A DNA stretch of 64,000 nucleotides from Gemmatimonadota bacterium. Lineage in GTDB: Bacteria; Gemmatimonadota; Gemmatimonadetes; Palauibacterales; Palauibacteraceae. Position numbers and translations under genes: made by a program. The notes beneath the pieces were generated by a model, which was not told the DNA's origin, ran no database searches, and was given only the letters and a program-made list of their open reading frames with translations. Within the stretch, counting starts at the first letter, position 1. The number at the start of each line of letters is the position of its first letter. The DNA lies in the NCBI GenBank assembly GCA_965116475.1, contig OZ220691.1, forward strand, positions 1,600,001 through 1,664,000. Reading direction: 5' to 3'. Positions 1 through 64,000 of the stretch are shown in pieces.

Positions 1-677
1 AGGTTGCCGCCCATTTCGACCTCGACGATGCGGTCGAGGCCCTCTTCGTCGGTCAGATCGGCTACGCGGGCCGCGACATCCTCCTCGCGATAGTTGATGA
101 CGACGTCCGCGCCCGCCGCCCGCGCGACCCTCGCCTTCTCGTCCGCGCTCACGGTGGAGAGGACCCGCGCGCCCCCCAGCCGGGCGCACTGGATCGCATA
201 GGCGCCGACCGCGCCCGCGCCGCCGGTCACGAGCACCGTCTGCCCCTCGACGGGGCCGTCGCCGTACACGCAGCGGTGCGCGGTCAGGGCGGGGATGCCG
301 AGACACGCCCCATCCATGAACGACGCGTTCGGGGGGAGGGGGACGGCCCGGGACTCGGGGACCGTGGCGAACTCCGCCGCGGTACCGAGGTCGCTCCCCC
401 ACTGCGCCTCGTAGACCCACACGCGGTTGCCGAGACGGCCGGGATCGACGTCCTCCCCGACCTGGTCGATGACGCCGGCGCCGTCGAAGTGCGGCACCAC
501 GAGCGTGGAGGCGAGCGCGCCGCGGCCGCCCGCACGCCGCTTCACGTCGACGGGGTTGATGCCGGAAATGCGCACGCGGACCCGAACCTCGCCGGGGCCG
601 GGCACCGGCGTTTCCTGTTCGCCCACCTCCAGCACGTCGTCTGCCGATCCCAGCTTCGTGTACCACGCTGCGCGCAT
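1..677 (-). CDS. NADPH:quinone reductase (zinc-independent MDR family), truncated by the window edge
   Basis: Manual translation from ATG at 677 gives MRAAWYTKLGSADDVLEVGEQETPVPGPGEVRVRVRISGINPVDVK..., with nucleotide-binding VTGGAGAVG near 205-230; runs off the left edge. Confidence 0.85.
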   Translation of the reverse strand, partial: MRAAWYTKLGSADDVLEVGEQETPVPGPGEVRVRVRISGINPVDVKRRAGGRGALASTLVVPHFDGAGVIDQVGEDVDPGRLGNRVWVYEAQWGSDLGTAAEFATVPESRAVPLPPNASFMDGACLGIPALTAHRCVYGDGPVEGQTVLVTGGAGAVGAYAIQCARLGGARVLSTVSADEKARVARAAGADVVINYREEDVAARVADLTDEEGLDRIVEVEMGGN

Positions 678-692
678 GTCGTCCTTCTCCCG

Positions 693-800
693 CTATTTGC
701 CGCTGGGGTCGCTGCCCGTGTCCGGGGATATCTTCGCACCCGCGCCGGACGTGAGGAAGAGCACGAGGAGGAAGGGCACGAGCGCGGACACGTCGCTCAA
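693..800 (-). CDS. Possible 35-aa small hydrophobic protein
   Basis: TTG start overlaps the panB TGA (TTGA); peptide MSDVSALVPFLLVLFLTSGAGAKISPDTGSDPSGK fills the gap between panB and the reductase. Confidence 0.3.
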   Translation of the reverse strand: MSDVSALVPFLLVLFLTSGAGAKISPDTGSDPSGK

Positions 801-1642
801 CCCCCGTCCCCCGCCGATTCGTAGCCGTGTTCCTCCGCCGGGTAGCTCCCCGACCGCACTTCCTCGGCGTAGCGCGCGACGGCCTCCCGCGTGGCCTCCC
901 CGAGTTCGGCGTACCGCTTCAGGAAACGGGCGTTGAACCCTTCGTTCAGGCCGAGCATGTCGTGTAGCACGAGCACCTGTCCATCGCAGTCCGGTCCGGC
1001 TCCGATCCCGATCGTCGGCACGGAGACGGCCTCCGTCACTCGCCGCGCCGCGGACGTCGGCATCAACTCGAGGACGATGGAGAAGACCCCCGCCTCCTCC
1101 AGGGCAACGGCTTCCTCCGCCAGCCGGGCCGCCGCCTCTTCGTCCTTCCCCTGAATCCGGTGTCCCCCGAGCGCGTGGACGGACTGCGGCGTGAACCCCA
1201 GATGCCCCATCGCGGGAATTCCCGCCCGGACGATCGCCCTTACCGCGTCGACGACCTCGAACCCGCCCTCGAGCTTCACGGCGCCGGCGCCGGTGCGCTT
1301 CAGGATGTTCCCCGCGTTTCGCACGGCCTCCGCGGGCGAGACCTGGTAGCTGAGGAAGGGCATGTCGACGACGACGAAGGCGCGCGACGCCCCTCGCGCC
1401 ACGATCCGGCCGTGGTACGTCATCTGCTCCACCGTGGCGGAGAGCGTCGTCTCTTCTCCGCACAGGACGCTCGCCACGGAGTCGCCGACGAGAACCAGGT
1501 CCACGCCCGCCGCGTCCACGAGCGATGCGAAGAGTGCGTCGTAGGCGGTGATGGCGACGATCTTCTCGCCGCGCGCCTTCATCGCCACGAGGTCGACCGT
1601 CGTCCGTTTTCGTTCTCCGGAGCCGTCGCCCGGCACGCTCAT
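797..1642 (-). CDS. panB: 3-methyl-2-oxobutanoate hydroxymethyltransferase
   Basis: Motifs TAYD, LVGDS, VVDMPF, VKLEGG, MGHLGFTPQS and TIGIGAG...DGQVLV. Confidence 0.97.
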   Translation of the reverse strand: MSVPGDGSGERKRTTVDLVAMKARGEKIVAITAYDALFASLVDAAGVDLVLVGDSVASVLCGEETTLSATVEQMTYHGRIVARGASRAFVVVDMPFLSYQVSPAEAVRNAGNILKRTGAGAVKLEGGFEVVDAVRAIVRAGIPAMGHLGFTPQSVHALGGHRIQGKDEEAAARLAEEAVALEEAGVFSIVLELMPTSAARRVTEAVSVPTIGIGAGPDCDGQVLVLHDMLGLNEGFNARFLKRYAELGEATREAVARYAEEVRSGSYPAEEHGYESAGDGG

Positions 1643-1669
1643 GGTTCGCGTCACTCGATCATCCCTCGA

Positions 1670-1909
1670 TCACACGCCTCCCGCGGCCGACTCCGGCGGG
1701 AACAGCGTCCGGCCCGTTTCGGCATCCAGCACGCGGATCGCGCTCACGGGACAGTTCGCCGCCGCCTCGAGCACGAGTGCCGCCGGGTCGCCCGTCGCAT
1801 CGACGACCGTCGACTGGCGGTGCTCGTCATGCGCGAACACGCCCGGCGCGGTGGCCACGCACATCGCGTTGCCGACGCAGAGCCCGCGGTCGACCTCGAT
1901 CTTCACCAT
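1670..1909 (-). CDS. Ferredoxin, [3Fe-4S] type
   Basis: CVGNAMC...NCPVSAI (CxxNxxC...CP); directly downstream of a P450. Confidence 0.9.
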   Translation of the reverse strand: MVKIEVDRGLCVGNAMCVATAPGVFAHDEHRQSTVVDATGDPAALVLEAAANCPVSAIRVLDAETGRTLFPPESAAGGV

Positions 1910-1916
1910 GTGGGGC

Positions 1917-3161
1917 TCACCATGTCACGGGCATGGATTCGATGGAGCGGAACTGGATGCTCGGCTGGTAGCGCAGTTCGTCCGTGTCGAGGGCGAAGCG
2001 CTCGAAGCGGCGCGCCAGCCCGCGAAAGACCTCCTGTCCCTCGATACGCGCGAGCGCGACTCCGAGGCAGTAGTGGATCCCGGACCCGAAGGAGAGATGC
2101 GGGTTCGGCTGGCGCCCGATATCGAACCGGTCGGGATCCTCGAACACGGAGGGGTCCCGGTTCGCCGCGGCGATGATCCAGCGGATCCGCTCGCCCGGCG
2201 ACAGCGTCTTCCCGCACAGTTCCGCCTCCCGCGCGACGATGCGCTGGGTCGACTTCACCGGCGGATCGAAGCGGAGGCACTCTTCGGTCGCCGTCCGCGC
2301 GAAGCGGTCGGGGTCCGACCTCAGCCGGTCCCACTGCGCCGGATGCTCGATGAAGGCGCGCAGTCCGTTGCAGATCAGGTTCATCGTCGTCTCGTGTCCC
2401 GCGAACAGCATCAGTCCCGTATTCACGAGCACCTGGTGCCGCGTGAAGACGCCATCGGTCTCCCCGCGCGCGAGCGCCGAGATCAGGTCGTCGCCGGGAT
2501 TCCCGATCCGCTCCTCGACGAACGGGCGGGCGTACGCCACGATCCCGCGGATCCCCTCCGTCAGAGGCCGCAGCCGGTCGGGCTCTCCGCGATTCAGGTG
2601 GAGGATGCTGTCGGCGAGCCCCCGGAGCGTGTCCATGTCCTCGCGGGGAACGCCCATCATCCGCGCGATGATCCGCACGGGAAGCGGCGCGGCGAGGTCG
2701 GTGACGACGTTCATCCTTCCCCTGGGCCACAACTCGTCCAGGAGTTCGTCGACCGCCCGGCGTACGAAGGGTCGCCAGCCTTCCATCGCCGTCGGGGTGA
2801 AGAAGGAATGAACCGTCTTGCGCTGCTCGAGGTGTTCGGGACGGTCCTGCTCCACGAGTTGATCCGCGCGGAACGTCCTGACCTCGTCGAACAGGGGCGC
2901 GTCCTCGGGCAGCACCGGCGGGTAGGGCGCCCCCTCCACGCCCCGGATCACCGCCGAGGAGAAGAGTTCGTGGTGCCGGAGGATCCAGACGACGGGGTCG
3001 TATCCCGTCACGACCCACAGCCCGAACTTCTCGTTCCAGTGTACGGGGTCCCGCTCCCGCAGCCGCGCGAAACAGGCGTATGGGCGGGCGATCGCCTCCT
3101 CCGCGAAGAGGTCGTCGAGCTCCGCCGCGGCAGCGCGCCCGGGACCCGTGCCCGGGATCAG
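1917..3161 (-). CDS. Cytochrome P450 (start probably CTG at 3161)
   Basis: PYACFARLRERDPVHW, I-helix AGHETT, EECLRFDPP, heme motif HLSFGSGIHYCLG; no ATG/GTG/TTG in frame between the upstream stop and the conserved N-terminus. Confidence 0.93.
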   Translation of the reverse strand: MIPGTGPGRAAAAELDDLFAEEAIARPYACFARLRERDPVHWNEKFGLWVVTGYDPVVWILRHHELFSSAVIRGVEGAPYPPVLPEDAPLFDEVRTFRADQLVEQDRPEHLEQRKTVHSFFTPTAMEGWRPFVRRAVDELLDELWPRGRMNVVTDLAAPLPVRIIARMMGVPREDMDTLRGLADSILHLNRGEPDRLRPLTEGIRGIVAYARPFVEERIGNPGDDLISALARGETDGVFTRHQVLVNTGLMLFAGHETTMNLICNGLRAFIEHPAQWDRLRSDPDRFARTATEECLRFDPPVKSTQRIVAREAELCGKTLSPGERIRWIIAAANRDPSVFEDPDRFDIGRQPNPHLSFGSGIHYCLGVALARIEGQEVFRGLARRFERFALDTDELRYQPSIQFRSIESMPVTW

Positions 3162-4489
3162 GGCGCGAACCGATACACGACCGGCAGTTGCGCGACGTCC
3201 GTGACTCGGGAATCCGGGTGGTGCACGATGTTGATCCGTCCCGTGCCGCAATCCCCGAAGTCGTCGCAGGAGATCCCGCCGATGAGGCCCGTCAGGCTGG
3301 TCCGGCCGATCTCGGCGCGCAGCCCGGCGCGATCGATGTGCAGCTGTCCGCCCTCCTCCACCGCGACGGTCTCGATGGCGTGGAGAAGGAGCGTCGTCGC
3401 GTCGTACGCGTGCGCCCAGTAGGGGGTTGGCGGAGGTCCGCCGTACGCGGCCTCGTACGCCGCCAGCACGGCGGCCCCGCTCATTCCAGTCACGCCGTTC
3501 ACGTTCGAGCCGAAGTCCGACTCCGGTCCCGCGAAGTACATCCCCTCCGACTGCGGCGTGGCGAGGAACGTGGAGACGAGGAGCGCCGACCCCGAGATGA
3601 GGGTCGCATCCCCAAGCCCCTCGAAGCCTTGGGCCTGCGCGGCGAAGGGCGTCCCCTCCGCCTCGAAGAGTGGGAAGAAGATTCCGTCGGGCGCCGCCGC
3701 TGCCATCTCGGTCAGGGCCGGCGTCATGTCCGTGTCGCCCTTCGCGATCGACGTCGCGGCGGGGACTTCCCCGCCCAGCGCCTCGAAGGCCGCCTCGAAG
3801 GCGGCCACGAGCGCCGACGTGTACGGGTCTCCGTCGTGAACGGTCGCGACGCGCCGAAGTCCCAGCTCGTTGAACGCGAAGTCGGACAGGGCGCGGGCCT
3901 GGTACAGGTCGTTGTTCGAGACCCGGAAGTAACCGGGGTGATAGTCCGGATTCGGGTTGCCGGCGAGATCCGACGTCAGCAGCGGCGAGGTCGTACTCGG
4001 CGCGATCATCACGTAGCCCGCCTGGCTGATCACCGGCGACGCCGCCACCGCCGCGGCGGAACAGGTGGTGCCGACGACGCCCGCCACCTTCGGGTCGGCG
4101 ACGACTTGTTGGGCAACGGCGCGTCCTCCCTCGGGTCCGCACGCCGAGTCCAGCGCATCCCCCAGGTCGATCATGCGGCCGCTCACCGTGCCCACGTCCC
4201 GGACGGCGAGTTCGACGCCGTGCCGCGACGGGACTCCCCCCGACGGCCACACGGTCATGGACTGCATCGACCGAATCGACACCGCCTCGCCCGCGTTTAG
4301 CGTGACGGCCCCCAGCGGCCCCGGCTCGAAACCCGGAGGCTCGGGGGGCGTGGGGGGGCCGACCCCGGGGCCGTCACCGCACGCAAGGGCCAGCCCCGCC
4401 GCGATGGTTGCTGCCGGGATCGTCGCCCCCGGCGCCACCGTCCGCCTCCGCCGCGCGATCCATACTCCGGAACCCATCCGAAAACGCAT
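3158..4489 (-). CDS. Branched-chain amino acid ABC transporter substrate-binding lipoprotein (LivJ/LivK-like)
   Basis: Lipobox LALAC; VVGTTCS, PSTTSP, YFRVSNND, AYDA and GLIGGISCD are typical of type I periplasmic binding proteins; start uncertain. Confidence 0.88.
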   Translation of the reverse strand: MRFRMGSGVWIARRRRTVAPGATIPAATIAAGLALACGDGPGVGPPTPPEPPGFEPGPLGAVTLNAGEAVSIRSMQSMTVWPSGGVPSRHGVELAVRDVGTVSGRMIDLGDALDSACGPEGGRAVAQQVVADPKVAGVVGTTCSAAAVAASPVISQAGYVMIAPSTTSPLLTSDLAGNPNPDYHPGYFRVSNNDLYQARALSDFAFNELGLRRVATVHDGDPYTSALVAAFEAAFEALGGEVPAATSIAKGDTDMTPALTEMAAAAPDGIFFPLFEAEGTPFAAQAQGFEGLGDATLISGSALLVSTFLATPQSEGMYFAGPESDFGSNVNGVTGMSGAAVLAAYEAAYGGPPPTPYWAHAYDATTLLLHAIETVAVEEGGQLHIDRAGLRAEIGRTSLTGLIGGISCDDFGDCGTGRINIVHHPDSRVTDVAQLPVVYRFAP

Positions 4490-4610
4490 CTGAACTCTCT
4501 CCTCGTGACAGAAGAAACCCGCCGCCCCAATCTAGCCGGGGGGCGACGATGCCTCCAAGACGTGCCAAGTACCCCGTGCCCGGTTCCCCGGAGACGCGCG
4601 ATGGACCGTA

Positions 4611-6398
4611 ATGGAGCGTAGCGGACTCACTCGGGTCTTGCCGGTCTGCACCGGTCTTCTCGCGGCCGGATGCGCCGAGCCGGGCGTACCCGCGCCGCCG
4701 GGTCCGATTCCGCTCGACGAACTGGCCCTCGGGGCGTGGTCCCCGCCGGCCATACTCCCGAACGTCCGGTTCCTCCCGTCTCCCCGCGCGCAGGCCGCCG
4801 GGCACGCGTTCTCCGGCGCCGTCACGCTGGTGGGCGCCGAGATGCGGACGGACCCCGCGGAACTCGCTCCGCGCCGGTTCATGGGCCGGGACACGAAGCG
4901 CTTCCCGGACGTGTCGTTGGGATTCGTGGCGGTGGGACGCGACCTGATCCCCTGGAATCGCAACCTCATCGTGTCCGGCACGCGCACCGAAGCCGGGAGT
5001 TACTGGGATGTGCTCGTCGGACCCGGCACCGTCTGGTCCGAGCCGGGCGACACGTGGTCGCGGGCGGCGTTCCCGCTGCAACTCGCGAGTTCCGTGGAGA
5101 ACGAGACGTACAACGGGGTCGCCACCTTCGCCTTCAACGACGATGAGGTGTCGGGCGTCCGCTTCCAGACCGTGACCCAGGGACGGCCCTATTTCCTCGT
5201 GCAGCGGCGGCTGATGTGGGGCCAGCTCGCGGCGGAGTTCACGCCGGGCGCGGCGCCGGCGGGGGTCGCCGAGGCCTTCGCGGCCGAGCAGGCGGGGCGT
5301 CTGCCCCTGCGCCCGATCTCCGACCTGCGCCCGCGGGTGGGAAACGCCGCCTTCGACGCCATGCACGGGGACATGAACGCCGGGGACACGAGTACCGGGA
5401 ACATGGTTACGGCAGCCTTCCTCGTGCGCGACACGCTCTACGTCGCCGACTGCCCCACGCCGTTCGGGGAGCTTGCCTTCTGCCGGGAACAGCGCTTCGG
5501 GATCTGGTCCGTGACCAAGTCCACCGGCAACACGGTGGCCGCGCTGCGGCTCGCGCAGCGCTACGGGCGCGCAGTCCTCGACGAGCGCGTGGCCGACCAC
5601 CTGGAAGTGACGGCGGAGCACGACGGCTGGGACGACGTCCGCTTCCGGGACGTCCTCAACATGGCCACGGGAGTAGGCGAAGGATCGACGCGGACCGAGC
5701 CCAACAACACGGGCGACGGCTACCTGATCGGCTACGACGACTGGTATACGGCGATTTCGAAGGACGAGCGGATCCGGCAGGTGTTCCGCGCCTCGAACCA
5801 CCCGTGGGGACCGGGGGAGGTCGTCCGCTACCGCGACCAGGACGCGTTCCTCATCGGCGCGGCGATGGACGCCTATCTCAAGCGGCGGGCGGGGCCGGAG
5901 GCGGACCTGTGGGAGATGCTGGAGGAGGAGGTCTACCGGCCCATCGGCGTGCCGCACGCGCCGACCAACCGGCTCGTCGAGTCGGACGGATCGCTCACGC
6001 TGCCGCAGATGTCGCAGGGCTACTACCCGATGGTGGACGACCTCGCGAAGATCGCGCGGCTGCTGCAGAACGGGGGCCGCCACGAGGGCGAACAGCTCCT
6101 GCACGCCGAGTTGACGGCCGAAGTGATGTACCGGACGGATGTGCGCGGGATCGCCTTCGGTCCGCCCGTCGACATCGGGCAGCCCAGCTACTACCTGGCG
6201 GTCTGGCACCAGAACTACGTCGGCGAAGGGGGCTGCGTCGTCGATCTCGCCCGCATGTCCGGCTGGGGCGGGCACCGGGTCGTCCTCTTCCCCAACGGCG
6301 TCGTCGCGATCCGGATCTCGAAGGTGACGGGGAATGAAGCTTCGCCGGTGGAAGGCCTGGCCGCCGTGGCCGACCGCCTCGACCCGTTCTGCCCCTGA
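4611..6398 (+). CDS. Serine hydrolase (beta-lactamase-like) lipoprotein with a long N-terminal domain
   Basis: Lipobox LAAGC; SxxK as WSVTKS; LNMATG; PGEVVRY; MSGWGG. Confidence 0.8.
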   Translation: MERSGLTRVLPVCTGLLAAGCAEPGVPAPPGPIPLDELALGAWSPPAILPNVRFLPSPRAQAAGHAFSGAVTLVGAEMRTDPAELAPRRFMGRDTKRFPDVSLGFVAVGRDLIPWNRNLIVSGTRTEAGSYWDVLVGPGTVWSEPGDTWSRAAFPLQLASSVENETYNGVATFAFNDDEVSGVRFQTVTQGRPYFLVQRRLMWGQLAAEFTPGAAPAGVAEAFAAEQAGRLPLRPISDLRPRVGNAAFDAMHGDMNAGDTSTGNMVTAAFLVRDTLYVADCPTPFGELAFCREQRFGIWSVTKSTGNTVAALRLAQRYGRAVLDERVADHLEVTAEHDGWDDVRFRDVLNMATGVGEGSTRTEPNNTGDGYLIGYDDWYTAISKDERIRQVFRASNHPWGPGEVVRYRDQDAFLIGAAMDAYLKRRAGPEADLWEMLEEEVYRPIGVPHAPTNRLVESDGSLTLPQMSQGYYPMVDDLAKIARLLQNGGRHEGEQLLHAELTAEVMYRTDVRGIAFGPPVDIGQPSYYLAVWHQNYVGEGGCVVDLARMSGWGGHRVVLFPNGVVAIRISKVTGNEASPVEGLAAVADRLDPFCP

Positions 6399-6409
6399 CC
6401 GGCCCGGGC

Positions 6410-6460
6410 CCGCGACTACGCCGGGGGCCGCGACTACGCCGGGTCCGCGACTACGCCGGG
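6410..6460. repeat. Three tandem copies of CCGCGACTACGCCGGG (period 17-18 bp)
   Basis: Copies at 6410, 6428 and 6445; the third contains the TAG stop of the minus-strand gene. Confidence 0.9.
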
Positions 6461-6870
6461 TCCGCCTCCGACTCGGCGGAGGCATGTGACTTCTCTTCGA
6501 GGATGGCGGAGCCGTAGTCCTCGCTGAGGACGCGCTTGAGGCGGTGGCGTTCGTCGTTCAGACGGTAGACCTGCCGCGCCGCATCGATGAAGTCGGAGCC
6601 GAAGTCGCGGGCACGTTCGAGAGCGCGCAACTTGTCCTCGACATCCCATATGCCCCGGTTCACGGCTTCCAGTTCCCCGAGACGCTCGGTGACGCGGAGC
6701 GGGGCTTCCTCGAGCGGCCCGATCGTCCGCTCGCAGACCTTCCGGAGGCGTTCGAGTTCGGCGTTCACGTTCGCGAGCTTCCGGCGGTCGCGGATGCGGG
6801 CCCGTTTCAATCGGAGGATCGTGATGCGGTCGATGAGTTCGCCGGCGGAAACCGGGATTTCGATATTCAC
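6451..6870 (-). CDS. DUF6165-like protein
   Basis: IPVSAGELIDRITIL, VNRGIWDVEDKLR, F...ARQVY.LNDER..LKR and EEKS recalled as this family's pattern. Confidence 0.75.
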   Translation of the reverse strand: MNIEIPVSAGELIDRITILRLKRARIRDRRKLANVNAELERLRKVCERTIGPLEEAPLRVTERLGELEAVNRGIWDVEDKLRALERARDFGSDFIDAARQVYRLNDERHRLKRVLSEDYGSAILEEKSHASAESEADPA

Positions 6871-6899
6871 GCACCGAAGATAAGGGGAGAGAGGACGCG

Positions 6900-7940
6900 G
6901 TGAGGATAGGGCTCGTGGGGTTCGCGGGCGCCGGCAAGACGACGGTGTTCAACGCGATGACGGGACTCGGCGTCCCGGTCGGGTTCGGCGGCGAGGTGCG
7001 GCTGGGGACGGTGCGGGTTCCGGACGAGCGCATCGATGCGCTCAGCGCCCACTTTTCCCCCCGCAGAACGACGTACGCGGAGATGCGGTTCTGTGACATC
7101 CCAGGGGAGCACGGCGCGGCGAGCAAGGGCCTGTCGCCGCGCGGGCTCCAGCAGATTCGCGACCAGGAGGCGCTCTGCCTCGTCCTGAGGGACTTCGACA
7201 ACCCCGCGCTCGCGGACCCGCCGGACGCGGAGGGCGAACTCGAGGCCTTCGCCACGGAATGTCTGCTCTCGGATCTCGACATCGTCGAGCGCCGGCTGGA
7301 CCGGGCGCGGCGCGAGGGAGCGGACGCGGTCGAGATCGCCGCCTTCGAACGGGCGCTTGAGGCGCTCGAACGCGAGCAGCCGCTGCGGACCGTCCCGCGG
7401 GCGGAACTGGACCGCGCGCCGTTCCGCGGCTACGGCCTCCTGACGGATCGTCCCCTGCTCGCCGTGCTGAACCGCAGCGAGGATCGCGCCGGGGAGCCGC
7501 TACGGCCGGCGCTCGCCGCGCGACTCGCCGCGATGGGGGCCGGCGGCCTGGCGTTGTCCGCCCCCGTCGAGGCGGAGATCGCCGACCTCGACCCGGACGA
7601 CCGGGCCGCCTTCGTGGAGGCGCTCGGCCTGCGAGAACCGGCCCTCGCCCGCTTCATCCGCTCCGCCTACGGGCTCCTCGACCTCATCTCCTTCTTCACC
7701 GTCGCCCCCGTCGAAGTCCGCGCATGGACGATCCGGCGGGGCACTCGCGCCAGGCGGGCGGCGGGCCGGGTCCACTCCGACATGGAGCGCGGCTTCATCC
7801 GCGCGGAGGTCATCCCCTACCAGGTGTTCGCGGAGCACGGCTCCGAGCAGGCCGTGAAGGAGGCGGGCCTGCTGCAGGTCGAGGGCAGGGACTACGTCGT
7901 CGAGGACGGCGACATCCTCCACATCCGCTTCAACGTCTAA
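6900..7940 (+). CDS. ychF: YchF/DUF933-family ATPase (atypical paralog)
   Basis: GFAGAGKTT, VRVPDERI, DIPG, FFTV...EVRAW, VHSDMERGFIRAEV, EGRDYVVEDGDILHIRFNV. Confidence 0.85.
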   Translation: MRIGLVGFAGAGKTTVFNAMTGLGVPVGFGGEVRLGTVRVPDERIDALSAHFSPRRTTYAEMRFCDIPGEHGAASKGLSPRGLQQIRDQEALCLVLRDFDNPALADPPDAEGELEAFATECLLSDLDIVERRLDRARREGADAVEIAAFERALEALEREQPLRTVPRAELDRAPFRGYGLLTDRPLLAVLNRSEDRAGEPLRPALAARLAAMGAGGLALSAPVEAEIADLDPDDRAAFVEALGLREPALARFIRSAYGLLDLISFFTVAPVEVRAWTIRRGTRARRAAGRVHSDMERGFIRAEVIPYQVFAEHGSEQAVKEAGLLQVEGRDYVVEDGDILHIRFNV

Positions 7941-7977
7941 CCCGCCCCCCCAAGCCTCCGCATCGCTTGCTGCCCTT

Positions 7978-8011
7978 AAAAGAAGCAGGGGCCCCCGAGA
8001 GGAGGCCCCGC
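7978..8011 (-). terminator. Intrinsic terminator (minus strand)
   Basis: GGGGCCTCC-TCTC-GGGGGCCCC hairpin followed by TGCTTCTTTT on the minus strand. Confidence 0.75.
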
Positions 8012-8040
8012 GCCCTGCGATCGAAACCACAGGGGGTGTT
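7978..8040 (-). ncRNA. Candidate ~63-nt small RNA with two hairpins
   Basis: Upstream TTGATC-N17-TAGCTT promoter; 9-bp hairpin CCCUGUGGU-UUCG-AUCGCAGGG followed by a terminator hairpin and U tract. Confidence 0.5.
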
Positions 8041-8046
8041 GGAGGC

Positions 8047-8075
8047 AAGCTAGGACTCATCGCGAGCGAGATCAA
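8047..8075 (-). promoter_or_regulatory. Putative sigma70 promoter for the sRNA candidate
   Basis: -35 TTGATC (8075-8070), 17-nt spacer, -10 TAGCTT (8052-8047). Confidence 0.5.
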
Positions 8076-8100
8076 GCAACAGGAACGTTCCGGGTGCCTC

Positions 8101-9177
8101 CTACCCCTCGAGCAGGGTTTCGATGTGGGCGGCGGTGGCGAGCGCGGTGCCGTCGAGGTTGTAGCCGCCCTCCAGCAGCGAGACGACGCGGCCGTCGCAG
8201 CAGGTGTCCGCGTAGTCCATCGCGGTGCGCGTCATGCGCCGGAAGGCATCGTCCGTGAGCGCGAAGCAGCCCAGGAGGTCGTCGACGCGGCTGTCGAAGC
8301 CCGCGGAGAGGATGACGAAGTCCGGGTCGAAGGTGGCGACGGCGGGCGAGAGCGTGTCGTCCCAGCGGGCCAGCATGTCGGCGTCGGTGGCGCCGCAGTC
8401 GAGGTGCACGTTGATGTTGAGTCCGCTTCCCTCGCCCTCGCCCGTGAGGGCGGGGTCGCCCGTGCGTGGATAGGCGGCCCAGTCGTGGGCGGAGAAGAAG
8501 AGCACGGACGGATCATCGTAGAAGGCGTTCTGCGTCGCGTTCCCGTGGTGGTAGTCCCAGTCGATGACGAGGACCCGCTCGAACCCGTGCACCCGCTGGG
8601 CGTATCTCGCGGCCACGGCGGCGTTGCTGTAGTAGCAGAACCCTTCCTCGGCGCCGGTGTTGTTGGCATGGTGGCCGGGAGGGCGGATGGCGCAAAACGC
8701 GTTCCGCACCTGCCCCGCGACGACCGCATCGATGGCGGTCAGCGCGCCGGACACGGCGAGTTCCGCAACCGGGCCGGAGACGTCGAGTTCGCGGATCGAC
8801 GCCACGTGCTCCGGGGTGTGGTGCGCCTCGATGTGCGGCCTCGCTTCGGCGGCCGGCGCGAGCGGCACCGTGGCCTCGTCCAGCCCCCGCGCGACGAGTT
8901 CCTCCCTGATGCGCACGAGGCGGTCGGGAACCTCCGGGGGGCGCGCGCCGTCCGGCCGGATGAGGACGTGGTCCAGGTAGCGGTCGTCCCAAACGAGTCC
9001 GGTCCCCGTGGCGGGGACGGAAGCCGGGCCGCTCGCGGCGCCCTCGGACTCCCCGGCGTCGGGGGCCGGACGGCAGGACCAGGCGGCGGCCGGAAGCAGG
9101 CCGAGGCCCGCGACACCCAGCGCGGCCTCTTCGACGAACTTCCTTCGGGTGCGGGCGAGATCTCTCGGTGTGCGCAT
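8101..9177 (-). CDS. Histone deacetylase/acetylpolyamine amidohydrolase family protein, Tat-exported
   Basis: RPPGHHA, GFCYYSN, IDWDYHHGNATQ, SAGFDS, LEGGY; N-terminal TRRKFV twin-arginine signal with AAWSC. Confidence 0.92.
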   Translation of the reverse strand: MRTPRDLARTRRKFVEEAALGVAGLGLLPAAAWSCRPAPDAGESEGAASGPASVPATGTGLVWDDRYLDHVLIRPDGARPPEVPDRLVRIREELVARGLDEATVPLAPAAEARPHIEAHHTPEHVASIRELDVSGPVAELAVSGALTAIDAVVAGQVRNAFCAIRPPGHHANNTGAEEGFCYYSNAAVAARYAQRVHGFERVLVIDWDYHHGNATQNAFYDDPSVLFFSAHDWAAYPRTGDPALTGEGEGSGLNINVHLDCGATDADMLARWDDTLSPAVATFDPDFVILSAGFDSRVDDLLGCFALTDDAFRRMTRTAMDYADTCCDGRVVSLLEGGYNLDGTALATAAHIETLLEG

Positions 9178-9291
9178 GGCGGGACCCCCTTTCCTGAAAC
9201 TAGACTAATCGAGGCTTGACGTGGGTCGCGAGAGCCGTCGCGAGAACCGGTCGCGGGTGTGCGACCGGCCCCCCTGACCTCGAGGTATCCC

Positions 9292-10140
9292 ATGGCCGCC
9301 GGAAACACGCGCAGGAACCCTCCTCTCCGAGCCCTCCGCCTGCTGGCTGGCGTGGCGGGAGGACTGATCGTTTTGCACGGCTGCGGCGGGACGCCGGAGG
9401 AGGAGGAGACCGACGCGATGGCAGAGCCCGAGGAGGCCGCGGACACGCGGATCGTGGACCGGCTCGCCGCCGGGGACGCGGTGTTCGGGCTCTTCTCCGG
9501 CGATCACACGCCCGAGGCCGGCGCCGCCATGGCCGCGAACCGCCCGCTCGATTTCGTGTTCTACTCGCTGGAGTCCGGCCCCTTCGACATCCCCGCGCTC
9601 GAGGGTTACGCCGCCGGGATGTCGGAAGCCTTCGGACACGAAATGCCCCACCCGATGCTGCTGCGCATCCCCCCGATCCGGGACGGGCACGACGAGGCGC
9701 GGGACCGCGCCGCGCAGGGGTTGGCGGCCGGCGTCTCCGGCATCGTCTACCCGCACGTCGAGACCGCGGAGGAGGCCGCCCTCGCGGTGGACGCGCTCGG
9801 CAACGCCGCCTGGCCGGGCAATCCGGACGGCCACCTGATCAGCTTCCTCCTCATCGAGGACCAGGTCGGGATCGACAACGTGCGGGAGATCGTCTCCACC
9901 CCCGGCGTCAGCGCCGTCTCGCCGGGGCCGGGCGATCTGCGGCGCGTCTACGACGGAGACATGGAGAAGGTGGAGGAGGCGATCCAGATCGTGCTCGCCG
10001 CCTGTCTCGAGTTCGACGTGCCGTGCGGGGTCACGGCGGGCGTGGACGACATCGCCACGCGGATCGAGCAGGGGTTCCGCGTGTTCATCGTCACCCAGCC
10101 GGACGCCGTCGCCCTCGGGATGGCCGCCGCCGGCCGTTAG
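9292..10140 (+). CDS. HpcH/HpaI aldolase/citrate lyase family protein with a lipoprotein signal
   Basis: GIVYPHVETAEEA, LIEDQVGIDNVREI, PGPGDL; GAGGT RBS; lipobox LHGC. Confidence 0.8.
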   Translation: MAAGNTRRNPPLRALRLLAGVAGGLIVLHGCGGTPEEEETDAMAEPEEAADTRIVDRLAAGDAVFGLFSGDHTPEAGAAMAANRPLDFVFYSLESGPFDIPALEGYAAGMSEAFGHEMPHPMLLRIPPIRDGHDEARDRAAQGLAAGVSGIVYPHVETAEEAALAVDALGNAAWPGNPDGHLISFLLIEDQVGIDNVREIVSTPGVSAVSPGPGDLRRVYDGDMEKVEEAIQIVLAACLEFDVPCGVTAGVDDIATRIEQGFRVFIVTQPDAVALGMAAAGR

Positions 10141-10165
10141 CCGGGTTTTTCGCGCAGGAGGGAAG

Positions 10166-11701
10166 ATGAAATCGCTCAGCCTGATCACATCCGTCGTCGC
10201 GCTCGGCCTTGTGCCCGCGGGCGCGCTCGCCCAGGAAGGCTCCGGAGGCGGGAACGGCAACGAGCCCGAGCCTTCGCGCTGGGAGACGAACCATTCCATC
10301 GTCGTGGACGGGGAGACCGTCGAATACCAGGCGGTCGTGGGCAGCGTCATCCTCCGCGACAACGAGGAGAACGCGACCGGGGAACTCTTCTACACGGGAT
10401 ACTTCCGGACGAACGGCGGCGACCCCTCCACGCGACCCATCATCTTCGCCTACAACGGGGGGCCCGGGTCGGCCTCCTTCTGGCTCCACATGGGGATCAT
10501 GGGGCCGCGCCGCGTCGTCACGCCCAACGTGGGCCAGCAGGCGCCGCCGCCGTACCCGCTCGTCGACAACGGCTACACCGTGCTCGACATCGCAGACGTC
10601 GTGATGGTGGACCCGATCGGCACCGGGTTCAGCCGTCCCGCGGGGGACGCGGACGGGACCGATTTCTGGGGGATGGATGAGGACGCTTCCTCCCTCACCC
10701 AGTTCATCCGCCGGTTCCTGAGCGAGAACCGGCGCTGGAATTCGCCCCGCTACATCCTCGGCGAGAGCTACGGCACGACGCGATCCGTGCTGCTCGCGCG
10801 CCACCTCCAGAGCGCGAACATTGACTTGAACGGGATCGTGCTCGTCTCCGCCGTCATCGACTTCAACACGCTCCAGTTCCCGGATGGGTCCCACATCGGC
10901 TTCATCACGAACGTCCCGTCCTTCGCGGTCGCCGCCGAGTACCACGACATGCTGCCGGGTGGGCGCCCCGACGATCTCGAGGCGTTCATGAAGGAGGTCG
11001 AGGCGTGGGCGCTGACCGACTACGCGCAGGCGCTGCTCGCCGGCACCGCCGTGGATCCCGAACTGCGCGCGCGGGTGCTGCGGCAGATGCACGAGTACAC
11101 GGGGCTGAGCATGGAGTACCTGGACAAGGCCGATCTGCGCGTTTCGGCGCCCGAGTTCGAGAAGGAACTGCTGCGCGACCGGCGGCTCACGCTGGCGCGG
11201 CTCGACACCCGGTTCACGGGACCGACGGGAGACCTGCTCGACCTGACCCCCGACCACGACGCGCAGTCTTCGGCCATCAGCTCGGCCTACACCTCCCTCT
11301 TCAATACGTACGTGCGGGACGAACTCGGCTACGACGGCGACCGCGAGTACTGGCCCAGCGGGATGGCGCGCCCGTGGAACTGGGAGCGAGAGGGCGGGCG
11401 TCGCGGACCCTTCGGCGGCTCGGCACTCAACGTGGGGCCCGACCTCGCACACGCGATCGAACGCAACCCGCGCCTCGAGGTCCTGCTCATCAACGGGATC
11501 TACGACTTCGCGACGCCGTACTTCCCCATCGTGTGGTCGCTGGAGCAACTCGGCCTGCCGCCGGATCTGCGCGACAACATCACGCGCGACGACTTCGCCG
11601 CCGGCCACATGATGTACGTGGAAGAGAGCCTGCTCCCGCAGTGGCGCGAGACGCTGACGACGTTCATCACCCGCACGGCCGGCGCAAACCTCGTCCCTTA
11701 G
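10166..11701 (+). CDS. Peptidase S10 (serine carboxypeptidase), exported
   Basis: NGGPGSAS, DPIGTGFS, GESYG nucleophile, GIYDFATP, AGHMMY; signal peptide. Confidence 0.93.
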   Translation: MKSLSLITSVVALGLVPAGALAQEGSGGGNGNEPEPSRWETNHSIVVDGETVEYQAVVGSVILRDNEENATGELFYTGYFRTNGGDPSTRPIIFAYNGGPGSASFWLHMGIMGPRRVVTPNVGQQAPPPYPLVDNGYTVLDIADVVMVDPIGTGFSRPAGDADGTDFWGMDEDASSLTQFIRRFLSENRRWNSPRYILGESYGTTRSVLLARHLQSANIDLNGIVLVSAVIDFNTLQFPDGSHIGFITNVPSFAVAAEYHDMLPGGRPDDLEAFMKEVEAWALTDYAQALLAGTAVDPELRARVLRQMHEYTGLSMEYLDKADLRVSAPEFEKELLRDRRLTLARLDTRFTGPTGDLLDLTPDHDAQSSAISSAYTSLFNTYVRDELGYDGDREYWPSGMARPWNWEREGGRRGPFGGSALNVGPDLAHAIERNPRLEVLLINGIYDFATPYFPIVWSLEQLGLPPDLRDNITRDDFAAGHMMYVEESLLPQWRETLTTFITRTAGANLVP

Positions 11702-11803
11702 CTCGCCTCACTTCCACACACGGTTGAGGGCGTGATGACGGCACCGCGCATCATCGGTTCAGGATTGGATCGGATGCGAGCGCGGAGCTATGATGTGGAT
11801 ACC

Positions 11804-12391
11804 ATGCAACTTACCGAAGTCACCTGGCGAGACGCGCAGCGGATGCCCGACGACGGCAACCGCTATGAGGCGATCGGCGGGGTCCTGCACGTGACCGCCG
11901 CCCCCAGGTGGCGCCACCAGGTGGTCGGCGCGCGGCTCCTGAGGAAGCTGTGCGAGTTGTTGGAGGATCCCGGACACGGCGAGGTCGTGCCCACGCCCGG
12001 CGTCGAGTTCCCCGCCACCGGCGAAGGCGTGCAGCCGGACATCCTCTTCGTCTCCAACGAGCGGCGCCACCTCGTCGAGGAGGCGGGACTCGTGGGGGCA
12101 CCCGACCTGGTCGTGGAGGTGCTCTCCCCCTCTACCGCCGAGCGCGACCGCGGCGTGAAGCGGCGGCTCTACGAGCGCCAGGGCGTGCGCGAGTACTGGA
12201 TCGTGGACCTCGTAGAGAACCGGGTCGACGTGTACCGCTTCGGCTCGGGAGCCGGGACGACGGGAACGGAAGTGACCCTCAGGCCCGAGCGCTTCCACCG
12301 CCTGCTCCCCGTCCGCCTCGGTGACACGCAGGTCGGCGCGATCGACCTCTCCGCCATCTTCGCCCCCGGATTCGTCGACACCCCCCGCTGA
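11804..12391 (+). CDS. Uma2 family endonuclease (PD-(D/E)xK)
   Basis: RYEAIGG, HQ, QPDILF, PDLVVEVLSPST...D...KRRLY...GVREYWIVD; start uncertain. Confidence 0.92.
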   Translation: MQLTEVTWRDAQRMPDDGNRYEAIGGVLHVTAAPRWRHQVVGARLLRKLCELLEDPGHGEVVPTPGVEFPATGEGVQPDILFVSNERRHLVEEAGLVGAPDLVVEVLSPSTAERDRGVKRRLYERQGVREYWIVDLVENRVDVYRFGSGAGTTGTEVTLRPERFHRLLPVRLGDTQVGAIDLSAIFAPGFVDTPR

Positions 12392-12447
12392 CGGACCCCC
12401 GCAGGCCGGACACAACGTCTCCCACGAAGGCACTTTTCGGCGTTTTG

Positions 12448-12562
12448 CCGAATCACCCGCTGAGTTCTGTCCGAATCACCCGCTGGATTCTGTCCGAATC
12501 ACCCGCTGGATTCTGTCCAAATCACCCGTTAGGTTTTTTCCGAATCACCCGTTGGAGATTCT
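12448..12562. repeat. Five tandem 23-bp repeats, core CCRAATCACCCGYT
   Basis: Units start at 12448, 12471, 12494, 12517 and 12540; copies 2 and 3 are identical (CCGAATCACCCGCTGGATTCTGT). Confidence 0.95.
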
Positions 12563-12576
12563 ATTTCAGGATTCTC

Positions 12577-13827
12577 ATGGACTACATCACCCGAATCGTC
12601 GACCAGGAACTCAAGGAACGGCTCGAGGCCACGGGTGCCGTGGTGATCGAGGGCCCGAAGGCCTGCGGAAAGACCGCCACTGCCAGGAATCTGGCGGCAA
12701 GCGAGGTACGGCTCGACGTCGACCGTAACGCTCGGCGCATGGTCGGCGCCTCTCCCGGCACGGTTCTGAGCGGCGACACGCCCCGCCTCATTGACGAGTG
12801 GCAGGTCGAGCCGGACATCTGGAACCATGTGCGGAGAGCCGTGGACGACCGGGGCGCTCCCGGGCAGTTCATCCTGACCGGCTCGGCGGTTCCCGCGGAC
12901 GATGTGACGCGGCACACCGGTGCCGGCCGGATGACACGGCTCAGAATGCGCACATTCTCGCTCCTGGAAGCCGGTCATTCGTCCGGCCGAGTATCCCTCG
13001 CCGCACTGTTGAACGGAGAAGTCCAGAGTTCGGAGCCATCCACTCTCACGGTTCCCGAACTGGCGGAGCTGATCTGCCGAGGGGGCTGGCCGGGGCACCT
13101 CCGCTACCCATTGGATCGCGCGCTGCGCAACAACCGGGGCTATCTGGACGAAATCCGCCGTGTCGATGTCTCAGCCGTGAGCGGAAGACGGAGAGACCCC
13201 GTCAAGGTCGGACGCCTGCTGCGGTCGCTGGCAAGGAACGTGACAACCCCAGCCACCCTCACGACTCTGGTCAAGGATGTGCGCGGAGGCGCCCCGACCA
13301 TGAAGCCGGAGACGGCAGCCGAGTATCTTGAAGCGCTCGAGCGCCTTATGGTCGTCGAGGATCTGCCCGCCTGGGCGCCGCACCTGCGATCGCGGACACG
13401 ATTGAGAAGCACGCCGGTGAGGCACTTCGTCGACCCGTCCCTCGCGGCGGCCGCGCTTAGCGCCACCCCGCAGCGTCTCATTGACGACCTCGAGTACCTG
13501 GGTTTCCTGTTCGAGGCCATGGTCGTCCGAGACCTGCGTGTCTACGCACAGGAGGCCGAAGCGGAGGTGTATCACTACCGGGAAAAGGCGGGCCTGGAAG
13601 TGGACGCGGTCGTCGAGTGCGACGATGGGCGCTGGGCAGCCTTCGAAATCAAGCTGGGAGACCGCTGGGTGGACAAGGGGAAGACCAGCCTGCGCAAGCT
13701 GGCAAGACGCATGATCGAGGGCGGGCGCGGCGCACCCTCCGCGCTGGCGGTGATCATACCGAACGGTTACGGCCACGTGCCGCGTGGCGATGTCGGCGTC
13801 ATCCCCATCGGAACGCTGGGGCCTTAG
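12577..13827 (+). CDS. AAA+ ATP-binding protein (AAA_14 plus DUF4143)
   Basis: Walker A GPKACGKT, Walker B LIDEWQ, ILTGS, GGWP, RHFVDPSL, GFLFEAMV, EVD...EIK nuclease-like tail. Confidence 0.92.
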   Translation: MDYITRIVDQELKERLEATGAVVIEGPKACGKTATARNLAASEVRLDVDRNARRMVGASPGTVLSGDTPRLIDEWQVEPDIWNHVRRAVDDRGAPGQFILTGSAVPADDVTRHTGAGRMTRLRMRTFSLLEAGHSSGRVSLAALLNGEVQSSEPSTLTVPELAELICRGGWPGHLRYPLDRALRNNRGYLDEIRRVDVSAVSGRRRDPVKVGRLLRSLARNVTTPATLTTLVKDVRGGAPTMKPETAAEYLEALERLMVVEDLPAWAPHLRSRTRLRSTPVRHFVDPSLAAAALSATPQRLIDDLEYLGFLFEAMVVRDLRVYAQEAEAEVYHYREKAGLEVDAVVECDDGRWAAFEIKLGDRWVDKGKTSLRKLARRMIEGGRGAPSALAVIIPNGYGHVPRGDVGVIPIGTLGP

Positions 13828-13880
13828 CTACCCCTTCCACCGACGGGGTTGCCGCCGCTTAGCCGGGTCGCGATGAGCCG

Positions 13881-14429
13881 TCACCAGATGGTTTCGTAGC
13901 GCGCGGGGGCGAGGTTCCAGGTTTCGCCGTAGACGTGCAGGCGGTTGGTCGGTCCGTCGGGGCCGACGAGCGGGGCGCCGGCGTGGGTCCATGAGAGGAG
14001 GCTCCCGCGCAGGTTGAGTACGCGCCGGCCTTGCTCGTTCTGCCGCTTCGCATACTCGGAACTTCGGTGGCCGATCGTGCAGTAGGCCACGACGGTCATG
14101 TCGGCGTAGCGGTCGGAATTCCGTTCGAACTCCTCGGAGGTGATGGAACCGGGGATCCAGGAGACCTCGCGCTCGCGGGGCGCCCGGGCGTCGACGAGCA
14201 CGACGCTTCCGGTCTCGAGCAATCGCCCCACCTCTTCCACGGTGACGGCCTCCACCTCCGGAAAGCGCCGTTCGACTTCCTCCACCATCTCTTCCACGCG
14301 CGCGAGCTTCTCGGCATCTGTCAGGCCCGCCGCCGGCGCCTGACCCGTACAACCGGTGGCGGCGACGAGTATGAGCGACGGAGCCAAAGCCAGGAGCGCC
14401 GGCGCCAGAGCTGCCTTGTGTCGTTCCAT
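13881..14429 (-). CDS. Rhodanese-like domain protein (exported/lipoprotein)
   Basis: LVDARAPRE..VSWIPGS, YCTIGHRS, NLRGSLLSW; hydrophobic N-terminus ending ATGC. Confidence 0.85.
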   Translation of the reverse strand: MERHKAALAPALLALAPSLILVAATGCTGQAPAAGLTDAEKLARVEEMVEEVERRFPEVEAVTVEEVGRLLETGSVVLVDARAPREREVSWIPGSITSEEFERNSDRYADMTVVAYCTIGHRSSEYAKRQNEQGRRVLNLRGSLLSWTHAGAPLVGPDGPTNRLHVYGETWNLAPARYETIW

Positions 14430-14472
14430 CGTCTCTCTCACGGACGGATCCTCATTCTTCGGGACGGGCCGC

Positions 14473-15744
14473 TCAGGCGGCGCGGGCGGTGGCGATGCCC
14501 TCGGCCAGCGCTTCCACCAGCCGCGGAATCGTGTGCGCCGGCGTCGCGCACAGGGCGATCCGCACCGCGCCCTCTATCGGGACCACGTACACCCCCGCCT
14601 CGCGCATGGTGGCGGCCGTCACCTCTGCGTCCGGCGTGAACACCGAGACGAAGAAGCCGCCCTCGTAGCGCGGGTAGGACAGCCCCGCGGCCCCCGCAAG
14701 CTCGTTGAAGACCGCGACGCGCTCGTTGAGGAGGCGAATCATCCCCGCGCGCTCCTCATCCGTGCGCCGGCGCAGTTCCGGATCGGTGAGGAGTTCGGTG
14801 GCGCCCAGCAGGCCGAGGTGGTTGCAGTTCGACCACGTGGCCCGGCACGAGAACCCGAGCGCGTTCGAGATCCGCTGCCGTTCCTCCGCCTCCCGGTGGA
14901 GCGCCACGAGCGCCCCCACCCGCGCGCCGTAGAGGGCGAACGACTTCGACACGGTCCAGCCCACGAGCACCGTGGCGGACTCCATCATCCGCGGGAGCTG
15001 GGCGATCCAGCCGTTGGACCCTTCGTCCCCGAACTTCGCGTAGGCGTGGTCGAGGAGGAACGCGACCGGACCCCTCCGGCCGACCTCCCGCACGATCTCC
15101 GCCACGGCTTCCCACTCCGACTCGTCGAGCGAATAGCCGGTGGGGTTGTTGCAGGGGAAGTTGAAGAGGACGAGCGACCGCCCCTGACGGTCGACCTGGC
15201 CCTCGAGCGCCGCCCGGAAGGCGTCGACATCGAGGCGGATCCCGGCGTCGAACATGTTGAAGGTCTCGACCGCGCGTCCCGAATGGGTCGAGATCGTGTG
15301 GTACGGACCCCAGTAGTAGCTGGGCGTGAGCGCCGCCTGCCCGGGCTCGAGGAAGTTCAGGATCGCGTGGTGGATCGCCCCGGTGCTCCCCGGCGTGGCC
15401 ACGGCGACCGCCTGATCGGCCAGCGCGCCCTCCCCCAGGAGGTCCGCGATCACCGCGGCGAGGTATGGAGGGTCTCCGGAGATCGGCGCGTAGCCGGCGG
15501 CGCGCGCGTGCGGCACGCGCCCCAGCGCCTCGGCGGCCGCGGGCATCACCGCGAGGCTCCCGTCGTCGTTCATCAGCGCCCCGAGCGTCGAGTTCAGGAT
15601 CGACTCGCCCGCCGCGGCCCGCCGCACCGCCTCGCCGTGCAGGGCGAAGATCGGGTCGTTGCCTTCGCGCGCGGCCGCCTCGGGTATGAGGCTGCCGGGA
15701 GAACCGGAAGGGGGCGTCGTCGCCGCCGTCGTCGCCGTCGTCAT
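14473..15744 (-). CDS. PLP-dependent aminotransferase class I/II
   Basis: NNPTGYS, DHAY, PLP-Lys in SKSFALYGARVG. Confidence 0.9.
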   Translation of the reverse strand: MTTATTAATTPPSGSPGSLIPEAAAREGNDPIFALHGEAVRRAAAGESILNSTLGALMNDDGSLAVMPAAAEALGRVPHARAAGYAPISGDPPYLAAVIADLLGEGALADQAVAVATPGSTGAIHHAILNFLEPGQAALTPSYYWGPYHTISTHSGRAVETFNMFDAGIRLDVDAFRAALEGQVDRQGRSLVLFNFPCNNPTGYSLDESEWEAVAEIVREVGRRGPVAFLLDHAYAKFGDEGSNGWIAQLPRMMESATVLVGWTVSKSFALYGARVGALVALHREAEERQRISNALGFSCRATWSNCNHLGLLGATELLTDPELRRRTDEERAGMIRLLNERVAVFNELAGAAGLSYPRYEGGFFVSVFTPDAEVTAATMREAGVYVVPIEGAVRIALCATPAHTIPRLVEALAEGIATARAA

Positions 15745-15760
15745 CCTCCGTTATCCTCCG

Positions 15761-17236
15761 TTACCGGACCTTGTTCGAATAATTTCCATGCACGCTGTAG
15801 CGGGCGATGGCGCCGTCCTCCCGGTGGAAGATATACGCCTCTCCCGGCTCGCCGTCGTCCCGTATGCGCCGGAAGGTATCGCCGCCCTCGTGCCGCAGCT
15901 TGGTCATTCCCTCGACCGGGTCATTCGAGGGGAGACCGAGGGCCGCGAGGCCGTCGTCCCACTGGAGGATGACCGTTTCTCCCCACGTGGACTGGTACAG
16001 CCCCTCGTACTCCGCCAGGGAGGCCGGGCGCGCGGTGCCGCCGTCCGGGTCGCTGCGGATCTCCTCGAGGGCCGCCCCGAGCGTCTCCATCATCCTCGTC
16101 CACACATCGGTGGGATTGGCGAGGGCGTTCATCATCACCACCCCCGCCAGCTTCTTCGCGGGCAGGAGCTGGAAGGTCGAGCGGAAGCCCGGGCAGCTCC
16201 CGCCGTGGCCCACCGCGCGCTCCCCGTCGCGGCGCGAGACCGCGAAGCCGAGCCCCCACATCGTGTCGAAGTCGGGGTCGACCCAGTGCACGCGGTGCAT
16301 CTCCCTCAGCGTGTTCACATCGAGGATCTCCGTGCCCCCGTTCTCCAGCAGGCGGAACTGCCACGAGGCAAGGCGCGCGAGATCCTCCACCGTCGAGGCG
16401 AACCCCGCCGCGGACGCCATCCCCAGCGCCTGGAAGAAGGGAGCTTCGGCCCGGTCGCCGTCCCGCTCGAGCCGCGAGTACCCGGTGGCGTAGCGGCCGC
16501 CCCGGTGCTCGACGGGAATGTCGGTGTACGTGTCGGACATCCCCAGCGGCTCCAGAATCCGGCTCCGGATGTACTCGTCGTACCCCATCCCCGAAGCCTG
16601 CTCGACGAGTTGCCCCGCCAGCGCCATCCCCAGGTTCGAGTACTGGAAGTAGCGGCGGCCGGGATACAGCGTCTCCTGCCCCGAGAGCCCCTCGATGATC
16701 TCGTCCCGCGTGGGGAAGGGATGGTCGGGGCCGGTCCAGTAGGGGTGCGCCGATTCGCGCGGGAGTCCGGAGGAGTGGGTGAGGATCCCCTCCACGCTCA
16801 CGCTCGGACCATCGGCAAACACCTGCTCGAGGTCGTACCACGGAAGGTGCGCGGATACCGGGTCGTCGAGATCCAGCTTGCCCTCGTCCCGCTGCTGCAT
16901 CACGCCGATGGAGGTGAAGAGCTTCGAGATCGAACACACGGAATACATGGTCGACGGGGTGGCGGGGACCGCGGTCTCGCGGTGCGCGTACCCGTAGCCG
17001 CGGGCCCATACGAGGTCCTGGTCGTGCACGAGCGCCGCGGACACGCCGGGGATCTTCTCGTACGCCATCTTCGCGTCGAGCCACGCATCGAACAGCGCCA
17101 CCGCCTGCTCGAAGCGCGGATCGTTCACGGGATCGCCGTTCCCCTGCGCGCACCCGGCCGCGGGAGCCGCGAGAAGGACGGCGAAGACGAGGGCGATGGC
17201 GCGGCGCCATGGACGATCTCGGGACGGGCGAGCCAT
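15761..17236 (-). CDS. Serine hydrolase, beta-lactamase family (AmpC/PBP-like), exported
   Basis: SISK, LTHSSGL, YSN, GHGGSCPG; GGAGG RBS before ATG 17236. Confidence 0.92.
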   Translation of the reverse strand: MARPSRDRPWRRAIALVFAVLLAAPAAGCAQGNGDPVNDPRFEQAVALFDAWLDAKMAYEKIPGVSAALVHDQDLVWARGYGYAHRETAVPATPSTMYSVCSISKLFTSIGVMQQRDEGKLDLDDPVSAHLPWYDLEQVFADGPSVSVEGILTHSSGLPRESAHPYWTGPDHPFPTRDEIIEGLSGQETLYPGRRYFQYSNLGMALAGQLVEQASGMGYDEYIRSRILEPLGMSDTYTDIPVEHRGGRYATGYSRLERDGDRAEAPFFQALGMASAAGFASTVEDLARLASWQFRLLENGGTEILDVNTLREMHRVHWVDPDFDTMWGLGFAVSRRDGERAVGHGGSCPGFRSTFQLLPAKKLAGVVMMNALANPTDVWTRMMETLGAALEEIRSDPDGGTARPASLAEYEGLYQSTWGETVILQWDDGLAALGLPSNDPVEGMTKLRHEGGDTFRRIRDDGEPGEAYIFHREDGAIARYSVHGNYSNKVR

Positions 17237-17290
17237 GGCAGGACCTCCTTTGTTGGCGGGGAAGCCGCAAGGTGCCGAAGCCGGACGGGC

Positions 17291-17334
17291 CGGGGCAAGC
17301 ACGGGGCAGACACAGGGCAGGCACAGGGCAGGCA
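17291..17334. repeat. Four tandem 11-bp repeats (CRGGGCARRCA) in a divergent intergenic region
   Basis: CGGGGCAAGCA, CGGGGCAGACA, CAGGGCAGGCA, CAGGGCAGGCA. Confidence 0.85.
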
Positions 17335-17436
17335 CCGCGCGAACCCGTCCCGGGGCTCTGGCGCGGAGGCGGGGGGTGCGCCACCCTTCGGCATGGCTCT
17401 TCCACCTGTCTTCCACCCGCACGAAAGGACCGAGAC

Positions 17437-18033
17437 ATGCGGAGACTTGTCCTGGCCGCCGCCCTCGCACTGGGCCTGGCCGGAACGCTCGCCATCGGAG
17501 GCGCGGCCCCGGTGAGCGCGCAGGACGCGCAACTGCTCGAAGTGGGCGAAATGGCGCCGGACTTCGCGCTCCCGGGCGCGACGCGGTACGGGGCGCTGGA
17601 GAACCCGATCCGCCTGAGCGACTACCGGGGCGAGACTGTCGTCCTCGCCTTCTTCTTCAGAGTCAGGACGCGTGGCTGAACGGTTCAGATGAGAGCGTAC
17701 CGTGATCAGTACGCAAGTCTGTTCAACGAGGGCCGGAACGTGGTCCTCGTCGGCATCTCGAACGACCCGGTCGACGAACTCGCCTCATGGCTGAAGGACG
17801 AGGATTTCCCCTTCCTGTTCGCGAGCGACGCGGGCAACAGCGGGGGGACCTACGTCGACTTCGGCGGAGGCCTGAGGGACAGCAACGCGGTGGACAGCCG
17901 CGCGGTGATCGTGGTGGGGCCCGATGGGCGCATTGCGGGCGTGATCCCGAGCTTCAACCAGGTCGACCCCGCGGCCTACGACGAACTCGCCGCCATCATC
18001 GACGAGGTGACGCCGGAGGCTGTCGACCCGTAG
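17437..18033 (+). CDS. Exported peroxiredoxin (BCP/AhpC-TSA-like), probable selenoprotein with UGA at 17677-17679
   Basis: Two ORF-track pieces share one frame: ...APDFALP...LSDYRGETVVLAFFFRVRTRG-UGA-TVQMRAYRDQY...LVGISND...FASD...SRAVIVVGPDGRI; the UGA occupies the peroxidatic Cys position. Confidence 0.85.
17686..17721 (+). promoter_or_regulatory. Putative bacterial SECIS hairpin
   Basis: CAGAT/GTCTG lower stem, GCGTAC/GTACGC upper stem, loop CGTGATCA starting 21 nt after the UGA. Confidence 0.65.
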
Positions 18034-18036
18034 GAA

Positions 18037-18612
18037 CTAATCGCCTCCCGCTTGCTGAGCGGAGAGGATGCCGGTGACGGCCCCGACGAGGTCCTGGTCG
18101 GGGCCGACGCCGGTGTAGGCCACCTTCCCATCCGCGTCGAGGATCACGACGATCGAGGTCGTGGTCGCCGAATAGGCGCGCACCGCGGCGCCGTCCGCAT
18201 CCCACAGGTAGGGGTATGCCGCCCCGTGCGCCTCCGCGTGGCGCCTGACGCGGCGCAGCGACTGAGCCACCGCGACCGCCACCGCGACGACGTTCACGCG
18301 GTCGCCGAAGTCGGCCTGCACCCGGTCGATCTCGGGCTGCAGCCCCTCGCACTGTTCGCACCACGCGGCCCAGAACTCGAACAGCGCGGGCTTGCCGTCC
18401 GCGTAGTCGAGAAGCTGGACCTCGTTACCGTCCAGATCCTGCAGCGTGGCGTCCGGACCCTGCGTCCCGGGGGCGAGGCTGACCTGTCCCGCGCCGGCCT
18501 GCGCGTGGAGAGGGGCGGCCGCGGCGAGGGCAGCCAACGCGGCGAGGGCGGCCAGTGCGACGAACAGGATGGCGGTCGCGTAGTGCCGGGTTCGTCCCGA
18601 TTTCGTGTTCAC
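18037..18612 (-). CDS. TlpA/ResA-like thiol-disulfide oxidoreductase, exported
   Basis: FWAAWCEQC; signal peptide; GTG start overlaps the ccdA stop. Confidence 0.88.
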   Translation of the reverse strand: MNTKSGRTRHYATAILFVALAALAALAALAAAAPLHAQAGAGQVSLAPGTQGPDATLQDLDGNEVQLLDYADGKPALFEFWAAWCEQCEGLQPEIDRVQADFGDRVNVVAVAVAVAQSLRRVRRHAEAHGAAYPYLWDADGAAVRAYSATTTSIVVILDADGKVAYTGVGPDQDLVGAVTGILSAQQAGGD

Positions 18613-19370
18613 ATGAAGTATCCCGCCCGGATGAGGTAGAACTGCGCCATCCCGATCATGATGACGGCGGCGGCCCGTTTCATCCAGATCATCCACGTCC
18701 CGGACTTCGGCAGCACGGCGAGCGTCCCCGAGAACAGCCCGACCGCGATGAGCACGGCGGTCATGCCGATGGAGAAGGTGAACAGGTAGACGAAGCCCAT
18801 GAGACCGGCCTGTTCGGCGACGACCCAGGTGAGGACGACGGCAAAGGCGGGCGCCCCGCACGGCGCGGCCACGATCCCGGATGTCGCCCCGAGGAGGAAC
18901 ACCGCGCGGTAGGATCCGCCGCCGCGGCTGCCCGCCCACGCGAGAAGCCGCTTCGGCACCGGGACGGGAAAGACGTCGAGCATGAACAGGGAGAAGAAGA
19001 GGAGGAGATTGCCGGTCGCGAACAGCGCCCAGAAGCTTGCCCCGATCGAGCCCAGGACGGTGCCGCTGAGCCCGGCGATGACGCCGAGCACGGAGTAGAG
19101 GAGCGCCAGTCCAAGGGCATAGGTCAGCGTGAGGCCGATGGTGCGCCGCCGCGACTGACCGCCGCCGGCCGTGCCCGAGATGACGGAGAAGGTGATCGGG
19201 ATCATCGGCCAGATGCACGGGTTCGTGCTCGTGAGGACGCCGGCCGCGAAGAGGGCGCCGAGCGCGAGGAACGGGTTGTCGGAGAGCGCCGGGAGGAGTC
19301 CGCCCGCCGGCTCGACCTGCAGCGCCGCGAGCGCGACCGCCTCGACGGCGCCCGTTGCGACCGGGTCCAT
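18609..19370 (-). CDS. ccdA: CcdA/DsbD-beta transmembrane electron transporter
   Basis: GVLTSTNPCIWPMIP and AAPCGAP with two conserved Cys; multiple TM helices. Confidence 0.88.
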   Translation of the reverse strand: MDPVATGAVEAVALAALQVEPAGGLLPALSDNPFLALGALFAAGVLTSTNPCIWPMIPITFSVISGTAGGGQSRRRTIGLTLTYALGLALLYSVLGVIAGLSGTVLGSIGASFWALFATGNLLLFFSLFMLDVFPVPVPKRLLAWAGSRGGGSYRAVFLLGATSGIVAAPCGAPAFAVVLTWVVAEQAGLMGFVYLFTFSIGMTAVLIAVGLFSGTLAVLPKSGTWMIWMKRAAAVIMIGMAQFYLIRAGYFM

Positions 19371-21526
19371 CACGGGACGAGCGGCTCGGTCGGCGGGCCG
19401 CCGAAGACGATGACGCCGTCCTTCACGACGAGATCGATGTTCCGCAGGTCGGCGATGTCGGCCAGCGGGTCGCCGTCCACGAGGATCAGGTGCGCGCGCC
19501 GCCCGGGCCGCACGGTCCCGAAGTCGTCCTCCTTCCCGAGCCAGCGCGCGCCGTTTGCGGTCGCGGCCCGCAGGATCGCGGCGTTGGGCACGCCGGCCTC
19601 CGCGTACGCCTCGAGTTCGTTGAACAGCCCCACGTTGTCCGTGCCCGCGAGCAGCGGGACCCCGGCCTCGACCGCGCGCCGGACGAACTCGCCCATGCGC
19701 TCGTACGCCTGCCGCGCGTTGTGGAACTCCTCGAGCGAGAAGCGCTCGCGGTCGCCGTCGTCGACGTCCTGGATGTAGAGGGTCGGGTCGAGTCCCGTCT
19801 CCGTCTCGGCCATGAGTTCGAGGAGCGACAGGACCTCGGGGCTGGCCGGGTCGATCTCCCGCCAGTCGGCCTGCATGCGTCCGACCGGGTTCCGTCCGCC
19901 ATCGAGCGACATGTCCCGTCCGTCGGCCTGGATCTCGAGCGGGAGGAAGTCGCGCCATACGCGAATGTGGTTGAACCCGCTGATGCCGGCTTCGATCGCC
20001 TGCCGCCAGCTCGTGCGGACCCCGATGTGGCCGGTGACCGGCAGCCCCTGCACGCGCGCCTCCGCCACGACGGCCGCAAGCACGTCGGGGTCGAGGAGGA
20101 AGTACGCCTTCAGCAGGTCGACGCCCTGCGCCTTCAGCGCGCGGACGAGCGCCGGAGCGGCCGCGGGGTCGTCGATGCTCACGTCGACCAGGGGATGGTA
20201 GCCGGCGGGGCCGTCGATCAGGGGGCCGGCCGTGTACACGTCGGGGCCGGCCAGCACGCCGAGACGCACCGCGTCCTTGAAGTCCATCGCGTCCTGGATC
20301 GCCGATCCCGGATCGCGGATCGCGGTGATCCCGGCGGCCAGCAGGTCGGCGCCGGCGAGAGGCTGCCAGTAGTGGTAGTGGTTGTCCATCAGCCCCGGGA
20401 GCAGCATGCGGCCGCCGCCGTCGATGACCGTCGTGCCGGGCCCGGCCGCGGGCACCTCGTCGTCCTCCCCCGTCCGTACCTCGGCGATCCGCCCGTCACG
20501 GACGAGGACCGACGACCCGGGAACCGCCTCGTCGCCCGTGCCGTCGAACAGGCGGACGTTCGTGATCAGCACGTCTTCGCCGGGGTCCTCGGCCACCTCG
20601 AACCTGGCCTCGAAGGGGATGGGCGTGAACTCGCCGCTCTCCAGGTCCAGCCGCTGCATCCGCCGCCCGCCGAGGACGAGCAGCCACTCGCCGGACGGGT
20701 GGAAGGCGAGCTGCTTCTGGTCGAAGGCGCTCGGGAACTGCTTCGTCTCCCCCGGCTCCCCCACCGCCGACACGACGAGCTGATCGGCGCCGTTGTGCGT
20801 CCTCACGTGCGCGCGGCGCCTGCCATCCGCGCTCCACGCCACGGCCATCTCCCGCTCCGCCGTATCCGTGACCCGTTCGAGCGACATCTCCTCCAGGTCG
20901 AGTTCGTACAGGTCCGTGCCGTCGAAGCGCCCCGTTTCGAGGAGGATGCGGCTCCCGTCCGGCGAGAGGGCGAACGACCACTCGTGCCAGCTCCGCGTGT
21001 GCGTCAGCTGTTCCGCCTCGCCGCCCGCGAGCGGGATCCGCCACACGTGCGCCTCGTACTGCGAGCGGTCGTCGACGAAGAAGAGCTGGCTCCCGTCCGG
21101 ATGGAACTGCATGTGCCCCACCGACCCCGGGACGCCGTGCAGGAAGCGAACGCCCCCGGTGGCCATGTTGCGGACGAGGATGTCGGCCCCCTGGCGGGAC
21201 CTCGCGGCGTAGGCGAGGAAGCGGCCGTCCGGCGACCAGGCGGGGCGCGTGTCCCACGAGGCGCCGTCGGTGAGCTGGCGCGCCGTCCCGCCCTCGGCGG
21301 GAAGCGTCCAGATCTTCCCCAGGATGGAGACGGCGATCGTCGACCCGTCCGGCGAGAACGCGGGATCCCGGGCCCCGATGTCCACGGTGGCGTGCGACTG
21401 CGCCTGCAGCGCTCCGGTTCCGGCCGCGGAACCCGTTGCGACCCCGAACCCGGCGACGGCCGCGGCGAGCCCGCCCCTCCGTCTCATCGGCCTCATCAGT
21501 CTCATCAGCCCGTTCCGCGCGTTCAT
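19370..21526 (-). CDS. Amidohydrolase with an N-terminal TolB-like (PD40) beta-propeller
   Basis: PAFSPDG and PAWSPDG repeats; LLPGLMDNHYH, VTGH, AGTD, GTVRPGRRAHLILVDGDP; ATGA overlap with the upstream gene. Confidence 0.87.
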   Translation of the reverse strand: MNARNGLMRLMRPMRRRGGLAAAVAGFGVATGSAAGTGALQAQSHATVDIGARDPAFSPDGSTIAVSILGKIWTLPAEGGTARQLTDGASWDTRPAWSPDGRFLAYAARSRQGADILVRNMATGGVRFLHGVPGSVGHMQFHPDGSQLFFVDDRSQYEAHVWRIPLAGGEAEQLTHTRSWHEWSFALSPDGSRILLETGRFDGTDLYELDLEEMSLERVTDTAEREMAVAWSADGRRRAHVRTHNGADQLVVSAVGEPGETKQFPSAFDQKQLAFHPSGEWLLVLGGRRMQRLDLESGEFTPIPFEARFEVAEDPGEDVLITNVRLFDGTGDEAVPGSSVLVRDGRIAEVRTGEDDEVPAAGPGTTVIDGGGRMLLPGLMDNHYHYWQPLAGADLLAAGITAIRDPGSAIQDAMDFKDAVRLGVLAGPDVYTAGPLIDGPAGYHPLVDVSIDDPAAAPALVRALKAQGVDLLKAYFLLDPDVLAAVVAEARVQGLPVTGHIGVRTSWRQAIEAGISGFNHIRVWRDFLPLEIQADGRDMSLDGGRNPVGRMQADWREIDPASPEVLSLLELMAETETGLDPTLYIQDVDDGDRERFSLEEFHNARQAYERMGEFVRRAVEAGVPLLAGTDNVGLFNELEAYAEAGVPNAAILRAATANGARWLGKEDDFGTVRPGRRAHLILVDGDPLADIADLRNIDLVVKDGVIVFGGPPTEPLVP

Positions 21527-22539
21527 TCCGGCAACTCTCCGTTCAGTTCCATGTACACCCGCCGGATGGCGCGCAGCTTCTGGCTGTCCCGCAGCGACCA
21601 CTCCTCGACATCGCCGAACGTGACCGCCTGCGCCGCCTCCTCGGCGCTCAACCCCTCGCCGTGAAGCCGCGTCGCCTCCTCCACGACGGCCCACACCGCG
21701 TCCCGGAACGATACCAGTTCCGCCTCGAGGATCGCCGGCGACTCCATCACCCCGTGCCCCGGCACGTACACGTCCACGTCCATCTCGATCGCGCGATCCA
21801 GCATCGCGACCCACTCGGACGGATACGCCGAGCGCATGGCCGGGAAGATGTGCTTCAGGTACGTCTCGCTCATGAACAGCACCTTGCCCTCGGGCAGGTA
21901 GACGACGAGGTCCCCGCCCGTGTGGGCGCGGCCGAGGTGCAGGAGCCGGATCTCGCGGCCGCCGAGTTCGAGCACCGTGTCGGTCCCCACGATCTCCGTC
22001 GGGACGACGACCGGCGGTGCATCCTCGGGCCGGTTGGGGTTCGCCGCGCTCGCCTCCAGGATCGCCGCCGAAGTCGGGTGCGCGAAGAAGCGGGCGCCCG
22101 CCGGGAAGGCCGAGTTACCGCCCGTGTGGTCTCCGTGATCCGAGGCGACGATGACGTGCGTGATCGGCTGGTCGGTGATGCCCGCGACCGTGTCGACCAG
22201 CCGCTGCGTCTCTTCGGGACTCTCCTGCCCGTCCGCGACGAGTACGCCCTCCGGGGTGACGACGATGAGGCTCACCGTCGTGATGACCTCGCCCCCGGTG
22301 GCGTGGATCTGCTCGTAGGCGTAGATGTCCTCCGCGACCTCGATCACCCTCGGGTAGTCCGCGTCCGCGAACCCGTGCGCGTAGGGATCCGATGTCGCCG
22401 GCCCCGCCGCGGCGGCGTCCGGTGCGCCGGAAGCGGCCGCGTTCGCCGCCGTATCCGATGAGGTGTCGTCCGGCGCCGCGCAGGCGACGAGAAGTGGAAG
22501 AGCGAGCCAGGAAACGGGGGGAGAAAACCGCCGACCCAT
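21523..22539 (-). CDS. Metallo-beta-lactamase-fold hydrolase lipoprotein
   Basis: Lipobox LVAC; SDHGDHTGGN, AHTGGD, VPGHG. Confidence 0.85.
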   Translation of the reverse strand: MGRRFSPPVSWLALPLLVACAAPDDTSSDTAANAAASGAPDAAAAGPATSDPYAHGFADADYPRVIEVAEDIYAYEQIHATGGEVITTVSLIVVTPEGVLVADGQESPEETQRLVDTVAGITDQPITHVIVASDHGDHTGGNSAFPAGARFFAHPTSAAILEASAANPNRPEDAPPVVVPTEIVGTDTVLELGGREIRLLHLGRAHTGGDLVVYLPEGKVLFMSETYLKHIFPAMRSAYPSEWVAMLDRAIEMDVDVYVPGHGVMESPAILEAELVSFRDAVWAVVEEATRLHGEGLSAEEAAQAVTFGDVEEWSLRDSQKLRAIRRVYMELNGELPE

Positions 22540-22613
22540 CGTCAAGCCTCCGTGAGCGAGAGAACCCGACTCGAATCTTCTCCCCGGAAGGGAGGCGCCC
22601 GCCAGACCTGGTG

Positions 22614-24110
22614 TCATGTAGCGGACGGCCGCCCAAGCGCGTGCTCGAACACGGCGTCGACAGCCAGACAGCGCTCGACGGTGTCGGCGAGGCGGTCGAG
22701 TTCGCGGTCGATCGATCCGCCCCAGGCCGCCGCAGCGGGCCGGAGGCCGAGCGAACCGAGCCAGCCCGCGCGCAGGCGATCGTTCCTGAACGCGCCGTGC
22801 AGGTAGCACCCCCAGTGCGCGCCATCGGCGTGCCCGAGGTCGCGCGGCCCGTCGGCGAGCCACGGCCGGAGCCCGGGCGCGGCCCGCGTGCGCCCGTGGT
22901 GGATCTCGTAGCCGGCTACGATCTCCCCCTCCGCACCGTCCAGCCAGCCCGGCGGCGCCGCGGTGATGCGCGCGCTCGTCTGCCGTGTCTCCTTGCCGAG
23001 AGCGAGTTCGGTGCGCACGTCCAGGATGCGCAGTCCGTGTTCCTCGCCCCCGCCCTCGATGCCGGCCGGGTCCGCGATGCGGCGTCCCATGATCTGATAT
23101 CCGGCGCAGAGGCCCACCACGGGGATGCCGTCCGTCGCGAGGGCGCGAACGGCGTCCGCGAGGCCGGTGCGCTCCATCCAGCGGAGGTCGTCGAGGGTGT
23201 TCCGCGAGCCCGGGAGGATGATGGCGGCGAGGCCGGGCGGGGCAGTGAGGGCGGCCAGGTCGCGCGCGCGACGAACCCAGCGCAGGCGCACACCCGGTTC
23301 GCGGCGCAGGGGGTCAAGGTCGTCCAGGTTGGAGGCGCGGGGGTAGGCGGCTGCCGCGATGGCAGGAGCGTCCGCGGGTCCGGCATCGAGGGCCGGTCCG
23401 CCATCTTCTTCAGGGAGGTTGTGGTCGAGCCAGGGGACGACGCCCAGGACGGGCACGCCGGTGCGCTCGCGCAGGGTTTCCGGGGCGGGCGCGAGAAGCG
23501 CCGGATCCCCCCGGAATCGGTTGAGGATGAAGCCGCGGAAGAGGGCCCGGTCGGCCGCGGAGAGCAGCGCCCAGGTGCCGTAGAGGGAGGCGAAGGCGCC
23601 GCCGCGGTCGATGTCGGCGACGAGCACGACGTTCGCCGAGGCGTGGCGGGCCACGGCCATGTTGACGATGTCGCTCTCGCGCAGGTTCGTCTCGGCCGGG
23701 CTGCCCGCGCCCTCGGCGATCACGAGTTCCGCGCGGTCGCGGAGGCGGGCGAGCGCCTCGGTCACGACGGGCCAGAGATGGGGCTTGCGCTCGCGCCACG
23801 GAAGGTCGGTCGCGCCGCGGTCCGTGCGTCCCAGGCGGACGACCTCCGAACGCGTGTCGGCGAGCGGCTTGAGCAGGACCGGGTTCATGTCGACGTGCGG
23901 GTCCAGTCCCGCGGCCCGCGCCTGCAGCGCCTGCGCGCGCCCGATCTCGCCGCCTTCGGCCGTGACCGCGGCGTTGTTGGACATGTTCTGGCCCTTGAAG
24001 GGAGCAACGGCGATCCCGCGGCGGCGGGCGAGCCGACAGAAGGCCGCCGTGAGCAACGACTTGCCGACGCCGGAGCCCGTGCCCTGCAGCATGAGGACGG
24101 GTGCGCTCAC
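22614..24110 (-). CDS. cobQ: Cobyric acid synthase
   Basis: MLQGTGSGVGKS, PFKGQNMSNN, EGAGSPAE, DIDRGG, GLCAGYQ, GYEIHHG, YLHG. Confidence 0.96.
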   Translation of the reverse strand: MSAPVLMLQGTGSGVGKSLLTAAFCRLARRRGIAVAPFKGQNMSNNAAVTAEGGEIGRAQALQARAAGLDPHVDMNPVLLKPLADTRSEVVRLGRTDRGATDLPWRERKPHLWPVVTEALARLRDRAELVIAEGAGSPAETNLRESDIVNMAVARHASANVVLVADIDRGGAFASLYGTWALLSAADRALFRGFILNRFRGDPALLAPAPETLRERTGVPVLGVVPWLDHNLPEEDGGPALDAGPADAPAIAAAAYPRASNLDDLDPLRREPGVRLRWVRRARDLAALTAPPGLAAIILPGSRNTLDDLRWMERTGLADAVRALATDGIPVVGLCAGYQIMGRRIADPAGIEGGGEEHGLRILDVRTELALGKETRQTSARITAAPPGWLDGAEGEIVAGYEIHHGRTRAAPGLRPWLADGPRDLGHADGAHWGCYLHGAFRNDRLRAGWLGSLGLRPAAAAWGGSIDRELDRLADTVERCLAVDAVFEHALGRPSAT

Positions 24111-24799
24111 AGCTCCAGCCCGGGTTGCGCCCCGATGCCGCGGGTGCGGTAAGGGTGCTTGACCTCCTTCATCTCGGTGACGAGATCCGCGAAATCGATG
24201 AGTTCGGGCGTGGCCATGCGCCCGGTGATGACCACGTGCGTCCCGGCCGGACGATCGCGGATCGGGGGCAGCACCTCGTCGTGATCGAGCCAGCCGTACG
24301 CGAGGGGGTACGTGAGCTCGTCGAAGATCACGATGTCGTAGCGCCCGGAGTCGAGCACCTCCCGGCACCGTGCCCAGCACTCGCGCGCCAGGGCCCGGTC
24401 CTCCTCGATGCGCTCGCTCAACCAGGTGAAGCCCGCGCCCATCGGCACGATCTCGACCCCGAGCTTCTCCGCCGCGATGTGCTCGCCCCGCTGGACTCCT
24501 TCGGTCTTGAGGAACTGCAGCATGGCCACGGTCATGTCACGGCCGCGGGCGCGCAGCAGCGTGCCGAGCGCGGCCGTCGTCTTCCCCTTGCCGTCGCCGG
24601 TGTTGAGGATGACGAGGCCGGTGCGCTTCTGGCGGGGCGGGACGCGGTAGGGACCGGGCGTCCTCTGCTTCGGCACCGGGGCCTTCGGATGCCGCGCCGA
24701 CCGGTCGCCGGTCGAGCACATGGGATCGGCGGTGTCCCGGGGCGCGGGGCGGCAGCGTGGGCGGCAGCGGTCCGGGCTCCGCTCATCGTCCTGGGTCAC
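24107..24799 (-). CDS. cobO: Corrinoid adenosyltransferase (CobO/BtuR type)
   Basis: NTGDGKGKTTAALG, QFLK, FDEL, VITGR, EMKEVKHPY; start uncertain. Confidence 0.95.
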   Translation of the reverse strand: MTQDDERSPDRCRPRCRPAPRDTADPMCSTGDRSARHPKAPVPKQRTPGPYRVPPRQKRTGLVILNTGDGKGKTTAALGTLLRARGRDMTVAMLQFLKTEGVQRGEHIAAEKLGVEIVPMGAGFTWLSERIEEDRALARECWARCREVLDSGRYDIVIFDELTYPLAYGWLDHDEVLPPIRDRPAGTHVVITGRMATPELIDFADLVTEMKEVKHPYRTRGIGAQPGLEL

Positions 24800-25950
24800 G
24801 AGGGGCCTCCTGCGGTCGTTGTGTGAGCGGCGATCTCGTCTGAAGTGGCGATCTCGTCCAGGGCCGCGATCTCGTCGAGCGCGGCGAGGAAGCGCTCCTC
24901 CTCGGCACGTCGCCTAACCGAGACCCGAATGTGCCCGGGAAGCCCGAAGGAGGCCGCGTGACGCACGCGGATGCCTCGAAGCCTGAGGGCGTGGGCGGTG
25001 GCGGCCGCATCGGGGACCGCCGCGAGGACGAAGCCGGTGACGGATGGACCCGGACGCCACCCGCGCCGGACGAGCGCCGCGGACAGAATCCGGCGCCGTG
25101 CGGCGATGCGGCCGAGGCTTTCGTCGAGCCGGGCGAGGGCGCGCGGGGCCAGCGCCGCCCGGAGCGCGGCCTGGGCGACCGAGGACACGGGCCAGGGTGG
25201 GGCGGCGCATGCGAGGGCGTGGAGGATCCCGGGCGCCGCGACGGCGGCGGCGAGGCGCAGCCCGGGCACGCCAAGGTCCTTGGTGAACGAGCGCAGGTGC
25301 AGGACGCGGTCGTCGCCGGGAAGGTGGGGCGGTGCGAGGCGCCCGGCCGCGAAGGACCTGTACGACTCGTCGATCACCAGCAGTGTCCCCGCGGGCATCC
25401 GGTCCGCGAGCCGGGCGACGCTCTCGTCCGAGGGTGCTTCGCCGGTCGGGTTGTTCGGAGTGCAGAAGAAGGCGACCGGCGGCCGCAGCCGGGCGACGCG
25501 ATCGGAGAATCGTTCGAGCCGCAGCCGGAAATCCGGAGCGACCCCTCGCACCTCGTGAACTTCCCCGCCCTGGACCGCTACGGCGCGACGGTACTCGCCG
25601 AAGGTGGGGCCGCACACGACCACCGGGTCGCCGGGCCGAATCCAGCAGCGGGCGATCCGGTAGATCAGCTCGGAGGCGCCGGGCGCGAGAAGGAGTCGCT
25701 CGGGGTCGAGTTCCCAGACGCCGGCCAACCGTGCGCGCGCCCGGCTCGAAGCCGGATCCGGATAGGCGTCGAGCGGTGCGTCGGCTACCGCCCGGCGCAC
25801 CGCCTCGTCCGGGAGATACGGGTTGATGTTGGTGCTGAGATCGACGGTCACGGGGGGATATTCGACGTCCTGCTCGTACCCCGGTCCGCCGTGGAACTCC
25901 GGCGGCGCCCCGGCGAGGCGGGGGTCGGGACGCGGGGGACGCCAGGTCAT
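24796..25950 (-). CDS. cobD: L-threonine-O-3-phosphate decarboxylase (PLP class I/II)
   Basis: HGG, DLSTNINP, PNNPTG, DESY, RSFTKDLGVPGLRL; cob-cluster context. Confidence 0.85.
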   Translation of the reverse strand: MTWRPPRPDPRLAGAPPEFHGGPGYEQDVEYPPVTVDLSTNINPYLPDEAVRRAVADAPLDAYPDPASSRARARLAGVWELDPERLLLAPGASELIYRIARCWIRPGDPVVVCGPTFGEYRRAVAVQGGEVHEVRGVAPDFRLRLERFSDRVARLRPPVAFFCTPNNPTGEAPSDESVARLADRMPAGTLLVIDESYRSFAAGRLAPPHLPGDDRVLHLRSFTKDLGVPGLRLAAAVAAPGILHALACAAPPWPVSSVAQAALRAALAPRALARLDESLGRIAARRRILSAALVRRGWRPGPSVTGFVLAAVPDAAATAHALRLRGIRVRHAASFGLPGHIRVSVRRRAEEERFLAALDEIAALDEIATSDEIAAHTTTAGGPS

Positions 25951-26942
25951 GAGCGGCATGCCCTCGCGGCGACGACCAGCCCGACGCCCAGCCACGCCGC
26001 GCGGCGGATCAGAGCGGCGGCCGCGTCGATGTCGCCGGCTTCGGGTCGGGCGCCCGCGGCGTTCAGCGTGTAGGCGCCGGGTTTGCGGAGCCGGACGCCC
26101 AGAGCGAGCGCGGCAGCGGCCATCGGCCACCCGGCGTTGGGCCCCGCCGCGCGGGACGCTTCACGCGGGAGAAGATGGAACACGCCGGCAGTCGCCGGGC
26201 GGATCCCGTGGCGGCGAAACGGTTGAGATGCCGCGGCCATCACGATCAGGACGGCCGCCAGCCGGGCGGGCACGAAGTTGAGGAGGTCGTCGGCACGCGC
26301 CGCCGGCTTCCCATACCAGATCAGGTCGGGCGTGCGGTAACCGAACATCGCGTCGGCGGTGTTGACGACCCGGTAGACCCAGGCCCCGGGCAAGCCGGCG
26401 GCCAGGTAGGCGCAGGCGGGCGCCACCACCGAGTCGCAGAGATTCTCGGCCAGCGACTCGATCGCCGCCGAGGCGCAGTGAGAGGCGTCCAGCGCGCTCG
26501 TGTCGCGGCTGACCAGATCCCACGCCAAGTGGCGCCTCGCTCCGTCGAGGTCCCCGGCCCCGAGTGCGGCGGCCACCCGTTCGCCCGCCTCGGCGAGCGG
26601 CTCGAGGGCCAGCGCCGGGTGCAGGAGAAGAGCTTCGGTCCCCGCCGCCAGGAGTGTAGCGGGCAGCGGGCACCCGGCGGACTCCCGGGAGGAGCGCCCG
26701 CGCCGCGCGGTCAGGGAACGCGAGGTCGCGGCAGCGAGGGCCGACACCGCCGCCAGCGCCGCCGCCCCCTCGACGAGACTTCCCAGCGGCCTTCGGCTGC
26801 GCCCAAGTCGGCGCGCGCCGCCCAGCAGGACACCGATCGCCCGCACCGGGTGAAGGCGGGGCTGGCCCAGGATCCGATCGAGGACGAGGGCGCCCGCCAG
26901 GCTCAGCCCCAGGAGGCGTGGGGTCCGACACCCCGTGCTCAT
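25947..26942 (-). CDS. cbiB: Adenosylcobinamide-phosphate synthase
   Basis: HPV, LVSRDT, ESLAENLCDSVVAP, YRVVNTADAMFGY, NFVPARL, PNAGWP. Confidence 0.94.
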   Translation of the reverse strand: MSTGCRTPRLLGLSLAGALVLDRILGQPRLHPVRAIGVLLGGARRLGRSRRPLGSLVEGAAALAAVSALAAATSRSLTARRGRSSRESAGCPLPATLLAAGTEALLLHPALALEPLAEAGERVAAALGAGDLDGARRHLAWDLVSRDTSALDASHCASAAIESLAENLCDSVVAPACAYLAAGLPGAWVYRVVNTADAMFGYRTPDLIWYGKPAARADDLLNFVPARLAAVLIVMAAASQPFRRHGIRPATAGVFHLLPREASRAAGPNAGWPMAAAALALGVRLRKPGAYTLNAAGARPEAGDIDAAAALIRRAAWLGVGLVVAARACRS

Positions 26943-27772
26943 GGATCATCCCGCCGGAGCGGGACGGTCTGCGGTGCGCCGGTATCGCTCCCGGGGCCGG
27001 GGTGCGGCACCACTCTGAGCGGCCAGTCGTAAACCGCCTCCAGCGACTCTCGTGACAACATTTCGTCCGGTGTGCCGCGGGCCCGCGCGCGTCCACGGTC
27101 GAGCAGCAGAAGCCGGTCGGCGAATCGGGCGGCCAGGTTGATGTCGTGGGTGATGACCAGCACGCCGAGACCGGCGGCCCGGAGTTGGCGCAGGAGGTGG
27201 AAGAGTTCCATGCGGTAGCGGAGGTCGAGTCCGGCCGTGGGCTCATCGAGCAGCAGGACCGGCGCCTCCTGGGCGAGCGCCCTGGCGATCCTGGCCCGCT
27301 GTCGCTCGCCGCCGGAGAGTTCGCCCAGGTGGCGATCCGCGAACTCCGTCACCGTGCAGCGCGCCATCGCGTCTTCCACGACCGCGCGGTCCCGGTCGCC
27401 GGAGCGCTCCCAGGGGCCGAGGTGCGCGTATCGTCCCATCCCCACCATTTCCCGCACCGTGACGGGAAACGGGGAGGACTCGGACTGCGGCACCACCGCG
27501 ATCGCGAGAGCACGCTCCCGGTCGCCCAGGTCGGACAGCGCGCGGTCGTCGAGGGTGACCCCACCGTCCTGGGGCGTCAGGGTCCCTGAGAGGAGCTTCA
27601 ACAGCGTCGTCTTGCCGGCGCCGTTGGGACCCACGACGGCGAGGAGGCTCCCCGGAGAGACGGAGAGCGAGACCCGGCGCACGGCGGCCTCGTCCGCCCG
27701 CGGATGGGTGAAGCTCAGATCCCGGCCCTCCAACACCGGCCGCCAGTCGCGCGACGGGGCGGCTTCCCTCAC
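26939..27772 (-). CDS. Cobalamin/Fe-siderophore ABC transporter ATP-binding subunit (BtuD-like)
   Basis: GPNGAGKTT, LSGGERQR, LLDEPT, THDIN. Confidence 0.92.
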   Translation of the reverse strand: MREAAPSRDWRPVLEGRDLSFTHPRADEAAVRRVSLSVSPGSLLAVVGPNGAGKTTLLKLLSGTLTPQDGGVTLDDRALSDLGDRERALAIAVVPQSESSPFPVTVREMVGMGRYAHLGPWERSGDRDRAVVEDAMARCTVTEFADRHLGELSGGERQRARIARALAQEAPVLLLDEPTAGLDLRYRMELFHLLRQLRAAGLGVLVITHDINLAARFADRLLLLDRGRARARGTPDEMLSRESLEAVYDWPLRVVPHPGPGSDTGAPQTVPLRRDDP

Positions 27773-28764
27773 CGCCGCCCCCCCCGCAGCAGCAGCGCCA
27801 CGAAGAACGGCACCCCCGCGACGGCCGTGACCACGCCGGTCGGGAGTTCGGCCGGCGCCACGACCAGGCGGGCCACGGTGTCCGCGAGCAGGAGGAAGGC
27901 GGTTCCAGCCAGGAAGGACGCGGGGAGAAGCATGCGGTGGTCGTTCCCCCACGCGAGCCGGACGGCGTGCGGAACGATCAGCCCGACGAAGCCGATCACG
28001 CCGCCCGCCGCCACGGCCGCGGCCACCATCAGCGACGCGGCCAGGTAGGCGGTGAGCTTCACCCGCTGCACGGAGGCGCCCAGGTAGAACGCGACCTCCT
28101 CACCGCGCGAGAGCAGATTGAAGGCACGGGCCAGCGAGACCACGGTCAGCGCGCCGGGAACGAGCAGCAGGGCCAGCAGCCCGGTCGACGGCCAGTCGGC
28201 GCCGGAGAGGTTGCCCATCATCCAGAAGATGGCCGAGCGGAATGACTCCACGTCGGCGACCGAGAGCAGAAGCAGGATCACCGCGTTGAAGAAGGCGCCG
28301 ATGATCACACCCGACAGGATCAGGACGCGCGTGTCCATCCGTCCGGGCGAGGCCCGCCGCGCGACCGCCAGCACCAGCGCCATCGCGGCCAGCGCACCGG
28401 CGAACGCGCCCAGGGGGAGCGTCCAGGGAAGGCGCAGCCCGACGCCGGTGACCACGACCGCCACCGCGCCGACCGCGGCTCCGCCCGAGACTCCGAGCAC
28501 GTAGGGTTCGGCGAGCGGGTTGCGCAGGAGGGCCTGAAAGGTGCAGCCGCTGAGGCCGAGCGCCCCTCCGACCAGCGCGGCCAGAGCCGCGCGGGGCAGC
28601 CGCAACTGGAGGAGGATGGAACGGGTGGTGGGGTCGGCCTCTCCCGAGAGAAGGCGCCACAACTCTCCAGGGCCCAGACCGGAGGCGCCGAAGGAGACGC
28701 TGAGCCCGATCGCGGCGACGACGACCAGCGCGAGGAGTGCGAGGCGGCGGGGCGTGTGCGTCAA
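27769..28764 (-). CDS. FecCD/BtuC-family ABC permease
   Basis: LRLPRA, RNPLAEPYVLGVSGGA, GVIGFVGLIVPH, ELPTGVVTA; TTG start overlaps the upstream stop. Confidence 0.93.
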   Translation of the reverse strand: MTHTPRRLALLALVVVAAIGLSVSFGASGLGPGELWRLLSGEADPTTRSILLQLRLPRAALAALVGGALGLSGCTFQALLRNPLAEPYVLGVSGGAAVGAVAVVVTGVGLRLPWTLPLGAFAGALAAMALVLAVARRASPGRMDTRVLILSGVIIGAFFNAVILLLLSVADVESFRSAIFWMMGNLSGADWPSTGLLALLLVPGALTVVSLARAFNLLSRGEEVAFYLGASVQRVKLTAYLAASLMVAAAVAAGGVIGFVGLIVPHAVRLAWGNDHRMLLPASFLAGTAFLLLADTVARLVVAPAELPTGVVTAVAGVPFFVALLLRGGRR

Positions 28765-29714
28765 CGCGGCCCGTGCAGGAAGTGGGCCATGCGACGTGCC
28801 GCCTCCGCCACGCGGGGTCCGGGTCGGTTGAAGAGGTCGCCGTCCACGAGGAGGTAGCGGCCGGCGCGGACGGCGCGCAGTTCCCGCCACCCCGGCCCCT
28901 CGAGCCACGGCGCACCCGGAGCTTCGGGCGCGTGCCGGGCGATGACGAGGGCGTCGGGATCGCGCCGCAGGATCGCCTCGACGGACACCCGCGGCCACGA
29001 GCGCGCGGCATCGCCGAAGACGTTGCGTCCACCCGCGTGCTCGATCACCTCGTCGATGAAGGTCCCCGGCCCGGTCGTCTGCGGCGGGTCGTGCCACACG
29101 GAGTAGTAGACGTCGACGGGCTCGCGTCCGCGCACCACGGCGGCCACGCTCTCCAGCTCGAGGTCCAGCGAGTCCACCAGCGCGGCGGCCCGTTCCTCGC
29201 GGCCGAGCAGCGTGCCCAGGCGGCGCAGGTGGCTGCGCACGTCGCCGATCGTCTGCACGTTCGCCCTGTATACGGGGATGCCCAGCGCGTCCAGCCGTTC
29301 CCCCACTGCGCGCTGGAACGCGTCGGCCCACGTGATGACGAGATCGGGTTCGAGACCGGCCAGTGCCTCGAGATTCGGCTGGATGGTCCCGCCGAGCGAC
29401 GGGAGGTGGGCGAGTTCCGGGGCCCGGTCGAACCGCGTGCGCGCGACGAGGACGCCGGGATCCAGCGCGGTGATCGATTCGGTCAGCGAGGGGATCACCG
29501 AAAAGACGCGGCGCGCCGGCGCGGTGAGCGCGACGGTGGTTCCCGCATCGTCCATGACGGAAACCGCGGGCACGTCCGCCTTCTCGTCCGGGGCACAGGA
29601 CGTGAGGAGGACCGGGACAAGCAGGGCCGGGGCGAGCAGGGCGGCGATCCGCCGCGCGAACGGAGCAATCGGGGGCGCTGTCGCGCTGGCCCTGGCCTGG
29701 TCTGCCGTGTACAC
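28761..29714 (-). CDS. Cobalamin-binding periplasmic lipoprotein (BtuF-like)
   Basis: Lipobox LTSC; RVFSVIPSLTE, PNLEALAGLEPDLV, RPGPR; downstream of a B12 riboswitch. Confidence 0.88.
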   Translation of the reverse strand: MYTADQARASATAPPIAPFARRIAALLAPALLVPVLLTSCAPDEKADVPAVSVMDDAGTTVALTAPARRVFSVIPSLTESITALDPGVLVARTRFDRAPELAHLPSLGGTIQPNLEALAGLEPDLVITWADAFQRAVGERLDALGIPVYRANVQTIGDVRSHLRRLGTLLGREERAAALVDSLDLELESVAAVVRGREPVDVYYSVWHDPPQTTGPGTFIDEVIEHAGGRNVFGDAARSWPRVSVEAILRRDPDALVIARHAPEAPGAPWLEGPGWRELRAVRAGRYLLVDGDLFNRPGPRVAEAARRMAHFLHGPR

Positions 29715-29747
29715 CGGTTCCCCTCCCTCGAAGGATGGTGTTGAGAG

Positions 29748-29913
29748 GACGAGGGAACCGCGTCTCCTGGCTCGAGGTGACGTCGCTCGCCTTCCCGGGA
29801 TCAACCAGTGGCCGTCGAGCGCGTCGTTTCGGATCCGCCGATGGGATCCGGACCTCCTACAGTGGCGGGGCCGCGTCGGCTTCGGACCGAACTTCCGGTG
29901 GCCCCCTCGCGTC
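29748..29913 (-). ncRNA. Cobalamin riboswitch upstream of the btuFCD-cbiB-cobD-cobO-cobQ operon
   Basis: Minus strand: GGAAGTTCGGT..AAGCCGACGCGGCCCCGCCACTGTA...GCCACTGG...GGGAAGG...AGCCAGGAGAC; downstream TCCTTCGAGGGA hairpin overlaps the RBS. Confidence 0.9.
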
Positions 29914-30933
29914 AATCTGCGAGGATAGCCGCACATCCGAGGGCGGGGCAACTCGGCAGCCGCCGCCGATCAACCGCAGGGACACGACCGTCGCGGGCGA
30001 ACGCGCGGGCAGCACGGGCACCACGACACCGCCCCCGTGGTTCAGGATGTCCGAGACCTCCTCCGGCGCCGGCGTTTCGTCCTCCGGGTAGAGAAGCCCC
30101 CACACGGTGCCCGAGTGAGCCCGCAGGATGCCGAGCGCGGTCGTCTCCCGGGCGCACGCCTCCAGTCCCGGCGGGGCGGGAGGACACCCCAGGCAATGGG
30201 CCTCCGCGGCGCTCGCCGTCGCCGCCGCGCCGATCTTCCCGGGGTCACCGTGCGCGATCCCTTCGGCGCAGAGCCGGAATGCGTCGCGCCAGGCGCTCAG
30301 GGCGTGTTCGGGGAGTCGGGTCGGAAGCCTCCGGTTGAACGCCACCGTGTCCACCGCCCCGGGGAGTCTGATGCCGAGGATGTTCAGGGCCGGGGGCGGG
30401 CCGAGCGGCTCCTGGATCGTGCCGCCGCGGTGATCGAACAGCACGAGCCCGGAGAGCAGAGAGCCGCTGGTCGGCTCAACCTCGAGGGCGGCGCGGACGA
30501 CGGCTTCACCCGACCCCCGCAGGCCCAGGGCGTCCACCCCGGCGCGCAATCCCGCGCCCAGATCGGCGGTGCTGCTTCCGAAGCCGGCCCCCCGAGGCAC
30601 CTCATCGCCGCCGAGCCTCACGCGCAGGGCGCGGCCGGGCCGCCCGCGCAGCAGGACCTCCAGACCGCGCTTCACCTTGGCATAGCGGGGGGAAGCACCC
30701 GCTTCGGCCCGGGCAGGCGGCACGACCTCCGCGCGGGCGGTCCGGTACAGGTCGACGGGAGCCGCGATCTGTAGCCAGCGGCCGCGCCCGAAGCCCTGCA
30801 CGAGTTCGCCGCAGGTGGCCGGGGCCGCCCAGGTCGCGGACCCGGCACCCGCCCCGGCCGGACGCCTTGCCGGGGGCACCGAGACGCACGCGACACCAGC
30901 TTGCACGCTGTCTGCAGAGCCTGTATCCATCAT
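29857..30933 (-). CDS. pduX: L-threonine kinase (PduX-like GHMP kinase)
   Basis: APATCGELVQG, PRGAGFGSSTAD, VEPTSG, AHSGTVWG; the start may instead be GTG 30879. Confidence 0.85.
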   Translation of the reverse strand: MMDTGSADSVQAGVACVSVPPARRPAGAGAGSATWAAPATCGELVQGFGRGRWLQIAAPVDLYRTARAEVVPPARAEAGASPRYAKVKRGLEVLLRGRPGRALRVRLGGDEVPRGAGFGSSTADLGAGLRAGVDALGLRGSGEAVVRAALEVEPTSGSLLSGLVLFDHRGGTIQEPLGPPPALNILGIRLPGAVDTVAFNRRLPTRLPEHALSAWRDAFRLCAEGIAHGDPGKIGAAATASAAEAHCLGCPPAPPGLEACARETTALGILRAHSGTVWGLLYPEDETPAPEEVSDILNHGGGVVVPVLPARSPATVVSLRLIGGGCRVAPPSDVRLSSQIDARGPPEVRSEADAAPPL

Positions 30934-30944
30934 CGCAGTTCATG

Positions 30945-31107
30945 GACGGAGGGGCGCTCGGAAGTCCGGTGAAAGTCCGGCGCGGCCCCGCCACTGTAAA
31001 GGGACAGGGGGATCCGATCCCCCGGTGTTCCGCTCACGAAGCCACTGGGCCGCGAGGCTCGGGAAGGCGAGCGGATCCGTCCCAAGCCAGGAGACCTCTC
31101 CTCCGTC
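30945..31107 (+). ncRNA. Cobalamin riboswitch upstream of btuB
   Basis: GGAAGTCCGGTGAAAGTCCGGCGCGGCCCCGCCACTGTAA...AGCCACTGGG...GGGAAGGC...AGCCAGGAGAC; P1 GACGGAG/CTCCGTC. Confidence 0.93.
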
Positions 31108-31206
31108 TTCGGATCGACACCCTCGCGGGAGGGCGTGGTCCCGCGTTCGCGCCGCCGCGTGGACGTTCGACCGTGCTCTTCCCCGTCCCGGAGAAGACGG
31201 GGTCGA

Positions 31207-33456
31207 GTGAAGAAGAAGTTCGCGATCGCCATCCTCGCTGCCGGCGTTGCCTTGCCGGGCACTCCGGCACACGCGGCACACGCGCTCCCCACCCAGGTCG
31301 CCGCCTCGGTTCACGTGTCCGTGCGGGCGGCAAGGACCTTGCCAACCGCGCCCGGCGAGGCTGCGACGGAGCCGGGCGCGGCCGTCGCCGTGCCGGGTGC
31401 GGCGGTCGCCGTCCGGGGCGCCGGGCTCCAGGCGACGACCGACGCGCGCGGCGTCGCCGTCCTCCGGGGTCTCTCGCCGGGACCGCACGCCCTCGTGGTC
31501 TCGGCGCCCGGCTTCCTGGAAGCCGCGGTCGAGGTCGAAGCTGCGAACGGGCGCGTCACGCGAACGAGCATCGTGCTCGATCCGGCCCCGGTACGGATCA
31601 GGGAGCTGGTGGTGCAGGTGGCAGCCCGTGAGCGGGACGCGGGCGCCACGGTGTTGGAGACCGCCAGCCTTCCGCCCGGGGTGATGGATCTCCCGGCCGC
31701 GCTCGAACGCGTTCCAGGGGCAACGGTCGTGAGGCAGGGCGGGCCGGGGGCTCCCGCGGTTCTGCAACTGCGCGGCGCGGGCGGCGACCAGGTGCTGGTG
31801 CTGCTCGACGGAACGCCGATCAACTCTCCGCTCACCGGGGTCGCGGATCTGAGCACGGTGGACCTCGAGTCCGTGTCGCGCATCGCCGTGATCCCGGGGG
31901 CGCAGTCCGCCCGCTACGGGCCGCAGGCGCTGGGCGGCGTCGTCCTGCTGGAGAGCCGCGACCGCGACGTGACGACCGCCGCCGTCACCGCCGGGATGGG
32001 CTCCTGGTCCGCGGCGGAGACGGCAATCACCGGGTCGAGCGGTCTCGGGAACGCCTGGTCAGTCTCCGGCGGCGCCCGCTGGCGGCGGTCGAACGGCGCG
32101 TTCACCTACGATGTCCCCGACTTCCGGGGCGGCGGGGAGGCGACCCGCGACAACTCCGCCTTCTCTCAGGCGGGAGGAGACGTCCGCATCACCCGGCGCG
32201 GGAGCGCGCAGGCATCGCTGCGCGCCCACCTCAGCGACATCGAGCGCGGGAGCCCGGGGACGATCGCACAACCCTCCGCCACCGGCCGACAGCGCCACCG
32301 CCGCTACGGGCTCGGCGCCACGGTCGAAGCGGACGGTGCGTCCCCGGCGTCAGGCCTCGGAGGCTCGGCCCGCGGTTCGGTCCAGTGGCAGCGCGCGGAC
32401 TACGCGGATCCGGCCCCCCCCTTCGGGCGCGCCTACGACACCCGTACGCGGGTGCGGCGCGCGGAACTTGCTCTGGAGGGCTGGTGGAGCGCCGAAGCGG
32501 CGCCGCCGTCGCGCGAGGACGCCCTCGACGTCCGGTTCGGCCTCCACGCGGCCCGGCTCGATGTCGAGTCGAACGCGCTGACCTCGTCCGCCATCGGCCT
32601 CGACGAACTCGGGGCCTGGGCGCGCGCCGGGCGCGGCTGGCGGCTGCGGTCCGGTCTCCGCCTCGATGTGGGCACAGCCCTCCGCGCCGACCGGCATGAC
32701 CTCGTGGACGGCGTGACCCTGTCGCCCGCCGTGGAAGCCGCGCTGACCCGCGCCGGGTTCGCCCTCGACCTCCGGTGGGGCCGCGGCTTCTCCCCGCCTG
32801 GGCTCGGCGACCTCTTCTTCCAGGAAGGGGTCCTCGTCGAGCCCAACCCCGACCTCGGGCCGGAGCGCATACGGGGAGAACTCTCGGCGACGCTCGCCCA
32901 GCGGTGGTCGGCCGGCCCCGCCGGCGGGGAACTGCGCGCGACCGTCTATCGCGCGGACCTCGACGGCATGATCCTCTGGTTCCCTGATCACCGCTTCGTG
33001 TGGAGCCCGGACAACTACGACGTTGCGCGCCGGGGCCTCGAACTCGGCGCCACGACCGACCTGGCCGCGTTCGGACGCACGCACAGCTTCACCGTCGGCG
33101 CCGCCTGGTCCGAGGTCGAGTACACGGGCGCCGTGCTGGATGGCCAGGTCGCCTACCGGCCGCGCTTCACGGCCGATGTGGCCCTGGGCATCGGGCTCCC
33201 GGCCGGGATCACGCTCACCCCGTCCGGCACACACGTCGGGTCGCGCCGCACGGTGCCCGGCTCGCCGCTGAACGCGCTCGCCGCCTACACGCTCGTCAAC
33301 GCCGGCATCGCCGTGCCCTTCGATTTCGGCCGGTTCGCCGGGCGGCTCGAGCTGGCCCTCACGAACCTCCTCGACGAACGCGCTGCGCTGCTCGTCGACT
33401 ATCCCCTGCCGGGCCGCGGCTGGTCGACGCGGATCCGCCTCGGAGCCGCGAGATGA
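31207..33456 (+). CDS. btuB: TonB-dependent cobalamin receptor with an N-terminal carboxypeptidase-regulatory-like domain
   Basis: Plug motifs LRGAGGDQVLVLLDG and SARYGPQALGGVV, PNPDLGPER, NLLDE...PGR; B12 riboswitch upstream. Confidence 0.88.
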   Translation: MKKKFAIAILAAGVALPGTPAHAAHALPTQVAASVHVSVRAARTLPTAPGEAATEPGAAVAVPGAAVAVRGAGLQATTDARGVAVLRGLSPGPHALVVSAPGFLEAAVEVEAANGRVTRTSIVLDPAPVRIRELVVQVAARERDAGATVLETASLPPGVMDLPAALERVPGATVVRQGGPGAPAVLQLRGAGGDQVLVLLDGTPINSPLTGVADLSTVDLESVSRIAVIPGAQSARYGPQALGGVVLLESRDRDVTTAAVTAGMGSWSAAETAITGSSGLGNAWSVSGGARWRRSNGAFTYDVPDFRGGGEATRDNSAFSQAGGDVRITRRGSAQASLRAHLSDIERGSPGTIAQPSATGRQRHRRYGLGATVEADGASPASGLGGSARGSVQWQRADYADPAPPFGRAYDTRTRVRRAELALEGWWSAEAAPPSREDALDVRFGLHAARLDVESNALTSSAIGLDELGAWARAGRGWRLRSGLRLDVGTALRADRHDLVDGVTLSPAVEAALTRAGFALDLRWGRGFSPPGLGDLFFQEGVLVEPNPDLGPERIRGELSATLAQRWSAGPAGGELRATVYRADLDGMILWFPDHRFVWSPDNYDVARRGLELGATTDLAAFGRTHSFTVGAAWSEVEYTGAVLDGQVAYRPRFTADVALGIGLPAGITLTPSGTHVGSRRTVPGSPLNALAAYTLVNAGIAVPFDFGRFAGRLELALTNLLDERAALLVDYPLPGRGWSTRIRLGAAR

Positions 33457-33509
33457 CCGCGCAATCCACTTCGTTCACCGAACCCCCGTCAACCATGGAT
33501 GGATCTCTC

Positions 33510-34892
33510 ATGACCCGTATCTCGCTTCGCCCCATCATGCTCGTCGCCCTCGTCCTTCCAGCCGCATGCGGCGACGACACCCCCGCCCAACCCGTGGGCC
33601 CCACCGGGCCCGGCGCGCCCACCGTAACGATCACGTCGCCGGCCTCCGGCCTCATGGTCAGCGAAGGGACGCCGGTCCAGTTGGCCGGCACGGGCACGGA
33701 TCCGCAGGACGGCACGCTCGGGGGCGCCGCTCTGGCCTGGACGAGCTCGATCGACGGAGCGCTGGGCACGGGCTCGCCGCTCGAGGTCGAGTCGCCGTCG
33801 GTGGGCGTGCACACGATCACGCTGACGGCGACCGACGCCGACGGTAACACCGGCAACGCCTCGGTCTCGCTGCTGGTCGAGAGGCTGGAGTTTCTCGACG
33901 GAACGGTAAGCGACGCCCAGATCGGCGTCGTCGTGAACTCGAGCGCGAACGCGCTCCGGCTCTTTCAACTCGGCGATCCGGGCGAGCACCGGGACATCGC
34001 CCTGGGCGCGTCGAGCGCGGTGACGCCCACCGGCATCGGCATCCGCGGCGAGACGGGCGTCGTGCCGCTCGGAAACGCGGCCTCGGTCGCCGTCATCGAC
34101 CTCCGTACGCGGCAGATCGGCGGGTTCTTCCTCTTCGAGTCCGGGAACGCGACCGGGTCGGCATTCGTGGACGACCGGACGGTGCTGGCGGCCAACCAGC
34201 AGACGGATGAAGTGGGGAGATTCACGATCGGACAGGCGGGCGGCGCCATCGGCGACCTGGTCTCCGTGACGCAGTTTCCGACCGGCATCGTGCCGTTCTC
34301 CGGCTCGCTCGCCTTCGTCATCTCCGCCAACCTGGACGACAACTTCGCACCGGCGGGCGACGGCGTCGTGACGGCGCTCGACCCGCTCACGATGTCCGTC
34401 GTCGCCACGATCGAGACCGGCGGCACCAATGCTCAGTTCGGGGCCATCGGGCCGGATGGAATGTTGTACGTGATGAACACCGGCAACTACGTCGCCCCGT
34501 CGACGCTGGCGATCATCGATCCCGGTTCACTCGAACTCGTCGAAGTCGTCGAGGGATTTCCTCCGGGTTCGGGACACGTGCACATATCGGAGGACGGCAC
34601 GCTGTTCGCGTCGGCCTTCTTCGCGGGGACGGTGGCCTGGAACACAGTCACGAAGGCGTTCGAGCGGGACGCCTCCAACCCCATCTGCGCACCTCTCGCC
34701 GGCGGCGGTTGCCGGGGGGCCTTCGCCGCGCATACGTCCGCGGACGGTTCGCTCTACCAGACCTTCTTCGGCAGCGCGAGCCAGAACCTGCCGCCCTGGA
34801 TCTTCCGCTATGCTCCGGAGACCTGGGCGCTTGCCGACAGTATCCCGCCGGGACCGGGACCGGTGGGACTCGAGATCAGGAGCTTCCGGTAG
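33510..34892 (+). CDS. Lipoprotein with an Ig-like domain and a YncE-like beta-propeller (possible BtuG analogue)
   Basis: Lipobox PAAC; PTVTITSP...GTDPQDG...GVHTITLTATD Ig-like module; repeated VAVID/VVATIETG/PVG propeller blades; alternative start 33453. Confidence 0.75.
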   Translation: MTRISLRPIMLVALVLPAACGDDTPAQPVGPTGPGAPTVTITSPASGLMVSEGTPVQLAGTGTDPQDGTLGGAALAWTSSIDGALGTGSPLEVESPSVGVHTITLTATDADGNTGNASVSLLVERLEFLDGTVSDAQIGVVVNSSANALRLFQLGDPGEHRDIALGASSAVTPTGIGIRGETGVVPLGNAASVAVIDLRTRQIGGFFLFESGNATGSAFVDDRTVLAANQQTDEVGRFTIGQAGGAIGDLVSVTQFPTGIVPFSGSLAFVISANLDDNFAPAGDGVVTALDPLTMSVVATIETGGTNAQFGAIGPDGMLYVMNTGNYVAPSTLAIIDPGSLELVEVVEGFPPGSGHVHISEDGTLFASAFFAGTVAWNTVTKAFERDASNPICAPLAGGGCRGAFAAHTSADGSLYQTFFGSASQNLPPWIFRYAPETWALADSIPPGPGPVGLEIRSFR

Positions 34893-35463
34893 GCTGGGTC
34901 GGGCAGGCGGGGTCCGGCGGACTGGACCGGGGGCACGGCCGCGTGAACCGCTTGGCCGCCAGGAAGTCGAGCCGCCGGTCGATGGCCCGTTCCCAGGCGA
35001 GGCCGTCGGCCACCACGTCGAGGCAGTGCACCACGCCGGCGTGCGCCATCAGGAAATGGGCCCCCGAGTCAAGGTCTCGCCACCACGCGGCCACCCGCCC
35101 GGTGAACGCGGCGACGGTCTCCCCGCCGGGGGGAGACCGGGTCTGCCAGTCGGCCATCCATTCGTCGGCTTCGGCGCGCGGCACGGCGTCCCAGGCCCGG
35201 CCCTCCCAATCGCCGTAGGACATCTCGCGCACCCGCCGATCAATGCGGTGCGGGACGCCGAGCCGCTCCGCGAGCAGCGCGGCCGGCTCGCGGCAACGGA
35301 CGGCATCGGACGACCAGATCATGCCCGGGGCGAACTCGGCCACGACGGGCTCGATGCGCGCGGCCGCTTCGGCCCCGTCCAGCGTCGTGGGCACGTCCGT
35401 CTGCCCGTAGACGATGCCCTCCACGGCGACGGGTGCGTGCCGGATGGCGAGGAGGTGGATCAC
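34876..35463 (-). CDS. cobC: Histidine phosphatase (alpha-ribazole-phosphate phosphatase-like)
   Basis: IRHAP, SSDAVRC, EMSYGDWEG, PPGGE, AHAGV; follows cobS. Confidence 0.85.
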   Translation of the reverse strand: MIHLLAIRHAPVAVEGIVYGQTDVPTTLDGAEAAARIEPVVAEFAPGMIWSSDAVRCREPAALLAERLGVPHRIDRRVREMSYGDWEGRAWDAVPRAEADEWMADWQTRSPPGGETVAAFTGRVAAWWRDLDSGAHFLMAHAGVVHCLDVVADGLAWERAIDRRLDFLAAKRFTRPCPRSSPPDPACPTQPTGSS

Positions 35464-36257
35464 GCGGCGGCCCGCGCGACCTGCACCGCGAGCACGGCGA
35501 CGAGGATCGCGATCTCGTTCACCTGCTCCGTGGCGCCGAGGAAGTCGCCGGTCACGCCGGCGGCGCGCGCGCGGAATCGCCAGCCGCAGAGTGCGGTGGC
35601 GAGGGCCATCGCGGCAAACGCGGCGAGGGCGCCGGTCGCATCGATCGCACCCGTCGTCACCACCGTGGCCGCGCCGGCCACGCCGACCGCGGTCGCAAGC
35701 GCTGCCTGCGCGGCCCCGGCGCGCGCGACGTGACGGCTCTTCGCCGCCGCGGCGCTCGCGTAGGGGAGGGCGGCCATCAGCCAGACCGGGCCGACCCGCG
35801 CCAGGCCGTGCGCGAGGACCAGGGCGGCGGGCGCTGCCGCGAGCCCGGACGCCCCCGCCGCACCCCCCAACTGCGCGAGCAGCACCAGCCGGAACGCGAC
35901 GGACATCACGAGGGCCAGCGCCCCGAAGGCGCCGACCCGCGAGTCCTTCAGGATGACGAAGATCTCCTCGCGGTTCGTCGCTCCGCCCAGCGCGTCGGCC
36001 GTGTCAGCCAATCCGTCCTCATGGAAGGCGCCCGTCAGCAGGATCAACACGACGAGCACGCTCATCGCCGCCACCCACGGCCCCAGCGGCGCCACCAATC
36101 CCCACACGGCCGCGCACACCCCTCCGAGCACCAGTCCGACCAGGGGGAACCACGCCGAGGCCCATCGCCACTCCGCCGCCGAGTAGGGAAAGCCGCCCAG
36201 CGGCAGACGCGTCAGGAAGACGAAAGCGGCGCGCGCGCCTCGGAGCGATGTCCTCAC
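35460..36257 (-). CDS. cobS: Adenosylcobinamide-GDP ribazoletransferase
   Basis: FLTRLP, TGAFHEDGLADTAD, KDSRVGAFG, GVTGDFLGA. Confidence 0.95.
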   Translation of the reverse strand: MRTSLRGARAAFVFLTRLPLGGFPYSAAEWRWASAWFPLVGLVLGGVCAAVWGLVAPLGPWVAAMSVLVVLILLTGAFHEDGLADTADALGGATNREEIFVILKDSRVGAFGALALVMSVAFRLVLLAQLGGAAGASGLAAAPAALVLAHGLARVGPVWLMAALPYASAAAAKSRHVARAGAAQAALATAVGVAGAATVVTTGAIDATGALAAFAAMALATALCGWRFRARAAGVTGDFLGATEQVNEIAILVAVLAVQVARAAA

Positions 36258-36787
36258 TTCAACCGCAACTCCAGCCCGGAGACCATGAGCACCACCCGGT
36301 CCGCGGCGGCGGCGAGACGCTGATTCGCGATGCCCAGCCCGTCCTGGTACCAGCGCCCCAGAGCCGTGGGCGGGTGCACGCTCCACCCCACCTCGTTCGT
36401 CACGACGATCAGTACGCCGGCGCGCGCGGCGCGCGCATCGAGGATCCCGTCGACCTCGGCGGCCATCGCATCCAGCGCGGCCGCCTCGGCGGTGGCGCCG
36501 GAGCGCCCTATGGCCATGCCGGTCAGCACGGTCACGCAATCCAGCAGCACGGTGTTCGTGACGGCGGCGAGGACGGCTTCGCCCGCCCGCGCGGGGGTCT
36601 CGATCGTGTGCCAGCCCGCGGGACGATCGCGGCGGTGGGCCTCGATCCTGCCGCGCATCTCATCGTCGACGGCCTCCGCGGTCGCGATCACGGTGACCTC
36701 TTCCCCGCCGCGCGCCAGCGCCTCATCGCGGGCCCACCGGCTCTTGCCCGAGCGCACCCCGCCAGTCACGAGGAGGAGTTCCATCAT
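36254..36787 (-). CDS. cobU: Adenosylcobinamide kinase/guanylyltransferase
   Basis: VTGGVRSGKS, RIEAHR, LDCVT, VTNEVG, GIANQRLA. Confidence 0.95.
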   Translation of the reverse strand: MMELLLVTGGVRSGKSRWARDEALARGGEEVTVIATAEAVDDEMRGRIEAHRRDRPAGWHTIETPARAGEAVLAAVTNTVLLDCVTVLTGMAIGRSGATAEAAALDAMAAEVDGILDARAARAGVLIVVTNEVGWSVHPPTALGRWYQDGLGIANQRLAAAADRVVLMVSGLELRLK

Positions 36788-37926
36788 GATCCCGCCCGCG
36801 GCGGACCGCCGTCCGGTCCCGAGATCCCCGCCGACTCGAAGGTCGCCATCTCGCGGAGCAGCGCCGCGGCCGCGCGCACGACGGGGATGGCGAGCGCGCA
36901 CCCGGTACCCTCGCCGAGCCGCATCTCGAGGTCGAACAGGGGCACGAGGCCGAGCGCATCGAGCGCCACCGCGTGCCCCGGCTCGGCCGAGCGGTGCGAT
37001 GCGACGAGGTACGACGGCAGGCCGGGGCAGAGGCGGCGGGCCGCCAGCGCCGCGGCCGACGAGATGAACCCGTCCACCAGCACGAGGCCTCCGCGCGCCG
37101 CCGCGCCGATCATGGCGCCCGACATGGCCGCGATCTCGAGCCCACCCACCTGCCGCAGCACCGCGACGGCATCGTCCCGGGGATCCTCGCCGCGGGCGAC
37201 CCGCGCCACGGCGCCCTCCACCACGTCGCGCTTCCGGGCCAGCCCGCCGTCGTCAACGCCCGTCCCGCGGCCGACGACCTCGCGCGCCGCCGCCCCGGTC
37301 AGGCAGGCCGTCACCGCGGCCGCCGCGGTGGTGTTCCCGATGCCCATCTCGCCCACGCCCACGAGCCAGGGGCCCGGGGACGCGCCGGTTCCGGTGGAGA
37401 CATCCCCGCCTCCCGCCACCTCCACGCCCACCGCCAGAGCGGCTTCGACTTCGCGCGCGGTCATCGCCGACCCTGCCGAAAGGTCGTCCGTGCCGGCGCG
37501 GACCTTCCGGTGCTCGATTCCCGCCAGCCCGTCGAGGTCCGCCGCGACGCCCACGTCGACGACCCGCACCCGCGCACCGCACGCCCGCGTGAGCACGTTG
37601 ATCGCCGCGCCGCCACCGGAGAAGTTCGCGCACATCTGCGCCGTGACCTCGGCCGGATACGCCGACACACCCTGCCCGGCGACCCCGTGATCGGCCGCGA
37701 AGACGAATACCACCGCGTCGTCGAGCGCAGGCGGCGGATCGCCCAGGACCACGCCCACCTGGAGCGCCAGTTCCTCGAGGCGCCCAAGGCTGCCCGGCGG
37801 CTTGGTCAGCGCGTCGAGGTGCGCCTGGACCGCCACGGGGTCTCCCCGCGGAGCTGCAACGGCTTCAGCGGCTGCAACGGCTGCGCGCGCGATCATGCGC
37901 TCTGGAGATGCGGCAAGGGTATTCAC
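36784..37926 (-). CDS. cobT: Nicotinate-nucleotide:dimethylbenzimidazole phosphoribosyltransferase
   Basis: LTKPPGSLGRLE, AADHGV, GEMGIGNTT, GGLEI, MRLGEGTG; the start may be ATG 37896. Confidence 0.96.
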   Translation of the reverse strand: MNTLAASPERMIARAAVAAAEAVAAPRGDPVAVQAHLDALTKPPGSLGRLEELALQVGVVLGDPPPALDDAVVFVFAADHGVAGQGVSAYPAEVTAQMCANFSGGGAAINVLTRACGARVRVVDVGVAADLDGLAGIEHRKVRAGTDDLSAGSAMTAREVEAALAVGVEVAGGGDVSTGTGASPGPWLVGVGEMGIGNTTAAAAVTACLTGAAAREVVGRGTGVDDGGLARKRDVVEGAVARVARGEDPRDDAVAVLRQVGGLEIAAMSGAMIGAAARGGLVLVDGFISSAAALAARRLCPGLPSYLVASHRSAEPGHAVALDALGLVPLFDLEMRLGEGTGCALAIPVVRAAAALLREMATFESAGISGPDGGPPRAGS

Positions 37927-38000
37927 GATGGGTTCGGGACAACGGCAGAGATGCGGGCCACCGAATTCGACCGCCGCCACCATAGGGTTGAGGGCAGAGG

Positions 38001-38071
38001 CGAGCCAGATGCGAACCGGTTTCGAGCCAGACGCGAGCGCCCGCACTACTGGTCGCATACTGGTCGCATAC
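38001..38071. repeat. Phased direct repeats in the cobT/creatininase divergent region
   Basis: CGAGCCAGAYGCGA at 38001 and 38023 (22-bp period); TACTGGTCGCA x2 at 38047 and 38058 (11-bp period). Confidence 0.7.
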
Positions 38072-38137
38072 CGTCGGAATATGCTAGTCTCGGGGGTTGG
38101 TGTCGTGCTCCCGTGCTCGCGGAAAACGAGGTGTGCC

Positions 38138-39061
38138 ATGAGAAAGCCCCGATTCATCCTCCCCCTGCTCGCAGTGTGCGCGCTGTTCGCCGTCTCCGCC
38201 CCGGCGCTGGCGGGCCAGCAGCGGAACATGACGCCCGAAGAGCGCGCCCGGCTGGCCGCCGAGCGTGAGCGGCAGGTGCAGGAGGAACTCGTGTCCGAGC
38301 GGCCGATCGAGGCGTTCGACACCGTGTGGATCGAGGAGATGACGTGGATGGAGGTCCGAGACGCGATGGCGGCCGGGAAGACCACCGCGATCATCACGAC
38401 GGGCGGCATCGAGCAGAACGGACCCTACCTCGCCACCGGCAAGCACAACTACGTGCTGCAGGGCGCCTGCGAGGGCGTGGCGCGCGAACTCGGGAACGCG
38501 CTCTGCGCGCCGGTCATCAAGCTCGTCCCCGAGGGCGACATCGACGAACCGTCAGGGCACATGCGGTATCCGGGGACGATCAGCCTCCGGCAGGAGACGT
38601 TCGAGGCCGTGCTCGATGACGTGGCGTCGAGCCTCAAGGCGCACGGCTTCGAGCACATTATCCTGTTCGGCGACAGCGGCGGGAACCAGTCGGGCATGGA
38701 GGCGGTCGCCGCCCGCCTGAACGAGCGCTGGTACGACGCGCAGGCGCACTTCATCCCCGAGTTCTACCGCTACCGCGACGTCCATGACTGGATGAACACC
38801 GAACTCGGCATCTTCGAGACGGATCCGGAGGGGATCCACGACGACTTCGTCATCACGGCGATCATGATGGTCGAGGACCCGGCGATGGTCCGCTACGACG
38901 AGCGCGTGGCGGCGGGAAGAGCCAGCATCAACGGCGTCTCCATCGCCCCCAGGGAGGAGGCGATCGCCACGGGCCGGAAACTGCTCCGGTTCCGGGTGGA
39001 GGAGACCGTGAAGGCGATCCGCGCTTCGATCGAGGCGGGCATGGCGGAAGCGGGGCGATGA
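38138..39061 (+). CDS. Creatininase-family protein, exported
   Basis: EEMTWMEV, GGIEQNGPY..TGKH, HMRYPGTISL, GDSGGN, GIHD; signal peptide. Confidence 0.88.
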   Translation: MRKPRFILPLLAVCALFAVSAPALAGQQRNMTPEERARLAAERERQVQEELVSERPIEAFDTVWIEEMTWMEVRDAMAAGKTTAIITTGGIEQNGPYLATGKHNYVLQGACEGVARELGNALCAPVIKLVPEGDIDEPSGHMRYPGTISLRQETFEAVLDDVASSLKAHGFEHIILFGDSGGNQSGMEAVAARLNERWYDAQAHFIPEFYRYRDVHDWMNTELGIFETDPEGIHDDFVITAIMMVEDPAMVRYDERVAAGRASINGVSIAPREEAIATGRKLLRFRVEETVKAIRASIEAGMAEAGR

Positions 39062-39924
39062 GGCCTGCCCGGATCCTGGCGACCCGTGGCAAAGGCGCCG
39101 CTGCACTCGCCGCGGTTTTCGCGGCGCTGTGCGCCGAAGCCGCACCGCTCAGGGGCCAGATCCCCCTCGGCAACCCCAGCGGGAGGGGGCAGACGGTGAC
39201 GCCCGCCTTCGAGGGCTGGTACCCGAACGCGGACGGCACGCTGTCGCTCTCGTTCGGCTACTTCAACCGCAACTTCGAGGAGACGATCGAGGTCCCCCTG
39301 GGACCGGACAACACGATCGAGCCGGCGGAGTTTCAGGGGGCGCAGCCCACCTCGTTCGCCCCGCGGCGCCACTACGGCGTGTTCGTCGTTCGGGTCCCGG
39401 CGGACTTCGGCGAGGGGAAGGTCTACTGGACGCTGAAGATGCGCGGCCAGACGCTCCGCATCCCGGGCCACCTGCACCGCGACTGGCAGATCGACGCGCT
39501 CAAGGGCGAAGCCGGAGACGGGAACACGCCCCCCGTCCTCCGGTTCGGCGCGGGCGAGGAAGGCGCGGGGCCCGCCGGTGCCTGGGGAGGCCCCCTCACG
39601 GGCCGGGTCGGGGAACCGCTCGACGTGCCCGTCCACGTCCGGGACGACGGCGTGGGCCGGAGCCATTTCGTGGCGGGCAGCCGCGACGGCTCACCGGTCA
39701 ACCTCACCTGGTTCAAGCACCAGGGTCCGGGCGAGGTGACGTTCGGCGAGCCGACGGCCCGGGTCCCGGCCAGCGGAGCCGAAGCCGCCACCCGGGTCAC
39801 CTTCAGCGATCCGGGAGAGTACATCCTGCGCGTGCGGGCGAACGACGGATCGGGCGTCTCCGCCGCCGGGCACGCGCAATGCTGCTGGACGAACGGGTTC
39901 GTTCGGGTCATGGTCAACCCGTGA
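39058..39924 (+). CDS. Exported hypothetical protein with a PKD-like C-terminus and vicinal Cys-Cys
   Basis: Signal peptide; GQTVTPAFEGWYPN..SFGYFNRN; FSDPGEYILRVRAND...AQCCWTN; ATGA overlap. Confidence 0.8.
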   Translation: MRPARILATRGKGAAALAAVFAALCAEAAPLRGQIPLGNPSGRGQTVTPAFEGWYPNADGTLSLSFGYFNRNFEETIEVPLGPDNTIEPAEFQGAQPTSFAPRRHYGVFVVRVPADFGEGKVYWTLKMRGQTLRIPGHLHRDWQIDALKGEAGDGNTPPVLRFGAGEEGAGPAGAWGGPLTGRVGEPLDVPVHVRDDGVGRSHFVAGSRDGSPVNLTWFKHQGPGEVTFGEPTARVPASGAEAATRVTFSDPGEYILRVRANDGSGVSAAGHAQCCWTNGFVRVMVNP

Positions 39925-39958
39925 CCGGCGGATTCGACGAGGTTCGAGGAGAACGACG

Positions 39959-41377
39959 ATGAGACAGTTCGATCCCACTTCCCTGAAACGAGCCGGCATC
40001 GCGTTCGGCGCGGCAGTTGGCGCCGCAGTTGGCGCCGCACTCGCCACCCTGGCCGTCGCGGGGCCGGCGCAGGCGCAGGAGAACGGTGCCGGGGAGGTGA
40101 CGTTCAACCGGGACGTGGCGCCGATCCTCCAGGCGAACTGCCAGGAGTGCCACCAGGAAGGCTCGATCGCCCCGATGTCGCTCCTCACGTACCGGGACGC
40201 CTACCGCTGGGCGTCGAGCATCCGCGAGAAGGTCTCGAACCGCGTCATGCCGCCCTGGCACCTCGACCTCACGGTCGGGATCCAGGAGTTCCGGAACGAC
40301 CGCAGCTTGTCGAGCGAGGAGATCGCGACGATCATCGCGTGGATCGACGGCGGCCGGGTGGAGGGCGATGCCGCGGACCTGCCGCCGCCCGCCGAGTTCC
40401 CCGACCCGAACGAATGGCGCCTCCTCGATGAGTTCGGGGAACCCGACCTCGTCATCGCGTCCGAACCCTACACGCTCGAAGCCGAGACGATGGACAAGTG
40501 GTGGCGGCCCGTCACGCCGACCGGCATCACGGAGCCGCGCTGGGTGAAGGCGATCGAGATCAAGCCGGCAGGCAACGACGCGCGCACGATCACGCACCAC
40601 GTGCTCGCCTTCCTCCAGCAGGACGAGGAGGAAAGCCCCATGAGCGCCGGCATCGTCGAGGCGAGCACGCGCGGGGGCGCGATGGGCGGCCCGGGCCTGT
40701 TCATGGAGTGGGCCGTGGGCAAGGAGGGCGAGATCTTCCCCGAGGGCGCGGGCAAGATCATGCTCCCCGGTTCCCGGATCCGCTGGGAGGTCCACCTCCA
40801 CGCGATGGGCAAGCTCGTCGAGGACAGCTACGTCGAACTCGGCGTCTGGTTCTATCCCAAGGGCGAGGAGCCCCGGAACCGCACGCGGCTCATGTTCTAC
40901 AACGCCACGGGCCGGACCGGCCTCGACATCCCGCCCGGCGAGATCGCGGTCACGCAGGACTTCCACACGCTGCGCTGGCCCGCGCGCCTGGAGAACTTCC
41001 AGCCGCACATGCACATGCGCGGCAAGGCGATGTCGCTCGAGGCGATCTACCCGGACGGCCGCAAGGAGTTGATCAACCAGGTCGACAACTTCCAGTGGAA
41101 CTGGCACATCAACTACATCTACGAGGAAGACGCCGCCCCGCTTCTCCCCGCGGGCACGACGCTCGTCATCACCGCCTGGCACGACAACACGGCCGAGAAC
41201 CCGAACAACCCCGACCACGAGCAGTGGGTCGGCTACGGGGACCGGACCGTGGACGAGATGGCGCACCTGTGGGTCGATGTGACCTTCCTCGATCCCATGG
41301 AGTTCGAGGCCCTGATCGCCGCGCGCGAGGAGGCAAGGCGCGCCGCCGAGACCCAGACGAACAACTCGAACCACTAG
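39959..41377 (+). CDS. Heme c domain fused to a copper type II ascorbate-dependent monooxygenase-like domain
   Basis: Signal peptide; CQECH heme motif and MPPW; THH, PHMHMRGK and DEM matching PHM/DBH CuH/CuM ligands. Confidence 0.82.
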   Translation: MRQFDPTSLKRAGIAFGAAVGAAVGAALATLAVAGPAQAQENGAGEVTFNRDVAPILQANCQECHQEGSIAPMSLLTYRDAYRWASSIREKVSNRVMPPWHLDLTVGIQEFRNDRSLSSEEIATIIAWIDGGRVEGDAADLPPPAEFPDPNEWRLLDEFGEPDLVIASEPYTLEAETMDKWWRPVTPTGITEPRWVKAIEIKPAGNDARTITHHVLAFLQQDEEESPMSAGIVEASTRGGAMGGPGLFMEWAVGKEGEIFPEGAGKIMLPGSRIRWEVHLHAMGKLVEDSYVELGVWFYPKGEEPRNRTRLMFYNATGRTGLDIPPGEIAVTQDFHTLRWPARLENFQPHMHMRGKAMSLEAIYPDGRKELINQVDNFQWNWHINYIYEEDAAPLLPAGTTLVITAWHDNTAENPNNPDHEQWVGYGDRTVDEMAHLWVDVTFLDPMEFEALIAAREEARRAAETQTNNSNH

Positions 41378-41427
41378 GCAGCGTCGGGAAGCCGCGCGCA
41401 GCAGACGGCGCCGGAGTTCCGGATCGA

Positions 41428-41832
41428 ATGGCCTCGAGCGATCAGCGCCTCACGCCCATGCTCGTCGTCCGCGACGTAGCGGCGAGTTCAGCCTGGTACG
41501 TCGAACTCTTCGGCCTGGTGAGCGGCCGGGGCGGCCATCACTTCGAGCGGCTCCTCGCGCCGGACGGCAGCATCGAACTCATGCTGCACCATCGCGAGTT
41601 CAAGGCCCACCCGGGGATGACGGATCCGGAGGAGGGGACGCCCGGCCGCGGCGTCCTGCTCTACTTCTACACGGAGGACGCGCAGGCCGTGTTCGAGCGC
41701 GCCCGCGCCATGGGGGCCGACTGCCTCGACGAGCCGCACCTGAACCCCAACGCCCGCTCGATCGAGTTCACCCTCCGCGACCCCGACGGCTACCCCATCT
41801 CCGTTTCCCAGCCCCTCCCGCGAGACGACTAG
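41428..41832 (+). CDS. VOC/glyoxalase family protein
   Basis: LVVRDVAASSAWY..LFG, VFERARAMGA, FTLRDPDGY. Confidence 0.88.
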   Translation: MASSDQRLTPMLVVRDVAASSAWYVELFGLVSGRGGHHFERLLAPDGSIELMLHHREFKAHPGMTDPEEGTPGRGVLLYFYTEDAQAVFERARAMGADCLDEPHLNPNARSIEFTLRDPDGYPISVSQPLPRDD

Positions 41833-41880
41833 CTGCAGGCTCGCGAGCTTTCGTGGCCCGATTCTCACGTCTCGAGATAA

Positions 41881-41915
41881 TGGTACTTGACATGGTACCA
41901 GTATCGGGCGATGCT
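41881..41915 (+). promoter_or_regulatory. hicAB promoter with an inverted-repeat operator
   Basis: TGGTAC-N8-GTACCA encloses a perfect TTGACA; GATGCT lies 17 nt downstream. Confidence 0.65.
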
Positions 41916-41923
41916 CGGTATCC

Positions 41924-42178
41924 ATGCGAACCAAGCACCGGAAGACCCTGGAGCGCGTCCACCGGAAGCCGACGCCCTCGGATATCCGGTGGGACGAAGT
42001 CCGGGCGATGCTACAGGCTTGCGGCGTTCAGGTTGTGGAACGGTCGGGGTCGCGCGTTGGGCTCAGAAAGAACGACGAGAGGATTGTGATCCATCGACCC
42101 CATCCCCGGCCCGTCGTGGGCCGGGAGACCGTCCGAGACATCGCGGCCTTCTTGAGAGCGGCGGGGGTGGAACCATGA
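41924..42178 (+). CDS. hicA: Type II TA toxin HicA
   Basis: IRWDEV, GSRV, HRPHP. Confidence 0.92.
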   Translation: MRTKHRKTLERVHRKPTPSDIRWDEVRAMLQACGVQVVERSGSRVGLRKNDERIVIHRPHPRPVVGRETVRDIAAFLRAAGVEP

Positions 42179-42528
42179 TGGAATACAGGGGATACCTGGC
42201 GGCGGTGGAGTTCGACGACTCAACGAACGTCCTCCACGGGCGGGTGATCAACAGCGGTCCGTATCCGATTGCGACGTTCGAGGCGACGGACACGACACAG
42301 CTACGCGATGAGTTTCACCGCTCCATCGACGAATATCTTGCGTGGTGCGAGGAAGACGGCGTCGAACCGAAGCGCCCCTTCTCCGGCAAGCTGAACGTGC
42401 GACTCGGATCGGAACTTCACGCCGCCGTTGCGGCAGCGGCGGCCGAGCGAGGGATGAGCATCAACTCCTGGATCGTCGGTGCGGTGCGCGAGAGAACCAA
42501 CGCCCCCTATCGGACCACCCACGACTAG
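42175..42528 (+). CDS. hicB: Type II TA antitoxin HicB
   Basis: MEYRGY...FHRSIDEYLAWC...FSGKLNVR..ELH...SINSWI; ATGA overlap. Confidence 0.92.
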   Translation: MMEYRGYLAAVEFDDSTNVLHGRVINSGPYPIATFEATDTTQLRDEFHRSIDEYLAWCEEDGVEPKRPFSGKLNVRLGSELHAAVAAAAAERGMSINSWIVGAVRERTNAPYRTTHD

Positions 42529-42544
42529 TTCGAGGGTCGGTCGG

Positions 42545-44584
42545 TCAGCAGCTGAGGCAGTTGTGGTTGTTCTTCGCGCCCATGCTTTCGAGGAGGGCGA
42601 TCGTCTCGAAGAACGGCTGCACGCGCTGGATCGGGCCGTTCGCCATGTCGACCGTCGTCTGGCCGCTGCGGGCCACGATGAGCGGGTCGGCGCCCTTGCC
42701 GACGAGGTACTCGATCAGCTCGTTGTCGCCGCGCGCCGCGGCGTAGTGCAGCGCGCCGAACCCATCCGAGTCGCGACCGTTGACGTCCGCGCCCAACTCT
42801 TCGACGAGGTACCTGGCGGTGGCCATCCACTCATCGGGCCGGTGCCGGTGCTGGTTGCCGGTGCGTGAGCGCCCGTAGCCGTAGCCCGCGGCCGCGACGA
42901 GCGGCGGGATGCCCGGACCTCCGACTTCGACGGGCGGCAGTCCGCTCGGATCCTCTTCCTCTTCCCCATCGTCGGCGGGCCGGCGGCGGCGACGCTCAGG
43001 CACCTTCCGGGTCGGCATGTGGGGATCGGCACCGGCCGCCACGAGCATCTCCATGGCCGGGATGTCGAGCGCCTTCGCGGCGCGCCAGAAGGGCGTCGCG
43101 CCGCTGAAGTTCACGCCCAGCAGGTCGAAGTTGTAGGCAGAGTACCAGATGTGCGTGTTCACGCGCGCGTTCGGATCCGCCCCGGCCGCGAGGAGCATCT
43201 CCATCAGCTCCATGTAGTCGAGTTCCTGCTGGCGGAACGCGGTGGGCTGCGGGTACAGCGCCTTGGGGGCCCAGCGGTTGGCGATCGTCGCGTAGAGCGG
43301 CGCCACGCCATCTTCGCTGGCCAGGTTCGGGTCCGCGCCCTGCTCGAGCAGCCAGGCCGCGAGGTCGTAGTGCCCGTTCACGGTGGCGACGACGAGCGGC
43401 GTGCTCTCGTCTCCCTCGGTGCGTCCGTCGATATCGGCACCCGCCGCGACCAGAGCTTTGACCGTTTCGAAGTGGCCTTCGCGAACCGCGTAGTGGAGCG
43501 CGGTCATGCCGCCCTGCTTGCCGACGATGTCGCTGTAGCTCAGCGGCCGCGGCGCGGGATTCGCCGGCTCCTCTTCCACCGGCTCCTCGGCTTCGGCTTC
43601 TTCTGCCTCCTCGGCTTCTTCTGTCTCCTCGGCCTCTTCTGCCTCCTCGGCTTCTTCCGCCGCCTCGGGGGCCGCTGCGGCCTCGGGGGGATCTTCGCCC
43701 TGACCCGGCGGCGGGGGCTCGTCCGCCGGCGTCTCCTCGGGCGCGGCGGCGGCGGGTTCCTGGCCGGGGGTCGTGCCGGCGCCCTGCGTCGCGACGGCCG
43801 TGCCGGCCTGGTCCCGGTTCGCTCGATCCGCCGCCTCGCGCCGCGTCGGCTCCTGGCCGGACGGCGTGTCCGTGCGCGTGATCCCGACCTCCACGGTTTC
43901 GCCACGCGCTTCCGCTTCGGCCTTCCGAATCGCCGTGAGAACTTCCCGCCGCCGCCCCCGGGCCTCGCTGTCCGTGCGCGCCTTCTCGACGAAGTCCACC
44001 ACGCTCGATACGATCGAGACATCGGCTCCGGCGGCGATCAGTGCCCGCACCGCCTCCAGGCGTCCGGCCGCGGCCGCGAAGATGAGCGGCGTCTGTCCGT
44101 TCGCCCCCTCCGGCGCGTCGATCTCGGCGCCGGCTTCGAGGAGGCTCGTGAGGGTCGGCACATCTCCGCCCGCGGCGGCCAGGTGGAGCGCGGTGGCGCC
44201 GGTCGACGTCGTCGCGTTCGCGTCGCTTCCGGCTTCGAGCAGGAGGGCGACCGGCTCGGCCCGGCCGTCCCGGCTCGCGAGGTGGAGCGGCGTGTAGGCT
44301 CCCAGGCGCGTGGTCGACGCGACGTTGGCGCCGGCGTAGACGAGCACCGACACCATCTCCGCATCGCCCCTGAGGGCCGCCCAGTGCAGCGCGGTCATGC
44401 CGTCGCCCTGGGCCGCGTTTACATCGGCCCCGTCCCGGAGGAGCGTACGGACCGCCTCGAGGTCTCCTTGCGCCGCCGCCTCGGCGACAGGCGCGTCCGC
44501 CGCCACGGCAGCCCACAGCGTGGTCGCGCAGAGTGCGACGAGAACCCCCGCCCGAAGCCCGGCCTTACCGATTCTCTTCAACAT
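42545..44584 (-). CDS. Exported ankyrin-repeat protein with an acidic linker and C-terminal CxxC
   Basis: Many G.TALH.AA...GAD.N repeats; Glu/Ala/Pro-rich insert; ends NNHNCLSC. Confidence 0.92.
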   Translation of the reverse strand: MLKRIGKAGLRAGVLVALCATTLWAAVAADAPVAEAAAQGDLEAVRTLLRDGADVNAAQGDGMTALHWAALRGDAEMVSVLVYAGANVASTTRLGAYTPLHLASRDGRAEPVALLLEAGSDANATTSTGATALHLAAAGGDVPTLTSLLEAGAEIDAPEGANGQTPLIFAAAAGRLEAVRALIAAGADVSIVSSVVDFVEKARTDSEARGRRREVLTAIRKAEAEARGETVEVGITRTDTPSGQEPTRREAADRANRDQAGTAVATQGAGTTPGQEPAAAAPEETPADEPPPPGQGEDPPEAAAAPEAAEEAEEAEEAEETEEAEEAEEAEAEEPVEEEPANPAPRPLSYSDIVGKQGGMTALHYAVREGHFETVKALVAAGADIDGRTEGDESTPLVVATVNGHYDLAAWLLEQGADPNLASEDGVAPLYATIANRWAPKALYPQPTAFRQQELDYMELMEMLLAAGADPNARVNTHIWYSAYNFDLLGVNFSGATPFWRAAKALDIPAMEMLVAAGADPHMPTRKVPERRRRRPADDGEEEEDPSGLPPVEVGGPGIPPLVAAAGYGYGRSRTGNQHRHRPDEWMATARYLVEELGADVNGRDSDGFGALHYAAARGDNELIEYLVGKGADPLIVARSGQTTVDMANGPIQRVQPFFETIALLESMGAKNNHNCLSC

Positions 44585-44621
44585 CGATCTTGCCTCCGAC
44601 CCTCCGGCCGATGCGGCGATT

Positions 44622-46022
44622 TCAGTCCTGGGCGACCGCCGAGAACGAGAAGCCGCCGGTGCTGTCGCCGAAACTCTCCATGTCCTCCAGGCCGAGCTTG
44701 TGCATCAGACTCAGCATCACGTTGGCCATCGGCGTCCCGTCCGGCGCCTTGATGTGCATGTTGCCTTCGAGTTCGCCGCCGGCCTTCCCGACCACGAACA
44801 GCGGGCAACGCTTGTGGTTGTGCAGGTTCGAGTCGCCCATCGGCGAGCCGTACAGGATCATGGTCTTGTCGAGCAGGTTCCCGTCCGGTTCCTCGATGCT
44901 GGCCAGCTTCTCGAGCAGGTACGGCACCATGCTCACGTGGTAGCGGTTGATCTTCTCGTAGTCCGTCACGCGATCCTCGCGGCCGCCATGGTGCGAGGCC
45001 GGATGGAAGCCGGCGTCCACGCCACTGCCCGGATACACGCGGCCCGACCCGTCCCGGCCCAGCTTGAACGAGAACACGCGCGTCAGATCCGACTGGAACG
45101 CCAGCGCCTGCAGGTCGAACATCAGGTGGACGTGCTCGGCGAAGTCATCCGGCACGCCCGGCGGGGCCTCGGGAATCTCGCGCGTCTCACCGCTCGTGTT
45201 GTGCGCCTCGATGCGCTCGATGCGGCGCTCGATCTCGCGGATGTTGTCGAGATACTGATCCAGCCGCCGCTGGTCCGTGGCCCCGAGATCACGTTTCAGA
45301 CCCGCGACCTCGCCCATGATCCAGTCGAGGATGCTGCGGTCGGTGCGCCGGCGCCGGGCCCGGTCCTCCGAAGTCCCACCGGCCCCGAACAACTGGTCGA
45401 ACGCGGCCCGCGGATCGCGGATCATCGGCAGCGGCTCCGTCGGAGACGCCCAGCTGATCGTGTCGGTGTATACGCACGCGTAGCCGTACGCACACCCGCC
45501 GGCCTGGTCCACGTTCTCGATGCAGAGCTGCATGGACGGGATCGGCGTATCCTGCCCGAAGCGCTGCGCGTAGTACTGGTCCATCGAGGTGCCGACGAAC
45601 ACGTCGGAGCCCTCCGTCTGCTTCGCGTGCGCCTGCGTGAGGAAGGTGGCGCTGGAACGGAAGTGGTCGCCGCCGATCTCCTTCGCCGTCTTCGCCTCCG
45701 CGTTCTCGACGTCCGTGTTCGAGATGATCGTCAGGTAGTCGCGCCACGGCTCGAGCGGGCTCAGGCTGCTCGGTGTGAGGTCGAAATCGCGCCCCACCTT
45801 CTCGGGCGACCACATGAACTGCGACGCCCCCCATTCGTTGCAGCCGGCGGCGCCGTGCACCATCTCGATGCCCACGAACCGCTTCACGTCCGTGAGCGCC
45901 TTCGTGGAGGCCCACAGCCGGCCGGCCGGCAGCATCGCGTCCAGGAACGGCAGCGCCACCGTCGCCCCCAGGCCCCTCAGGGCCATGCGGCGGGAGATGT
46001 GCTTACCCGTGATGAGTTCCAT
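44622..46022 (-). CDS. DUF1552 domain protein (Tat signal)
   Basis: HISRRMALRGLG..VALPFLDAM, SMDQ, CAYGYACVY, FDLQALAFQSDLTRV, GDSNLHNH. Confidence 0.9.
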   Translation of the reverse strand: MELITGKHISRRMALRGLGATVALPFLDAMLPAGRLWASTKALTDVKRFVGIEMVHGAAGCNEWGASQFMWSPEKVGRDFDLTPSSLSPLEPWRDYLTIISNTDVENAEAKTAKEIGGDHFRSSATFLTQAHAKQTEGSDVFVGTSMDQYYAQRFGQDTPIPSMQLCIENVDQAGGCAYGYACVYTDTISWASPTEPLPMIRDPRAAFDQLFGAGGTSEDRARRRRTDRSILDWIMGEVAGLKRDLGATDQRRLDQYLDNIREIERRIERIEAHNTSGETREIPEAPPGVPDDFAEHVHLMFDLQALAFQSDLTRVFSFKLGRDGSGRVYPGSGVDAGFHPASHHGGREDRVTDYEKINRYHVSMVPYLLEKLASIEEPDGNLLDKTMILYGSPMGDSNLHNHKRCPLFVVGKAGGELEGNMHIKAPDGTPMANVMLSLMHKLGLEDMESFGDSTGGFSFSAVAQD

Positions 46023-46059
46023 GCTCACTCCTCCTGATCTTTTTCGCGGGGCGGCTCCC

Positions 46060-48489
46060 TCAGTGCCCGCCTGCGTCGATATCTTCGTCGGCTACCATCT
46101 CGACGGCGCTCATCTGGAAGGGCGCGCTCTTCACGACCTCCATGATGAACGATGTCATCCGATAATCATCGGCCTCCGCCACGCGTGCGATCTCACGCAC
46201 CGTGGGCATGTCGTAGTACTCGATCCGCCGGCCCAGGGCGTAGGCCATGAGATTCTCGATGAACGTCCGCACGAGCGAGTCCTCGCGGTCGAGCAGCGCA
46301 GCCCTCAGATCCGCGGCGCTCACGATCGGGGTCCCGTCGTAGAGTTCGCCCGTCGTGTCCACGGTCCGGCCCTGGTCCTTGATCCGCCACGCGCCGGTGA
46401 CGTCGAAGTTCTCCAGCGCGAGGCCGATCGGGTCGATTACGCGGTGACACGACCGGCAGGCGGGATTCGAACGGTGCATCTCGAGCCGCTCGCGCACAGT
46501 GAGGAAGCGTCCCTCTCGCGCCTCGTCCGTCACTTCGAGATCGGGCACGTCCGGCGGAGGCGGCGGGGGCGGAGTCCCGAGCAGGACCTCCATCACCCAC
46601 TTGCCGCGCAGGACCGGCGAGGTGCGATCCGCGTGCGAGGTCAGCGTGAGGATGCTCCCGTGCCCCAGCAGTCCGCGGCGCGCTTCGTCCGGGATCCCGA
46701 CGCGGTGGAACTCCTCCCCGGTCACACCCGGAATCCCGTAGTGCTGGGCGAGGCGTTCGTTCACGAACGTGTAGTCCGCTGTGAGCAGTTCGAAGAAAGA
46801 CGCATCCGAACGCACGAGATGCTCGAAGAAAAGTTGCGTCTCCTGCAGCATCGCCTCGACGAGCCGATGATCCCAATACGGGTAGAGCAGCGCGTCCGGG
46901 TGAATCTTCTCCAGGTCCTGCAGGCGGAACCACTGGTAGGCGAAGCGCGTCGCCATCGCCTCCGACCGCGGGTCGGCGAGCATGCGTCGCGCCTGGGCCT
47001 CCAGCACCGCCGGATCCGAGAGGCGGCCCGCGTCGGCCAGCGCCACGAGTTCGTCGTCCGGGTGCGTGCCCCACAGGAAGTAGGAGAGCCGCGTGGCGAG
47101 GTCGATGTCGCTCAGACGGTAGATGTCCCCGGGCGCCACGTCCGCCGGCATTTCCTCGAGCCGGAAGACGAAGTGTGGGCTCGCGAGCACCGCCTGGAGC
47201 GCGGTGCGAATGCCGACCTCGAACCCGCCCTCCTCGACGCCGAGATCGAAGAACACCATCAGGTCCTCGACGTCTTCGGCCTCGAGCGGCCGGCGGTAGG
47301 CCTGGGCCGCCAGCGACCTGATGATCTGCCGCGCGCACGGCCGCTCCTCGTCGGGCGCCGTTGGCCGGCAGGAGAAGATCCGCTTGCGGCTCGGCGTCTC
47401 CGAGATGCCGGTGACCGCGAATGGCCCGGTGACGAGGAAGTCGCGCAGGTGCGGAAGCGTCGTCACGCCGTAGGCGCTGCCGATGTTCGAGTCGGCGAGC
47501 TTGTAGTCGATCGGCTTAATGAGGTCGTTATCCGGACCCTCGGCGTTGAGGAGGAAGGCCGCCGTGACCCGCTGCGGACCCGCCCGCACGTGGATCGGCT
47601 CGGTCTCGATCACCATCCCCTGCGGATCGGACTCCGACATGAACGGGTCGATCTCGAGCAGCGCCACGCGCGCGCCGTCGATCGAGACCTCGATCTTCTC
47701 ATCCGGCGCCGTCATCCCGTACAGGAACCCCGTCGGCCCCGGGTGCATGTCCATCTTGAACACGTACTCCCCGTCGGCCGGGAAGACGTGGATGACGGAG
47801 ATCCCGCCCCGCGTTCCGAAGGGCGCGCCCTCGGCACGGACCGCCTGCGATGCCGTCTTCGGCACCTTGTAGGTGACCTGGCGCGGGCCCGCATCCGGGT
47901 CGCCGATCGCCATGCGGCTGATCTCGCTCGCCGCCCGCAGATAGCCCTCCATCAGCGTCGCGGACATCATCTGGACGTCGGCGATGTTGTCGAAGTTGTC
48001 GCTGATCGTCTCGGTCGGGAGGAAGGCCTCCATGTCGACGTCGAGGTGGAGCAGGTCCTGGATCGCGCGCCGGTATTCCGCGCGGTTGAGGCGCTGGAAG
48101 GTGCGCGTCCCCGGGTTCGGGTCCGCGTGCGCGGCCGCGTCCATGCGCATCTCGAGTTCCTCGACCACGGCGGTGAGCGTGGCTTCGTCGGGACGCCGGA
48201 CGCCGGGCGGCGGCATCATGCCGGCGCGGAGCCTCCGGATCATCTGCTCGGCGGCCTCGGGATCGGCCTGCGGCTCGGTGGCGTCGAACTCGAGGAAGGA
48301 GCGGTTGCCCGCCCTGCGCGAGTCGTTGTGGCAGCGGGTGCACACCGTCTGGATGACCGAGTTCGCCAGCGTGTCCGGCGCGGGGGCAACCGCGAGGGCG
48401 TGGGGAGCCCCCCCGAGCGGCGCATCCTCGCCCGTGACGACGAGATACAGCGCTGCCGTTCCCAGAGCCGCGATGGCGAACTTCTTCAT
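46060..48489 (-). CDS. DUF1592/DUF1588/DUF1587/DUF1585/DUF1595 protein with c-type heme motifs
   Basis: CTRCH and CRSCH, RLNRAEY, LATRLSYFLW, RTSPVLRGKWV, LENFDVTGAWR. Confidence 0.92.
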   Translation of the reverse strand: MKKFAIAALGTAALYLVVTGEDAPLGGAPHALAVAPAPDTLANSVIQTVCTRCHNDSRRAGNRSFLEFDATEPQADPEAAEQMIRRLRAGMMPPPGVRRPDEATLTAVVEELEMRMDAAAHADPNPGTRTFQRLNRAEYRRAIQDLLHLDVDMEAFLPTETISDNFDNIADVQMMSATLMEGYLRAASEISRMAIGDPDAGPRQVTYKVPKTASQAVRAEGAPFGTRGGISVIHVFPADGEYVFKMDMHPGPTGFLYGMTAPDEKIEVSIDGARVALLEIDPFMSESDPQGMVIETEPIHVRAGPQRVTAAFLLNAEGPDNDLIKPIDYKLADSNIGSAYGVTTLPHLRDFLVTGPFAVTGISETPSRKRIFSCRPTAPDEERPCARQIIRSLAAQAYRRPLEAEDVEDLMVFFDLGVEEGGFEVGIRTALQAVLASPHFVFRLEEMPADVAPGDIYRLSDIDLATRLSYFLWGTHPDDELVALADAGRLSDPAVLEAQARRMLADPRSEAMATRFAYQWFRLQDLEKIHPDALLYPYWDHRLVEAMLQETQLFFEHLVRSDASFFELLTADYTFVNERLAQHYGIPGVTGEEFHRVGIPDEARRGLLGHGSILTLTSHADRTSPVLRGKWVMEVLLGTPPPPPPPDVPDLEVTDEAREGRFLTVRERLEMHRSNPACRSCHRVIDPIGLALENFDVTGAWRIKDQGRTVDTTGELYDGTPIVSAADLRAALLDREDSLVRTFIENLMAYALGRRIEYYDMPTVREIARVAEADDYRMTSFIMEVVKSAPFQMSAVEMVADEDIDAGGH

Positions 48490-48635
48490 GTGTTACCTCA
48501 CCGGCTGTCGCCCGAATCCTGCTGGGCAAACACCGCGACCCGGCGCGGCGTTTGGACGCACGATCCCCTCCCCGCATCCAGCCTGTGCAAGATAGGGATT
48601 ATCGACGTTCCGACGCCAGTCGAACCGGGCCGGGG

Positions 48636-49721
48636 CTATTCCGGGAAGCCGCGGGACTCCAGGTAGTCGCGGCCGGCCGACATCAGGGCGACGAACGCGT
48701 CCTCATCTCCCGCTTCCACCGCGTCGCGGACCCTTTCCGCCGCCGCCACGAGTTCCTCCAGCGCGACGTCTCCGTACTCGTTCAGCGACTGAATCTCGAA
48801 GTACATGTGCGGGTTCTCGCCGGCGAGTTGGCGCGCCACGTCCAACTGGGCTTCGAACGTGGTGCTCGACACATCGGCCAGGCGCGGCGTCGTTTCGCCC
48901 GATCGGGCCAGCGCCGTGAAGAAGGCGATGTTGAGGGCGTGCGACAGGCCCAGCACGAATCCCATCACCCGGTCGTGGCTCTCCAGGTCCATGCGCACGC
49001 GCGTCGCCATGGTCGAGGCGAAGAGCGCCTCCGCCCCCTCCGTGGCGCCGGGACAGCCCACGTCCACGAAGACGATGTGTTCCCCGGAAAGGAGTTCGGT
49101 GTCGGGGCCGAACATGGGGTGGACGGAGGTGACGCGGGCCCCGGCCTCCGCCAGCGCCGTCAGGCCGGAGCGCAGCGGACTCTTCAGCGAACCTATGTCG
49201 AACACGAGCCCCGGCGGTCCGATCTCGGCGAGCCGTTCGAGGATCTCGTTGGCGATGACCATGGGCGTCGCGACCACGATCAGATCGTGGTCCAGTGCCG
49301 TCGCGGTCCAGTCCGCGTAATCGCCCCCGTCGGGGTCGGCGTTCTCCACCTCGAACCCCTGGGAGGAGAGGAAGCGGACGAACCACTCGCCCATCTTCCC
49401 GGAGCCGCCGATGACCAGGGCCCGCTTCCCGCCTCCGCTCGCGGCCGCCGCCACGCTGCCCCGCTCCTGCACGGCGAGCGACGAACGGATCAGCGAAAGG
49501 ACGAGTTCCTCGGCCAGCCGCGGCGGAAGCCCGAGATCGCGCGCGGTGGCGCGGGCCCGTTCGATGACGACCTTCTCCTGCCGGTAGTCGCGCGGGGCTG
49601 TCTGCGAGGCGCGCTTCCGCTCCCCGATCTTCGCGGAGACCGCCTGCCGCCGGGCCACGAGTTCGAGCAGCTCGCGGTCGATGCGCGCGAGTTCGTCTCT
49701 GAGTCGATCGAGGTTCGGCAC
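48636..49721 (-). CDS. tyrA: Bifunctional chorismate mutase/prephenate dehydrogenase
   Basis: AroQ-like [13 protein letters not shown]...RQ; GGSGKMG, DIGSLK, HPMFGP, HDRVM...LSH. Confidence 0.92.
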
Positions 49722-49742
49722 GTCTCGCTCCGGAATTCCGCT

Positions 49743-51116
49743 CTAGCCTGCGATTACGCGGATCGTCTGCCGCAGCGCGATCCAGCTCACGTACGCCAGC
49801 AGAGGTGGCGCCACATAGCGAATCAGGAAGCGCGCCGCCGGGATCAGGCGCGCGAACCGGGGCGACGCCCCGATCCGAAGTTCCTCCTCCGGGTGCTTCA
49901 TCACCCAGCCCACGAGCACCGCGATGGCGAGTACGCCCAGCACGGTGAGGAGTTCCGCGGCGACCTGGTCCATGATGCCCAGCGCGCCGAGGGAAAGCGC
50001 CGGCGCGACCCCGATCGCGGCGATGAGGAGGCCCGAAGCGAGCGTCGCCCGGCGGCGCGTCCAGCCCCATTCGTCGATGAGGATCGAAGCCGCCACCTCC
50101 AGCAGGGAGACGGCCGACGTGATCGCCGCCACGATCACCGCGGTGAAGAACAGCGTACCGACGATCCGGCCCATCGCCTCCATCTGCGCGAACGCGCTCG
50201 GGAGCGAGATGAAGAGGACGCCCAGCGTGCTCTCCCCCACGTCCTCCGACAGCCCGAGCCCGAACACGATCGGGAACACGACGAGCCCGGCCACGAAGGC
50301 GACGGAGAAATCCGAGAGCGCGATGACGGCGCTTTCGCGGCCGAGGTTCGTCCTCCTTGAGAGATAGGAGGAATAGGTGACCATGATCCCCATCCCCACG
50401 CTCAGCGAATAGAAGGCGTGGGCGGCCGCGCCCTGCAGGACGACGGGATCCAGCAGTTCGCCCAGCGACGGGGAGAGGTAGAAGCGGTATCCCTCAGCGG
50501 CGCCCGGCAGCGTCGCGGCCCAGATCGCGAGGCCGAGGAGGAGGAGGAAGAGGAGCGGCATGAGCAGCATGCTCGCCCGCTCGATCCCCTTGCGGACGCC
50601 GAACGCCACGATGCCGACCGTCGCGCCGATCGACACCAGGTGGAAGACGACCGCCGAGCCTCCGGACGCGACCGACGCGTAGCGCCCCGCGGCGTCGGCG
50701 TGGAATCCGGTGGTGAGCCCGTCGAGCGCGTAGCGGAGGGCCCAGCCCGTGATGACCGACAGGTAGGCCATGATCACGGTCGAGGTCACGAGGAAGAGGA
50801 GCCCCGCCGCCGCCCAGCGCCTGCCGCCGACCGCGCGCAGGGCGCCGATCGCGGACCGGCGCGCGCGCCGACCCACGGCGAACTCCGCCAGCATCATCGG
50901 CACGCCGATGAGGAACGCCATGCACACGTAGGCGACGAGGAAGGCCGCGCCGCCGCCCTCGGCCGTCTGGTAGGGGAAGCGCCACATGTTCCCCAACCCG
51001 ACCGCGGACCCCACCGCGGCGAGTACGAAACCGACCCGGCTGCCGAAGCGTTCGCGGGCGGATGGGGGAGTGTCGCGTGCCTGGTTCAAGTGGCGGATCC
51101 TCGACCGGATGTCCAT
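49743..51116 (-). CDS. Sodium-dependent transporter (NSS/SNF family)
   Basis: GSAVGLGNMWRFPY, GGGAAF, FYSLSVGMG..TYSSY; start uncertain. Confidence 0.93.
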   Translation of the reverse strand: MDIRSRIRHLNQARDTPPSARERFGSRVGFVLAAVGSAVGLGNMWRFPYQTAEGGGAAFLVAYVCMAFLIGVPMMLAEFAVGRRARRSAIGALRAVGGRRWAAAGLLFLVTSTVIMAYLSVITGWALRYALDGLTTGFHADAAGRYASVASGGSAVVFHLVSIGATVGIVAFGVRKGIERASMLLMPLLFLLLLGLAIWAATLPGAAEGYRFYLSPSLGELLDPVVLQGAAAHAFYSLSVGMGIMVTYSSYLSRRTNLGRESAVIALSDFSVAFVAGLVVFPIVFGLGLSEDVGESTLGVLFISLPSAFAQMEAMGRIVGTLFFTAVIVAAITSAVSLLEVAASILIDEWGWTRRRATLASGLLIAAIGVAPALSLGALGIMDQVAAELLTVLGVLAIAVLVGWVMKHPEEELRIGASPRFARLIPAARFLIRYVAPPLLAYVSWIALRQTIRVIAG

Positions 51117-51280
51117 GCGGGCGGGCGCGTGTGAGTGTCGCCGACGGACGCCGCCCGCCGCAAGGTCGCGGAGGGCCAGCCGTTGCGCGTTCGGGTTCCG
51201 CCGGGGGATTATCGACGACGCCCCGGCGGCCCCCGACCCGGACCCGGCCGCCACCCACCCAGCCGAGAGAGACGGCGCCC

Positions 51281-52267
51281 GTGACGGCACATGTCGAGAT
51301 CCCCGGACTCACGCTGACCCTTGAGGACTTCGAGCGCGCGCGGAAACACGTCGCGCCGCACGTCTACCACACGCCGCTGCTCACTTCGCGCTCGCTCAGC
51401 GAGGCCTCCGGATTCGACATTCGGCTGAAGGCCGAGCTCTTCCAGCGCGGGGGTTCCTACAAGGTTCGGGGGCCGCTGAACGTGCTGGCGCACATGGGCG
51501 AGGAGGAGAAGGCGCGGGGCATCATCTGCTCCTCCGCCGGCAACCATGCGCAGGGCGTCGCGCTGGCGGCCCGCCTGCACGGGATTCCCGCCGTCGTGGT
51601 CATGGCCGAGAACGCGACCCCGGCCAAGATCGCGGCCACCGAGGGGTACGGCGCCGAGGTCGTCCTCCACGGGTCGATCTGGGACGAGGCGAACGAGCGG
51701 GCGCTCGAGCTGGTCGAGGAGCGCGGGCTCACCTACGTGCACCCGTTCGACAACCCGCGCCTGATCGCGGGCCAGGGCACGCTGGGCCTTGAGATCCTCG
51801 AGGACTGGCCGGAGGTCGAAGTCGTCGTCATCCCGATCGGGGGCGGCGGCCTCATCTCCGGCAACTCGATGGCGCTCAAGAGCGCGAACCCCGCGATCCG
51901 CGTGTTCGGCGTGGAATCCTCGGGGGCGCCCGCCATGAAGCGCACGGTCGAGTCCGGGGAGATGATCACGCTCGAGACCGTGGACTGCGTGATCGACGGC
52001 CTCAAGGTGATGCGGGTGGGCGACAACACGGCGTCCGTCGTGAGCCGTTTCGTGGAGCGCGTCGTCACGCTCCCGGACGACGACATCTTCGACGCCATGC
52101 TGTGGCTGATGACGCGGGCGAAGCTCGTGACCGAGGGCGCGGCCGCGGCGTCGGTGGCCGCGGTCCTGCACGGCCTCATCGACGCGCCGCCGGGGACGAA
52201 GGTCGCCTGCGTCCTCAGCGGCGGGAACCTCGACGTCGAACAACTGCGGGGACGGAGCTGGAACTGA
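51281..52267 (+). CDS. Threonine/serine dehydratase (catabolic type, no ACT domain)
   Basis: KAELFQRGGSYKVRG, SAGNHAQG, PIGGGGLISG, EGAAA, LSGGN. Confidence 0.92.
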   Translation: MTAHVEIPGLTLTLEDFERARKHVAPHVYHTPLLTSRSLSEASGFDIRLKAELFQRGGSYKVRGPLNVLAHMGEEEKARGIICSSAGNHAQGVALAARLHGIPAVVVMAENATPAKIAATEGYGAEVVLHGSIWDEANERALELVEERGLTYVHPFDNPRLIAGQGTLGLEILEDWPEVEVVVIPIGGGGLISGNSMALKSANPAIRVFGVESSGAPAMKRTVESGEMITLETVDCVIDGLKVMRVGDNTASVVSRFVERVVTLPDDDIFDAMLWLMTRAKLVTEGAAAASVAAVLHGLIDAPPGTKVACVLSGGNLDVEQLRGRSWN

Positions 52268-54534
52268 ACGGCGGTCTCCGCGTCGCGCCGGCCATCCTCC
52301 TGCTCGGATCGCTGGCGCCCGCCGCCGCCACGGCACAGGAGCCGGCCCGTGAGGCGCCTGTCCGGATCGCGGTCGAGTCGGCGCCCCGCCCCACAGCCGC
52401 CGCCCTGCGCACGGATGCGCCGCCCACCGTGGACGGCCGCCTCGACGACCCCGTGTGGCGGCAGGCTCAACCCCTGACCGGGTTCGTACAGTCACGTCCC
52501 GACACCGGGGCGCCCGCCACCGAGAACACCGTCGTCTACTTCGTGTACGACGATCGCGCGCTCTACATCGGGGCGATCTGCCACGACTCCGAGCCCGACC
52601 GCTACTTCATCTCCAGCCTCAAGCAGGACTTCAACAGCGGATCTTCGGACGTCTTCGGCGTGGCGCTCGATACGTACCTCGACCGCCGCAACGGGTTCAT
52701 GTTCCTCGTGAATCCCGGCGGGGCGCTCAAGGACGTCCAGCTCTTCGACGACAGCCGCTCCGAGAACCAGGCGTGGGAAGGCCCCATCCGCGTCGAGACG
52801 ACCCGGAACGACGAGGGGTGGACGGTGGAGATCGAGATCCCCTTCTCCACGCTCCGCTTCAATCCCTCGGAAGAGGACCAGACGTGGGGACTCCAGATCC
52901 TGCGCCGCATCCGGCGCAAGGCGGAGGACACGTTCTGGGCGCCGCTCGACCGGCGCGACCAGATCCACAAGATGTCGAAGGCGGGGACGCTGACCGGATT
53001 CCGCGGCGTGGGCCCGGGACTCAACCTGCGCATGAAGCCCTACGCCCTCGCGCAGGACCAGGCGGGGACGCTGATCGAGGAAGGGCGCGCCGGCACCCAG
53101 GCCGGAACCCAGGCCGGAACCCAGGCCGGCACCCAGGCCGACATCGGGTTCGACATGAAGTTCGGGGTCACGCCGGGGCTTACGCTCGACCTCACGTACA
53201 ACACGGACTTCGCCCAGGTGGAGGTCGACCAGGAGCAGGTCAACCTCACCCGCTTCCCTCTTTTCTTCCCGGAGAAGCGGGACTTCTTCGTCGAGAACTC
53301 CGGCACCTTCGCCTTCGGCGACCAGTCGGAGCGCAGCTACCGGACCGGCGTCTCGCTGCGCGACTTCACCCTCTTCCACTCGCGCCGCATCGGGCTCACG
53401 GGGAGGGGGGAGCCGATCCCCATCCTCGGCGGCGCGCGGCTCACGGGCCGGACGGCCGGGTTCGAGGTCGGGCTCATGAACCTCCAGACCCGGTCCGGCC
53501 GCGGTCTCCCGGCCGAGAACTTCTCGGTCATGCGGGCGCGCCGGAGCGTGTTCGGGACGTCGGACGTGGGGGCGATCTTCATCAACCGTGAGGCGACCGG
53601 CTCGGAGATCGAGGGCTATCCCGGCTTCAACCGCAACGTGGGTTTCGACGCGAACCTGAGGCCGCTCCCGTCGCTGCTCCTCGCCCCCTTCCTGGCCTGG
53701 ACCGACTCGCCGGATGCCGACGGGAACGCCCTTGCGGGCCGGCTGTGGGCCGGCTGGCGCGACGAACTGTGGGACGTGTCCGCGCTGTGGCGCCACGTGG
53801 GCGAGGACTTCAACCCGGCGGTGGGCTTCGTGCGCCGGCGCGACATCCGGCAGAGCTACGCCACGGTGGGGCTCCACCCGCGACCGCCCGTGCCCGGAGT
53901 GCAGGAGGTCAATCCCTGGATCGAGTTCGACTACATCCGGGACCTCCAGTCCGTCCTCGTGACGCGGAGACGGACGGCGGGGTTCGGGATCTCGTTCCTG
54001 AACGGGAGCGGGCTCACGCTCAACTACACGGACCGGTTCGAACTCCTGCGGGAACCGTTCCGGGTTTCAAGGGACGCGACGATTCCAACGGGCCGCTACG
54101 ACTTCGGCTCCGGGTCGGTGCAGTACCGGTCGGCGCCGGGCCGGGCGCTGACCGGGTTCGTCCGGGTCGAGCGCGGCGGGTTCTTCGACGGAACGCTGAC
54201 GTCGCTGTCGGGCGGCCTCATGTGGCGGCCGAACCACCACCTCTCCGTCGACCTCTCGGCGAACCACAACGACATCTCGCTGCCGGATGGGGCGTTCACG
54301 GCGGACGTGTTCGGAGGGCGGGTCGACTACGGCTTCTCGACGAAGGTCTTCGCGAGCGCCTTCGTCCAGTACAATGCGGCCGAGGACCAGTTCGTGACGA
54401 ACGTGCGCTTCAACTACCTGTATTCGCCCCTCAGCGACATCTTCCTCGTCTACACCGAGCGCCGCGACATGGCCGCAGGCATGACCGTCGAGCGCGTCCT
54501 CGCCGCCAAGGTGTCGAAGTCCATCGGCTTCTAA
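52264..54534 (+). CDS. Carbohydrate-binding family 9-like plus DUF5916 outer-membrane protein (start probably CTG 52264)
   Basis: PTVDGRLDD..W, WTVEIEIPFSTLRF, NTDFAQVEVD..VNLTRFPLFFPEKRDFF, C-terminal F; GGAG 6 nt before CTG. Confidence 0.85.
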   Translation: MNGGLRVAPAILLLGSLAPAAATAQEPAREAPVRIAVESAPRPTAAALRTDAPPTVDGRLDDPVWRQAQPLTGFVQSRPDTGAPATENTVVYFVYDDRALYIGAICHDSEPDRYFISSLKQDFNSGSSDVFGVALDTYLDRRNGFMFLVNPGGALKDVQLFDDSRSENQAWEGPIRVETTRNDEGWTVEIEIPFSTLRFNPSEEDQTWGLQILRRIRRKAEDTFWAPLDRRDQIHKMSKAGTLTGFRGVGPGLNLRMKPYALAQDQAGTLIEEGRAGTQAGTQAGTQAGTQADIGFDMKFGVTPGLTLDLTYNTDFAQVEVDQEQVNLTRFPLFFPEKRDFFVENSGTFAFGDQSERSYRTGVSLRDFTLFHSRRIGLTGRGEPIPILGGARLTGRTAGFEVGLMNLQTRSGRGLPAENFSVMRARRSVFGTSDVGAIFINREATGSEIEGYPGFNRNVGFDANLRPLPSLLLAPFLAWTDSPDADGNALAGRLWAGWRDELWDVSALWRHVGEDFNPAVGFVRRRDIRQSYATVGLHPRPPVPGVQEVNPWIEFDYIRDLQSVLVTRRRTAGFGISFLNGSGLTLNYTDRFELLREPFRVSRDATIPTGRYDFGSGSVQYRSAPGRALTGFVRVERGGFFDGTLTSLSGGLMWRPNHHLSVDLSANHNDISLPDGAFTADVFGGRVDYGFSTKVFASAFVQYNAAEDQFVTNVRFNYLYSPLSDIFLVYTERRDMAAGMTVERVLAAKVSKSIGF
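53089..53136 (+). repeat. In-frame 12-bp tandem repeat x4 (AGTQ)
   Basis: GCCGGMACCCAG x4. Confidence 0.9.
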
Positions 54535-54598
54535 CCTGCCGTTCTGGCGGTTACCGAGTGCGCGCGCTGCACGGAAATGTTGCGTGGCTCCACAAGTT

Positions 54599-54616
54599 TA
54601 GACTAGTATCAGTCTA
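54599..54616. promoter_or_regulatory. Inverted-repeat operator upstream of phd-vapC
   Basis: TAGACT-N6-AGTCTA in an AT-rich stretch 35 nt before the antitoxin start. Confidence 0.6.
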
Positions 54617-54650
54617 GTTGGAATTTTAGGTTCGGGAGAAGGAACACGCC

Positions 54651-54893
54651 ATGCCGGACATCGGCGCCTTTGAAGCCAAGACGCACCTGCCCCGCCTCCT
54701 GCGGCGCGTACAGACGGGGGAGCGTTTCGTCATCACGAGGCACGGCCGTCCCGTCGCAGAGTTGATCCCCTTCCGAACGACCGACCCCGACGAGGTTCAG
54801 GCGGCGATCGACGACCTGAAGGCGTTCCAGGCGGCGCACAGCCTCGGCGGACTCTCCGTTCGGGACATGATCGAGGAAGGTCGCCGCTATTGA
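54651..54893 (+). CDS. Phd/YefM-family antitoxin
   Basis: IGAFEAKTHLPRLLRRVQTGE..VITRHGRPVAEL. Confidence 0.92.
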   Translation: MPDIGAFEAKTHLPRLLRRVQTGERFVITRHGRPVAELIPFRTTDPDEVQAAIDDLKAFQAAHSLGGLSVRDMIEEGRRY

Positions 54894-55306
54894 CGTTCGT
54901 GCTCGACTGTTCCGTCACGATGGCCTGGGTGTTCCCGGACGAGGCAACGGACGATACGGCTCGTCTCCGCGATGCCCTGCGGGAGGGACGAGCGTTCGTT
55001 CCGTCCCTGTGGCCGGTCGAGGTCGCAAACGTGCTGCTCGTCGCTACGCGCCGGGGGCGGATCGCCGAGGCCGATTGGCCGCGGATCTGGCGGAACCTGG
55101 ATGCTCTGCCGCTTACCATCGATCCCGTTTCCACATCCCGCATCCGTGGACCGGTGCTCGACGTCGCCCACGCGCACGGGCTCTCCGTCTACGATGCGAC
55201 GTATCTGGAACTGGCCATCCGGCTGCGCCTGCCGCTTGCCACGCTGGATCGGGCGCTCGGGGACGCCGCACGAGCGGCGGGCCTCGAGGTGCCGACCGTC
55301 ACATAG
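54890..55306 (+). CDS. vapC: VapC-family PIN toxin
   Basis: FVLDCSV, EVANVL, LSVYDATYLELA, LATLD; TTGA overlap. Confidence 0.92.
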   Translation: MTFVLDCSVTMAWVFPDEATDDTARLRDALREGRAFVPSLWPVEVANVLLVATRRGRIAEADWPRIWRNLDALPLTIDPVSTSRIRGPVLDVAHAHGLSVYDATYLELAIRLRLPLATLDRALGDAARAAGLEVPTVT

Positions 55307-55360
55307 CCGGATTCGGAGGGGCACCGCCGCGTTCCCGCGGGAACGTGGCCGGGAGGTCCG

Positions 55361-56368
55361 CTACTCGTGGCGGGCGAGCCAGGCGCGGAGGCGGTCGGCC
55401 TCCTCGCTGGCGGATGGGTCGAGTTCCGCCTGGTAGAGCCGACTGCGGATGACGAAGACATCCATCTCGTCCGGCGGCGCGTCCCGTTCGAGGATTTCCC
55501 GCACCTTCTTCAGGAAGAACGTACCCCAATCGGGTCGGCGCCCGTCGACGTCGGTGAAGTCGTACTCCTTCGCGAGGCCCCAGCTCGAGAACAGTCCGCC
55601 GCTCTTCGCCGCGACGTGCGGGTCGGCGGCGAGCGCGGCGATGGCGCGGCCGACGTAGCACGGCGTCTCGGACTCGGCGAAGTACTCGTCCTTCTCGATC
55701 GCGTCGCGCCAGCCGGCCTCGGTGACGCCGAAGTGGTCGAGCACCGCCTCGGAGCGCAGGAAACCGGGGGTGATCGCGAGTGCCGTGACGCCGTGCGGAT
55801 GGAGGTCGGCGGCCATCGCGTAGGCGAGCCGGACGACCGCGTTCTTCGCCAGGTCGTAGAAGAGGTTGCCGCGGTAGCCGAACGTGTCGCCGTCCGTGAC
55901 TTCGACGATGAGGCCGGCGTGGCGCTCGACCATCAGCGGGGCGCCGTGACGGCTCGTGATGACGTGCGTGTGGACGGCCCGCTCGAGCAGTTGCGCGCCC
56001 TGCGCGATGGAGAGTTGCCAGAAGGGCTTCCCCCACTCGGTGAGCGCGTCGCCGCCCCAGATGTCGTTCACCAGGACGTCGAGCCGGCCGGCCTCGTCGC
56101 GGACGCGGGCGAAGAGCCGCTCGACCTCCGATTCGACCGTGTGGTCGGTGCGGACGGCGATCCCCCGGCCGCCCTCCGACGTCACCAGGTCCGCGGTCTC
56201 CTCCAGCGTCTCCGACCGTCCCGGCGTGGCGGGATGGCCCCGGACGCTGCGGCCGGTGCAGTAGACGGTGACGCCCGCCTCGCCGAGCATGCGGGCGATG
56301 CCGCGCCCGGCGCCGCGCGTCGCGCCGGCAACGACGGCCACCCGGTCCTTTAGCGGACGGTCCGGCAT
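55361..56368 (-). CDS. SDR-family oxidoreductase
   Basis: AGATRGAGRG, VNDIWGG, YDLAK, TPGFLRSE. Confidence 0.9.
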   Translation of the reverse strand: MPDRPLKDRVAVVAGATRGAGRGIARMLGEAGVTVYCTGRSVRGHPATPGRSETLEETADLVTSEGGRGIAVRTDHTVESEVERLFARVRDEAGRLDVLVNDIWGGDALTEWGKPFWQLSIAQGAQLLERAVHTHVITSRHGAPLMVERHAGLIVEVTDGDTFGYRGNLFYDLAKNAVVRLAYAMAADLHPHGVTALAITPGFLRSEAVLDHFGVTEAGWRDAIEKDEYFAESETPCYVGRAIAALAADPHVAAKSGGLFSSWGLAKEYDFTDVDGRRPDWGTFFLKKVREILERDAPPDEMDVFVIRSRLYQAELDPSASEEADRLRAWLARHE

Positions 56369-56373
56369 GCGGT

Positions 56374-57594
56374 TCAGAAGCGCAGGCGGAGGAGCGGGAT
56401 GTTCCAGGCCGTGTGCCGCCGACCGTTCCGCTCCGGATCGAAGACCGTCGTCGGGGATGGCATCGGCAGGCCGACCTCAAGTCGGGCACCGTCGGACCAG
56501 TTCAGGAGAGCGCCCGCGGGGGGCCCGGATGCAGCGGGCGACCCGGAGGACCCGGCCTCCGGCGTACCCTCGCCGTCCCGGGTCAGCAGCGCCCCGAGGG
56601 CGAGCCCCGCGGCGCTCGTGGCGAGCGGGATGGCAATGTCGGAATCCGCGTTGCCCGGTTCGGCGATGAGCAAGATGCCGATCCCGCCGAAGCCGCCGAT
56701 CAGACCCCCGAGGCTGATGAGGTGCGCGCGACGGGAGGAAAGGTCGAACCGACTCCCGGCCAGCGCTCCGGCGATCAGGCCCGCGTTGCCCACGAGCAGC
56801 GTGCTCGCCCACATCGCGTCGTCGTCCAGGTCCAGCGCGGCCGCCCCCCCGAGTCCGAACCACGTCCCCCACAGGCTGCCCAGGTACGTCGCCGAGGCCG
56901 TACCCTCCGAGGTGTCGCGCGCGAGGAGCGCGGCCGTGACGATGCCGGCCAGTCCGCCGGCCAGTGCCGCGGTCACGACCGCTTGCTCACCCGGATCGCA
57001 GTATTCGCAGTCCGGATCGGCGCCCAGGTTCAGCGCGTGCGCCCAGCCCACGCCCTGCCAGGTGCCCCACGTACCGGCCCAACTGATCGTGCGCGACCGG
57101 CCCACCGAGAGGGACGGAGAGAACACGCGGCCGGCCAGGTAACCCACCGGTCCGCCGAGCAGAAGACCCACGCCGCGGGACTCCGAACTGGTCGCATCGG
57201 CCAGCACGGGCACCGCGACGCCCCCCAGCCACAGGCCGTAGAGCGTCGACCAGACGCGGAACTCCGTGTCGCCGCGCCGATCCTGCGGCGCGACGCCCGG
57301 CGCCAGCCCCGTCGCGGCCGCCCCTGCCACCGCCCCCAGCCCTTCCAGCCGGGCCCGGGCCAGCGTCGCCCCCGGCGTGTCGGGGTAGCGGCGGATGACC
57401 TCCTCATACAGGGCCCGGGCAACCTCGATTTCTCCGCGCTCCTCGAAGTCGCCCGCCGTCGCGACGAGCACCGCGGCCGAGTCTGCCGCGGTCAGCTGCG
57501 CGGCGGCGGGCCGCGGGCCGCCGAGGAGGGCGGCCAGGCAGGCAAAGATCGCGAGGCCGGAGCACCGCGCCCGCAGGACCCCTCGCGAGTTCAC
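56374..57594 (-). CDS. Exported/membrane protein with one TPR-like repeat and Gly-rich hydrophobic repeats
   Basis: Signal peptide; ARALYEEVIRRYPDT; repeated GxxWG.W.G segments. Confidence 0.7.
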   Translation of the reverse strand: MNSRGVLRARCSGLAIFACLAALLGGPRPAAAQLTAADSAAVLVATAGDFEERGEIEVARALYEEVIRRYPDTPGATLARARLEGLGAVAGAAATGLAPGVAPQDRRGDTEFRVWSTLYGLWLGGVAVPVLADATSSESRGVGLLLGGPVGYLAGRVFSPSLSVGRSRTISWAGTWGTWQGVGWAHALNLGADPDCEYCDPGEQAVVTAALAGGLAGIVTAALLARDTSEGTASATYLGSLWGTWFGLGGAAALDLDDDAMWASTLLVGNAGLIAGALAGSRFDLSSRRAHLISLGGLIGGFGGIGILLIAEPGNADSDIAIPLATSAAGLALGALLTRDGEGTPEAGSSGSPAASGPPAGALLNWSDGARLEVGLPMPSPTTVFDPERNGRRHTAWNIPLLRLRF

Positions 57595-57607
57595 CGGGGA
57601 CGGGCGG

Positions 57608-59047
57608 TCAGCGGATGCCGACGAGGCCGCGGACCGACTCGATGAGCTTCGGTGCGTCCCAGCCCACGCCGCCCTTGAACACGATGCGCGTCTCGCGGAT
57701 GTGGCCGTCCGCCTCGGGATCGCCCTCCAGCACCACCAGGTCCGCGACCTTGCCGACCTCGATCGTCCCCGTTTCGTCGTCGATCCCCAGCACCCTCGCG
57801 CCGTTCGCGCTCATGATCCGCACGACCTCGGCCGGGGTGAATCCGGCCTCGAGCAGCAGTTCGTAGTTCTTCTGGTCGCCGTAGCCCGGGGGCGCCGCGC
57901 CGTATCCGGTGGGATCGACGCCGGCTGCGAGCGTCCCTCCCGCCTGCACGAAGGCGTACTCGTACTCGAGCGCCTTCCGGTAGACGTCGGGGTGGATGCC
58001 GATCCCGGAATCGAGCGTCGCGTTGCGCCGCAGGTCGGCGATCTCCCGCACTTCGGCCGCGATTTCGGGGGCGAGGATGTCGTAGATGCGCTCGTCGATG
58101 GGACCGCGTCCCGGCACGGAGATCTCGTACACGGCCAGCGTCGACGTCATCGCGACGTCGTTCTCGATCATCATGCGGAACGTCTCCTGCACCTCCTCGG
58201 AGTTCACATCGAGGTCGGCGTAGCCGTTCCGGAACCCCGACGGGCAGTCGTCCGGCTCCTTCCCCGGGAAGTACTCGCTGTTCGCGAGCAGGCCGTGCTC
58301 CAGGTTGTCGATCCCGAGCGCCACGGCCTCCTGGTATCCGACGGAGCAGAGGTGGGCCGTCACCTTCACGCCGTGCCGGTGCGCCTCGTCGATCGCCGCG
58401 CCGAGTTCCTCGCGGCTGATCCAGGTGTAGGCCTTGAACCAGGGCACGCCCTCCTCCGCCCAGTAGCGCACGAGACGCCGCGCCTGCTCCGGCCCCTCGA
58501 GCTGGGCCATCGACTGCGAACCCTCCTGCCCCGTGAGGTAGGGACCGGTCGTGAACATGTTCGGGCCGATGGTGCGCCCCTCGTCGATGGCCCGCTTGAG
58601 GTTGATCTCCTCGTACGGCGCGCGCGCCCCCGTCGTCCGGATCGTCGTCACGCCGGAGGCGAGATAGAGCCGCGACCCCGAGAAGGAGAGCTGCGCCGCC
58701 CGTCCGTTCCCACCCGTGTAGTAGCTGTGGTTGTGCAGCCCGACGAGGCCCGGGATGACGGTGTGCCCGGAGAGGTCGAGCACCTGCGCGTTCCGGATCC
58801 GGTCCGCGACCTCGCCGGCGGGGCCGATGTCCGCGATGCGGCCGTCCCGGATGACGATGGTCTGTCCCTCGCGCGCGGGGCCGCCGGTCCCATCGATCAC
58901 CTTCACGTTCGTGAGCGCGACGGTCGGCGCCTGCACCGCGATGAAGTCTTCCATCGCTTCCTGCGCTTCGGCTGCCGTGGACGACGTTGCCGCGACGGCG
59001 AGCGCCGCGAAGAGGGCAAAGAAGGAACGGCGGCGGGCGGTCATCAT
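57608..59047 (-). CDS. Amidohydrolase family protein, exported
   Basis: VIPGLVGLHNH, VTAH, LEHG, AGVDP, GTIEVGKVADLV. Confidence 0.9.
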   Translation of the reverse strand: MMTARRRSFFALFAALAVAATSSTAAEAQEAMEDFIAVQAPTVALTNVKVIDGTGGPAREGQTIVIRDGRIADIGPAGEVADRIRNAQVLDLSGHTVIPGLVGLHNHSYYTGGNGRAAQLSFSGSRLYLASGVTTIRTTGARAPYEEINLKRAIDEGRTIGPNMFTTGPYLTGQEGSQSMAQLEGPEQARRLVRYWAEEGVPWFKAYTWISREELGAAIDEAHRHGVKVTAHLCSVGYQEAVALGIDNLEHGLLANSEYFPGKEPDDCPSGFRNGYADLDVNSEEVQETFRMMIENDVAMTSTLAVYEISVPGRGPIDERIYDILAPEIAAEVREIADLRRNATLDSGIGIHPDVYRKALEYEYAFVQAGGTLAAGVDPTGYGAAPPGYGDQKNYELLLEAGFTPAEVVRIMSANGARVLGIDDETGTIEVGKVADLVVLEGDPEADGHIRETRIVFKGGVGWDAPKLIESVRGLVGIR

Positions 59048-59075
59048 GACAACTTCCTTTCTCACTGCCGGGCGT

Positions 59076-59420
59076 CTACAGATCCAGGATGAGCCGCAGT
59101 CCGGCTTCGACCCGACTCATGAGCTTGCGTGATACTTGGCCGCACCGGTCCCCGAGATAGTCTTCGTCGATGGTCACGAGTTGGGTCACGTTTGCCACGG
59201 AGTCCTTCGGCAGTCCTGTTGCCGATGCCGGCAGCAGAACGTTGCCCGGGGCGTCCAGATAGCGCGTATTCGATGTCAGCGCTACGCCGATCACGGTCCT
59301 CAGCCTGCTTCGATTGAAGGAGTCGGCCTGTACGATGAGAATCGGACGACGAAACCCCGGCTCTGAGGCTCGAGGTTCGTCGAGATCCGCCCATCTCACT
59401 TCTCGTCGCGCGATTACCAC
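59076..59420 (-). CDS. mazF: PemK/MazF-family toxin
   Basis: RREVRWADL...SEPGFRRPILIVQ.D.FN, LTSN, GLPKDSVANVTQ. Confidence 0.93.
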   Translation of the reverse strand: MVIARREVRWADLDEPRASEPGFRRPILIVQADSFNRSRLRTVIGVALTSNTRYLDAPGNVLLPASATGLPKDSVANVTQLVTIDEDYLGDRCGQVSRKLMSRVEAGLRLILDL

Positions 59421-59647
59421 TCTTCGGCGACTGAGCGGGCCTGCACCCGACGGAGAGCAGGATCGACTTCGCCGGAAAGGTCGGCGTACACGGCGTTCAG
59501 CTTGGCGGTGATGTCCTCGCTACGATGTTTCGCGACGTATTCGGCCACCGCGGTCGCGTAGAGTTCGCTTCGCGAGACTCTCATCCGCTTCGCGAGCGAG
59601 TCGGCCGAGGCAAAAAGTTCGTCGGGCACCGAGATCGCTGTCTTCAT
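59414..59647 (-). CDS. Ribbon-helix-helix antitoxin
   Basis: MKTAISVPDELF...SRSELY..AV; directly upstream of and overlapping mazF. Confidence 0.88.
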   Translation of the reverse strand: MKTAISVPDELFASADSLAKRMRVSRSELYATAVAEYVAKHRSEDITAKLNAVYADLSGEVDPALRRVQARSVAEEW

Positions 59648-59668
59648 ACCGTAGTAATACTATGGTAT
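59646..59668. promoter_or_regulatory. Inverted-repeat operator overlapping the antitoxin start codon
   Basis: ATACCGTAGTA-A-TACTATGGTAT (10/11 match); no SD upstream, so possibly leaderless. Confidence 0.7.
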
Positions 59669-59711
59669 AACCCACGGATCAACCCCCGAAGGATCGCTGG
59701 CCGGCATCCGA

Positions 59712-61988
59712 TCACGGCGGGGCGGCGGCGACGTTCATCGTCATCTTCATGCCGGCTTCGAGGTGTTCGGCGATGTGGCAGTGGATCATCCAGCGGCCGG
59801 GGTTCGACAGTTCCAGCAGGATGTCCGTCGTGGATGCGGCGGGCAACAGGACCGTGTCCTTCCACGCAAGGTTCGGGTTCGGCACCCCGTTCTGCGACAG
59901 GACGAGGAAGCGCTGGCCGTGGATGTGGAGTGGGTGCTGCATGGCGTGGAAGGCGCCGCGGTCGTTGACGACGCGGATCTTCACCACGTCCCCGACGGAG
60001 AAGTCCCACTCGATCTCCTCGTTCTCCCTCCCCGTGGCCGTTTCCCTCAGGACCCAGCGGATCTCGCGGCCGGTCGTGGCCCAGTTCATGCGCGGCATCG
60101 TCCCGGTCCATTCGACGGGGTTGAAGTAGACCCAGTCGTAAGCCATCGAGCGTTCGATGGGGAGCGGAAGATCCTCGGTCTCGAGCGTCATCACGAGTTC
60201 GCGGTCGGGTTCGTCGTCGAAGCGCGGCCGGTAGCGGTCGATGTCCGCGATGACGTCCGCATGTTCGCGCAGGGTCTCGAAGGAGGGCCCGTGGTCGTCG
60301 GCCGCCGGTCGCGACGCCACGGTGACGGCCCCCAGCGTCCTGAGTTCGGCGCGGAAGACGCCCTGCCGGTGGTTGATCCCCTGTACGTGACTGACGAGGG
60401 CGTGGCGGCCGGGACGGTCGAAGCGCACGTCGATCACGTAGCGCTCCGCGGGCGCCAGGACCACGCTTCGGACCCGCTCCTCTCGCTCGAAGCGGCCCAC
60501 ATCGGACGCGACGACCTTGAGCGGAAGACGACTCGGATCGACCGCATCGGGATCGGCGACGCGCTGGTCGGGATCGGGAAGCCCGCCGCGCTCCGTGTCC
60601 ACGAAGGAGAGGTTGAAGGTGCGCGTGTTGGAGGCGTTCGTGAGGTGGAAGCGGACGACCTCGCCCCGGTCGACCTCCAGTTCGTATCCCGGCTCGCCGT
60701 TGACGAGGGCCAGGTTCCCGAACCGGCCCATGAGCATGTAGTTCGCCGATTCCTCCCCGAAGGCCACGAGTCCGTCGTCATCGAGGAGGATGTCGTCGAG
60801 CATGAGGACTTCCTCGCGGTTCGCGGGCCCGTAGTAGTCCGGGTCGGCGGCGTCGACGAGGAGGTTCCCGTACAGGCCGAGTTCCTGCTGGACGTCCTCG
60901 CGGTGATGCGGGTGGTACCAGTAGATGCCCGCGTCCGGGAAGAAGATCCGGTACCGGAACGACTCGCCGGGGGCGACGGGATCCTGGGTGAGGCCGGGCA
61001 CACCGTCGAACGCGTTGTCGAGCCGGATGCCGTGCCAGTGCACTGCCGTCGGGTAGGGCGTGCGGTTCGTGAAGTTCACGAAGATGGTGGACTGCTCAGG
61101 AACGCGGATGAGCGGCCCGGGGTGCTGGCCGTTGAAGGCGAGCATGGCGAGGCGGCGGCCGTCGATTTCGCGGCGCACGATCGTCGCCTCGAGGTCGAGC
61201 GTGCCGCCGTCGGGGAGATCGACGAGTTGGCGCGAGGCGGCCTCGGGGAGCGTTACCCACGGGGGCAGGTCCGCCGCGCTTTCGAGGCTTGCGGGGCGGG
61301 CGCGCGGTTCGAGGTCCATCACGCCGGGCAGCATGGCGATGCCGGGGTACGCGGGCGGCGCGGTCCAGCGACTCGGGGCCCGGCCGGCGGCCCGCCGCGT
61401 CGCCGACGGCGCGAGGGCCAGGAGGTCGTGCGCCTCCATGAGCGCGGACGGCGAGCGCCCCCGCAGCACGAGTGGCCCCTCGCGCTCCGCCACATCGGAC
61501 GACGCCTCCGCGCTGACCATCACGAGGAACTTGTTGAACGCGACGCGCCCCAGCCGATGCTCGCCGTTCCCGACCGGGCCCAGCGGCACCACGGGCGCCA
61601 GCTCGAGCGGCGTCGCCCACGCCATGTAGACGGTGTACGGCCCCAAGCTGGAGGGCGGCGGGAGGCCCTCGATATGCGCGGTCAACGCGCGGACGTGGTG
61701 CCCGGACGGCGTCACGGTGACACCGAACGGCGACGGCACTCGCCCGAGTTCGACGAACCCCTGCGCGTCGCCGGCCCGCGCGGTGGAGAAGAGGCTGATG
61801 CAGTGGAGGTCGGCCGCCACCCGGCCCGTCGTGTCTGTGAGCGCGCCCGCCGCCCCGGCGGCACGCGTCTCCGCGGCCCGCGCCTCGCAGGCGCCGCTGG
61901 AGCCCGGAAGCTGGCCTGCCGCGGCGGGCGTCGCGGCGAGCAGGCCGAACACCCCCGCCGTCAGCGCCCGCGCCGGATGTCGGATCAG
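59712..61988 (-). CDS. Multicopper oxidase with an N-terminal extension (start probably CTG 61988)
   Basis: HWHG, WYHPH, HPLHIHG, HCHIAEHLEAGM; signal-like LIRHPARALTAGVFGLLAATPAAAG. Confidence 0.92.
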   Translation of the reverse strand: MIRHPARALTAGVFGLLAATPAAAGQLPGSSGACEARAAETRAAGAAGALTDTTGRVAADLHCISLFSTARAGDAQGFVELGRVPSPFGVTVTPSGHHVRALTAHIEGLPPPSSLGPYTVYMAWATPLELAPVVPLGPVGNGEHRLGRVAFNKFLVMVSAEASSDVAEREGPLVLRGRSPSALMEAHDLLALAPSATRRAAGRAPSRWTAPPAYPGIAMLPGVMDLEPRARPASLESAADLPPWVTLPEAASRQLVDLPDGGTLDLEATIVRREIDGRRLAMLAFNGQHPGPLIRVPEQSTIFVNFTNRTPYPTAVHWHGIRLDNAFDGVPGLTQDPVAPGESFRYRIFFPDAGIYWYHPHHREDVQQELGLYGNLLVDAADPDYYGPANREEVLMLDDILLDDDGLVAFGEESANYMLMGRFGNLALVNGEPGYELEVDRGEVVRFHLTNASNTRTFNLSFVDTERGGLPDPDQRVADPDAVDPSRLPLKVVASDVGRFEREERVRSVVLAPAERYVIDVRFDRPGRHALVSHVQGINHRQGVFRAELRTLGAVTVASRPAADDHGPSFETLREHADVIADIDRYRPRFDDEPDRELVMTLETEDLPLPIERSMAYDWVYFNPVEWTGTMPRMNWATTGREIRWVLRETATGRENEEIEWDFSVGDVVKIRVVNDRGAFHAMQHPLHIHGQRFLVLSQNGVPNPNLAWKDTVLLPAASTTDILLELSNPGRWMIHCHIAEHLEAGMKMTMNVAAAPP

Positions 61989-62392
61989 TCGTCCAGGTCG
62001 TCGTCCGGGATGAACCGGAGCGCGACGCCGTTGTTGCAGAAGCGCTTGCCCGTCGGCTCCGGCCCGTCGTTGAAGACGTGGCCGTGGTGTCCGCCGCAGC
62101 CGGCGCAGTGATACTCGGTTCGCGGCAGGATGAGCTTGAAGTCGCGTTTCGTCTCGAAGGCGTCGGGCAGCGTCTCGAAGAAGCTCGGCCACCCCGTGCC
62201 GCTGTCATACTTCATGTCGGTCGTGAACAGCGCCGCGCCGCACGCTGCGCACGCGAACGTGCCGGGACGCTTCTCAGCGTCCAGCGGACTCGTCCCCGCG
62301 CGTTCGGTCGCTTCCTCGAACAGCACCTTGTAGGCCTGCTCGGGGAGCTTCTCCCGCCATTCCTGCTTCGCCTTCCTGTCTGTCTTCCCCAT
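61985..62392 (-). CDS. msrB: Peptide-methionine (R)-S-oxide reductase
   Basis: ATERAGT, CAAC, KYDSGTGWPSF, CAGC.GHHGHVFNDGP, RFCNNG. Confidence 0.96.
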   Translation of the reverse strand: MGKTDRKAKQEWREKLPEQAYKVLFEEATERAGTSPLDAEKRPGTFACAACGAALFTTDMKYDSGTGWPSFFETLPDAFETKRDFKLILPRTEYHCAGCGGHHGHVFNDGPEPTGKRFCNNGVALRFIPDDDLDD

Positions 62393-62418
62393 CTCTCCCG
62401 TCTTCGCCGTCTGCCGGG

Positions 62419-63960
62419 TCAGCCCCCGGGGTTCTCCAGGATGAAGATCTTGTCGTCCGTCTCATCCACGCCGGTGAGATCGAGATCCCCGTCCAGGTCG
62501 CGGTCGTGAATGACGACGCACGAGCCGTTCGTGCTCGCCGCGTACGACCGGGGGTTCACGAGCGTGCCGTCGCCCGCGTTCTCGTGCACCGTGAAGCTGT
62601 TGCCCTCGAAGTCGCTCGTCACCACGTCGAGGTCGCCGTCTCCGTCGATGTCGCCCACGTCGACCGCCAGCGGCGAGTCGCCCGTCTCGTACTCGACGGG
62701 ATCCGCGAAACCGCCCGCGCCATCGCCGATGAGGACGCCCACGTTGTTCCCTTCACGGTTCGCGGACATCACGTCGACGTTCCCGTCGCCGTTCACGTCG
62801 CCCGCCACGATCATCCACGGCTTGCCGCCGGCCCGCACGCGCGTGCCCAGCTCGAGGTTGCCGCGCCCGTCTCCCAGGTAGGCGAGGACTTCGTCGGTGA
62901 AGTAGGCTCCGACGAGCAGGTCGGGCAGGCCGTCGTTGTTCACGTCGGCCGTCGCGCACGTCTTCTCGCCCTGGCCCGGCGAGGCGATCTGCGAAGCGCG
63001 CCGCAGATCGCCCGTCCCGTCCGCGTTGTTGAGCAGCATGGCCACGTTGCCGCGCGATTCCTCCGGCCCGACGGACATGTTCACCGCCGCCACGTCCGGC
63101 CACCCGTCCTGGTCGAAGTCACCGATGCACACGCCGCGAACGTTCTGTCCGGACTCGATGTTGCTCCCCAGTTCGAACCAGCCGTCCCCGTCGGCGAGGA
63201 AGACGGACACCAGATCGTTCCCTGCGTTCCCGACCACGAAGTCCGTGAGGCCGTCGCCGTTGAAATCCGCCCCTTCGTTCGGGCTTGGCCAGCTCCCGCC
63301 CGGGATGTCGAGGACGCGGAACTCGTTGTAGTCGCCCTTGCCGTCGTTGAACATCACGCGGACGTCCGCGGAGACCTCGTTGGGGATCGCGATGTCGGGG
63401 TAGCCGTCGCCGTTGAAGTCGCCGGCATAGGCCCCGTACGGCTGGACGTGCTTTTCGCCGTCGTCGAGCACGACCCGCGAGCCGCGGTCGATCATGTCGA
63501 GCGAGCCCGCCCGGGGCCGGATCCAGAAGTTCCACGCGAACCCCGTCTCCATGGCGCCGCCGGCCGCGAGCTTCTCTCCGGCGCGCAGCGAAGCCGTGAC
63601 CGACTCGCCGGCGTGGAAGGAGCCGCCGGGCTCGAAACGGATGCGCCGGCCATCGTCCGAGAGCTGCACGGAGCCCGTCATCACGCCGCTCCAGCGGCCG
63701 AACACGGACAGCGCCGACGGATCGAACCCGCCCGGATCCAGCGGCTGCGCGAGCACCAGTTCGACGGGCGATTCGGGGCCGGCTTCGATCGAGTGCGGGG
63801 CCGGCGAGACGATTGACACCGCAGCCGACGACGGCGCGCCGACGGCGTCGGACGCCGGGGCCTCCGTCGCGGCCGCCTCACTGCGGTCCGTGCCGACTAG
63901 AACCAGCACCGCCACCGCGACGACGACGAGGGCACCAAGTACTCCGGAGAGGGTCTTCAT
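62419..63960 (-). CDS. FG-GAP/VCBS repeat protein with an N-terminal Ig-like domain
   Basis: Seven xDxNGDGxxD-type repeats; hydrophobic N-terminus; GGAGG RBS. Confidence 0.9.
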   Translation of the reverse strand: MKTLSGVLGALVVVAVAVLVLVGTDRSEAAATEAPASDAVGAPSSAAVSIVSPAPHSIEAGPESPVELVLAQPLDPGGFDPSALSVFGRWSGVMTGSVQLSDDGRRIRFEPGGSFHAGESVTASLRAGEKLAAGGAMETGFAWNFWIRPRAGSLDMIDRGSRVVLDDGEKHVQPYGAYAGDFNGDGYPDIAIPNEVSADVRVMFNDGKGDYNEFRVLDIPGGSWPSPNEGADFNGDGLTDFVVGNAGNDLVSVFLADGDGWFELGSNIESGQNVRGVCIGDFDQDGWPDVAAVNMSVGPEESRGNVAMLLNNADGTGDLRRASQIASPGQGEKTCATADVNNDGLPDLLVGAYFTDEVLAYLGDGRGNLELGTRVRAGGKPWMIVAGDVNGDGNVDVMSANREGNNVGVLIGDGAGGFADPVEYETGDSPLAVDVGDIDGDGDLDVVTSDFEGNSFTVHENAGDGTLVNPRSYAASTNGSCVVIHDRDLDGDLDLTGVDETDDKIFILENPGG

Positions 63961-64000
63961 CTCGCAACCTCCAACAGCTTCAAACCCACGGGGGTCCGCC

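What the first reader, a model, noticed from the sequence alone, without database searches (positions are those of the whole stretch)
17437..18033. Hidden exported selenoprotein: peroxiredoxin with UGA at the peroxidatic position and a SECIS-like hairpin
Seen in sequence: the two ORF-track fragments share one frame, separated only by TGA (17677-17679) in VLAFFFRVRTRG-U-TVQM, which aligns with the Prx TxxC active site. The downstream catalytic Arg (SRAVIVV) is present. A two-stem hairpin (CAGAT/GTCTG; GCGTAC-CGTGATCA-GTACGC) follows at the distance expected for a bacterial SECIS, with G at loop position 2. The readthrough product has no Cys at all, carries a signal peptide, and has Phe in place of the usual Pro of PxxxTxxC. 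Established: Sec-containing Prx-like proteins exist. Inference: this is a 1-Sec periplasmic peroxidase that automatic annotation would split or call a pseudogene.
Basis: partly seen in the sequence, partly recalled or inferred. Interest (0 to 1): 0.75.

Follow-up and report, generated by a model that had tools for sequence, protein, structure and literature searches.

The report
Exported selenocysteine peroxiredoxin, split by annotators
This is one intact gene for an exported peroxide-destroying enzyme whose catalytic residue is selenocysteine, encoded by a TGA that gene callers read as a stop; the enzyme type is already known, but this marine bacterial lineage had not been linked to it in the papers checked.

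Summary
Window 17437-18033 (+) is one reading frame interrupted only by TGA 17677-17679. Read through, it gives a 198-aa AhpC/TSA peroxiredoxin with U81 at the peroxidatic position (TxxU).

- All 80 related loci from other Gemmatimonadota genomes (Palauibacter, Longimicrobiales) carry TGA at this codon. More distant full-length homologues carry Cys there.
- Both halves are under purifying selection (dN/dS 0.10 and 0.18, dS about 1).
- The eight codons forming a 6-bp, 8-nt-loop hairpin 15 nt after the TGA are almost frozen at synonymous sites (dS 0.06). This is the lowest of 153 windows along the gene.
- The hairpin meets all four published bSECIS criteria.

Corrections:
- The upper stem is invariant, so it shows no covariation.

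The selA/B/C/D machinery could not be checked, because only 64 kb and the flanks of relatives were available.

Public databases hold this gene as 114-aa C-terminal fragments.

A convergent CcdA and TlpA/ResA-like operon lies downstream in 59 of 80 loci. This suggests an envelope reduction chain like ScsB-TlpA-PprX.

Sec-peroxiredoxins (TxxU) are a known family, so this is a new member. Its unusual features are export, Phe or Tyr in place of the active-site Pro, and no other Cys.

The parts
17437..18033 (+). Complete selenoprotein gene: a 198-aa exported 1-Sec peroxiredoxin (AhpC/TSA, BCP/PrxQ-like) ending in TAG
   Evidence: Single frame with one TGA. Pfam AhpC-TSA covers residues 36-167. AlphaFold model has pLDDT 80.4 and pTM 0.75. 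Best Foldseek matches are BCP, PrxQ and AhpE peroxiredoxins, TM 0.76-0.82 by target.
17437..17520 (+). Putative Sec-type signal peptide (residues 1-28, MRRLVLAAALALGLAGTLAIGGAAPVSA|Q)
   Evidence: Read from the sequence. Homologues share a hydrophobic N-terminus ending in A-Q. pLDDT is below 50 for residues 1-8 and 11-16. No signal-peptide predictor was run.
17656..17658 (+). Phe74 codon, at the position of the conserved Pro of PxxxTxxC/U
   Evidence: Phe in 78 and Tyr in 2 of 80 loci. Pro in 20 of the 21 Cys-form homologues whose motif could be read.
17668..17670 (+). Thr78 codon of the TxxU active-site motif
   Evidence: One relative, L067, has Gly here.
17677..17679 (+). In-frame TGA: selenocysteine codon U81 at the peroxidatic position
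   Evidence: TGA in 80 of 80 loci and the window. It aligns with the peroxidatic Cys of homologues and of solved BCP structures 2ywn and 2cx3.
17695..17714 (+). SECIS core: 6-bp stem GCGUAC/GUACGC with 8-nt loop CGUGAUCA, starting 15 nt after the UGA
   Evidence: Identical in 63 of 63 distinct sequences, including three paralogues. Codon entropy is about 0 and rare codons are fixed. dS is 0.06 against about 1 in the flanks. This is the lowest of 153 eight-codon windows. It meets the bSECIS model quoted.
17686..17721 (+).
   Evidence: 70.5% of cells are paired, 1 of 5 pairs never varies, and the measures are not above shuffles. It is absent from the RNAalifold consensus.
17899..17901 (+). Arg155 codon, the conserved catalytic Arg of peroxiredoxins
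   Evidence: Invariant column in A1.
18037..18612 (-). Convergent neighbour: exported or anchored thioredoxin-fold thiol:disulfide oxidoreductase (WCEQC; ResA/TlpA/DsbE-like). Proposed reductant; the start codon is approximate
   Evidence: Pfam Redoxin, AhpC-TSA and Thioredoxin. NCBIfam ResA 1.3e-16 and TlpA 3.8e-9, both below their cut-offs. Found downstream together with CcdA in 59 of 80 loci.
18609..19370 (-). CcdA/DsbD-type transmembrane electron transporter, overlapping the start of the Trx-like gene by 4 nt (one operon); the start codon is approximate
   Evidence: Pfam DsbD_TM 1.5e-36. NCBIfam DsbD subfamily 2e-32, below cut-off. Synteny.

Best explanation
Window 17437-18033 is one functional gene for an exported, BCP/PrxQ-like peroxiredoxin whose peroxidatic residue is selenocysteine.

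How the UGA is decoded (inferred from the known bacterial pathway). During translation, UGA 17677-17679 is recoded by the bacterial Sec pathway (SelB with Sec-tRNASec). This is directed by a small SECIS hairpin inside the coding sequence: a 6-bp stem and the 8-nt loop CGUGAUCA, beginning 15 nt after the UGA.

How the enzyme works (inferred by homology to Cys peroxiredoxins).
- The mature protein, after removal of a 28-residue signal peptide, acts in the cell envelope.
- The selenolate of U81 is positioned by Thr78 and Arg155. It attacks H2O2 or an organic hydroperoxide and becomes a selenenic acid.
- The protein has no other Cys, so the oxidised residue must be resolved by an external thiol.

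Likely reductant (inferred from synteny and analogy). The adjacent TlpA/ResA-like WCEQC thioredoxin-fold protein is the most likely donor. It would be re-reduced by the co-operonic CcdA/DsbD-type membrane transporter, using cytoplasmic thioredoxin electrons.

Shown here:
- the single frame;
- family and fold membership;
- conservation of the TGA across species;
- Cys at the same column in more distant homologues;
- purifying selection on both sides of the TGA;
- RNA-level constraint on the hairpin;
- the conserved gene neighbourhood.

Inferred, not shown:
- Sec rather than another residue is inserted;
- the protein is exported;
- it has peroxidase activity;
- the CcdA to TlpA-like to Prx electron path.
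For: Conservation of the TGA.
- TGA sits at the column in 80 of 80 loci from different Gemmatimonadota genomes, at 69-97% amino-acid identity.
- It is also present in second paralogous copies in 3 loci.
- All 21 full-length database homologues whose motif could be read have ...RT.GC T.QM with Cys there.
- A quick ML tree puts 76 Sec rows and P0002 in one clade (SH-aLRT 97).

Selection.
- dN/dS is 0.10 upstream and 0.18 downstream of the TGA, with dS about 1.

Hairpin.
- Hairpin codons use fixed, otherwise minor codons: AGA 61 of 61, CGT 79 of 81, GAT 81 of 81, GCA 76 of 81.
- dS over these codons is 0.06.
- Normalised codon entropy is 0.033 against a median of 0.578. This is the lowest of 153 windows, Mann-Whitney p = 1e-6.
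- It meets all four bSECIS constraints quoted from PMC13188914: loop of 8 nt (allowed 3-9); stem of 6 bp (allowed 4-16); G then U at loop positions 2-3; 21 nt between the UGA and the loop (allowed 16-37); consensus stem energy -8.48 kcal/mol (required -7.5 or lower).

TGA is not reassigned.
- TGA is the commonest ordinary stop in the window: 25 of the 37 ORFs that end in a stop codon, out of 38 listed.

Family and fold.
- Pfam; PDB sequence alignment; AlphaFold; Foldseek.

Neighbourhood.
- The Trx-like and CcdA genes lie downstream on the opposite strand in 59 of 80 loci, within 1 kb in 49.
- The other neighbours are conserved only within Palauibacter.

Published precedent.
- Prx (PF00578, TxxU) is a listed selenoprotein family (passages of PMC13188914).
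- It is among the most abundant in marine metagenomes, with 253 sequences in GOS (passages of PMC2398784).
- A periplasmic Prx reduced by TlpA and a DsbD-family protein is known in Caulobacter (abstract of PMC3322552).
Against: - No selA, selB or selD (tblastn with the E. coli proteins, E 1e-3 or lower) was found in the window or the 80 loci. No tRNA-Sec was found there either. Only a small part of each genome was available.
- The one Gemmatimonadota genome in the 2016 survey, Gemmatimonas aurantiaca T-27, was scored SelD-negative and Sec-negative (PMC5029168, supplementary file 2).
- The stem never varies, so there are no compensatory changes: covariation term 0, and the measures are not above shuffles. 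An inverted repeat acting at the DNA level cannot be excluded from sequence alone.
- DNA of the Cys-form homologues could not be obtained. It is therefore not shown that the hairpin is absent from them.
- Rfam has no match to the hairpin.
- The single-sequence fold is not significant (z = -1.33).
- 21 of 80 loci lack the Trx-like/CcdA pair. Three of these end less than 1 kb after the TGA.
- The Prx gene is convergent to that operon, not part of it.
- The active-site Pro is replaced by Phe or Tyr, and one relative (L067) lacks the Thr. Peroxidase activity is therefore assumed by homology.
Confidence: 0.85

Rival explanations
1. The UGA is read through, but not as selenocysteine. A standard residue (Cys, Trp or another) would be inserted by near-cognate or suppressor decoding, and the conserved hairpin would act as a readthrough stimulator.
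For: No Sec machinery was seen in the sequence available. Gemmatimonas aurantiaca T-27 was scored Sec-negative in 2016. The hairpin shows no covariation.
Against: The position is the redox-active peroxidatic residue, where Sec/Cys pairs are the rule, and TxxU peroxiredoxins are an established selenoprotein family. The hairpin meets all four bSECIS constraints. Trp or Gly at the catalytic position would inactivate the enzyme, yet the gene is under purifying selection.
Confidence: 0.07
2. The TGA is a real stop. The locus would then be a split or decaying gene giving an 80-aa exported peptide, perhaps with a separate 114-aa protein from ATG 17689. This is how databases annotate it.
For: 98 of the 120 best database hits are 111-117-aa proteins starting at that Met. 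TGA is the main stop codon in the window.
Against: The same TGA is kept in 80 of 80 species-level relatives. dN/dS is 0.10 upstream of it and dS is about 1, so the upstream part is still translated in this frame. The Met is an invariant internal residue (M85) in Cys-form full-length homologues too. Neither fragment contains a whole thioredoxin fold; the model is one continuous domain. The 114-aa piece lacks the catalytic residue.
Confidence: 0.03
3. The frozen 20-nt inverted repeat is unrelated to decoding. It could be a protein-binding palindrome or an RNA-stability element that happens to lie in the gene.
For: The arms are a perfect DNA inverted repeat. There is no covariation and no Rfam family match.
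Against: It keeps the same register, 15 nt after the TGA, in all 63 distinct sequences. That includes paralogues only 61-63% identical in protein. A scan for similar loops elsewhere in the window and loci found no other credible copy.
Confidence: 0.05

Closest known systems
Selenocysteine-containing peroxiredoxins: selenoprotein family 'Prx', PF00578, TxxU. The prototype is the enzyme from Eubacterium acidaminophilum (NCBIfam PrxU, NF040737).
   Same: AhpC/TSA fold. Sec lies at the peroxidatic position in a T-x-x-U motif. Cys homologues outnumber Sec forms. A bSECIS hairpin follows the UGA inside the coding sequence.
   Different: It is not a PrxU equivalog: 41.8 bits against a cut-off of 270. 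The review describes a highly conserved PxxxTxxU motif, but this clade has F or Y in place of P. It carries a signal peptide and no second Cys. It comes from Gemmatimonadota, which none of the selenoproteome papers consulted mentions.
ScsB-TlpA-PprX cell-envelope peroxide reduction pathway of Caulobacter crescentus (PMC3322552)
   Same: An exported peroxiredoxin sits next to a TlpA-like thioredoxin-fold protein and a DsbD-family membrane electron transporter.
   Different: PprX uses Cys. The transporter here is a short CcdA-type protein, about 253 aa with the DsbD_TM domain only, not ScsB with its periplasmic domains. The Prx gene is convergent to the operon. No electron transfer was tested here.
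BCP/PrxQ and AhpE-type peroxiredoxins (solved structures 2ywn, 2cx3, 3hjp, 5epf, 4x1u)
   Same: They are the best sequence and fold matches. The catalytic Thr, Cys/Sec and Arg align.
   Different: Identity is 21-31%. Scores are below the equivalog cut-offs: NF006960 52 against 140, NF053650 33 against 260. There is no resolving Cys five residues after the peroxidatic one. Sec replaces Cys, and the protein is exported.

Membership tests
Peroxiredoxin (AhpC/TSA, PF00578) | Sequence match above the Pfam gathering score | tested here: met
   71.7 bits against 26, covering residues 36-167 across the TGA.
Peroxiredoxin (AhpC/TSA, PF00578) | Thioredoxin-type Prx fold in one continuous domain | tested here: met
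   AlphaFold pLDDT 80.4, pTM 0.75. Foldseek top hits are BCP, Prx and AhpE, with probability 1.00 and TM by target 0.76-0.82.
Peroxiredoxin (AhpC/TSA, PF00578) | Peroxidatic Cys/Sec in T-x-x-C/U, and the conserved Arg | tested here: met
   T78-R-G-U81. U aligns with the peroxidatic Cys of 2ywn and 2cx3 and with Cys of homologues. R155 is invariant.
Peroxiredoxin (AhpC/TSA, PF00578) | Conserved Pro of PxxxTxxC/U | tested here: not met
   Phe74 here. F in 78 and Y in 2 of 80 loci. Cys-form homologues have Pro in 20 of 21.
Peroxiredoxin (AhpC/TSA, PF00578) | Thiol-dependent peroxidase activity | not testable with these tools
   Needs an enzyme assay.
Bacterial selenoprotein | In-frame UGA conserved in orthologues, with coding constraint on both sides | tested here: met
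   80 of 80 loci. dN/dS is 0.10 upstream and 0.18 downstream.
Bacterial selenoprotein | Cys-containing homologues with Cys aligned to the UGA | tested here: met
   21 of 21 full-length hits whose motif could be read; 22 were examined, and P0055 did not match the pattern.
Bacterial selenoprotein | bSECIS hairpin: loop 3-9 nt, stem 4-16 bp, G in the first two loop positions, 16-37 nt from the UGA, MFE -7.5 kcal/mol or lower (model quoted from PMC13188914) | tested here: met
   Loop 8 nt (CGUGAUCA), stem 6 bp, 21 nt between UGA and loop, -8.48 kcal/mol. Synonymous sites are frozen.
Bacterial selenoprotein | Compensatory base changes supporting the SECIS stem | tested here: inconclusive
   All 6 pairs never vary in 63 distinct sequences. 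The lower stem is not supported.
Bacterial selenoprotein | selA, selB, selC and selD present in the genome | not testable with these tools
   None was found in the window or the 80 loci.
Bacterial selenoprotein | Selenium incorporated at the UGA position | not testable with these tools
   Needs 75Se labelling or mass spectrometry.
PrxU (NCBIfam NF040737 equivalog) | Score at or above the curated cut-off | tested here: not met
   41.8 bits against 270.
BCP/PrxQ equivalogs (NF006960, NF053650) | Score at or above the curated cut-off | tested here: not met
   52.1 against 140, and 32.8 against 260. These families are nevertheless the nearest solved structures.
Envelope peroxide-reduction pathway (ScsB-TlpA-PprX type) | Export signal on the peroxiredoxin | tested here: inconclusive
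   The signal peptide was read by eye, and the N-terminus has low pLDDT. No predictor was run.
Envelope peroxide-reduction pathway (ScsB-TlpA-PprX type) | Linked TlpA-like protein and DsbD-family transporter | tested here: met
   Both lie downstream in 59 of 80 loci.
Envelope peroxide-reduction pathway (ScsB-TlpA-PprX type) | ScsB-type transporter with a periplasmic N-terminal domain | tested here: not met
   Only the DsbD_TM domain is present, in a protein of about 253 aa.

The most novel reading that the evidence does not exclude
A whole clade of marine and sponge-associated Gemmatimonadota (Palauibacter, Longimicrobiales) uses the selenocysteine code, which the literature consulted does not record for this phylum. 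It uses it for an envelope-located 1-Sec peroxiredoxin in which the otherwise near-universal active-site Pro has been replaced by Phe or Tyr. The enzyme would be recycled by a CcdA to TlpA-like relay. That would be a selenium-based periplasmic peroxide defence, with an active site re-tuned together with the Cys-to-Sec switch.
Probability: 0.45. Interest if true: 0.55.

Novelty: new member of a known kind. Interest (0 to 1): 0.4.

Why it matters
- Annotation. Public annotation truncates this gene in many genomes to a 114-aa 'peroxiredoxin family protein'. An antioxidant enzyme and a selenium requirement are therefore hidden in an abundant marine and sponge-symbiont lineage.
- Selenium use. Recognising the gene extends Sec use to Gemmatimonadota lineages. 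The only member of the phylum in the 2016 survey I consulted was Sec-negative.
- A clean test case. 81 orthologues share an invariant mini-SECIS, and a nearby Cys-form clade exists. This allows study of why Sec replaces Cys in an exported peroxidase, and what the Pro-to-Phe/Tyr change at the active site does.
- Limits. It does not change the understanding of selenoproteins or peroxiredoxins as such.

Tried and rejected
- Rfam, whole window at gathering scores and 17600-17800 at E up to 10. Nothing matched the hairpin. The three weak hits are snoRNA or sRNA noise.
It was tested on 63 distinct sequences and rejected as a conserved feature.
- sel genes. tblastn with E. coli K-12 SelA, SelB and SelD (loci L081, L082) against the window and 80 loci gave no hits.
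- tRNA-Sec. ARAGORN on the window and all 80 loci found none. A 'tRNA-Cys(aca)' call in L068 lies inside the Trx-like coding sequence and is a false positive.
- Other TGA-interrupted genes in the window. One candidate at 797-1924 (-) is simply the stop of the gene upstream of panB. My filter was too strict to recover even the Prx gene, so this scan is weak.
- Other hairpins with a similar loop, window and loci. 168 hits lay outside the main Prx hairpin. Three were the paralogue copies. A recurrent CGCGACCA hit in 11 loci lies in a frame full of stops, so it is chance.
- The listing of cluster members for P0002 and the window's fragments. The database was switched off. It stays unknown whether P0002, the one 'Cys' row inside the Sec clade, is a true Cys form or a U written as C.
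- Complex prediction (Prx with the TlpA-like protein). Not run, because the tool takes proteins by genetic code 11 only and the read-through product is not one.
- Careful ML tree. It did not finish in time, so the quick tree was used. Six rows lacked my trimming anchor and were dropped: P0055, L017, L018, L020, L033 and L074.
- Literature. Searches linking Gemmatimonadota or Gemmatimonadetes, or Palauibacter, with selenocysteine, selenoprotein or the sel genes found nothing relevant.
Full report
**1. The observation**

ATG 17437 opens a frame that runs to TAG 18031-18033, and the only interruption is TGA 17677-17679. Table-11 ORF listing splits it into 17209-17679 and 17689-18033. Reading TGA as U gives 198 residues containing ...VLAFFFRVRTRG-U-TVQMRAYRDQY... 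and no cysteine.

The hairpin lies at 17686-17721: CAGAU, GCGUAC, loop CGUGAUCA, GUACGC, GUCUG. In this one sequence it folds no better than 16 of 200 shuffles (z = -1.33). On this sequence alone it would therefore not be evidence.

**2. What the protein is**

- Pfam AhpC-TSA covers residues 36-167, straight across the TGA (E 6.9e-20, 71.7 bits against a cut-off of 26).
- NCBIfam gives only sub-threshold matches: BCP 52 against 140, the selenoprotein PrxU 41.8 against 270, and PrxQ 33 against 260.
- The nearest solved structures by sequence are archaeal BCPs (2ywn at 1.5e-11, and 2cx3). In those alignments the U position pairs with the peroxidatic Cys in ...T-x-x-C-T....
- An AlphaFold model built on alignment A1 has pLDDT 80.4 and pTM 0.75. 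It forms one continuous thioredoxin-type domain.
- Its best Foldseek matches are BCP, PrxQ, AhpE and typical peroxiredoxins (probability 1.00, TM by target 0.76-0.82).
- Thr78 and Arg155 are in place, and Arg155 is invariant in A1.
- Phe74 occupies the position of the Pro of PxxxTxxC.
- The N-terminus (MRR, a 20-residue hydrophobic core, VSA|Q) reads as a Sec-type signal peptide. This is by eye only. The first 16 residues have pLDDT below 50.

**3. Is the TGA real and decoded?**

*Database hits.* The protein search found 838 relatives among 6003 candidates and listed the best 120. Of these, 98 are 111-117-aa proteins, and all begin M[R/T/E/K]AYRD, the Met four codons after the TGA. The other 22 are full length. 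Two of the fragments are named by NCBI 'peroxiredoxin family protein [Candidatus Palauibacter sp.]'.

In 21 of the 22 full-length hits my pattern found the motif; P0055 did not match. All 21 have Cys at the column, 20 with Pro and one (P0002) with Phe at the P position.

*Genome scan.* It returned 246 confirmed relatives, of which the best 80 loci were kept. All are Gemmatimonadota-type MAGs (Palauibacter, Longimicrobiales), and three are labelled Gammaproteobacteria. A pattern search found TGA at the column in 78 loci. The other two (L067, L073) also have it once the translation is read directly. That makes 80 of 80. Three loci (L043, L069, L080) carry a second TGA-containing paralogue.

*Selection.* This was measured on 81 coding sequences, one copy per locus plus the window.
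- Nei-Gojobori dN/dS is 0.10 for the 48 codons before the TGA, with mean dS 1.06 (2842 of 3240 pairs had defined distances).
- It is 0.18 for the 107 codons after the hairpin, with mean dS 0.96 (2887 of 3240 pairs).

Both parts are therefore translated in this frame across a divergence at which synonymous sites are nearly saturated. This excludes a sequencing error and a recent pseudogene.

*No general reassignment.* TGA terminates 25 of the 37 well-formed window ORFs that end in a stop codon (38 were listed), so it is not generally reassigned.

**4. The hairpin**

Codons 53-60 of the trimmed alignment (R-A-Y-R-D-Q-Y-A) are almost without synonymous variation. They use codons that are minor elsewhere in the gene: AGA 61 of 61, CGT 79 of 81, GAT 81 of 81, GCA 76 of 81.
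- dS over these eight codons is 0.06.
- Their normalised codon entropy is 0.033, against a median of 0.578. This is the lowest of 153 eight-codon windows (Mann-Whitney p = 1e-6).

In 63 distinct 72-nt sequences, paralogues included, the 6-bp stem GCGUAC/GUACGC and the loop are conserved. The stem never varies, and loop positions G2 and G4 are invariant. RNAalifold keeps only this stem: -8.48 kcal/mol, covariation term 0.

I reject it as a conserved part.

The core meets every constraint of the published bSECIS model, as quoted in the review PMC13188914 (passages read):

| Constraint | Model | This hairpin |
|---|---|---|
| Apical loop | 3-9 nt | 8 nt |
| Upper stem | 4-16 bp | 6 bp |
| Spacing from UGA to loop | 16-37 nt | 21 nt |
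| MFE | -7.5 kcal/mol or lower | -8.48 kcal/mol |

What is missing is covariation, which is impossible in an invariant stem. Also missing is the control on DNA of the Cys forms, which I could not fetch. Rfam has no matching family.

**5. Sec machinery**

This is the main gap.
- There is no tRNA-Sec in the window or the 80 loci.
- tblastn with E. coli SelA, SelB and SelD found nothing in the same sequence.
- In the 2016 survey of selenium use, the only member of the phylum (Gemmatimonas aurantiaca T-27) is listed without SelD or the Sec trait (PMC5029168, supplementary file 2, one row seen).
- None of the selenoproteome papers I searched mentions Gemmatimonadota.
- The Palauibacterales genomics paper has no mention of selenium or peroxiredoxin (term search only).

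**6. Surroundings and likely mechanism**

Immediately downstream and convergent lies a two-gene operon.
- A CcdA/DsbD-type membrane protein is at about 18609-19370 (-) (DsbD_TM, 1.5e-36).
- A signal-anchored thioredoxin-fold protein with WCEQC is at 18037-18612 (-). Its best matches are ResA, TlpA and DsbE, all below their cut-offs.
- The two genes overlap by 4 nt.

Both genes lie downstream on the opposite strand in 59 of 80 loci, within 1 kb in 49. Of the 21 loci without the pair, three end less than 1 kb after the TGA. The other neighbours (beta-lactamase-fold protein, amidohydrolase) are shared only within Palauibacter.

The protein has no second Cys, so the oxidised Sec must be resolved by an outside thiol. 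I infer the chain cytoplasmic thioredoxin, then CcdA, then the TlpA-like protein, then the Sec-Prx. The analogy is the ScsB-TlpA-PprX pathway of Caulobacter (PMC3322552, abstract read). This step is inference from synteny, and no complex prediction was run.

**7. Evolution**

A quick ML tree was built from 97 rows: 76 Sec and 21 Cys, with six rows dropped (listed in the Tried and rejected section).
- All Sec forms fall in one clade (SH-aLRT 97).
- This clade is sister to a Cys/Pro clade.
- P0002, the single 'Cys' row with Phe, is nested among L032, L039 and L067.

The tree is midpoint-drawn and the careful search did not finish, so I read no direction from it. Whether P0002 is a reversion to Cys or a U stored as C could not be checked.

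**8. Comparison with what is known**

Prx (PF00578, TxxU) is an established selenoprotein family.
- It is listed with the Eubacterium acidaminophilum enzyme as the reference, and described as having a 'highly conserved PxxxTxxU motif' (PMC13188914).
- It was found in 78 organisms in the 2016 survey (PMC5029168, table passage).
- It has 253 sequences in GOS marine metagenomes (PMC2398784, table passage).

The present gene is therefore a new member of a known kind. These features set it apart:
- the lineage it comes from;
- the export signal;
- the absence of any resolving Cys;
- Phe or Tyr in place of the active-site Pro throughout the Sec clade;
- the very small, invariant SECIS;
- the link to a CcdA/TlpA-like operon.

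**9. Verdict**

Two corrections apply: the lower stem is not conserved, and the machinery was not checked.

| Reading | Confidence |
|---|---|
| Decoded selenoprotein peroxiredoxin | 0.85 |
| Reduced by the neighbouring TlpA-like protein and CcdA | about 0.5 |

Interest is moderate. The finding is a solid, widespread annotation error and a likely unrecorded Sec-using lineage. It is not a new kind of system.

Noticed in passing
window 29762-29896 (-) and 30960-31095 (+): Two cobalamin riboswitches (53.5 and 67.2 bits) sit beside a corrinoid salvage and biosynthesis cluster: CobQ 22617-24380, CobO/BtuR 24110-24799, a periplasmic binding protein 28764-29951, CobU 36257-36901 and CobT 36787-38409.
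   Followed up: no
L043 (TGA at 10244 and 14235), L069 (10235 and 10920), L080 (1194 and 2017): Three relatives carry a second TGA-containing peroxiredoxin paralogue, 61-63% identical in protein and in two cases in tandem. Both copies have the identical 20-nt hairpin.
   Followed up: partly
L067 6096 and L073 6531: Two relatives depart from the RT.G-U motif. L067 reads RVRGGG-U, so the catalytic Thr is replaced by Gly. L073 reads RVRTGG-U followed by T-A-Q-M.
   Followed up: no
L025, L026, L027: Three MAGs are labelled Gammaproteobacteria. They carry the same gene and context as loci labelled Longimicrobiales (L028, L035, L037) and are identical to each other in the tree. The label is probably a binning or naming error.
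   Followed up: no
window 42548-44584 (-): A 679-aa protein made almost wholly of ankyrin repeats. From recall, such proteins are typical of sponge symbionts, which fits the sponge-derived relatives.
   Followed up: no
window 18612-19370 (-): The CcdA-type protein's best NCBIfam match is the DsbD-like part of TsoB, a rhodanese/DsbD-fusion selenoprotein (141.8 bits against a cut-off of 805). It is not a member. A separate rhodanese-domain gene lies at 13884-14441 (-).
   Followed up: no
window 61988-62392 (-) and 59715-62192 (-): An MsrB (SelR-domain) methionine sulfoxide reductase lies next to a multicopper oxidase. This is further oxidative-stress equipment. The SelR name has nothing to do with Sec decoding.
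   Followed up: no
L068 15415-15500 (-): ARAGORN calls an 86-nt 'tRNA-Cys(aca)' here. The stretch lies inside the Trx-like coding sequence and is a false positive.
   Followed up: yes
window 54651-54890 (+): A small Phd/YefM-type antitoxin gene. A partner toxin was not looked for.
   Followed up: no
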